Origin: Giardia intestinalis
Taxonomy: Eukaryota
Strand: one strand, 5' to 3'
DNA: 64,000 nucleotides
Assembly: GCA_000002435.2 (NCBI GenBank)
Contig: CM018793.1
Notes under the pieces: generated by a model
What the model was told of the DNA's origin: nothing
Seen by the model: only the letters and a program-made list of their open reading frames with translations
The model's database searches: none
Part shown: in pieces, positions 1-64,000 of the stretch
Numbering within the stretch: the stretch's first letter is position 1
How the letters are laid out: each line of letters opens with the position of its first letter
Program-made: the position numbers and the translations under genes

Positions 1-15
1 CTTAGGTAGCCCTCT

Positions 16-672
16 GTGCTCCGACACAGTCGGGTCCGGTGGATACAGGGGCGCCTCTGGTGTCCAAGCCGCGTGTCCCCCGTACGTGGCAAAACGGCAT
101 CGCCCTGTGTGCTAGGTGCTGCCACACAACAGAGAACAGAAGCGTTTATCCAACCGACCATCATGCCAGCTAAGGGACCCCGTACTTGTGTCAACGGATA
201 CTCACATCCTGCCACAAGACACGCCGCCCTACAGGTGTGGATGCTAGGGCCGGCACAGCTCGACCGGGCTTGCTATAGGTGCAGAGCAGGCCAGTACGAA
301 CTGGAGCATGCGACCATCTGCACAGAGTGTGCGAACAACTCCTGCGCCTGGGAGCGGTGCATGCGCCCTTGCTAGGGAGAGCTCGTCCCTCGAAGAGATC
401 GCTTTGAGCGCACAAAGGACCAACCAAGGGGCGTGCACAGCCTGCTCCAACTCTGTAAAGCCCTTCCTGCTCTACGGCGGCTGCTCCGAGGACAGGCTCT
501 ACATCTGCTCAAGACCCTGCTCAGAAAGCGGGTCGAATGCTTGCGAACAGTGGAGCAGTGCTTCCGGGTGGATCTTCTCTAAGAATGCGGGAGCAATGGA
601 GACCGATATCTGTGCGATGACGCTCCAAATGGGGGCATTTCTGGCTGTGCCACGTGTAGGTACAATAACGGT
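16..672 (+). pseudogene. VSP-like cysteine-rich fragments upstream of the 673-2028 frame. The reading frame switches +1 (to a TAG at 373-375) -> +2 (~395-560) -> +1 (from 583). No ATG or signal peptide is present.
   Basis: Codon-by-codon reading: frame +1 gives ...CYRCRAGQYELEHATICTECANNSCAWERCMRPC*; frame +2 gives ...QGACTACSNSVKPFLLYGGCSEDRLYICSRPCSESGSNACEQ; frame +1 resumes at 583 with ECGSNGDRYLCDDAPNGGISGCATC. All are VSP-type CXXC-rich sequence. Confidence 0.4.
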
Positions 673-2028
673 GTGACGTGTACGCGGTGCTCGGCGAGGC
701 ACCTCGGGGTGGATGGGAAGTCCTGCAGTGAGAGCTGCAGTGGAGACACTCAAGGAGTGTGCACAAAGGTAGCAGAGGGGAGCGAGTCAACTGAAGTGTC
801 GTGCCGGTGCGTCTGCAGGATGGGCCTCTACAACAGCTCCGGAACCTGCACACCATGTACGGACTCGTGCGCTGTCTGCAAGGATGGCACACTAACCGGC
901 TGTCAGCAGTGCAGCCCCGGCAAGATCCTGGAGTCGTTAGTCGTTGCAGACGATAATGCAAAGTGTGTAGATGAGTGCGCTGTTGGTGACGACTGTGCAG
1001 AGTGCGGCATCACCATCGATGGCAGCAGGTACTGCACGCGCTGCAAGGACTCGAATATATACCCTCTCAACGGGGTGTGTATTCCGAACACACAAAAAGA
1101 CACGTACTGCACCAGCAAGGCAAATGGTGCTTGTACTACATGCTCAGGAGCGGCCTTCCTGATGAACGGGGGCTGCTACACAACGGAGCACTATCCAGGA
1201 AGCACTATCTGTGACAAACAGGCAGGCGGGAAGTGTGAGAAGACCAAGAAGGAGTACGGGATATCGGACGATGGAAAGCTGCTGGAGTGCGACCCGACAT
1301 GTCTGGGGTGCACCGCCCCTGGCCCCGGCCACTGCACCAGGTGCCCCTCTGACAAGCTCCTGAAGAGGGCCTCAGGTGCCGCCACCGGGAGCTGCATTGA
1401 CCCCAACGCCTGTGTAGACGGGTACTATGCAGACGGAGACGCGTGCCTGCCCTGCGCCACTCCGGGGTGCAAGGCCTGCGGGCATACCTCCTTCTGCACA
1501 GAGTGCGCGGGGGAGCTCTTCGTGAGCCTGGACGGGCGGTCGTGCCTGGGGGAGTGCAGCGGGGACAAGGTGGTGGGAGAGGTGCCCGGCGGCGTACGGA
1601 GGTGCTGGTGCGAGCGGGGCTTCCTGCCGGCGCTGGACAGATCCGAGTGTGTGCTCCCAACCGAGTGTCCCCCTGACATGCCGTTGTGTGCTGCCTGCGA
1701 TACGTCGGGTAAGTGTCTCTCGTGTGCCGCCTCGAATCATAACATCCAGACAGATCAGCGGACGTGTGCAGAGGGGTGCGGCACCAGGGCCTCATCGAAC
1801 CAGGGGGTGTGCATGTGCGAGCTCGACGCGGTTCTCACGAAGGACATCTGTGTCTCAGCCAAGGAGCTGGCCAAGAAGAGAACGGCGGCGATCGCAGGAG
1901 GGACAGTGGCCGGGGTCATTGTGATTGGGAGCTTGGTTGGCTTCCTATGCTGGTGGTTTCTCTACCGGGGCAAGCGAATTGGTGCCTCTTCGAGTACTGT
2001 GGGACTCGTTCAATCCAAGTCTATGTAA
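673..2028 (+). CDS. Variant-specific surface protein (VSP)-like cysteine-rich membrane protein. This is the longest intact frame of a probably disrupted gene. The ORF-track start at 673 is GTG, and the first in-frame ATG (820) is internal. The tail is degenerate.
   Basis: Many CXXC motifs and a GGCY box. The C-terminal TM segment VAGVIVIGSLVGFLCWWFLYRGKRIGASSSTVGLVQSKSM replaces the canonical ...CWWFICRGKA-stop. Confidence 0.5.
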   Translation: MTCTRCSARHLGVDGKSCSESCSGDTQGVCTKVAEGSESTEVSCRCVCRMGLYNSSGTCTPCTDSCAVCKDGTLTGCQQCSPGKILESLVVADDNAKCVDECAVGDDCAECGITIDGSRYCTRCKDSNIYPLNGVCIPNTQKDTYCTSKANGACTTCSGAAFLMNGGCYTTEHYPGSTICDKQAGGKCEKTKKEYGISDDGKLLECDPTCLGCTAPGPGHCTRCPSDKLLKRASGAATGSCIDPNACVDGYYADGDACLPCATPGCKACGHTSFCTECAGELFVSLDGRSCLGECSGDKVVGEVPGGVRRCWCERGFLPALDRSECVLPTECPPDMPLCAACDTSGKCLSCAASNHNIQTDQRTCAEGCGTRASSNQGVCMCELDAVLTKDICVSAKELAKKRTAAIAGGTVAGVIVIGSLVGFLCWWFLYRGKRIGASSSTVGLVQSKSM

Positions 2029-2586
2029 CGCTCCCAAGAACTTGTTGATATACGTGTCTATGATAGGGCTATCCCCATATTGTGCTGAGCACCGTTCTCG
2101 GTGTCCTTCTACAGTGAACAACTTGATCTGCGTCCACGCTGTCTTGCTGTGGTGCTCTGTGTGGTACTTGTCAGTTGTGAATTCTCTGAGACTAGGATTG
2201 CTCTGCCTTAATGATCGTTCTTTGGATACTTGTCTGCTACTAGTCTATTCAGTGATCAAACCTCTTTCGATCCCTCTCTATGCTGAGCAGTCCTGGATTT
2301 GAACAAGGTAGTAGTTTAATTCATCTATAGACCCATCTGCAATGCCATAGATGGTCTGTGGCTACTTCTAAGGTAGAGCTTGTTTGCTGGACAATTCAGT
2401 TTAGGATACAGTGCCTTGCCTTTTGCGTGATCCAAGAAGGCAACCAAGCCACAGAGCGGTAATTCGACATATCGATCACTTCTTTACAGTTTGATATGCT
2501 GTCTGAACCAAGAGTGAACTATTATACCAATCAGATTTACAGAACACTAAGTTCCGATCATCACTGCTAGAAGAGTGGAACAGAAG

Positions 2587-3231
2587 TTAACAAAACTCGG
2601 GCACCTTATAGTTCGGAGAGCAAACGATGCTCCTCATCAACGAATACGGACCCAGGCTAGCTTTAGTAAGATTGCTTGATGTTGGAAGCACAATCTTATT
2701 ACATGCAGCTGCCTCGATGAATGGCACTAAGCATATAGGAAGCTCCATATTCTTCTTGGAAAAGAATGCGGCAAATGCTAGTAAGACAGAGCGAGGAGCT
2801 CTAGCAAGGATGTCGCAAACTCTTTCGTCGATGTCGTAGCCGGACCAGACCTGTGCCCATAAATATCCCTCTGGAATTGGCGTCGCCTGACTGTCTTCTT
2901 CGTCTCCATCCCGGATATCGGCCTCCAGTGCTTTGTGCTGTTCAAGAACCTCTAACTCAAACTGCTTCTTGGCTGTAATAAGTTGGAATAGCTTTTGAGG
3001 TAAAATGGTGTTGATCTTTTCCGTCATGATGGCTCGCTTGAGGTGCACCTCTCGCAAGTCTTTGGGGCTGAGAGACAGATAATCAATGGAGATGTTCTTG
3101 GACAGAGTGCGAAGCTCATCCATCATCTGGCCGTACTCTTCTACCTCTGCATCAACCTCCATGAGATAGGCATAGTTCTTGTAAAATATGCGCATGGAGA
3201 GGTCGCGAAGGCGTGCGTTTCGTGTCGACAT
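2587..3231 (-). CDS. hypothetical protein (214 aa)
   Basis: Intact ATG-initiated ORF (cat at 3229-3231). No family recognised. Confidence 0.5.
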   Translation of the reverse strand: MSTRNARLRDLSMRIFYKNYAYLMEVDAEVEEYGQMMDELRTLSKNISIDYLSLSPKDLREVHLKRAIMTEKINTILPQKLFQLITAKKQFELEVLEQHKALEADIRDGDEEDSQATPIPEGYLWAQVWSGYDIDERVCDILARAPRSVLLAFAAFFSKKNMELPICLVPFIEAAACNKIVLPTSSNLTKASLGPYSLMRSIVCSPNYKVPEFC

Positions 3232-3339
3232 TTTTCAAAATTTATTCTTTACATCACCGCGCACAACGCCGAGTCTCTGCCGCTCTCTGTTTGATACATA
3301 GACTATACTGTCCTACCTTGGCATTAGCACAATCTAGCT

Positions 3340-6300
3340 ATGACAACCACTAATCAGCTGCTTGATCGAATCCAGTCTCGTGCAGTTAAGAAAACACTCT
3401 TTTCCGAGATAAGTAAGAGCGAGCATCGTTTAACCACAGCTGCGTCTGCAGCTTACCAGCCGTCCTCATTTATGGACGCCAACGGATACAACTTTAATCC
3501 CTTCAAGAACACGAAAAGCTCTGATCCACCACCCAGTAACTGTTCACTCCCTAGTTTTTCTGCCACGGAATTAGAAGAGAAGGCTGTCAGATCAAAGACA
3601 AAACGCTTACTGAGTAAAGTTGAAGGCCATCTTCTCAAAGCCAAGGCGCGGAGCTTATCTAAGCCGTCTCCTGAAGAGCTCTCAAATACTCTTATGCAGA
3701 CTGTCTCTGATGTACCCATATCTTCTGCTTTGGTGTCAAACTTATGCGGCATTGACATCCCAGTTAGGATAGCAGAAAAGCGTCTTGCGGTCAGTTGTGA
3801 CGAAGGAATTGATCTCAAACCAGCTCTCTACGAACAAGTTAATCAGATACCTGGGAAGGAGGAACAGGGATCCACCACCAGACTCCAGAAGTATATGACT
3901 TACAAATACGATCCTCCCACAGAACTTAGCAGCGGTATTGACTTTATAGACAACAAAGTGCCGTTCTTAGTACATGAGCGACTAAGCACTGCTGCAAGTG
4001 GACGCTCTTGTAACAACATCGGTCATAGTAGCAAGCTTGATAAGCGATCGAGCATGTTAGGGATGGACTTAGCTACAGCAGGGCCAGAAGATCTCCGGGC
4101 ATACTTTTCTCGGTCGTCCAGTCCCAAGATATCTGTTACATCAACAAACACCAATGTTGCCACACCTCGAAAGAGTCCTGGAGATAGCAGCAGTGTAAGA
4201 TCTGCCGGGTCCAAACGGACGCCACTTCGACAAGAACGCTCTCATCTTCGTGACGCTCTTCTTGAGGCACCGAAGCAATTTCTCCCCGAGCAGACTCTTC
4301 AGAATTATGCAGACTATAAGACATCTGTTACTATTAACCAAATGCCCCATTTAGAGCAGGATGTTTTGGATCTCGAAACCACAGTCGAGCGGCGGAAGTT
4401 TGAAAGAGTTTTGCACTCTCCAGCAAAGCTCCAAGAAAAAGTGTTTCAGGTCAATCCGGAGCAAGTGATAGCTGCAGATTCTTGCAGATGTGATTGCCAC
4501 ACGTTGCCGCCGCACCAAATTGAGCTTCTACCCTATCTTCGCTGTCCCATGTGTCTGTGTAAAATACGGTCTGCTATGGAGAACGAACCAGAACCAGGGA
4601 CGACTTCTCTTTATCAGCATCTAAAGAAGGCTGCCAGTATGAAGAATAAGAATATGCCTAGGAATCTTTTGCACAACTCAAAGACTAACGTAGATTCCTT
4701 AGTTTATCGAACAACTGTGTTGCCCCCAGAAGAAGACTCGGCCAGCACTGCCGCACACGACAATTCTACCAAGAGCCTTCTAAATGAACTGAGAGAGGAA
4801 AAAGAAGAAACTGCTCAATTCATAGGAAGTCCGCTTGGTGCCATTAATGTCTCTCCACAAGCAATCTCGCCACGGCTAGCACAACGTTTGATCAACAGGG
4901 GACTTAATAAGGTGACCACACGTAATGAAAAGCTTCTTAGAGCCGCACTACAGCAAGCGATTCTTGCCGATAAGCTTTGGACCGACAGACTCTTGATGGA
5001 CATTTCCCCCGGTATAACCCCACAAGAGATTATAGACATTCTTCAGAAGCGTCGGTATGACCGGGCACCCTCTACTGTTGCAGTACCACTTATTCGAAAG
5101 ACCGCCACGTATCGGAGCAAGGTTGCCAACGATGATCTTGACCACGATGATCTTTTGCTTTCCTCTACTCTTCCACTGATCCAAGACTATGATTTGCAGA
5201 GCAATTCGTTGATAGATAAGGGGCTTGAAGAATCAGAACATGGCACCATCAGAGATGGATTTTATGGTATGGATGAACACACAAACAAGGAATTTGAAGA
5301 CTACACTCCCAATCCAACTGGAGCGCAGCCGCTGCGTCGCGTGAGGCTATCTGTTCCGGAATCAGTTAAGATACAATCACCAGCAGTACTACACATGCGA
5401 GATAGTATAGCTGATCCCACTGTACTTGATTCTCTTGGTGCACAGAAGCTTAAAGAGGCAAGAGCACATGAGGCTAATAAGGCGTTTATACCGAGGAGAC
5501 AAAAGCCTAATGTCTCAAATGCCGAAGCATTGGCGAAGAAAGTGCTGTACTCACGGTCTCGTGAGCAGCGTGCATCTAAGAGCAAAGAGATTATTGCCGA
5601 AATGGCCAGCGCTATCAAAGAAACATCATCCACAGCACGTTCTCGAGGGTCTCTAACAGGCTCATATTACTTACCACCCAGCTCAAGTGTCCGCATGCGT
5701 CCAGAGGAGTTGGCCGAATTCCAAGCCAATGTGACGAATGGATTTAAGGTCCAATCTACTAAGAAGGAGTATGTATTTAGATTTAGTCTTGCGTGTCTTT
5801 CTGTTAACGAGTATATATCCCTTCATTCTGTCAAGTATTTTAAATATAGATCGGTGTGTGGCTCACTAAACCTTTTTGTATATCTTAGCGATACAACACT
5901 ACAAGCTATCACAGAAGCATTTTACTTAGCAAAAAAGGTTGTAGATGTGGTGGTCGCAGGGGTTACCAACACACACGATCACTGCAACTCTCCAGGCCAG
6001 CCGAGCGTTTACAATTTGGCACAGAACAAAGACTTAGACTTAAATGTAGTGAACGGGGAATCTAAATCTGTAACCGATTCCATAGAGTTTACAGCCAAGA
6101 CTCGCTTGTCAAAGGATACATTATTATCTACATCAGGTCATCTCAGCTTTTCGTGCCCCTGCAACGGGCTTTACTATGTAGCACTACATATAGATAACAA
6201 GGACATCATGTATGTGGATGAAAGAGACTACAAGCAACTGATGCTAACGCAGCGGAAGGAAAATGCTCCTACAGCTGTTTTGCACAACCTAATAGAGAGC

Positions 6301-6831
6301 CAGCTGAAACTGTCAGAGGATAGTGGCACAGTGTCAAAGTCTATGCGTAAGCCGCAAGCAATTTTATCCAATAGGCTGTCCCATAGTGACCGTGAGGAAG
6401 AGTCTACAGATGCCATTCCTCCTGTTCCTCCAAATGAACGTGAGCCTTCGCCTCAGCTTATGGAGCACGATCTCGCTCTCAGTGATCAAGACACGTCAGA
6501 ATCTCGGCAGCACGCTGACGCTTCTAACCCACGGGCTGCAATTGCATCGGAATCGGTTTGCAGACGTACCCTAAGAACGGCCACGGACGATCACAAGCGC
6601 GACCTACCAGACGCTGACCAGTCCTTGCAGCATCATAGCGCTGAGGAGATGATGAATGAGACCCTTAGGTCAATTTACGCAGATAGCCGCCTTTCAGTAG
6701 ATATCCAGAGAACGATAGTCCCAGAGGCCTCTAACGGCTATATAGAAAAGGCTCTTCCGGTGAAATCCGTTGTCACGGCAATCCACCGGGCACAGAGCCG
6801 GCTCCGTAAGCTGACTGGCCAAGCGACATAG
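3340..6831 (+). CDS. hypothetical low-complexity Ser/Thr/charged-rich protein (1163 aa)
   Basis: ATG at 3340 preceded by an AT-rich element; long uninterrupted ORF. Confidence 0.6.
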   Translation: MTTTNQLLDRIQSRAVKKTLFSEISKSEHRLTTAASAAYQPSSFMDANGYNFNPFKNTKSSDPPPSNCSLPSFSATELEEKAVRSKTKRLLSKVEGHLLKAKARSLSKPSPEELSNTLMQTVSDVPISSALVSNLCGIDIPVRIAEKRLAVSCDEGIDLKPALYEQVNQIPGKEEQGSTTRLQKYMTYKYDPPTELSSGIDFIDNKVPFLVHERLSTAASGRSCNNIGHSSKLDKRSSMLGMDLATAGPEDLRAYFSRSSSPKISVTSTNTNVATPRKSPGDSSSVRSAGSKRTPLRQERSHLRDALLEAPKQFLPEQTLQNYADYKTSVTINQMPHLEQDVLDLETTVERRKFERVLHSPAKLQEKVFQVNPEQVIAADSCRCDCHTLPPHQIELLPYLRCPMCLCKIRSAMENEPEPGTTSLYQHLKKAASMKNKNMPRNLLHNSKTNVDSLVYRTTVLPPEEDSASTAAHDNSTKSLLNELREEKEETAQFIGSPLGAINVSPQAISPRLAQRLINRGLNKVTTRNEKLLRAALQQAILADKLWTDRLLMDISPGITPQEIIDILQKRRYDRAPSTVAVPLIRKTATYRSKVANDDLDHDDLLLSSTLPLIQDYDLQSNSLIDKGLEESEHGTIRDGFYGMDEHTNKEFEDYTPNPTGAQPLRRVRLSVPESVKIQSPAVLHMRDSIADPTVLDSLGAQKLKEARAHEANKAFIPRRQKPNVSNAEALAKKVLYSRSREQRASKSKEIIAEMASAIKETSSTARSRGSLTGSYYLPPSSSVRMRPEELAEFQANVTNGFKVQSTKKEYVFRFSLACLSVNEYISLHSVKYFKYRSVCGSLNLFVYLSDTTLQAITEAFYLAKKVVDVVVAGVTNTHDHCNSPGQPSVYNLAQNKDLDLNVVNGESKSVTDSIEFTAKTRLSKDTLLSTSGHLSFSCPCNGLYYVALHIDNKDIMYVDERDYKQLMLTQRKENAPTAVLHNLIESQLKLSEDSGTVSKSMRKPQAILSNRLSHSDREEESTDAIPPVPPNEREPSPQLMEHDLALSDQDTSESRQHADASNPRAAIASESVCRRTLRTATDDHKRDLPDADQSLQHHSAEEMMNETLRSIYADSRLSVDIQRTIVPEASNGYIEKALPVKSVVTAIHRAQSRLRKLTGQAT

Positions 6832-6876
6832 ACCACGGTCATCCAGAAGTAAAATCTTTTGGGTTCAATTTCTGGT

Positions 6877-9800
6877 ATGGAGAACGAAAAACCGGGTCGC
6901 TGTAGGTTTTATCCGTTGACTAGTATTGTCTGGGATACCGACACGGGTATATCTGCCACTACACCTGTAGATGACACTACTTACCCGGAGCTTTTGTTTT
7001 CCTGCACAGGACGCCATCTAGTGATGGGTCCAGCCAATGGGCGTGATTTTTTGTCCGTCTCACTTGATAACCTCGCGCTGGAAGAAAATATTTCCATCAA
7101 AGCGCGCGGAGAGCGTGTGCTGAGCTTTGAAGGCAGAACAGAGGCAGGAATTACTGGAATTCTCGCCGTTCCAAACGGGCACGTCCTTTGCTGGGAGGAA
7201 GATCACGCTCTTCGAGAGTATCACTTAGCCTTTGAATCAGATAATAAGACTGTGCTACTGGCAGAACTTGCCACTGACGTACAGCAACTTTATGCTCTCC
7301 CTCACCCCATATTGCTGACGTTGGACCCACCTGGTGATGACACTGTCTGCAAACCCCAGGAGATGCTTTGCTTGGGCACGTACATCACAGATACGTGTCT
7401 TACAGCTATCATCTTGATCGACAATGCACAACTAGCGTTCTGCAAAATAGCAGCGTTAGATGATTATATTAAGCATGGCACAGCTCCAACACTAACGAGC
7501 TGTGTGACGTCATCTAGACGCTTGGTGTTTGGTGTCTTCCAGTCGCCTGAGACCTTGTTAATAGTAGAGGCTGACGATCTATCTACACCACAAATCTATG
7601 ACGTAAGTCAAGTATTTGATGACAACCTCCTTGACGAAGGCACTAGTTATGCTGATCCAAAAGAAGTCGTTTTATTAGGACTATTTGACGGAAAATTTGC
7701 GATATTAGCATCTTATACCAGCGATTATGATACTGTTGTTGCTATTTATAACATTTTTGATAAAAAGCTAGAGTTTAGTACAGTTGTTAAGCAATATGTT
7801 GTAGGCTGTACCGTGACCCCATACTGCCCTGGTCCTTACGATTTCTTCTTTAATATGCTATTTCTAAACATGAGTGACATTGTTTCCCTAGACTTCTTTT
7901 ATTTTTCGTACGCCGCACGCGACAATTACAATGCAATTCTGGAGAGGCTCGACTCCTATATGAGCAAAGAAGGTCACTCCACAAACCACTTTATTAATGT
8001 ACTGGTTAAATCATGTGAGGAGTTCTTCCAATCTCTCAAGGTTTCTGGTGATTACGCCCACACCTTTATTCCGTTATTGAGTGGCTCTGAACTGTTCGGG
8101 ATGGTTCCCAGTGCACGCTTCTCTAGGGTTCCATGCCTTCCGGAGGTAGATCAGAGTATCTTTTTTTCTCCACAGAACATAGTCCTTAGTACCCCGGTCA
8201 TTTCATCTGCCTCAGCAATCGCAGATAACCCATCCATACCAGGCATCAACCATAAGGAAGACCTTATTAAACAAAAGATTATTACGATGGGCGACACAAT
8301 TGACTGGAGTTATTCAACCAACGCTTGTGAAATTAAGGACAAGATAAAGGAATTGGTCACTAATAGTTGCACTGAGTATAACCTAAGTGTTACGCTTTCA
8401 GAGTTACCTCCATTTCATCTGGATTCGCCTAATTGTGGCTATGATAAAATCTATGCCAATCTGGTGTTTGCTCACCTTGGTGGAACCAATCAAATGACCG
8501 TCTATGTAGAGACAGTTTCTCGCGTGTACATCTCAGACTTTTTACCTCTCTACATACTACAATTTGACATTAGAAATTCCCAGGACGGAAGTAGCTGCAT
8601 CAGTTCCTTAAAAGTTCCTCAGAACGAAGAAACTACTGCTCTGGAAACTGCTACTCTCTTAGATGATACTCTCCTTACTGATTACCCCACTGACATGCTA
8701 GGCCTAGCTATCAGCGATGAACCTCCATTAATGGAGGTCAGTGAAAAGAAACCAAGCAATGCCCATGAGCAGCCACTAATCTGTGCGTCTATCGAGGCGC
8801 ACTCTTCTCCTAAGACAGGCTCAGCTGAGCCGGCACCTTTGCATCAAGGGGAATCAAAGTTCTCTCCTTCGGGATCATTAAAGAACGACTTAAATTATCT
8901 AGAGGCAGAGCTAGATACACAGATTAATAAAAAGATTGATGAAGCCAAAGAAAAGTATGCTCAAGCACTTAGTAGTCTAATAACTGCATATGCTGTTAAA
9001 GGGGAGCTCACCCTATTTCTGGATTCTATCTTACCGGACTACTTTGCTACAAGCCCATCATACTTGTCAGTCATGAAACAACTCAATCAACTTAGAGGAG
9101 TTCATATCATGTTAGAGAGTAGAACTGTCGATGGGTGTTCTCTTAGCACCAACTTCCTCAGAAACCTTTATGCGATGAAGTCGCAAAACGCGTTTCCTTC
9201 CCTCACACCTATGTTTGGAGCGGACTCGCTGACATTTTCTACGGCAATCATAAAGGATATTAACGGATTATTGTGTTATCGTCTGAGCTCTCCGTTGTTA
9301 CCTAGCCATGCTTCTAGCGAGGAGACTACAATAGGTATTCACCACTTTTGCGATGTCATGGACACTGTACTCTCTGCTTATGAGCACCAGCTCGATGTAT
9401 TTCAACTGGGATATAGACTGTATTGGAACATGGACGAGTCACTAAAACTGTTGAACTCCAAAGAGCCTTGCACTGAACACTTTAATAATGCTGCTAGCTC
9501 TTTACCCACATCAACGATACAGCCGGACAGCACGTTATTTGGCACCTCCTCAAGTGGGGTTCGCACTAGCAGGCCTAAAGCTAATACCATTGACTCTCTG
9601 GATCTCAGCAACTATGAAGATGCTTCCCTTGAAGAGCTCACTTTAACTCAGAATAGGGTTTCAAATTCGGGTTTTTCTTCTTTATTTAACAGTATGAACT
9701 ATAAGTCATCCTATACCGGGATAGCACAGTCATACTCTTTAGATAACACAAACCTGCCTCTACGGTTAACCCGGCCTTTGGAAACAACGTATGAAAACGG

Positions 9801-11463
9801 CAACCAAATGAAGATTGCAAATAAATTTAAAGCATCGAGCCTTGATGAGGTCTTTCGTAAACTCGGCTCTGGGATTACTATGCGGATGTCTGTGAAGCAG
9901 CAGAGTCTTCCGCACGTGCAAGATAATTACTCACTTCCCCCGTGTACCAGCTTTATTTTGTCGGAGTTTGTGGAAGACGTGGACAGGATGGAGAATGCCT
10001 CAGCTGGGTCGGCTTCCTCTAGAAAGAAGTTGCCCAGCAAAAGGAGCTCGGTGTTCCAGCACTTTCCTAGCATAAAGCCGACTTTCAAGACTTCAGATGG
10101 GAAACAATATTCTAACGTTCTAACGGTAGCATTTAAACCGAGTATATATGATAACAACAATACCCTTAGTACTGCTACGTCAACTATATGCTGTGAGTAT
10201 CCAGATGGTTCATATTTAAGAGGACTCGTACAGAGCTTGGCACCGCCTCCTTTCTTCGAAGAAGTCTCGCCGAAAATAACAAAGTCCACGCTCTGCATAA
10301 CGGATTTATATGCATCCCATTCATTTGAGACAATTGTCGAACAGTCAAAGCAACTGTCTGGAGGCAATGTAGTTACTCATAAAGATGCTATGCATCAGAG
10401 GATCGAAAGCACTAGTCAGACCCTTTTTGGCGCCGAGAACAGTCTATCAAAATCTCAGACCAGTTTCAGTTTTGGTGTACCCATTCAGAAACATACTAGC
10501 CAGCCGCAGATGATAAACGAATCCACTCAGCAGAAGAGCGCCTGGCCAGAAGCAAAGCCATTTACATTTGTAGCACCAATAAAGTCAGAAGTGCAGTCAG
10601 AAAAACCACTGTTCTCGTTTGGACCAAAACTAGAACCTAGTAACTCTGTCCAGGCAGAAAAGTCGCCCGATGATAAATTGGAACCAGCTCAGAATAGGGA
10701 CGCAGCAGATATGACTCTACCGGTCCCCCATCCAGTACCATTATCAGTATCAACGGACACAACACACGAAGAGCAGAAAACATCAATATCTGACTCTAAA
10801 CCTGCAAGCGAAGCTCGTGAAAATATCAAAGATGAATCTACCAGCGAGACAGCAAGTGGTAGCAAGGCACTGTCATCTGGGTTTAATTTTAATGTTCTAA
10901 AACCCATCATAGCACAGGATGCAGGAAATAAATCAAAGAGTTGCGAATCTAGCTTCCAGCCAACCGCGCCTACTAAGACAGCTGGCAGTACTTCTAGTTT
11001 GTCCGAAGTATTTAATAACTTCACCAAGACCACCAAGACTGAACCAAATGGCAATAATGTACTTCAACCTAGTCCTAGTCAGCCAGCTGCAAATTCATTT
11101 GCTTTTGGTGTACCAAAAGAACCGCCTGAGAGTAATGTGGTGAGTACAGTGACTACTTTTGGCACTGGATTTGGCACCAGCACTAATTTTGGCTTTGATA
11201 CAGTAACTATCAATCCAACTCCCAACGTCGGAGCCCAGATGACAACACCGGTTACTACTTTCCAAAATTCCTTTTCATTTCAGGGAGTATTTGGTCAAGG
11301 ATCACAACAGACAGCACCAACCGCTAAAATGTTTAATCCTCCTTCCTCTGGCACAACAACTAATTCAGTTTTTGGCAATGTGGGATTTCCAGGGACCTCT
11401 AATCCATTTGGATCTGGCACGGCACCAATAAGCTTTAACTTTGGCGGCGTGGCGAACAAATAG
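6877..11463 (+). CDS. FG-repeat nucleoporin-like protein (~1528 aa)
   Basis: The C-terminal ~350 aa carry FG-type repeats (FSFGVPIQ, FSFGPKLEP, FAFGVPKEPP, FGTGFGTSTNFGFDT, FSFQGVFGQG, NPFGSGTAPISFNFGG) in a Ser/Thr/Pro/Gln-rich context. The ORF-track start at 6859 is TTG; the first ATG is at 6877. Confidence 0.55.
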   Translation: MENEKPGRCRFYPLTSIVWDTDTGISATTPVDDTTYPELLFSCTGRHLVMGPANGRDFLSVSLDNLALEENISIKARGERVLSFEGRTEAGITGILAVPNGHVLCWEEDHALREYHLAFESDNKTVLLAELATDVQQLYALPHPILLTLDPPGDDTVCKPQEMLCLGTYITDTCLTAIILIDNAQLAFCKIAALDDYIKHGTAPTLTSCVTSSRRLVFGVFQSPETLLIVEADDLSTPQIYDVSQVFDDNLLDEGTSYADPKEVVLLGLFDGKFAILASYTSDYDTVVAIYNIFDKKLEFSTVVKQYVVGCTVTPYCPGPYDFFFNMLFLNMSDIVSLDFFYFSYAARDNYNAILERLDSYMSKEGHSTNHFINVLVKSCEEFFQSLKVSGDYAHTFIPLLSGSELFGMVPSARFSRVPCLPEVDQSIFFSPQNIVLSTPVISSASAIADNPSIPGINHKEDLIKQKIITMGDTIDWSYSTNACEIKDKIKELVTNSCTEYNLSVTLSELPPFHLDSPNCGYDKIYANLVFAHLGGTNQMTVYVETVSRVYISDFLPLYILQFDIRNSQDGSSCISSLKVPQNEETTALETATLLDDTLLTDYPTDMLGLAISDEPPLMEVSEKKPSNAHEQPLICASIEAHSSPKTGSAEPAPLHQGESKFSPSGSLKNDLNYLEAELDTQINKKIDEAKEKYAQALSSLITAYAVKGELTLFLDSILPDYFATSPSYLSVMKQLNQLRGVHIMLESRTVDGCSLSTNFLRNLYAMKSQNAFPSLTPMFGADSLTFSTAIIKDINGLLCYRLSSPLLPSHASSEETTIGIHHFCDVMDTVLSAYEHQLDVFQLGYRLYWNMDESLKLLNSKEPCTEHFNNAASSLPTSTIQPDSTLFGTSSSGVRTSRPKANTIDSLDLSNYEDASLEELTLTQNRVSNSGFSSLFNSMNYKSSYTGIAQSYSLDNTNLPLRLTRPLETTYENGNQMKIANKFKASSLDEVFRKLGSGITMRMSVKQQSLPHVQDNYSLPPCTSFILSEFVEDVDRMENASAGSASSRKKLPSKRSSVFQHFPSIKPTFKTSDGKQYSNVLTVAFKPSIYDNNNTLSTATSTICCEYPDGSYLRGLVQSLAPPPFFEEVSPKITKSTLCITDLYASHSFETIVEQSKQLSGGNVVTHKDAMHQRIESTSQTLFGAENSLSKSQTSFSFGVPIQKHTSQPQMINESTQQKSAWPEAKPFTFVAPIKSEVQSEKPLFSFGPKLEPSNSVQAEKSPDDKLEPAQNRDAADMTLPVPHPVPLSVSTDTTHEEQKTSISDSKPASEARENIKDESTSETASGSKALSSGFNFNVLKPIIAQDAGNKSKSCESSFQPTAPTKTAGSTSSLSEVFNNFTKTTKTEPNGNNVLQPSPSQPAANSFAFGVPKEPPESNVVSTVTTFGTGFGTSTNFGFDTVTINPTPNVGAQMTTPVTTFQNSFSFQGVFGQGSQQTAPTAKMFNPPSSGTTTNSVFGNVGFPGTSNPFGSGTAPISFNFGGVANK

Positions 11464-11464
11464 G

Positions 11465-13699
11465 CTACATACCTTCTATTTCCTTGGCATCCCAAAGCTT
11501 CCTTTGGACACACTTCTGTAAGCGCATCTCGGACCGTCCTGTTGACAGGGGCACACGGTCCTCCGGATACTTTCTGGCAGCCAGTCTTGTCTGAAGAAGT
11601 GGTTGCAGGATTGCCTTTGCAGATTCATAGAGGTTCAGTTTGCTATCATTGCTTTTAAGGTTGCTCCTTGTAATTGCCTTCTTCACATTTAATAGCCGAT
11701 GCACGACCTCCTTCTTGTAGGAAGCAGTATCCATGGAACTGAGGGCAGAATATGCGGCAAAGGTTTGCATCCTATCTTGAGGCATGATGATTCTCAGTAT
11801 TGAGGAGAAGTCATCCTCTTGCTTTGGAGGAGATGCGGTTCGCGTAGTCGTATCCTTATACTCTTTTATGTGCTGCTCATAATCCTCCATCGACTTTGCC
11901 TGTTCAAGCTTTTCCAAAAGCTCACTATTGTGAATATAAATAAGGATCTTTTTGTATTTGTTTATGTCATCCTTGGACAGAAAGTTGAACTCGTTTTTGG
12001 CATCATATCTGTTGTCCGGAATAACCACATCGAAGAGTGTTTCGTCGTCAGCCATTTCTATGCTCTTTGTCATCTTCTTTGTGTGTAGCTTAAAGCCTGT
12101 GCTAATGGGTTGCTTTGCAAAACGTTTTCGATCATGGATATGAATGCTATTGATCTGTAGAGAGCTCAGCTGAGGTGTCTCTGACTCTGTGAGAGAAATG
12201 GCAGGGGCAGATTCTGAAAAGGAGCTATCTGTAGGCATTCCTCGCATCACAGCACTGTTCATTATCGTCAAATCGCTATCATCAGAACCCCCCTCTGCGT
12301 CTTCACGAAGCTGTGCCACTCTGTTGGAGTGACGAGACTTAAGTAATTGGGAGTTGATCATGGGATTCTGAGAACGAGCTATGTCAGTAAGGCTCTTTAG
12401 ATTCCCACTACTTATGAGGTTTCGTGCCAGCGAGGCATTTTCTGCACTCTTTTCTGAAATTTCGGCGGTTAGTTCTTTGATAATACGATCACTGAGGCCA
12501 CTATTCGGAGTGGCCAACTGGTCTCTTAGCGCTTTCTCGTGACGCCGCAAACACCTCCATGCTCGCTTCTTCCCGTGGTCAAGCGCTGAACCGAGCGGTT
12601 CAGTAATAGGTGGGGCTTCTTCAAGATGCTTGCAAAGTGGTTGTTGAGTTGAGTTACTAACAGGCTGATGAGGTAGAGGTGCAATCCACAAGCTTTTCTT
12701 ACTGGCTGTAGCATGCCCCCGTGCGAGTGCAGTTGCCATTATTTCATTCTTTGCTGAATTGACCGTTGGTGCAGATACAGGGAAATCAGGCTTTTTGGCA
12801 AAGTTGCTAGCACCTTGATAGTTATAGAACTCCTTCCAATCTCTATCTATGGAGCAAACATTACCCCCTTGTCTGTTGCGAACAGATGGAGCGGAGCAGG
12901 CGGAGCTTATGATAGAAACTAATTGATTTTCTCGCACAGAGATGACGTCAGCAATACGGTCTTCTACAGATTTAACACGCTGCTCCGTTTTTTTGCGGCT
13001 ACTGTGTGCTTGGTCCTGAGGCTTCTGCGTAGATGTCTGTTTAGTGTTGTAACTGTCCATAATCAACTTTACATTAGAAACATATGGGTCCTCGTGATAG
13101 AACTTTGCTAGAATAATATCTGGATCTGTGCTCACCTCACCATTAACTTCTGCAGTGTCAATGATCTCTGCCACGCGATTCAGTGTGTGTTTAAGCCTCT
13201 CCTTCTTCTCTGCTGCCTCATCCTCCGATAAATAGGACACCTCATCGGCTGCGTCAGCCGTGGTAGTTGTCTGTTTGATCTCATCTGAAAGAAACTTCTC
13301 AATGTGTTGAGGGAGTGGCCGTGGCTTGTGGATAGCACGCATTGGAGAAGAAGAACCAGCCACTGTCAGATGGGCGCTGCTCCCTGTTTCATACGCGGCT
13401 CTGCCCTCATCGATGATAGACTTTGTTAAGGCATTTCGATGCATCACCTGCCGCCGTTTGATAGCATTTCTCATCTCCTTTAGATCTGCAGCAGTAGCTG
13501 TCTGTTGTGATAAAATAGATGGTCCTGGCTGCTTGCGTGTGAGAGACGCAGTGCTCCCACCAGTCATGCTTCCGTCTACACAGCGCTCGGAATCAGTCAC
13601 TAGTCGAGACAGCTCCTCATATATCCGTAGGTTTTTATCTATTCGTGTAGCTAAACTGTTGAAATAGGTGCTGCGTAAGGCATTCTCTGAAAGAGCCAT
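11465..13699 (-). CDS. hypothetical protein (744 aa)
   Basis: ATG-initiated (cat at 13697-13699). The stop lies 1 nt from the stop of the convergent 6877-11463 gene. Confidence 0.6.
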   Translation of the reverse strand: MALSENALRSTYFNSLATRIDKNLRIYEELSRLVTDSERCVDGSMTGGSTASLTRKQPGPSILSQQTATAADLKEMRNAIKRRQVMHRNALTKSIIDEGRAAYETGSSAHLTVAGSSSPMRAIHKPRPLPQHIEKFLSDEIKQTTTTADAADEVSYLSEDEAAEKKERLKHTLNRVAEIIDTAEVNGEVSTDPDIILAKFYHEDPYVSNVKLIMDSYNTKQTSTQKPQDQAHSSRKKTEQRVKSVEDRIADVISVRENQLVSIISSACSAPSVRNRQGGNVCSIDRDWKEFYNYQGASNFAKKPDFPVSAPTVNSAKNEIMATALARGHATASKKSLWIAPLPHQPVSNSTQQPLCKHLEEAPPITEPLGSALDHGKKRAWRCLRRHEKALRDQLATPNSGLSDRIIKELTAEISEKSAENASLARNLISSGNLKSLTDIARSQNPMINSQLLKSRHSNRVAQLREDAEGGSDDSDLTIMNSAVMRGMPTDSSFSESAPAISLTESETPQLSSLQINSIHIHDRKRFAKQPISTGFKLHTKKMTKSIEMADDETLFDVVIPDNRYDAKNEFNFLSKDDINKYKKILIYIHNSELLEKLEQAKSMEDYEQHIKEYKDTTTRTASPPKQEDDFSSILRIIMPQDRMQTFAAYSALSSMDTASYKKEVVHRLLNVKKAITRSNLKSNDSKLNLYESAKAILQPLLQTRLAARKYPEDRVPLSTGRSEMRLQKCVQRKLWDAKEIEGM

Positions 13700-13819
13700 A
13701 CGTTTTTAAATTTGACCAAAAGCCTTCTTCTCCTGGGGTAAAACAAGGGCAGGAACGAAGGCCACACACCAGCAACACGCCATGCACAGCAAACGCTTAA
13801 ATAAATTCACTTTTGCCCT

Positions 13820-14371
13820 TCATAACTTCACCTTTCGAGTTTCGCCCTCAGACCCTATTCCCAAGTCAACTCTCCGGACAGTACTTTCTCGCGGTCTGAC
13901 AAAGATGATACGTCTTGTGCTGTTTAGTATATCTGGGCGGATAAATGAGCAAATAGCCGTCGCCTTAGAGAGGTTACCAGATGCTCGGAGGAGACACGAT
14001 CCTAGAACGGCAAAATTACACTGCTCGCCATATATCTTCCGAAGAAGCTCTATTCTGACTTCAAACTCTGTCTCGTCGATTCCCAAGACAGCCCAGGGTG
14101 ACTGCCTGAGCGTTTCTGCCCACTTCTCGTCAGGCGTTGCCAGCAGCTTTTCGCCCTCTGTCAAGACGACGCCCACAACGTCTGAAGGCAATAGGAGATC
14201 CTTAGCTGATGAGAACCTGCTCAACATGCTAAACTGGGGGGAGATAGCTAGCGTGTACATCTGCTGAAACTCCCGCTCAATTTGACAAATGTAGTTCTTG
14301 ATGGTTACCTGTGGGTCCGTAACAATAGATACAAAACGAAAGATTCCCAAGACATCGACTACCAGTTTCAT
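13820..14371 (-). CDS. hypothetical protein (183 aa)
   Basis: ATG-initiated ORF, divergent from the helicase gene at 14487. Confidence 0.35.
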   Translation of the reverse strand: MKLVVDVLGIFRFVSIVTDPQVTIKNYICQIEREFQQMYTLAISPQFSMLSRFSSAKDLLLPSDVVGVVLTEGEKLLATPDEKWAETLRQSPWAVLGIDETEFEVRIELLRKIYGEQCNFAVLGSCLLRASGNLSKATAICSFIRPDILNSTRRIIFVRPRESTVRRVDLGIGSEGETRKVKL

Positions 14372-14486
14372 TAGCGCCTATTCTCTGTGCCTCGTGCTTC
14401 AATCCCTGAACAAAAAAGTTTTATCCCTTATGGCGTGCGCTACTTTTGCATTTTTTTGCCATTTCAATAAAGAGTTTTTTAAAAGC

Positions 14487-15851
14487 ATGGCACCAAAGGC
14501 AGACAAGGAAAGCGGAAAGAATGCAGCCGGCGTTTCTTCTAAAGAGTCAGTGCCTCAGAAGTTGGTCAGTAAGGACGATACTGGCGACGAGTTGGCGCTG
14601 CTGGCGGATACAGGAGCTGAAGTGGCGTCTGGAGCGCTTAGACAAGCACGAGCAGGCTCGCCGCGATCTGGTGCCTTGCTCACACGTTTCTCAGATTTTA
14701 ATCTCAGGGAAGAGGTCTTGCAGGCCATCATAAGCAACGGATTCGAGAGCCCTTCAGATGTACAATCAATGGCAATACCCCCTGCTTTGGAGCACAAAGA
14801 TGTGATATGTCAAGCAAAGAGTGGTAAGGGCAAGACAGCCGTTTTTGTACTATCCCTGCTACACATGATAGATCCTCAAGCGGCCCCGCACAAAGTCCAG
14901 GCCCTCGTTCTATGCAACACACATGAGCTTGCAATGCAGATATACAAAGAGTTCACTCGCTTTGCAATCAACCTCCCAGATATTAAAGATAAAATACTTT
15001 GTGCTATTGGAGGTGTTACGGTGAGCCTACACGTCAGGGCTCTAAAGTCTAAGGATGTCTCCATAGCGGTTGGAACCATTGGCCGCGTGAGCGACTTAGT
15101 GGAGAGAGGAGCATTAGACCTCAGCTTCATTAAATATCTGGTGTTAGATGAGTTCGATGCGCTGTTCAAAGAAGAAGATAACTTCAAGAAGATTGCCGGA
15201 TTGATCTCTAAAATGCCCGCCACACACCAAACATTGCTCTTCACTGCTACCTTCACCGAGCACTCTGAGAAATTCGCCCGCTCCATCCTCAGGGATGGGT
15301 ACGTGGCAATCCTGGTTGACGATAAGCAGTTAGTTCTTACAGGGTTGATGCAGTACTACTTCAACGCCCCTGAGGAGAAGAAGCTTCATATTCTTCTTGA
15401 TTGTCTAAGGCTCTTGCCGTTTTCGCAAGCAGTTATCTTTGCAAGGGACATCTCGCGTGTCACAGCTCTAAATGAGTTCCTCAAGGAAGAAGGCCACGAG
15501 TGTGTGTGCTTCTTCGGAAAAATGCACCACAAGAAGCGAGAGGAGGTCTTCCAGGGGTTCAAAGATAAGAAGGCGCGGATCCTTGTCTCGACCGACATCT
15601 TCCAGCGTGGTGTTGACTTCGCCAATGTGAACCTGGTCATCCACTATGATATGCCGGACTCATCCGACGCATATCTTCACAGATCAGGGAGAGCCGGGCG
15701 TTTTGAAACCGCGGGGATGGTCTTGTTGTTTGTCGGGACTGCCGAAGAGTCGGAAATGTTGTCACAGATTCAAGGCCGTTTCGCCACCTCCATCCCTCAG
15801 GTGAAGTCCCCAGAGGAAATTGATGTCAAGGCGGCCTTCACTGGGAAGTAA
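14487..15851 (+). CDS. UAP56: DExD-box RNA helicase, UAP56/Sub2 (DDX39)-like
   Basis: Q-motif/motif I region FSDFNLREEVLQAIISNGFESPSDVQSMAIPPALEHKDVICQAKSGKGKTAVFVL closely matches UAP56. Motif II is DEFD (UAP56 has DECD), motif III is TAT, motif VI is HRSGRAGRF. Start taken at ATG 14487 (aaaagcATGg); the ORF-track start at 14298 is TTG. Confidence 0.8.
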   Translation: MAPKADKESGKNAAGVSSKESVPQKLVSKDDTGDELALLADTGAEVASGALRQARAGSPRSGALLTRFSDFNLREEVLQAIISNGFESPSDVQSMAIPPALEHKDVICQAKSGKGKTAVFVLSLLHMIDPQAAPHKVQALVLCNTHELAMQIYKEFTRFAINLPDIKDKILCAIGGVTVSLHVRALKSKDVSIAVGTIGRVSDLVERGALDLSFIKYLVLDEFDALFKEEDNFKKIAGLISKMPATHQTLLFTATFTEHSEKFARSILRDGYVAILVDDKQLVLTGLMQYYFNAPEEKKLHILLDCLRLLPFSQAVIFARDISRVTALNEFLKEEGHECVCFFGKMHHKKREEVFQGFKDKKARILVSTDIFQRGVDFANVNLVIHYDMPDSSDAYLHRSGRAGRFETAGMVLLFVGTAEESEMLSQIQGRFATSIPQVKSPEEIDVKAAFTGK

Positions 15852-15897
15852 AAAGACTCTCACTTTAATCGTTTTGTTTGATGTTGAAAAAAATTCC

Positions 15898-17901
15898 ATG
15901 GCTGACAAGACTGATAAGCCAAGAACGTACGTTCCGCCATCCCAGCGCAGTAGGATGCAGTCAGATAGCTTCTCCAGCGTATCGGATCTCAACTCGAGTC
16001 CCGGCCTCAAGTTATCTATTAGCACTCCTAGCATATCAACGGAGGTGATGAATCCCAATGCCCCCTTTGTGAGTGTCAGTGGCCAGACAAAGGTAAAGCA
16101 AGAATATCAGGGGCAAGAAAACGGGTATGAAGACGGTACTCGCTCCGTTACCCTAGGTGCTCGATCTTTTGATGTCCTTCTCAACCCGTCGACCTCCGGC
16201 TCCAATCTTACTGTTAGGCATATAAAATCCCAACAAAGGTTGTCAGATAAGCTCGACATGCTAATTCCACCTCCAGAGATAATTCTCTTCAAGCGCAGCG
16301 CGGAAAACAAGATGATAATCGACTATAACTCCATGGAGCCAGCCAATATAAAGATCGAGTATCCACAACTGGAAGGGAAGAATAAGGGGGTAAATAAAGG
16401 CAACTTTAGAGACCTGGACTTCAAAGACTTCTCTTCGGAGACCCTTCAGAAGCTTGGCTTTCCTCAAGACTTGATCAGGAACGTTGGAAAGCTCCGCTAT
16501 ACACAGCCGACGCCCATCCAAGAAAATGCGATCCCCCTTGTGCTGTCTTCTATGGACCTTTTAGCAACGTCCCAGACAGGCTCTGGAAAAACGTTTTCCT
16601 TCTTATCTCCCATCATTGCACAGCTCATTAGTAGTCGTGCAAAGGATGCTATCTCGGACGATGATAAGAATATGGAACAATCCATGTCTTTTCCTTTGGC
16701 TGTTATCCTGTCCCCAACTAGGGAGCTCACCCAACAGATTGCATTCATGTGCTACCAGCTCACCTTCAAGACCAACCTTATTGTGAGGCTTGTTTATGGG
16801 GGTGAGGGGGCTAGGGAGCAGAGAGGCCTATTAAAGAAGGGCTGCGACATTGTGATAGCAACACCTGGTCGCCTCAAAGATTTCCTCGAGAGGAGGTGTC
16901 TTAGCTTAAAATATGTTCGTGTCATGGTGCTAGACGAGGCAGATAAAATGCTCGATATGGGATTCGAACCTCAAATCCGCGATCTTGTATACAAGTTTGA
17001 TATGCCTGGTAATGGACCTAACGGCAATCGGCAAACCCTTATGTTTAGCGCTACCTTTGGGACCGGGGTTCAGGCCATGGCCAAGCGATATCTCCACAAT
17101 GAAGCCCGCATACACGTTGGGCAAATAGGTAGCACAACTACGATGATAAAGCAGCAATTTGAATACTTTGCCGAAACAGCTATAAAGTCAGTGGACAAAC
17201 GCATTGATAAACTAATACATATCTTGAAGAGCCCCGGTTCTATCCCTACGGCCTCATTTCTTACTCTGATATTTGTAGAAACAAAGAAGGATATCGGGTA
17301 TATCATAACAAAGCTCCTCAATGCTGGCCTGAGGGTGTGCGAGATGCATGGGGATCTTGAGCAGCGCGAGAGGCAGAACAATCTCAAGAGCTTCAAGGAC
17401 GGAAAGACTCCCGTTCTCGTTGCTACTGACGTAGCCCAGCGTGGCATCGACATAGGAGCAATCCGACACGTCATTAATTTCGATTTTCCAAAAGATATAG
17501 ATACATATATACATCGCATTGGTAGAACGGGACGCGCTGGGGCAGAGGGGCTTGCTACATCTTTTATTCTTCTCGACACACCCCACTACATATTGAGGGA
17601 CCTGAAGAATATCCTTCTGCAATCCAAGCAACCGTTGCCAAAGTTCCTTCAGGACAGCATGCCAAGCAAGTACGGGCAGGTGAGTGGTAGGGTGAGATCC
17701 AGGGAATATGAGTCTGTGAAAAAAGGTGCACGGATTGACTCTGATGAAGATTTGTCCGACTCAAGTGATTGTGCTGAACAGCTCCACTCGCGGTCTAGTC
17801 GTCATACAGGAGCCTCCGAAGCTGTGACTCCGGCTAAAACCCCAGCCAAACCGTCAGCCTCTATAAACGACACGAAAGAACCCGCTGAACGTTGGGATTA
17901 A
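15898..17901 (+). CDS. DED1: DEAD-box ATP-dependent RNA helicase, DDX3/Ded1 family
   Basis: Motifs YTQPTPIQENAIP, SQTGSGKTFSFLSPI, PTRELTQQI, DEADKMLDMGFEPQIRDLV, TLMFSATF and HRIGRTGRAG. ATG at 15898 preceded by gaaaaaaattcc. Confidence 0.8.
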   Translation: MADKTDKPRTYVPPSQRSRMQSDSFSSVSDLNSSPGLKLSISTPSISTEVMNPNAPFVSVSGQTKVKQEYQGQENGYEDGTRSVTLGARSFDVLLNPSTSGSNLTVRHIKSQQRLSDKLDMLIPPPEIILFKRSAENKMIIDYNSMEPANIKIEYPQLEGKNKGVNKGNFRDLDFKDFSSETLQKLGFPQDLIRNVGKLRYTQPTPIQENAIPLVLSSMDLLATSQTGSGKTFSFLSPIIAQLISSRAKDAISDDDKNMEQSMSFPLAVILSPTRELTQQIAFMCYQLTFKTNLIVRLVYGGEGAREQRGLLKKGCDIVIATPGRLKDFLERRCLSLKYVRVMVLDEADKMLDMGFEPQIRDLVYKFDMPGNGPNGNRQTLMFSATFGTGVQAMAKRYLHNEARIHVGQIGSTTTMIKQQFEYFAETAIKSVDKRIDKLIHILKSPGSIPTASFLTLIFVETKKDIGYIITKLLNAGLRVCEMHGDLEQRERQNNLKSFKDGKTPVLVATDVAQRGIDIGAIRHVINFDFPKDIDTYIHRIGRTGRAGAEGLATSFILLDTPHYILRDLKNILLQSKQPLPKFLQDSMPSKYGQVSGRVRSREYESVKKGARIDSDEDLSDSSDCAEQLHSRSSRHTGASEAVTPAKTPAKPSASINDTKEPAERWD

Positions 17902-17902
17902 A

Positions 17903-17909
17903 AGTAAAT
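17903..17909 (+). promoter_or_regulatory. Giardia-type polyadenylation signal AGTAAAT, 1 nt after the stop of the Ded1-like helicase gene
   Basis: Matches the AGTRAAY consensus directly after TAA (17899-17901). Confidence 0.5.
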
Positions 17910-17924
17910 AGAATTTCAAAAAAA

Positions 17925-20048
17925 ATGTCAGATAGTTCCCGGATAAACAGGTCTGACACTACTTCCAACGATTTATTAAAGGCTATAAATGTACGCCTGC
18001 AGGGTAAATCAGTACATCCCTGGGGCTCAGATCAATATTCAAGTCAAGATCTTCCTCGTAACATTAATGCTGCACCGCCCCTTCTCAGTGTACTTAACTC
18101 CGAAGAGGTGGGCCTATACCGATTTTTTCCATCTGAGTTGCAGGTGGATACATCTGTGCCATTAATAAAGCGAGCCGCTCCCAGGATAAATCCTAAATCT
18201 GATCAAGAAAGCGACATCTTAGTTTCTACTTCTACCTCTATTCCACACGACGACGTGGTCGATGGTACAAATGGGTCAATCACTTCAGATTCGAGCGACG
18301 ACGGAGAGCTTTTCCGACGGCCTACTCCTCAAGCTGGCACCCGCAGCAACTCAATAGCATCAATTCCGCAGTCAAAGCCTGCGCCTCCTTCTCTAAAGCC
18401 AGTTCTACCTTTAACTATGCCAGCACTAAACACAGACACGTCGAAGGAGAAGCTAACACTGACGCTCCCCTTATCTTCTAAGGGTCAACCTTCCCCGTTG
18501 GAGAGCGGACTTAAGCGTTCTCGGCCTATGTCCATGTCTGAAGACAAGGCGCTCAAAATAAAGCAGTACGATGCAATAATGTCGAAAATAACAGAGTTTC
18601 TTTATTTGAGTTCACTCACGGCTGCTCAAAATACAGAGCTATTACAGAAAAATAAAATAACGCATGTGATAAATTGTTGCCTGGAGAGTCAGTCTCCGAA
18701 GTATGGCGTACCCAACTTAGCGTGTCTGCTTCTAAAGTTGCGGGACACTGGACTCGAAAACATCGACTCCTTATTCCTCGAAGCAATAGCCTTTATCCAC
18801 GAGGCACGAATGCAGGGCAAGGCGGTCCTGGTCCACTGCTATCAGGGGGTCTCTCGCTCTGCGTCGCTGGTGATTGCCTACATCATGTGGGCTAATGACT
18901 TATCTTACGAGGAGGCGTATAGCCACGTTCGCTCATGCAGGGGTGTAGTCGCCCCAAATACTGGCTTCGTTTTCAGATTAGTCTCCTGGTGGAGGAGGCG
19001 GCACTCAGATCTCACGACTGCACGGATCGCAGCCAAGTATGCAGAAGAGCACGCCGTCAAAGGGATCATTTCACTAGAAGAAGGATGCAACATCGATGCA
19101 GCGATTCAGGGAATCCGAGGCTCCCACCTAATTAAGTGTACACCGCCAGAAGAACTACACTCCAGACCAGCACTTTACAGACTAGCCCCTTACAACGACA
19201 TGATGCCAGACATGATTGTTTTAAAGCCAGTGGACACTGTTATAAAAAATGGAAAGCCAAACTTTCTCTTAGATGAGAGATTCATATATGTTGCACCGCT
19301 TCCATGCTTTATTATTATCTTCATTGGCGCTGAAGTAGACACACTGCATGATAGTCCAGAGAAAAGGCAGTATTTGAATGTAGCTCTGAACAGACAGCTA
19401 ACACTTTTGAGGTCATATGAAGGTGCTCCATCACAGACTGTTAAGATCTTCCAGAGACAGCTTCGCAACGCCTGTATATCTATACTAAAAGGAGAACACT
19501 CCTACAAGGCCACACTGACGGTTCCGCGAAGCATAATGTTCAGGAGCTCTTCTACTTCTCTCATTCAGCAGCGCCACAACAGCAACAGAGTGCACACAGC
19601 CTTGGCTGTGCTACGGACCAGTGACTTTTCTGCCCCGAAGGGCCACTTTCTGTCTCAGCACAAGTACAACATACTAGATGACTATGAAGGTAGATTTGAA
19701 ATGACCTATGAAAAGGTTGTTACGTATGCCGCCGTTGCATTGGGCATGCTTGGGCTTATTAAGGTAGAGCCCTATGACAAGGATAATCATTTTGAGCACA
19801 CTAAGTCGCAGATCCTTGGCTCCTCGTCTACAGGAGGTCAATCTGGTCTGGTTCACACCAGTGCTCAACCCCAGGCCCGGGTTCAGGTTCGGACAGAGAT
19901 ACTCTACGTTGAGGGTCTGTATGAGCCAACTCCCGTGCTGTATGACTTGGCTAGCGCAGCACTAGCGATAACTGATACTACCATCTGGTCTCCGCTTAGG
20001 ACTCTAGACGTAGATGCTAGCATTATTAGCAGGTTAGAGAAGCAGTGA
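17925..20048 (+). CDS. dual-specificity protein phosphatase domain protein
   Basis: Catalytic loop VHCYQGVSRSASLVIAYIMW (HCxxGxxRS). ATG at 17925 after an A-run. Confidence 0.65.
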   Translation: MSDSSRINRSDTTSNDLLKAINVRLQGKSVHPWGSDQYSSQDLPRNINAAPPLLSVLNSEEVGLYRFFPSELQVDTSVPLIKRAAPRINPKSDQESDILVSTSTSIPHDDVVDGTNGSITSDSSDDGELFRRPTPQAGTRSNSIASIPQSKPAPPSLKPVLPLTMPALNTDTSKEKLTLTLPLSSKGQPSPLESGLKRSRPMSMSEDKALKIKQYDAIMSKITEFLYLSSLTAAQNTELLQKNKITHVINCCLESQSPKYGVPNLACLLLKLRDTGLENIDSLFLEAIAFIHEARMQGKAVLVHCYQGVSRSASLVIAYIMWANDLSYEEAYSHVRSCRGVVAPNTGFVFRLVSWWRRRHSDLTTARIAAKYAEEHAVKGIISLEEGCNIDAAIQGIRGSHLIKCTPPEELHSRPALYRLAPYNDMMPDMIVLKPVDTVIKNGKPNFLLDERFIYVAPLPCFIIIFIGAEVDTLHDSPEKRQYLNVALNRQLTLLRSYEGAPSQTVKIFQRQLRNACISILKGEHSYKATLTVPRSIMFRSSSTSLIQQRHNSNRVHTALAVLRTSDFSAPKGHFLSQHKYNILDDYEGRFEMTYEKVVTYAAVALGMLGLIKVEPYDKDNHFEHTKSQILGSSSTGGQSGLVHTSAQPQARVQVRTEILYVEGLYEPTPVLYDLASAALAITDTTIWSPLRTLDVDASIISRLEKQ

Positions 20049-20245
20049 GGAGATGCCCTACAGGTGTCTGTGTTCTTGCATAGTTCAAGAAGCAATGCAT
20101 TACTGGTTCAGCATCTTTTTCACTTAAGTGAATAGTTAATGTTTTTTACTGATTGTACCTGGATTGATTTTTGGAGTGTGGTTTTTTATCGTAAGACCCT
20201 GAGAAATTTGAAATTGTAAAAAGAATAATTTAAAGTTTTGCACTC

Positions 20246-21058
20246 ATGTCAAGCATCACTGTCAACGAAGCAACCCTCACGGAATTACTACAGAAGACCG
20301 TAAAGCTGACTATCTCCAATGGGTCATCGTTCATTGGAAATATTATAGAGGTCCACAATATCTTCTGCGTCTTGGATAACGTTTATCGAGAGACAACTTC
20401 GACTGCGCTTGAGATTATACCGCGCCCCGTGAAATTCAATTATGATCTGATCACAGAGATGAGTCTAATAGATAGGACAGTTGACGCGGCCCACGGGCTT
20501 CCGGCGCTCCCAAATGCAAATAGCCCTGCACATGGTGGAGGAAAGTTCTCTTCTCAAAGGCCTCAAGGGTTTACTTCTGAGAGCAATCGCTCAGAAAGAG
20601 ATGCCGCCGGTGGGAACGTTGAAGATGGCGAAGAAGACCTATTTGGGGACTTAGACTTAGACGCTGAACGTGAACGGTATAAGAAGCAGTTAGCCCAGCG
20701 AAACTTTATTACTACAGGTGCCCAGCCTGATGAGAGCTCCGCTCCGCTTTCGTACGATTCTAAAAAGAGCTTCTTCGATACTCTGACCGTGCAGAAGGGA
20801 ACACGAAGGAATAATAATAATGGAGCCAATCGTTTCCAAGATAATAGGCGCAGTGATCGCAACGAAGGAAGTGGCAGTTCTGGTTCTAATAACGTCAATA
20901 ACAGGAGAAAGAACGAGCAACACAGGGGGCACGACAATGATGGCGGATATCGTAATAGAAATCGTAATAGACAGCAGAGCTCTGCTCAAGCAGATTCGGA
21001 ATACAGGCATCGTGGCACAGGCGGTAGGCCCCCGGGTCGCTTCGCCAATGCTACGTAG
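20246..21058 (+). CDS. Sm-like protein, LSm14/Scd6 (RAP55)-like
   Basis: N-terminal LSm-like fold (VKLTISNGSSFIGNIIEVHNIFCVLDNVYRE), an FFD box (KKSFFDTLT) and an Arg/Asn/Gly-rich C-terminus. Confidence 0.4.
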   Translation: MSSITVNEATLTELLQKTVKLTISNGSSFIGNIIEVHNIFCVLDNVYRETTSTALEIIPRPVKFNYDLITEMSLIDRTVDAAHGLPALPNANSPAHGGGKFSSQRPQGFTSESNRSERDAAGGNVEDGEEDLFGDLDLDAERERYKKQLAQRNFITTGAQPDESSAPLSYDSKKSFFDTLTVQKGTRRNNNNGANRFQDNRRSDRNEGSGSSGSNNVNNRRKNEQHRGHDNDGGYRNRNRNRQQSSAQADSEYRHRGTGGRPPGRFANAT

Positions 21059-21144
21059 GCATGCAGCTAGTAGTATGTGCGGCGTAGTCAGCGCAATATG
21101 TGAAGTATAACAAAGTAAAGAGTAAATCACTAAATTAAAGTGCC

Positions 21145-22548
21145 ATGCTCGTGCCAAGCCTCTCTGTTGCTCCTGAGGCCCCCGTGAATGTGGTGGATCT
21201 AGGGTCATTTGAGATACGTGCAGGAGTTGCAGGGCTCGACGGTCCGACGTATGTGCGGCCATCATTTATAGTAGGCGAATCATTACCCTCCGGAGGAGCC
21301 GCAGAGGCTATTTCCTCCGACCAGGCTATATCTTATCTGCCTGATGAGCGGTACCTTTTCAAGCCCATGCCAAATCGTGTGGTTTCCCAAATTATAGCCA
21401 ATGGATGTGTAACTAGGGAAGATCAATTTTCTTCGCTCTGCAATCTATTATTCAATGGAAGTTCGCGATGCAAATCACACGCATTTCGTGAATTGGATCC
21501 TGGTTATCCTATGGCCCTGTTTCAGCCTCACTTTGTTCAGCCCTTAGAACGAGACCTCATAGCTTCTTGTCTATTTGAAACACACAGCATCCCTGCTTTG
21601 TACATAGGAGACCAGGAGGCTGCGGCTGCATATTCTGTCGGTAAAACCACCGCCCTAGTCATAGATGTCGGATATGGAAAGACTGTTGTCTCGCCAATAG
21701 TAGACGGCCATTGCATTCATTCCAAGAGCTACCGCTCTGACGTGACCGGAAAGCTTCTTCACGAGATACTGGAGCACGAAATATATGCACAGCTTCGGAC
21801 ACAACATGGTTCACTGGGTACTGGTCAAGACCTTAACGCACAGGACGCTATTCGGCCCAAAGAAAGTGTCTCCTTGTTGACCAATGTCCAGGTAAAGCAG
21901 GTGTATGACGCTACGACGAACACATACACACGCACACAGCTGCCACCAGAGCTTTGTGGACCATCATTCGTTGCCTTTCACAAGCAGCTCCTTCTGTCCG
22001 AAATAGTACAGTTTTGCTTCCAAGCATCTCACAAACCGATGGACATGCAGCTAGACTACCGTGGGATGCAAAAGGAGCTTCACGAGAAGGGGTCTGTATC
22101 TCACTACCTGTTGCCAGACGGCAATAAGATTGACCTGTCCTTTTCAGCCAGTCTTATACCAGAGGGCCTTTTCAACACATCCGTGTATCCTATCTTCTTC
22201 AACACCCGTCTTCTAGATCCTACCTCAATTCAAATGCATGCTCACAAGGCGATAGTTTCCCTTCATGACAGCGTACAGCCAGAACTGGCGTCAAACGTGG
22301 TTGTTGTGGGAGGGCTTAGCAATATCAATGGGGTGTTGAACCGCCTAAAGCTAGAACTGGAGTCCGTCATACCATCTGTTCTCAAAGTTAAGCTCGTGAA
22401 CTCGCAGTACAATAACCTATCGCGCAGGTTCGCCGTGTGGTATGGAGGAAACGTGCTCAGCAGCTTGGGGACCTTCCCTTACTTCTGGGCCAGCAAGGCG
22501 GAATACGAAGAGTACGGCATAAGCATCCTCGACAGGCGGCGCCTCTGA
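21145..22548 (+). CDS. actin-related protein (ARP)
   Basis: N-terminus PVNVVDLGSFEIRAGVAG...PSFIVGE and C-terminus RFAVWYGGNVLSSLGTFPYFWASKAEYEEYGISILDRR parallel actin ([38 protein letters not shown]). Confidence 0.7.
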   Translation: MLVPSLSVAPEAPVNVVDLGSFEIRAGVAGLDGPTYVRPSFIVGESLPSGGAAEAISSDQAISYLPDERYLFKPMPNRVVSQIIANGCVTREDQFSSLCNLLFNGSSRCKSHAFRELDPGYPMALFQPHFVQPLERDLIASCLFETHSIPALYIGDQEAAAAYSVGKTTALVIDVGYGKTVVSPIVDGHCIHSKSYRSDVTGKLLHEILEHEIYAQLRTQHGSLGTGQDLNAQDAIRPKESVSLLTNVQVKQVYDATTNTYTRTQLPPELCGPSFVAFHKQLLLSEIVQFCFQASHKPMDMQLDYRGMQKELHEKGSVSHYLLPDGNKIDLSFSASLIPEGLFNTSVYPIFFNTRLLDPTSIQMHAHKAIVSLHDSVQPELASNVVVVGGLSNINGVLNRLKLELESVIPSVLKVKLVNSQYNNLSRRFAVWYGGNVLSSLGTFPYFWASKAEYEEYGISILDRRRL

Positions 22549-22557
22549 CTCGAATTC

Positions 22558-22564
22558 GTTTACT
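22558..22564 (-). promoter_or_regulatory. polyadenylation signal AGTAAAC for RPL23 (minus strand), 2 nt after its stop, inside the 18-nt gap to the convergent ARP gene
   Basis: Plus-strand GTTTACT at 22558-22564. Confidence 0.5.
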
Positions 22565-22566
22565 GC

Positions 22567-22995
22567 CTAGTGGACGCACTCAGCCGTCGTGGAGATCTTG
22601 GGCCATCTGTCCGCTGCTTCCTTAGCCACGGGCCCCGTGATAGACGAGCCCTTGAGCTCACCCTTTGGGTTGATAATGACCCCTGCGTTATCCTGGAAGT
22701 AGATCCAGACCCCGTCCTTGCGGCGCCAGACCTTTCGCTGGCGAACGACGACTGCTGGTGTTACTTTTCGACGAAGCTCCGGCTTCCCGTCGCGGCCAAC
22801 TGTGATAAGGACCATATCGCCAACAGAGGCTTTCGGGAACCTGTTCAGATGCCCCTTCCAGTTCTTGACAGCTATCATGTTGAGAGACTTTGCGCCAGAG
22901 TTGTCTGCGCAATTGATCACCGCCCCGACCGGGAGACCGCACGAGATGCGGAACTTGTTGCCAATGCCTCCGGACCTGCCACGCTTCGACGCCAT
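22567..22995 (-). CDS. RPL23: 60S ribosomal protein L23 (uL14)
   Basis: [44 protein letters not shown]...[34 protein letters not shown] is near-identical to eukaryotic RPL23. GC3-rich codons. Confidence 0.9.
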
Positions 22996-23081
22996 CTCCT
23001 CGATCCGTCATTAGGAAACGAGTAAAAAGCGAAATTAAAGTTGTAATTATTTTTTAAATATTTTTTGAGGATTTATCGGAA

Positions 23082-24671
23082 TCATTCGGTCTCGTAGACC
23101 AGCTCTGGAGGCGTGATGGTCTTTCCCCGGCGTATAAGCTCCATAGCGGCTATGCATGCCTTTTGTATCATAATATAGTGGTCTTTCGAGGCCTTGTCCA
23201 GATCGACAAGTATAGCAGCAGCCCTTTCGGCATACTGATACTCCCCAGCAGCAAAGCATTCGTTAGCAATGACCTTCATGAGGAGGATTGTTTGCAGGCT
23301 ATTCTTCTCTGCGTCTCTGTAGAGGTCAAAGGCCTCTGCAGAGCGCTGCGCTCTGATAAGAAGGCGTCCAAGCCACGTTCTGTGCACAGGAGTAAAGTTG
23401 GTACTACCCATTACGCTCATGAGCCTCTCAAGGGCTTCTGTGACCTTGCAGGTTGCCGCAAGACAGAGAGAATAATTCAGCATAAACGAATCCTCAGACT
23501 CCTTTGGTATGTCAGCAATGGACTCTAGATACATGCTTGCCTCCTCAAACTCTCCTGTCAGAAAGTACGCTGCGGCCATAGCCCTGCGTCCCAGAACAGT
23601 GTCCCTATCTGCATCCGACTGTCCAACCGTGCTGTATGCTGCCTGGGCATACTGTAGCACGGCCATATCCTGCACGGTTTGGCCGTAGTATGCATATGCA
23701 GCGGCCTTCAGTGTGTACTCTGCAGACACTGCAGGCTCGAAAGACTGTACAACCTTATAGGCATCCTCATATTGGCCCTTTTCAATATACAACTTGACGA
23801 GGTTTTGGCGTGCTTCTGAAACAATCCCGACTAGAGGTGGAAGAATGTGCACTGCGGCGTTCATTTCCGTGTATAAACACTTGTTATGCTTGAATATTGG
23901 AAGCCCTACAATCGTTTCGTCGTTTTGGAGCTCTTCCAGTATCTTAAGTGCTTCAGCCATTTTTCCTTGTCTGAACTTGGTGGCTGCATACAGGTTGAGG
24001 GACGTCAGGGAGTCCTCTGCATTCTCCCGATACAACATCAGAAACTCTTCTGACTTTAGATAATCCCCCAGTTTGTAGTAGCAAAGAGCCATGTGCATAT
24101 AGATCGCAAAGCACTCCGGCTGCACCTGAAGAACCTCTTCGTAACACTCAAGAGCCTGCTGGTAGTGCGTCCTAAGAAAGTGCACGGCAGCCAGTGCCAT
24201 CTGGTCTGCAGATACGTTTCTGAGTTTTGTGTGATACGTAACAAGCGATTCCTCATCTAGAAGCCGCGAGCAGGCGTGAAATAGCAATCTGTTAGAAAGA
24301 GGCGTAGGGGGCAGCGTAGTTGCCAACTCACGTGCGTCGCCCATCTGGCCCAGATACAGCATGCAGATGGCACGGTAGAGATCGAGGGTGTGAGCATCAA
24401 GAGGGGGGTTCTTACTCTTCTTTAGAGCAGTATAAATTTCAAGCGCCTCTTCGTGCCGGCCCAGGTGGAAGTTGCAGTAAGCAATCCAGAGATCTGCATT
24501 TCCCACCTCGGCGGTGTTCCTGGTGGACTTCAGAAATTTGAGGACTGTTATTGCTCCCAGAAAGTCACGCCTTTCAATAAAGACTTGGAAGCTAGGAATC
24601 TCGTTCTTTGCTGCTTCATGCTCTTGCTCCTTTGACCTCTCGAAGGCCGTGGTCATTCTGTTGTGTAACAT
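23082..24671 (-). CDS. IFT56: intraflagellar transport protein IFT56 (TTC26/DYF-13), TPR repeats
   Basis: FLGAITVLKF...NADLWIAYCNFHLGRHEEALEIY...NRLLFHACSRL...ALAAVHFLRTHYQQALECYEEVL parallels human TTC26 (LWIGYCAFHLGDYKRALEEY...NRLLFHLAHKF...SLASIHYMRSHYQEAIDIYKRIL). Confidence 0.6.
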   Translation of the reverse strand: MLHNRMTTAFERSKEQEHEAAKNEIPSFQVFIERRDFLGAITVLKFLKSTRNTAEVGNADLWIAYCNFHLGRHEEALEIYTALKKSKNPPLDAHTLDLYRAICMLYLGQMGDARELATTLPPTPLSNRLLFHACSRLLDEESLVTYHTKLRNVSADQMALAAVHFLRTHYQQALECYEEVLQVQPECFAIYMHMALCYYKLGDYLKSEEFLMLYRENAEDSLTSLNLYAATKFRQGKMAEALKILEELQNDETIVGLPIFKHNKCLYTEMNAAVHILPPLVGIVSEARQNLVKLYIEKGQYEDAYKVVQSFEPAVSAEYTLKAAAYAYYGQTVQDMAVLQYAQAAYSTVGQSDADRDTVLGRRAMAAAYFLTGEFEEASMYLESIADIPKESEDSFMLNYSLCLAATCKVTEALERLMSVMGSTNFTPVHRTWLGRLLIRAQRSAEAFDLYRDAEKNSLQTILLMKVIANECFAAGEYQYAERAAAILVDLDKASKDHYIMIQKACIAAMELIRRGKTITPPELVYETE

Positions 24672-24892
24672 GTTGTCGACTGCTCTTTTTTGTAATTGAT
24701 TTTAAGGACGTTGTCCCGAAGAAGCCACGCATATCACTGAGTACATATTTCAGCTCAGGGCAGGTGTATACATGCCTATAAGTGTTGACGATTTAAAACC
24801 CAAATGCAAAAAAACACTAAAGTCTCACCAAAAGTGGACCACATTCAAACATAACCACAATTGAATAGCTTCTATTCGGTCTTTCTATCTAC

Positions 24893-27103
24893 ATGCTTAT
24901 TCCTAGTGTTTTAATCTTATTCTTCATAGTAAGGTCTTCTGGGACAAACTGTCCTGCTCCTGTGCCGATCGGGTGCTCACTGTGTGAAGAGGAAACGTAC
25001 AAAGATGCAATGGTCCCAGTGCCCTACTGTAAGAAATGTGACGCCCAATACACCCTCAATCCAGTCTTTAAAATCTGTGATCTGAACTGTGATAACAATC
25101 ACATTATCGGTTGCACAACGTGCTCCGGTTCAACTTGCACTGGATGTGCTGACGTATATATCTTGCTTGACGGGAAATGCATTCCGAGAGAGTGTGTTGC
25201 AGACGGTAAGGAATGCAGTGGTAGGGGGACTTGCACACAGATCGGTAGTCAGCTTATGTACCACTGCGCCTGTAGTAACCCCTTGTTTGACGAATTCTCC
25301 AATTGCGCAGAGTGCCTTGGAGGATACATTTTGTCTGGAGACACCTGTAATCCCCGGCCGTGCACAGAGCGATATACTGAGCGTTGCAGTATGTGCAATA
25401 AGGATGGCACCTGCTACTCATGCAAGAAGGGCTTTTTCAGCCCTAATCTGGACTGCGGCTCTCCGTGCCCCATTGGTTGCGATTGTGATCCAGCACTTAA
25501 CTATCTCAAGTGTACGTCTTGTCACGAAGGCTTTTCTCTATCGTCTGAAACAGGATTAATGACATGTAAAGCTGTAACTAACTGCACTGCAAAGCCTGCG
25601 TGTATGTGGTGTGACGCTAACAATGTTTGCTTGACATGCGTAAGTGGACGGTCTGACCCGCAATCAAATTGCTCTGTGCCTTGTGCAGACATCCGAGGGT
25701 GTTCAGATTGCAGTCCCACAGATCCAAATACTTGTATTCAGTGCATAGATAGTGAGACAACCGCAGATAGGTGTCGACCGTATTGCTTCCCTCCACATTC
25801 TGCTGGGTCCCTATCTGTTTGCGCAGAAATCTATGACATCTATTCCGCCGTACTTCCTTACTCGGTTGTTTCTTTCTATAACGTACGGTACTCTACTCAT
25901 TCTTACGGATTCATTGCATGCAACAAGCTGGGCAACATCACAGATTCTGGTCTCTGTGTATGCTACAACGATCCGCTGCGAGACCCTGCCACGACATGTG
26001 TGGAGTGTTTACCCGGATATATGTTGAATCGGTATACCCAGCGCTGCCTTAAGGATACATTGAATACTAAGGATACGCATTGCATGGTGGGGGATTTGGA
26101 GGCAAACCAGTGCTACACTTGTATGGATGGCTATTATGGTTTAGCAAAAAAGTGTCCGTTTGAGTGTAACATTGAAAACTGCCTCAGATGCACAGACGAC
26201 GGACAGAAGTGTATAGCTTGTAAGCAAAATTTCGATCCTTCTACTGAGGGTCTCTGTATTCCCTTAAGAATACTTTCATCATGCGAAGACGAAAGCTCCG
26301 TGACAGACGAAGGGGTGTGCACCCCAAGTTGCGGTCTACCATTTACATGCGCTAAAGAGAAGTCTGGGAGTTGGGCCTGCGTCCATCCTCGCTGTGTGAA
26401 AATAATAAATGGTGAGAAGCAGGTATGTGGGCTAAAAGGCACCTGTACGCGTGCGGGCTCGTGCATCTGTGATGACCCTCATACGTGGGACTTTTGTTCA
26501 ACGTGTGCACCCGGCTGGACAAGGTCTTCACCGTCTTCTACTTGCGACACACAAGACTGCTTCCCACAGTGCTCTAACGGTGGTGTCTGTCAGATAAAGG
26601 ATGGGAGCCCTGTCTGTCGGTGTGCTTTCAACTGGAATCCCGCTACACAGTGTGTCACTTGTCTTCCCGGCTATACTGGAAGGAACTGTAACATTCCCTA
26701 CTGTTTTATCAACGAAGACTGTGAGGCTGGGCAAACATGTGTCTCTGGAAAGTGTAATGATGACCCATGTAGTAGCAACAATAACTTGGTGTGTAATGGG
26801 CACGGAACGTGCACTTTCCACAACAATATCCGTCAATGCACTTGTAATCCTGGATATAGTAATGAGACCAATTGCCTGACGTGCACTAAGGAATATTACC
26901 TTAAGAACAATCGCTGTGTACTCGGTTCGTCGCGTGTATTGTCATCCTCGATGATCGCGGGCTTGTCTGTAGGATCTATTATCTTATTGACTGCTGTGGC
27001 TCTCTCCATATATTTTGGTGTTAGAGCGTGCCAGAAGAAGAACCGGTCCCAAGTATCTTTCTCGCGAACAGTTCCCATTGGAGATGAAGATTGCAATCCT
27101 TAA
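24893..27103 (+). CDS. high-cysteine membrane protein (HCMP), EGF-like/CXXC-rich, type I
   Basis: Signal peptide MLIPSVLILFFIVRSSG, ~12% Cys in CXXC and CxC motifs, C-terminal TM MIAGLSVGSIILLTAVALSIYFGV and a short cytoplasmic tail. Confidence 0.75.
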   Translation: MLIPSVLILFFIVRSSGTNCPAPVPIGCSLCEEETYKDAMVPVPYCKKCDAQYTLNPVFKICDLNCDNNHIIGCTTCSGSTCTGCADVYILLDGKCIPRECVADGKECSGRGTCTQIGSQLMYHCACSNPLFDEFSNCAECLGGYILSGDTCNPRPCTERYTERCSMCNKDGTCYSCKKGFFSPNLDCGSPCPIGCDCDPALNYLKCTSCHEGFSLSSETGLMTCKAVTNCTAKPACMWCDANNVCLTCVSGRSDPQSNCSVPCADIRGCSDCSPTDPNTCIQCIDSETTADRCRPYCFPPHSAGSLSVCAEIYDIYSAVLPYSVVSFYNVRYSTHSYGFIACNKLGNITDSGLCVCYNDPLRDPATTCVECLPGYMLNRYTQRCLKDTLNTKDTHCMVGDLEANQCYTCMDGYYGLAKKCPFECNIENCLRCTDDGQKCIACKQNFDPSTEGLCIPLRILSSCEDESSVTDEGVCTPSCGLPFTCAKEKSGSWACVHPRCVKIINGEKQVCGLKGTCTRAGSCICDDPHTWDFCSTCAPGWTRSSPSSTCDTQDCFPQCSNGGVCQIKDGSPVCRCAFNWNPATQCVTCLPGYTGRNCNIPYCFINEDCEAGQTCVSGKCNDDPCSSNNNLVCNGHGTCTFHNNIRQCTCNPGYSNETNCLTCTKEYYLKNNRCVLGSSRVLSSSMIAGLSVGSIILLTAVALSIYFGVRACQKKNRSQVSFSRTVPIGDEDCNP

Positions 27104-27820
27104 CTATTTCTTGCCAGAAGTTGAAGGAAAGGAGCTGTTGATGAACTGAGTACTACCATTCTGCACAGTGAGCGGTGGCTATCTGATGAGTGTGTATCTC
27201 TAAGCAGGTGTCCCCAGTAGCAGCAGCGCTTGGATGTTCTGGCGTATTAATGCTTTTCTGTAAAGTGCACATTGTCCTCCATATCGTGTTATTTTCACAT
27301 GAAACTACAGATCCCATACCTCTCATGAATCACTTCGTTACTAAGTGCGTACGGTCCATTGGAAGATGAATGGCGGTTCAGCAGGATTTCTTGCCACAGG
27401 GCTAAGTAAAGTAGCTCTTAAAAACTTGCGCTATGACTTCCATGCCACTAAGCGAGCTGTGTTAGGAGACTTGAGTGTGTGTCTTGTATCGAAAGATTGG
27501 TCCTGTATGTTAACCAAAGCCTACTTGCTTTTGTAATAGCTCAACCTTGTCGGAGTGATCTTTCCCCTGCAATGAGCCCTATCAATCTTTCACTGCTTTA
27601 CACTCCTTATAGCTCGGCTTAAATAGATTTGATAGGCAAGCAACGCAATCAAAAAGAGTTAAAGCAGAGACAGGATTTACTCGTTTGCGACACAACCTAG
27701 TGCCAGCTCACGATTCTTTTTCAGACCCTTCATGTGTGGCCTGTGAATGCACCTCTTTCCTTAGCTCTAGTTTCTATCACTTAATCCAGCACACTACTAG
27801 CCATAGAATAATACTTTGCT

Positions 27821-46329: not shown

Positions 46330-48294
46330 ATGGCGGCGGGACCGACTCTTATCTCTCCACTGCGCTACACCGGCATAACTCCACTTGCAACTGACTTTCT
46401 GGGGATAAGCTATAAGGCGCAGCGTGATGAAGACGGCGCTCTTCTAGCGGTTCGTTACATCTCTGCAAAGGATGCAGAGGCTTGTGGTCACAGTCTCTCC
46501 TCTCTCTATGACTTGTACAAGGCACTGTCTTCTTCGCTGCTCCTCACAAAGAGCAATCTTGAGGCGGATGAAACGGGTGAGTGCCTTTTGACTTCCCTCC
46601 CACCCTTATATAGATGTTACCTGGAGAATGACTACCTTATCGTAGAACAGGGGCTAGCAAGCACGCGGTCTCTTTCGCAATACATCCGACGTCATAAAAA
46701 TTCCGGCGTTTCATTTCACGAGTCTGTGCTCTGGAAGGTTGCATCGCAGTTGCTCAAAGCACTGGTAGATTTGTATGCCATTGATCCACGAGTTTCATTA
46801 GGGCTACTGCTGTCATTGGGCGCAGATACCATTTCTGTCTATGCTGGATTCCAGCTGCAATTGGGGTTTGGCCTGCCATACACCGCCACAGCCATTGGGT
46901 CATCAAGGCCATCTACGGGTGCTTCTTATATCTCTTCTGTGGCAACCTTTCTTACAGCTCAGGACGATGTATGGCGCGTCTTGCAAGTACTTAATGCAAT
47001 GAGCCTTCTTGATCTTCGTGCGGGCAGTGAAATGCAGGCTTGCGCCAAGTATTCTCAGCAGTGGAGTAGCTTTCTAGCACGGCTGAGACAGGAGGCTGTT
47101 GATCCTAAGCTGGAAGGTATTTCCATTCTCGCCGACGAGGCTAATGCTGCAGCAGAGTCAACGCTACAGTTATATAAAGAAACAAATGCGCTGTTTCGTG
47201 AAATAAAAGGAAATAACTATGCTGTGATTGATGCTATTCTTCAGCAGAACTCGCATAGAACAGACTTTTTAGAGACCCCCAATGCCCTCGGCGAGACGGC
47301 CCTGGATTTGGCCGCTGCACATAACAATGCAACCATCATGGCGCTACTTTGTCGCTTTGTCCGCACTCACCGGTGCAAGGTCTGGATGACACCCTGTAGG
47401 ATAGACTCAGTTACCCCGCCGTCTCCAGGCCTTGTTACGTTGCATGCAGCTGCTGGGTGCAGTGATCGTACTAATGTTGAGGTGTTCGGTGGCCACAGCC
47501 GGCAAGTTATGAGAGACAATCCTTTTCGCACGTCTCTCGCTGCCATGCTTGCAGGTGAGTGCCACGATAATCTGGAACTGCTCCTTTGTGAAGTTGGCGT
47601 CTTTCTAAATAAGCACATCAGCCACCTATCTCTCTGTGCTATGAGTAGCAGCTCCCGTGGGGCCGGTGCAGACTGGTTTATTCCGGAGGTAGGGATCAAC
47701 GGATTCACTAACCTGATGCTCTACGCGGCCATTGGAGATGCAAGGTCTGTGTCTCATTACTTACACGAGGCCAAGGAGCAGACCACTATGGGTTACACTG
47801 CTCTCATGCTTGCTGCCTCCAATGGACACTTAGCCTGTGTCGATCTGCTTCTCAAGGAAGCCCGCGCAACCGACAATTATGGCTGGACAGCTCTCATGAT
47901 GGCGGCAGATAGCGGGCATGCTGATTGTGTTAGAAGTCTTCTTCCCTATGAAAAAGGTATAGTAAGAAGGGGAAACATGACACCTCTGATGTTTGCCGCT
48001 CAGGAGGGTCATGTAGAATGCGTACGCCTGCTTCTGGAAGACAAGGATAATCTTAACGCATTTACAGACGTGGAGTATGGCGGAGGAGAGGGAATCAATG
48101 CCCTTGTTATGGCTGCATGGAGTGGGCACTTGGAGTGTGTAAAACTCCTGAAGCCGTATCTGGGCAACTCTAGAAATCCTGCCGGCCAGTCACCTCTTGA
48201 GGTGCTCCAGGCATCTCGCGCTTCCCAGGAGGAAAACCTCTCTGAAAAGATGCTTGCTGTGCAGGCATGCATTGAATATCTGTTTACAGAATAG
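46330..48294 (+). CDS. ankyrin-repeat protein (protein 21.1 / NEK-like pseudokinase family) with a degenerate kinase-like N-terminus
   Basis: Four to five ankyrin repeats (TALMLAASNGHLACVDLLL, TALMMAADSGHADCVRSLL, TPLMFAAQEGHVECVRLLL, NALVMAAWSGHLECVKLL). The N-terminal ~250 aa are kinase-like but lack HRDLKP/DFG. Confidence 0.55.
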   Translation: MAAGPTLISPLRYTGITPLATDFLGISYKAQRDEDGALLAVRYISAKDAEACGHSLSSLYDLYKALSSSLLLTKSNLEADETGECLLTSLPPLYRCYLENDYLIVEQGLASTRSLSQYIRRHKNSGVSFHESVLWKVASQLLKALVDLYAIDPRVSLGLLLSLGADTISVYAGFQLQLGFGLPYTATAIGSSRPSTGASYISSVATFLTAQDDVWRVLQVLNAMSLLDLRAGSEMQACAKYSQQWSSFLARLRQEAVDPKLEGISILADEANAAAESTLQLYKETNALFREIKGNNYAVIDAILQQNSHRTDFLETPNALGETALDLAAAHNNATIMALLCRFVRTHRCKVWMTPCRIDSVTPPSPGLVTLHAAAGCSDRTNVEVFGGHSRQVMRDNPFRTSLAAMLAGECHDNLELLLCEVGVFLNKHISHLSLCAMSSSSRGAGADWFIPEVGINGFTNLMLYAAIGDARSVSHYLHEAKEQTTMGYTALMLAASNGHLACVDLLLKEARATDNYGWTALMMAADSGHADCVRSLLPYEKGIVRRGNMTPLMFAAQEGHVECVRLLLEDKDNLNAFTDVEYGGGEGINALVMAAWSGHLECVKLLKPYLGNSRNPAGQSPLEVLQASRASQEENLSEKMLAVQACIEYLFTE

Positions 48295-48327
48295 ATAGAC
48301 GCACTAGGAAAGAAAGCGACCAGCAGA

Positions 48328-49410
48328 TCACTCGTCTTCCTTTAGACTCTTGGAGCGGATCTCCTTCTTTTTCCTGAGAATCTCAGAGTAAAGTAAATCA
48401 CGATACTCGCTAACGCTCCTCTTATCATCGTCGTCTATACTTATCTTAATAGGGCCAGGGGCACTGGGCTCCGTAGCAGGATCATGGAACTTTGACAGGT
48501 AAGGGTGCTCCAGGGCTTGCTCTGCGGTCAGTCGCTTGTTGGGATTGAACTGGAGTAGCTTCTTGAGAAGGTCCAAAGCATCAGCAGGGGCATTGGGGTA
48601 GATCTCCGAGAGAGCCTTTCCAGTCTTTGGTTGAAGGCTGTCCAGCATCATGGACGCAAACGGAGACTCGGTCGCCTCAATGTCTTCCGGTGTCGGCCTT
48701 CCAGTGACCTCCATTATCTTGTCAAGCTGGTTCATGGTAGACGATCCTGGAAACATGGGAGACCCTCCAAGCATCTCCCCAAGGATGCAGCCGATAGCCC
48801 ACATGTCGACGCCCTTCGTATACCTTGTACAACCCAGAAGAATCTCGGGGGACCTGTACCAGCGCGTTGCAACATAGTCAGTAAGAATTGGGTTGGTCGC
48901 AGAGCTTGGCTCAGAAAGCGCAGCAATCGACCTTGCTAAGCCGAAATCCGCCATCTTCATGTGGCACTCAGAGTTGAGTAGGAGGTTAGAAGGCTTAAGA
49001 TCACGATGGAGTATCTCGGCAGAGTGAAGGTACTTGAGCGCCTTAACACACTGATAGATTATGTAGCGCTTGTGAATGTCCTCGAGGATATTGGACTTGA
49101 TCACCTGGTGCAGATCACTGTCCAGAAACTCAAATACCAGGTAGATGTCTTTGTCGTTCTCGGCCTTCAGCACGTTGAAGAGACGAATTATGTTATCGTG
49201 ATCTAGCTCCTGGAGGAACATTATCTCACGGAAGGTGCGCTGGGCATCGGTGTCGTTTTGGAAGGCTTGAAATATCTTCTTTAGGGCTACGGTCTCGTTA
49301 GTTTTCCTGTTCACCGCCTTCCAGACAACCCCATAGGCCCCCTTCCCGACGCGGTGGATTATCTCATATTTGCGGAGGACGTGGCGGTCTATCGATTCGT
49401 CGTCAGACAT
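48328..49410 (-). CDS. mitogen-activated protein kinase (ERK-like; TDY activation loop)
   Basis: GKGAYGVVWKA, HRDLKPSNLLL, MADFGLARS, TDYVATRWYRSPE and the MAPK C-lobe. Confidence 0.8.
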   Translation of the reverse strand: MSDDESIDRHVLRKYEIIHRVGKGAYGVVWKAVNRKTNETVALKKIFQAFQNDTDAQRTFREIMFLQELDHDNIIRLFNVLKAENDKDIYLVFEFLDSDLHQVIKSNILEDIHKRYIIYQCVKALKYLHSAEILHRDLKPSNLLLNSECHMKMADFGLARSIAALSEPSSATNPILTDYVATRWYRSPEILLGCTRYTKGVDMWAIGCILGEMLGGSPMFPGSSTMNQLDKIMEVTGRPTPEDIEATESPFASMMLDSLQPKTGKALSEIYPNAPADALDLLKKLLQFNPNKRLTAEQALEHPYLSKFHDPATEPSAPGPIKISIDDDDKRSVSEYRDLLYSEILRKKKEIRSKSLKEDE

Positions 49411-49529
49411 TTAAATTTGTCCGGCTTGAAATTCTAAAACACAGGATGCATGTTATATTAAACGAGGATTAATTTTATAAAAACTTGTCATTTATTAAAA
49501 CCTGGTGGGCGCAAAATCAGGTTGAAAAA

Positions 49530-49850
49530 ATGGCTACTCAGGCAGCGAGTCTCCAGACGTACAACAATGACCTAGTCAAACTCATAGAGTCTCTGAAGGA
49601 GGCGAAGGCTACGCTTGACCGAGAGATCCACAGCCACCAGGAGGACAAATCAAAGATCGAGCGTGATTTAGCTGCATTGCAGAACCGCTATAAAGAGCTT
49701 GATGCAGCCCTCATCCAAAAGACCCAGGCCCGTGCAGAATACGAGAAGACCATTCGTGAATCTGAATTAGCATACAATAGCATTATCGAGTCTGCAAAGA
49801 AGCTGACAGGCATCTTAAAGGATAGAGCGGGTAACATTATCAGCAACTGA
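49530..49850 (+). CDS. small coiled-coil protein (106 aa)
   Basis: Heptad-rich sequence. Start moved to ATG 49530 (gttgaaaaaaATGgct); the ORF-track start at 49485 lies within the AT-rich initiator region. Confidence 0.4.
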   Translation: MATQAASLQTYNNDLVKLIESLKEAKATLDREIHSHQEDKSKIERDLAALQNRYKELDAALIQKTQARAEYEKTIRESELAYNSIIESAKKLTGILKDRAGNIISN

Positions 49851-49965
49851 GACCGGCTGGGCCCTTCTTTCAGTAAATTGTTGCAGGTTTCTCAGAACAA
49901 CTGACTACGTTGAGGGGCTCTTGGAAGGGTACAGAAGACAGCCAGCTCTCCAAAAAACATTTCCA

Positions 49966-50850
49966 ATGCTACCTACTGGCGAGGTCGTGCAGTTCAACAG
50001 GAGAACACCTTTTCTTCATCAGCGCCCCGAACGGGAATATGTCCCAATCTCGCAGTGGGATGCCCTTGTCGTACCCCCCAATGGAGAGCACCCAAAGGCA
50101 TTCATGAAGCGTATTTCCGCTGCCTCGGAGACTGGAGATAACCTGTCTGAGTCGTTAATTAGAACACATGGATCGGGAGATATTGTGAGACGATTTCATC
50201 CCAATCACGGCACCACCACTATCGCGTTTTGTTTCCGTGGAGGCATTCTCTTGGCTGTAGATTCTCGATCCACGCAGGGCCAGTTTGTATCAAGTGGCGT
50301 TGTCCAGAAGGTCATCGAGATTACCCCGCATATCCTTGGCACCATCGCCGGTGTTGCTGGAGATTGCCAGTTCTGGGAGCGCGATCTCGGGAGAAAGTGT
50401 AGGTTGTACGAGCTTGAAAATGGCGAACGGATCTATGCGTCGTCTGCATCAAAGCTCTTTATCAGCACCCTTCATTCTCAGAGCGGTGCTGACATGTCTG
50501 TCGGCGCAATGATCAGTGGATTTGATTCCACAAACCACCCGTGCATATACTATTGTGATAGTGAAGGAACGCGCATAGGCGGGTACCTCTATGGCGCTGG
50601 CTCCGGGTCGACGTTTGCCTTTGGGATCGTGGACACGGAGTACGACTTTGAAATGACAGAAGAGCAGGCGATAGCTTTGGGGAAGAAGGCAATCTACCAC
50701 GCAGTATCCAGAGATGCGATGTCTGGAGGCATGCTCAACGTTTATGTGATCAGACCCGGCGGCTGGGAGCACGTGCTGGCCATGGATAACTATGAATACT
50801 ACAGAGCAATGCATCCAGACGCGCCGGCACTCCCTCCACCTCCACAGTAG
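49966..50850 (+). CDS. proteasome catalytic beta subunit (beta5/PSMB5-like)
   Basis: Propeptide ending HG|TTTIAFCFRGGILLAVDSR (Thr1), then GAGSGSTFAFGIVD and a beta-subunit fold. The ORF-track start at 49921 is TTG. First ATG at 49966 (caaaaaacatttccaATGcta); an alternative ATG lies at 50104. Confidence 0.75.
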   Translation: MLPTGEVVQFNRRTPFLHQRPEREYVPISQWDALVVPPNGEHPKAFMKRISAASETGDNLSESLIRTHGSGDIVRRFHPNHGTTTIAFCFRGGILLAVDSRSTQGQFVSSGVVQKVIEITPHILGTIAGVAGDCQFWERDLGRKCRLYELENGERIYASSASKLFISTLHSQSGADMSVGAMISGFDSTNHPCIYYCDSEGTRIGGYLYGAGSGSTFAFGIVDTEYDFEMTEEQAIALGKKAIYHAVSRDAMSGGMLNVYVIRPGGWEHVLAMDNYEYYRAMHPDAPALPPPPQ

Positions 50851-50885
50851 ATTCACTTAGTAAACTACGCGAGCCAAAATTTCCA

Positions 50886-52802
50886 ATGCTCCCCGATTTA
50901 GAAGGCATAGACTTTTTGCAGGTTGAGCGTGGACCCACGCTGACGCGGCATCTGGATAACCTCATATTTGAATTTATAACCTCAGAGACAGAGTTCCTGG
51001 AGCTCCTAACTTACCCCTCCTCTAGTCAAAGGGATCAGACACCAATACAATCCCCAACACTGCCTTCACCCCGGCATTCTCGGGCCCCGTCCGGAATACC
51101 ACACATAGAAAGACCATCACCCTCAATTCGGGGCGCGTGCCATCAAGATTTACAAACTTTTGGTAACACTTTTTTTCAGTCCACGAGCAGCATATACCAA
51201 GAACAAGAGGTACAGAGAGCATCGTCTGGCGTATCCACGAATGGAGATTCTAACCCCATCACCATTCCACTCAAGCAGTGGAAGATTACACTATATGGGC
51301 AGGTACCCATAAGCCCTATTCCAGAGCCCATCACAGAGTATGAGGAGCGTATAATAAAGAGCATTACAAACCGATACAGAATAGGGGTAGCACTTAAGGA
51401 TACCATCCCTCTGGTTGCATACAGCACACGAATGCAGATGCAGGAGACATATGGCAATCACCTTTCACGACACTCGACTTTTTATGGGGCAAATAGCGTC
51501 TATGATGAAAGCTCTTCCGTCTCTATTGCTGACTTTCTGTGTGAGGAGCTCTTTGGGATGCCGCGAGTCTTGGCCACATCATTGTTTCATGCTATTTATT
51601 CTAAAGACCCACCACCAGACGTAAGTGAGTTGTCGGAGCAGCACATACTTCACCTTCCAGATTCGTTGTCGACTAGTCTCATCGTTAGTGCGTACATGAC
51701 GCACTGCAGGGGCAAAACCTATGAGGAGCGATTCTATGCCTTGTTTTCAGACACAGAAGACCAGGGCAACTGTATTTCCTTGGCTAGGCTAGCACATATA
51801 CTGTTGAATGTTCTGGCATCACACAGTGCATATGCATTTGTAGAACCCTGCACCTACAAGTGCACATTTGCTACCATCGCTGCGACTCGGATCTTTTTTG
51901 ATGCGGATTTAGAAGGCAGATGGCATCTTGTATATGATACGACGTACCTCCGTCGCGGCATTTCTCTTCTGTCGTACCTGTGGTCAGCACAGGGTGCGGA
52001 GAGTATCGTGGGGGACACAGGGCCACTGGGATATGAAGCATTCTATGTAATATACTGCACCTTTGTTAAAAACAGCGACAACGACATAAAGGGAAAGATC
52101 ACAGAAGCACTTATGCTACAGTACAATGGAGAGACATATTCAAAAAGATTCGTCAACAGGCTTCTTAACGGCCAAGGAAGGCCCCTGTACAACCGTTACC
52201 CAAATGAAGCAGCCCTCTCCCTTGTAGACTTTACGGTCTTCATGCTGGCGGAGTGTGCTATAGACTCATATCCTGCTATACGATACTTTTTCAATCTAGC
52301 AGACGGAGATCACGACGGATTGCTATCTGTCGATGATATCAAGGTATGTCTGATCAAGCAAGCAGAGCAGTGGTCCTGCTATGGAATTGATTTGGCTGTG
52401 GACGAGGTTATATCTCAACTGATTGACATGATCTGTTTTGTGCCAGATGACTATGAAGACCCCGACACATATGGAGAGTCCCTCGCACGCCACAAACCCG
52501 TGTCTAACCATTTCTCTCACTTTGATAATGTGCCTAGGAACATATCTAGCACAGAGCGTGTCACAGACCTTGCCTTTTCCTTTGAGCAAATACTCCGTTG
52601 TGCCATGCCATATAATATCTTCAATGCCATGTTTAGCGTCAAGCGCTTCATATACTTCGAGCAGAGGGATCCCTACATAGGCAATCTCTGCGGGGATGTT
52701 AGGGTTAAGCGACCACTCCGAATTGCACATACAATGTCGAGCACCTGGGCCTCCTTCTCCCTCGCTGCATATGATCAGTTTATGATTGACAGCGAAGAGT
52801 AG
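50886..52802 (+). CDS. hypothetical protein with one EF-hand-like loop
   Basis: NLADGDHDGLLSVDDIKV resembles a DxDxDG calcium-binding loop. ATG preceded by ccaaaatttcca. Confidence 0.55.
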   Translation: MLPDLEGIDFLQVERGPTLTRHLDNLIFEFITSETEFLELLTYPSSSQRDQTPIQSPTLPSPRHSRAPSGIPHIERPSPSIRGACHQDLQTFGNTFFQSTSSIYQEQEVQRASSGVSTNGDSNPITIPLKQWKITLYGQVPISPIPEPITEYEERIIKSITNRYRIGVALKDTIPLVAYSTRMQMQETYGNHLSRHSTFYGANSVYDESSSVSIADFLCEELFGMPRVLATSLFHAIYSKDPPPDVSELSEQHILHLPDSLSTSLIVSAYMTHCRGKTYEERFYALFSDTEDQGNCISLARLAHILLNVLASHSAYAFVEPCTYKCTFATIAATRIFFDADLEGRWHLVYDTTYLRRGISLLSYLWSAQGAESIVGDTGPLGYEAFYVIYCTFVKNSDNDIKGKITEALMLQYNGETYSKRFVNRLLNGQGRPLYNRYPNEAALSLVDFTVFMLAECAIDSYPAIRYFFNLADGDHDGLLSVDDIKVCLIKQAEQWSCYGIDLAVDEVISQLIDMICFVPDDYEDPDTYGESLARHKPVSNHFSHFDNVPRNISSTERVTDLAFSFEQILRCAMPYNIFNAMFSVKRFIYFEQRDPYIGNLCGDVRVKRPLRIAHTMSSTWASFSLAAYDQFMIDSEE

Positions 52803-52807
52803 ACCAT

Positions 52808-53398
52808 TCACTTCACTGATCGCTGGAATTCATGCAGCTCCCCTTCCTCTTCTTCCTCCTGTCCCTGCTCGTCATCCTCTCCTTCATCAATGATCGTCCG
52901 CAAGAGTTCAGTATATGGTTCTTCCTTGACATCTTCCCAGCTGTTACGCGTGCACATCGAAACGCGCAAATTGTACGTGTGTCTATCATTAACAAAGAGT
53001 GCTGCGGCCTCGTTGTTGGCCGGAGACATCGGATTGGGATCCGTAAGAAGAGACTGAATGGAGAGAAGGATAGCCGAAACACCTAGCGCAGGGGTCCACT
53101 TGGTGGAGAGTAGATCAAGACAGATGTTTCCGTTATTGAAAATATTAGGGTGGAACATCTTTGTCAGGACCTTGACAGCAGGCGGCTTGGTGGGATACTC
53201 ACTCGTGAACTTAAGCTCCAGGCGGATGACGGCTCCCTCCCAAGGAGTTTGAGAGGGGCCTATTATGATTGCTGCCCACCGGAAAAGGTCGTCTTTATAA
53301 GGGCTTGCAATTATGTTCTCAGGTGGTGAAGACGCTATCGCCTTGTAGTCCAAGATGAGCCGCTTCTGTGCCGTTGCATTGGAGTCGGCGGGTGGCAT
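52808..53398 (-). CDS. ubiquitin-conjugating enzyme E2 with an acidic C-terminal tail (Cdc34/UBE2R-like)
   Basis: UBC core FHPNIFNNGNICLDLLSTKWTPALGV; tail DEGEDDEQGQEEEEEGE. The ORF-track start at 53614 is TTG; first ATG at 53398. Confidence 0.8.
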   Translation of the reverse strand: MPPADSNATAQKRLILDYKAIASSPPENIIASPYKDDLFRWAAIIIGPSQTPWEGAVIRLELKFTSEYPTKPPAVKVLTKMFHPNIFNNGNICLDLLSTKWTPALGVSAILLSIQSLLTDPNPMSPANNEAAALFVNDRHTYNLRVSMCTRNSWEDVKEEPYTELLRTIIDEGEDDEQGQEEEEEGELHEFQRSVK

Positions 53399-53507
53399 TT
53401 TATGAGCGAAAGAATTCAGGTAATAATGTAATATTTCAGCTCTTTTTTCTTGTACTCTTGTTAACAGTTTTGAATCAAAATTGGGCCTCCTGCATTTTTT
53501 TGAATCG

Positions 53508-53717
53508 ATGGCTCGTGCCCACGGTGGTCTTACCAGCGCCGGAAAGGTCCGCAAGTGCACTCCGAAGAAGGAGAAGAAGGAGAAGCCCCGCCCGCCTCGT
53601 GGGCGTGCATACAAGCGTCTGCTCTATAACAAGAACTTCGTGGATGATACCCTCATACACAACGGGCGCCGCCTCGGCCCCAACAACCTCTTGATCCGCC
53701 AGAAGCTCGGATTTTAG
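53508..53717 (+). CDS. RPS30: 40S ribosomal protein S30 (eS30)
   Basis: MARAHGGLTSAGKVRKCTPKKEKKEKPRPPRGRAYKRLLYNKNFV matches eS30 (KVHGSLARAGKVRGQTPKV..KKK..GRAKRRMQYNRRFV). AGTAAAC follows 10 nt after the stop. Confidence 0.85.
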   Translation: MARAHGGLTSAGKVRKCTPKKEKKEKPRPPRGRAYKRLLYNKNFVDDTLIHNGRRLGPNNLLIRQKLGF

Positions 53718-53726
53718 GTGGTTCGG

Positions 53727-53733
53727 AGTAAAC
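53727..53733 (+). promoter_or_regulatory. polyadenylation signal AGTAAAC 9 nt after the RPS30 stop
   Basis: AGTRAAY consensus. Confidence 0.5.
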
Positions 53734-53769
53734 CGTGTCTGGCAGTGGTCGTGGCATTTGTTAGCTTAT

Positions 53770-56700
53770 TTACTGGGTTAGTCCCTCTTCGAGGGAGCGC
53801 ATGATCTCCAGGCATCCCAGGGCGGTCCGCGCCTCTTCCTCCTGTTTTCTGAGAGTTTCATGGATGAGTTTCTGCGCCTTCCTGATCAGCACGGCAAGCC
53901 CCTGGGTGTTAGCGGCCTTAGCAAAGTAACGGGTGATTAGGAATGTGGCGCATCGAACTATAAAGTCTGCTGGTTGATACTTCTGATCGAGCATTTGCGA
54001 AAGGAGATCTAAAAGGGTTCGTGCAGACTCCACTGTTATGCTCGACAGAGCATCCAAAAGAACCTCGTGCCTAATCTCAGTCCGTATAACGGATAGAAGA
54101 TATTCTAGAGGAGGCTTTCCGTACGTTGCCAGGTGACTAGTGGGATCGTTACAAGATTTGGACTCGGGCCTAGAAGCCAGCTCGTTGCTTACAAGCATTA
54201 CCGCTTCCATGAGGATGTCTCCTGCATTCTTCCCGTCACGCGATGCTTGTAATTTGCTGGGATCTTCCCAACCTAGGGTCTTCTCCTCCTCCTTTGTCAT
54301 GGCTTCATGCAACCGCTTCTGCTCTTCTAGCCGGACGTTAATAAGATCATCTGTTTGTATCCACTGTCGAATTGCTTTATCGTGTCCTACAGAAATGACA
54401 AAGCGTCCTGCACTGCTGACACATAGGGATGTGCACTCGCCAAAGTGTCCTCTGGAAAAATAGGAGCCAGATCTACCCTCTCCCAAGATTGAAATCAAAA
54501 GGAAGCTATCGAGGTCCCAATAGGAGAGTCTTCCGTCTCGAGAAGCGGCTAGTCCAAGCCGGGTATCTCGGATGAACTGGATGTCGGTGAACGGGGAATC
54601 GAAGCGGATGAGCTTCTGACACTCTCCGAAGTTGAGGCCCCATATTCTTATGGTCTTGTCCAGACTGCACGTGACTAGCTTTTCTGCAGTTGACGAAAGG
54701 GCCATTGATGTAATGGGCATACTATGGCCATACAGTACCAGTTTGAATCTAAGTGTGTCTAGAAAATAGATACGTACAGTGTTGTCATAAAGAGCACAAA
54801 GAATATGCTTTTGCGGACTGTCGATACGTATCACACCAACAGAATGCCCAGCATCGAATTCGCGCTCTAAGTTGAGAGAAACGCCACCGTCCTCTGTTAC
54901 TCCAAAGGACCAAAACTTAACAAATCCGTCTTCAGAGCTACTGATTAGTTGTCCCCCTGAGAGCTGAAGGTCTGTGATGCGCTTGGCGTGAGCATCCACA
55001 AGATCAACGACCTCGGCAGCAATATTATTAATCAGTCCCAGTATTCCGCCACTATCTGCCACGACAGAGTACTTATTCCCTGCAAGAATTACTACCCGTG
55101 TGGGTGTCTTCATAGTTTTGGGAAGAGAGATAGTTGTAATGCAGATAAACTTTCGGATGTTCCACAACTTCACCTCTCCCTGACTACACGTTGCAACGAT
55201 TGTGTCATCGAAACTTAGAGATGCATGGTGAATGACATGTCTGTGGCCTTGGAGAGCTATTTCCAACGTTTCTTCATATGTGTAAAAGGAATCCCGAAGT
55301 GCCTCAGTGCCTCTTCCAGATCCACCTGCAGTAACTCCTTTCACCGCCGCATTGGCGGCATCTCTAACCAAAACACGGAAGATTTTTAAGAAATTAAGAG
55401 AGCTAACTAGGCATACGCTGTTCTGCTTTGGAATCCAAGCTGCATCTATCAGCTTTTCCCCGTAAGGTGATTTTATGAGCAGTGAAGAGGTAAGAAAGTC
55501 ATTTGTCTGAACAGCACGGCTTGTGGACTTCAATAGAACAGCACTTTCTGAGAGCAAGTGTGGCTTCATGGTGTCTTCTACCTCATATTGAGCTGCCTCC
55601 TTGTCAATCTTACACGCAGCAAGCAGTTTCTCAACCTTTTGCCTAGCATACTTTTGAAGTCTACGCTTTGCTGCTTTGAACACGTGCTCCATCGAGCCTA
55701 CCTTGTACAGCTCAACACTTTTGGTGCTCACCACGAGAAGCGCAAGGACAATCTCGCCTAGTTTGGCGCCTAGCTGCGTTTGCACAAGCTTAATGGACAC
55801 AGTGGGCTCCGTGGAAGTCTTGTCCATACGACCCATATACTTGAGAAGCTTTCTGTCGCTATCCAGAAGAGTCTTCGCCTCTTGAATCGTGTCTACATTT
55901 TGAATCATTCTAGCACGGTCATCGTTGAGAGCATTTGAGAGGTCTGATGCAATTACAGGCGCATTCGAGTCTTGACTATCAGGGTGATGCCCAAGCCTAT
56001 GCAGAAGGGCAAGGTATTTAAATGCAAGACTGTTGGGCTCTGTAATCTCAGAGAGAATCTCGAGGATGGTCCTCATAGGAGGAAGGGCGTGCGTGGACCA
56101 GGCGTGAATTGAATTGTCTGCACAGCCAACAAAAACAAACCATGTGTATGGCTCGTCACTTTGTGAGTCCACGACACTGTCAGGCTGCATAGTGTGATTA
56201 GGTATTACCGGCTTATCTGTCCTGAGTTCCTTGTCAATCTTTTCTCTCTTTCTAGGCCGTGACTCGGAAGCTTGAGTACTGTCAGAGCTGCTCATCTTTT
56301 TCTCAATGTACACGCAAAGAGCACGAACTTCAGTGTTGCATTCTACCAGAGTCTGAAGCTTTGCCCGCGTGCTCAAATCCCAGAGAACAACTAGCATATC
56401 ACGAGACGCCGAAAGAAGATATTTAGTTCCCATAGTAGCTATCCGCGTAATTGGGCCAGAGTGTCCTCCAGTCAATTTGGATGTGATGCTCCCTTCGACT
56501 AAATCGTGTACAAAGATTTCTGAACTTGCGGTTCCTGCGAAGAGGAAGAGCCCGTCATCTGAAAAGCTAAGCGCCGTAATCGCACTGTTAGAGGGCAGAA
56601 AGCTATGAGTAAGATTAACCATCGGGAGATCGGTATCAAAGGCCAGGACACGGCCATTGCTCATTCCAACAGCAGCGACGTTCTTTCTAGAGTGGTGAAT

Positions 56701-64000: not shown

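Follow-up and report, generated by a model that had tools for sequence, protein, structure and literature searches.

The gene and the question it raises

A gene of Giardia intestinalis whose product ends in a low-complexity tail studded with FG dipeptides raises the question of whether that product belongs to the FG nucleoporins. Within the stretch of contig CM018793.1 that was analysed (64,000 nucleotides, hereafter 'the window'), the gene GL50803_0015109 corresponds to a single uninterrupted and intronless reading frame, beginning with an ATG at 6877 and closing with a TAG stop codon at 11461-11463; its 1528 codons bear out an earlier note on this DNA, which had placed a protein of about 1500 residues at 6877-11463. 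The translation is identical to XP_037902150.1 (GL50803_0015109) of Giardia intestinalis WB, an entry labelled 'hypothetical protein'. Roughly 30 nt before the ATG there is an A/T-rich stretch (gtaaaatcttt), and a convergent neighbouring gene terminates with its stop just 1 nt from that of GL50803_0015109. Genes for VSPs and cysteine-rich surface proteins were observed in the same region. A literature search returned no publication that names the gene, and it is missing from a 2026 atlas of Giardia protein localisation covering 608 proteins (main text and three supplementary text files). The gene and its subdivisions are as follows.

6877..11463, + strand: complete open reading frame GL50803_0015109, 1528 aa plus stop, without introns
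6877..8631, + strand: conserved N-terminal domain, residues 1-585 (from conservation and low-confidence predicted secondary structure)
7129..7230, + strand: WD40-like blade motif, residues 85-118 (EGRTEAGITGILAVPNGHVLCWEEDHALREYHLA), single copy
8632..8880, + strand: hypervariable acidic, Pro/Ser-rich linker, residues 586-668 (from alignment)
8881..9486, + strand: conserved region, residues 669-870, with predicted long alpha-helices (AlphaFold DSSP, low confidence)
9487..10416, + strand: S/T-rich segment, residues 871-1180 (from composition; few secondary-structure elements in the model)
10417..11076, + strand: FG tail part A, residues 1181-1400, with charged spacers and conserved FG, FSFG, FTF, FSFG, FNF and single-F motifs
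11077..11460, + strand: FG tail part B, residues 1401-1528, uncharged and Gly/Thr/Asn/Pro-rich

Composition of the FG tail

The last 350 or so residues had been described as a low-complexity field studded with FG, and counting upheld that description. The protein contains 15 FG dipeptides, 11 of which fall in the C-terminal tail (whether taken as residues 1150-1528 or as the last 348 residues), where 2.06 +/- 1.3 were expected and 0 of 2000 shuffles reached 11; residues 1-1149 hold 4, against 2.4 expected by shuffling. Because composition-preserving shuffles of the tail yield only about 2 FG, the adjacency of F and G is non-random. Of the 29 reading frames of at least 200 aa in the window, no other holds more than 3 FG in any 350-residue stretch. 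The repeats are irregular, without a tandem array, and comprise four FxFG motifs (FSFG twice, FAFG and FNFG), one GFG, one FGF and several FxF motifs (FTF, FNF and FSF); no GLFG motif was found anywhere in the protein.

The two sub-regions of the tail differ in character. Part A is Gly-poor and charged (21% KRDE), is rich in S, T, P, K and E, and bears FxF motifs more sparsely than part B, which is Gly-rich and nearly free of charge (5% charged residues, 65% S/T/P/Q/N/G), lacks L, Y, W, H, C and R altogether, packs 16 Phe and 8 FG into 128 residues, and terminates in ISFNFGGVANK. Phenylalanine makes up 12.5% of part B against a background of 3.3%, a 3.7-fold enrichment; large residues account for 3% of that part and for 3-12% across the sub-regions of the tail (background 29%), and small residues for 51-66% of those sub-regions (background 38%). 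Of the 28 tail Phe, 11 are followed by G and another 14 by N, S, T, A or Q, together 25. FG domains have been characterised by a Phe content about 3-fold that of the proteome, by small residues flanking Phe, by few large side chains, and by a Gly content inversely related to charge (DeGrasse et al. 2009, PMC2742445), and the composition of the tail, as read from its translation, conforms to that description. The same composition, together with an absence of predicted secondary structure, suggests that the tail is disordered.

Conservation and taxonomic range

Conservation was assessed across five orthologues of the Giardia intestinalis group, which share 53-97% identity. Invariant positions comprise 23 of the 28 tail Phe (82%) against 82 of the 320 other tail residues (26%; Fisher p = 4e-9, odds ratio 13), with Ser invariant at 8% and Ala at 4%. 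Such selective retention is the pattern of evolution known from FG nucleoporins, in which the Phe of the repeats are conserved and the spacers diverge fast (the Denning and Rexach pattern, cited in PMC2742445). Part A is the fastest-evolving portion of the ordered-plus-FG protein (identity 63% with P15, 49% with GS and 40% with the Logan lineage), whereas part B is unusually well conserved (84%, 70% and 64%, respectively), to the same degree as the folded N-terminus.

In G. muris the orthologue is GMRT_13079, which aligns collinearly at 22-25% identity (25% over residues 1-585) and carries a weaker F/FG-bearing tail with 4 FG, but its C-terminus is alike (VFGGAKFTFGDK) and retains the terminal FxFG..K ending. 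When 1.84 billion representative sequences were searched with a profile, Giardia proteins and a WD-motif match were all that came back; the protein is confined to the genus Giardia.

Regions upstream of the tail

The proposal that the N-terminal 1000 or so residues are structured holds for part of that length: residues ~1-585 and ~669-865 are conserved and predicted to be ordered, whereas residues 586-668 are hypervariable and residues 871-1180 show little predicted secondary structure. Within the first of these regions, 47% of alignment columns are invariant. Residues ~70-345 are predicted to be beta-rich, with helices following at 348-400 and 481-495 (AlphaFold secondary structure, low confidence), and about 20 strands are predicted between residues 72 and 343 in the model with a pLDDT of 37. 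The two AlphaFold models obtained (pLDDT 30 and 37) are too poor for assignment of a fold; no alpha-solenoid signal was seen, and Foldseek matches of the low-confidence N-terminal model are nearly all beta-propellers, but with TM <= 0.16.

Residues 85-118 resemble repeats of bacterial STAND/WD40 proteins and match one blade of a WD40 beta-propeller (GH-like ... LPDG.ILSWS.D.TLR), with 19.7 bits from a repeat HMM over residues 92-113 and an hhalign probability of 87%. In large libraries this motif obtains E-values (1.5e-9) that overstate the match, since each target offers 7-9 tandem repeats to the one motif of the query. Neither the repeat HMM nor an hhalign self-comparison detected a second blade or internal repeat. 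The one blade motif and the predicted strands make an N-terminal beta-propeller, perhaps a non-canonical one, plausible. A canonical WD40-repeat protein was rejected, given a single recognisable blade, no Pfam WD40 match and no internal repeats. Elsewhere in the window (53770-56895) lies a WDR3-like Giardia WD40 protein, matched by Pfam WD40 at E = 1e-71.

The acidic linker that follows is 23-25% identical in distant assemblages, with indels, and only 2% of columns are invariant over residues 601-650. Beyond it, long helices are predicted at 669-707, 711-749 and 814-860 (AlphaFold DSSP, low confidence) in a region that is conserved into G. muris (for example, in a TLFLDS.LP..FA motif) and is a candidate anchoring or oligomerisation module. 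In the S/T-rich segment, invariant columns of the orthologue alignment (A1) mark conserved islands at residues 908-915 (LDLSNYED), 980-1009 (IANKFKASSLDEVFRKLGSGITMRMSVKQQ), 1047-1061 (SSRKKLPSKRSSVFQ) and 1137-1170 (STLCITDLYASHSFETIVEQSKQLSGGNVVTHKD), the third of which is basic and may be NLS-like.

Relationship to known nucleoporins

Homology to Nup98, Nup214, Nup145, Nup159 or other Nup families was not found at the level of HMMER, Pfam or PDB sequences; Pfam returned no family at E <= 1 for the whole protein or at E <= 10 for sub-regions, and PDB sequences yielded nothing relevant. In metazoan and plant Nup214, a propeller is followed by a helical/coiled-coil segment and then by a C-terminal FG domain. 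The layout of GL50803_0015109 is probably most like that of Nup214 (CAN), which with yeast Nup159 represents the cytoplasmic-filament FG nucleoporins: it is likewise large, with a beta-rich region that could be a propeller lacking the WD signature, then helical, disordered and C-terminal FG regions in that order, the first two as predicted by low-confidence models. No sequence homology to this family was detected, and heptad periodicity in the helical region of the Giardia protein was not above that of shuffles. The repeats of Nup159 are of the SAFG/PSFG flavour, unlike the FxFG/FxF repeats found here. A column-by-column reading of Table 2 in the comparative screen by Neumann et al. (2010) yields no Giardia candidate for Nup214, Nup88 or Gle1; peripheral FG nucleoporins are therefore still missing from the Giardia inventory, and, because Gle1 is among those absent, a Dbp5-docking propeller is less expected.

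In repeat flavour the protein is closest to Nsp1, Nup1 and Nup153: FxFG and FxF cores are shared with Nsp1/Nup62, Nup1, Nup2 and Nup153, the proximal spacers are charged and Lys/Glu-rich in the manner of Nsp1-type 'extended' FG domains, and the conserved basic KKLPSKR may resemble elements of basket Nups that are NLS-like or bind importin-alpha. The FG domain of Nsp1/Nup62, however, is N-terminal rather than C-terminal, the zinc fingers of Nup153 are lacking, and FxFG-type Nups offer no counterpart to the large N-terminal beta-rich domain. Membership of the Nsp1/Nup62 family was rejected, since no Nsp1_C or other Pfam match was found and the protein terminates in its FG domain. Nup98/Nup145N/Nup116 proteins carry GLFG repeats at the N-terminus and an autoproteolytic beta-sandwich domain at the C-terminus; this family was also rejected, on the absence of GLFG motifs and of a Pfam match and on the C-terminal position of the FG domain. 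A separate Nup98-96 homologue has previously been described in Giardia (PMC2742445). Nup54, Sec13 and Rae1 are likewise among the nucleoporins known from this organism.

A precedent for identification by repeats is found in Plasmodium berghei, in which a scan for FG dipeptides picked out proteins that are confined to the genus, lack a known function and bear 14-31 FG; the 4 of 4 that could be tagged gave an NPC-like perinuclear signal (PMC6062611). Nup138, Nup205, Nup221, Nup313 and Nup637 of that organism are large proteins described as 'conserved, unknown function', have no homologues outside the genus, and were recognised by FG content alone, with irregular, mostly [SN]xFG repeats (PMC6062611); many of the FG in the Giardia protein likewise occur as S/N/T-x-FG. 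The P. berghei proteins are unrelated to it in sequence and belong to another supergroup.

Weighing the nucleoporin assignment

The earlier note's central proposal, an FG nucleoporin, gains support from the FG enrichment, the composition, the small residues beside Phe, the conservation of Phe, the conserved non-FG domains upstream (as expected for an anchor) and the lack of a signal peptide, and receives none from homology to Nup families (HMMER, Pfam, PDB sequences). In T. brucei, all recognisable FG-repeat proteins belonged to the NPC proteome, and disordered domains with clustered, conserved FG/FxFG on polar spacers have been considered essentially diagnostic of nucleoporins (PMC2742445). 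Counting against the assignment are an FG number (11 in the tail and 15 in the whole protein) that few FG Nups fall below, the irregularity of the repeats, the strong conservation of the FG-dense tip, the poor models of the presumed anchor, the negative coiled-coil test, and a hydrophobic window at residues 163-181 that exceeds the usual threshold for membrane-spanning candidates. The assignment is consistent with all of the sequence-level tests and stands as a prediction: GL50803_0015109 is probably an FG nucleoporin of the Giardia nuclear pore complex, either specific to the lineage or hyper-divergent. The more specific form of this proposal is about evenly balanced: a genuine FG nucleoporin peculiar to the genus Giardia, which either has diverged beyond recognition from a filament protein of the Nup214/Nup159 type or was invented in the lineage, with a beta-rich anchor and an FG tip of unusual conservation.

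A less probable alternative is that the protein is a Giardia-specific scaffold of some other assembly (an RNP granule, a cytoskeletal or ventral-disc structure, the flagellar base, or a vesicle-coat accessory), with an F/G/N/T-rich tail engaged in multivalent or condensate-type interactions that have nothing to do with the nuclear pore. Giardia is rich in lineage-specific structural proteins, and about 40% of its proteome is uncharacterised (PMC13322205); homology to Nups was not detected in any form, FG dipeptides are modest in number and irregularly arranged, and a distal tail at 64-84% identity is what would be expected of a specific binding module. The conserved FG-dense tip is atypical by comparison with fast-drifting FG spacers, and could serve a specific binding function away from the pore. 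Against such a scaffold stand the diagnostic value attached to clustered, conserved FG/FxFG in disordered polar domains (PMC2742445) and the success of the FG criterion in all four Plasmodium cases (PMC6062611). Endocytic-type motifs are not repeated in the protein (no DPF or FxDxF, and a single NPF tripeptide at 1509-1511, the one such feature in favour), and the tail, with 2 Arg and no Tyr, shows no RGG or YG-type RNA-granule signatures.

It is improbable that the FG enrichment arose incidentally in a neutral, disordered extension containing Gly, Ser, Thr and functionless Phe: low-complexity tails are common, part A evolves fast (40-63% identity) and no more than 4 FG occur in the tail of the G. 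muris protein, but shuffles that preserve composition fall far short of the observed 11, 82% of the Phe and 26% of the other tail residues are invariant (p = 4e-9), and the FxFG..K ending persists in G. muris. A secreted, membrane-bound or cyst-wall Ser/Thr-rich mucin-like glycoprotein, for which might be cited the Ser + Thr content of residues 871-1528 (25-27%), the nearby VSP and cysteine-rich surface protein genes, and the 19 residues 163-181, the most hydrophobic such window of the protein, whose Kyte-Doolittle mean of 1.78 exceeds the usual threshold for membrane-spanning candidates, is disfavoured as very improbable, because the first 30 residues are hydrophilic (mean -0.58) with no signal-peptide-like segment by hydropathy, the protein, unlike its neighbours, lacks Cys-rich motifs and Pfam matches to VSP or EGF, and segment 163-181, which contains Asp and several Thr and lies within the conserved domain predicted as beta-strand by both AlphaFold models, is more likely a buried strand than a membrane segment.

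A possible arrangement at the pore

If GL50803_0015109 is an FG nucleoporin, its anchoring, receptor binding and pore location may be envisaged as follows. The N-terminal domain (1-585) and the helical region (~669-865) would attach the protein to the scaffold of the pore or to a partner Nup, and would be followed by a long flexible segment (871-1180) bearing short conserved linear motifs. The C-terminal 348 residues would form a natively unfolded FG domain that reaches into or around the transport channel, with a charged, extended FxF/FxFG 'stalk' (1181-1400) leading to a charge-poor, Gly/Thr/Asn-rich and FG-dense tip (1401-1528). With their side chains, the Phe of the tail would offer importin-beta-type karyopherins and further transport receptors sites to bind at low affinity, and would also add to the permeability barrier.

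The nuclear pores of Giardia are poorly catalogued, and GL50803_0015109 is a credible candidate for a new component. If the assignment is correct, the protein would be the first through which the Giardia pore complex could be purified by affinity, and would make it possible to ask whether the pores of both nuclei are equivalent.

An FG-rich tail in a hypothetical protein

In the window, which comes from isolate WB of Giardia intestinalis assemblage A, an open reading frame on the + strand at 6877-11463 (ATG at 6877, stop TAG at 11461-11463) encodes a protein of 1528 residues that is identical to GL50803_0015109 (XP_037902150.1 / KAE8304732.1) and carries only the database name 'hypothetical protein'; the coordinates given for it in the earlier note are exact. 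That note had also claimed a C-terminal tail studded with phenylalanine-glycine (FG) dipeptides, and FG counting, one of the checks that it proposed, upholds the claim: 11 of the 15 FG dipeptides in the protein fall within residues 1150-1528, as opposed to about 2 (2.06 +/- 1.3) in shuffles of that segment, with at least 11 found in 0 of 2000 shuffles. Residues 1-1149 contain 4 FG, with 2.4 expected. The window holds 28 further ORFs that are 200 aa or longer, and none of them goes beyond 3 FG in a stretch of 350 residues. The FG-rich tail is real and statistically solid.

FG and FxF motifs in the tail of GL50803_0015109
Residue 1184: FG
Residues 1197-1200: FSFG
Residues 1229-1231: FTF
Residues 1246-1249: FSFG
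Residues 1336-1338: FNF
Residues 1408-1411: FAFG
Residues 1428-1433: FGTGFG
Residues 1438-1440: FGF
Residues 1466-1468: FSF
Residues 1472, 1499 and 1511: FG
Residues 1520-1524: FNFGG

The tail is bipartite. Part A (residues 1181-1400) is rich in K and E, with 21% charged residues and widely spaced FxF/FxFG motifs, while part B (residues 1401-1528) is 5% charged, has a net charge of 0, and accommodates 16 Phe and 8 FG within 128 residues from which L, Y, W, H, C and R are all missing. Phe accounts for 5.5% of part A and 12.5% of part B (the latter 3.7 times the background of 3.3% in the other ORFs of the window), and Gly for 3.6% and 13.3%, respectively; large side chains amount to 12% and 3% (background 29%), and small residues to 51% and 66% (background 38%). 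The FG domains of opisthokonts and trypanosomes have in common an approximately 3-fold enrichment of Phe, the placement of Phe next to a small residue, a depletion of large residues, and an inverse relationship between Gly and charge that gives two groups (DeGrasse et al. 2009, PMC2742445). The composition of this putative FG domain matches the properties described in that study.

Conservation and distribution

Orthologues of GL50803_0015109 were compared across the genus.

Giardia orthologues and their identity to WB
Assemblage A2-like: 97%
P15 (GLP15_3914): 79%
GS / assemblage B (GSB_154477): 59%
L001, a contig of the Logan assembly of run ERR3333378, positions 36-4697: 53%

Across five Giardia sequences, Phe is invariant at 23 of its 28 positions in the tail, as compared to 82 of 320 other tail positions (odds ratio 13, Fisher p = 4e-9), and the invariant share is 8% for Ser and 4% for Ala. 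FG nucleoporins have been described as keeping their Phe residues while the spacers drift (Denning and Rexach 2007, as cited by DeGrasse et al. 2009, PMC2742445), and the Phe conservation of the predicted FG domain corresponds to that pattern. Part B retains 84%, 70% and 64% identity across assemblages, on par with the N-terminal domain, while part A (63%, 49% and 40%) evolves faster than any other part of the protein except its linker. FG spacers are not usually as strongly conserved as the FG-dense part B, which may thus have a partner that recognises its specific sequence. The orthologue on L001, which is more divergent than that of assemblage B but much closer than that of G. muris (about 25%), points to a possible under-sampled or unnamed Giardia lineage in a public run.

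A word-indexed homologue search with the full-length protein returned four clusters, all from Giardia, and a similar search with a profile of residues 1-874 that included G. muris returned three, below the yield of an exhaustive search. With the tail alone as query, the word-indexed search gave no match up to E = 10, the tail itself included, an outcome that bias filtering presumably explains. The exhaustive search, in which a profile of residues 1-1180 was compared with 1.84 billion representative proteins, added to the G. intestinalis sequences only GMRT_13079 of G. muris (1311 aa, E = 9e-14) and matches to a WD motif; no relative from Spironucleus, Trepomonas, or any other metamonad or eukaryote was found among those representatives. 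At the level of sequence, the family is confined to the genus Giardia. GMRT_13079 is collinear with the WB protein (residues 142-561 of the latter align with 106-501 at 25% identity, and 711-1473 with 606-1302 at 22%), and the two have in common a TLFLDS.LP..FA helical motif and a TL.I[ST]DL island. The G. muris tail is weaker, with 4 FG and 19 Phe in 301 aa, and ends in VFGGAKFTFGDK as compared to ISFNFGGVANK in WB.

Genomic context

The gene is closely flanked on both sides, the upstream gene ending at 6831.

Other features of the window
3340-6831, + strand: large Ser-rich ORF, 1163 aa, zero FG, no Pfam domain
11465-13699, - strand: convergent downstream gene, 744 aa, no Pfam domain
14301-15851 and 15823-17901, both + strand: two DEAD-box helicase genes
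27821-32449, + strand: large ORF, 1542 aa, no Pfam domain
53770-56895, - strand: WDR3/Utp12-like double beta-propeller protein (Pfam)
59403-62945, - strand: 1180-aa protein with a DUF789 domain (Pfam)
820-2028 (+), 39737-41362 (+), 35002-37527 (-) and 32944-34722 (+): VSP, VSP-like/furin-repeat and EGF-repeat cysteine-rich protein genes (Pfam)

A single nucleotide separates the stops of GL50803_0015109 (11461-11463) and the convergent gene (11465), a spacing that agrees with the tight gene packing in Giardia; because of it, the 3' UTRs and polyadenylation signals of each gene must lie inside the coding sequence of the other. Contig L001 keeps this convergent arrangement, with a 741-aa gene beginning 1 nt past the orthologue. 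The neighbouring helicase ORFs overlap by 29 nt, and since the same pair is found downstream of the orthologue in L001, local synteny is conserved. The ORFs at 3340-6831 and 27821-32449, which flank the gene or lie close to it, encode 'dark' proteins of Giardia. The GC-rich blocks (0.60-0.63) of the window's composition profile coincide with the genes for variant-specific surface proteins, which match Pfam VSP at E = 2.5e-40 and 1e-133.

The regions preceding the tail

The earlier note had suggested that the N-terminal ~1000 residues might be a beta-propeller/alpha-solenoid scaffold, an idea that stays conjectural. Four regions ahead of the tail were delimited by conservation.

Non-FG regions and conserved islands
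Residues 1-585: N-terminal domain
Residues 586-668: hypervariable acidic linker
Residues 669-870: conserved region
Residues 871-1180: S/T-rich stretch with short conserved islands
Residues 980-1009: island, 30-residue motif
Residues 1047-1058: island, basic SSRKKLPSKRSS motif
Residues 1137-1170: island

AlphaFold2 models built from shallow alignments display a mean pLDDT of 30 (residues 1-1180) or 37 (1-585), too low for fold assignment. At this low confidence, they predict approximately 20 beta-strands in the stretch from residue 72 to 343, followed by helices at 348-400 and 481-495; further on, residues 669-707, 711-749 and 814-860 are modelled as long helices. When the 1-585 model was compared with the PDB by Foldseek, nearly all matches were beta-propeller proteins, including a few nucleoporin chains, at TM scores of at most 0.16 and rmsd of 13-19 Å, and these matches carry little weight. 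A simple heptad test for a coiled coil in residues 669-870 did not rise above shuffles, and residues 669-865 are therefore labelled 'predicted helical'.

The sole similarity of the protein outside Giardia is a blade-like motif at residues 85-118 (window 7129-7230; LEGH..V.GAL.LPDGRILSWS.D.TLR.W) that resembles the WD40-type repeats of bacterial NACHT/STAND proteins, with 19.7 bits to a repeat HMM over residues 92-113 and an hhalign probability of 87%; the library E-values of 1.5e-9 are inflated, because one query motif matches 7-9 tandem repeats per target. No further WD40 blade is recognisable beyond this motif, for which G. muris gave no match, and comparison of the protein with itself by hhalign revealed no internal repeats. 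Canonical WD40 propellers of Giardia are readily found by Pfam, as the WDR3-like protein at 53770-56895 demonstrates (E = about 1e-71 to 2e-71, as opposed to no Pfam match for GL50803_0015109), and the N-terminus, if a propeller, would be a non-canonical one. Nucleoporin propellers are typically non-canonical.

Comparison with nucleoporin families

Pfam searches with the whole protein and four sub-regions, up to E = 10, returned zero relevant matches, and searches of PDB sequences (profiles of 1-1180 and 1-585, and the tail) returned only chance matches to eL1, an archaeal flagellin and SMI1; neither found homology to a named nucleoporin. Nup98/Nup145N is ruled out by architecture, as the protein has no GLFG motif and its FG domain lies at the opposite end, and Giardia is already known to have another protein that is homologous to Nup98-96 (DeGrasse et al. 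2009, PMC2742445). Nsp1/Nup62 is ruled out by the missing Nsp1_C domain and by the position of the FG repeats at the protein end. A Sec31-like coat protein was also rejected: Giardia Sec31 is already assigned, and there is neither a Pro-rich region nor an ACE1 signal.

The FxFG/FxF flavour of the repeats is more similar to Nsp1, Nup1 or Nup153. The domain order (a structured N-terminus, a helical segment, a long linker and C-terminal FG repeats) is nearest to that of Nup214. Table 2 of the HMM screen of Neumann et al. 2010, read column by column, lists zero Giardia candidates for Nup214, Nup88 and Gle1, and a classical Dbp5-docking role is disfavoured because Gle1 is missing from Giardia in that screen. 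Since the Nup214-like order, the missing Gle1 and the repeat flavour pull apart, the protein is placed as a candidate in the functional class of FG nucleoporins, and in no Nup family.

A probable FG nucleoporin and the alternatives

That GL50803_0015109 is an FG nucleoporin is a well-founded prediction, and probably the correct one. FG repeats that cluster in disordered domains are regarded as essentially nucleoporin-specific, and in T. brucei all recognisable FG-repeat proteins of the genome are present in the pore proteome (PMC2742445). An FG-dipeptide scan of P. berghei identified five genus-restricted proteins of 'unknown function' with 14-31 FG, and a perinuclear signal of the kind given by nuclear pore complexes was observed for 4 of the 4 that could be tagged (PMC6062611); with 15 FG, mostly S/N/T-x-FG and FxFG, the Giardia protein is close to the bottom of that range.

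The modest number of FG dipeptides, their irregularity and the fact that part B is so well conserved would also suit a non-pore scaffold protein whose F/G-rich tail serves some other multivalent role, a reading that we consider possible but doubtful. A surface mucin-like glycoprotein is unlikely: the 19-residue segment of highest hydrophobicity (residues 163-181, mean Kyte-Doolittle value 1.78) is borderline and might suggest one, but it falls in a predicted beta-strand region inside a conserved domain, the hydrophilic N-terminus has no signal-peptide-like segment, and Cys-rich motifs are missing. A pure compositional accident is likewise unlikely, given that F-G adjacency is not reproduced by composition-preserving shuffles and that Phe is selectively conserved.

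Implications for the Giardia nuclear pore

Giardia is a binucleate, deeply divergent eukaryote, and the inventory of its nuclear pore has been derived almost wholly from weak homology calls. The literature search found no study of Giardia-specific pore proteomics, and no paper mentioning GL50803_15109, which is also absent from the supplementary tables of Neumann 2010 and from the 608 proteins of a 2026 Giardia localisation atlas, 7 of which are nuclear-envelope specific. FG nucleoporins evolve too fast for homology detection, and composition-based candidates therefore offer a practical entry point, a route that has already succeeded in Plasmodium and trypanosomes.

If the prediction is true, GL50803_0015109 would be a new, lineage-restricted FG nucleoporin that extends an already known class into a poorly sampled lineage, an outcome that would overturn nothing and would be unsurprising in principle, but would provide a useful way into the Giardia nuclear pore. 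Once validated, the protein would serve as a bait for purification of that pore and as a marker with which the pores of the two nuclei might be compared, and followed through Giardia mitosis; it would also add one more example of the extent to which the periphery of the pore, where transport receptors bind, is able to diverge without losing the FG principle.
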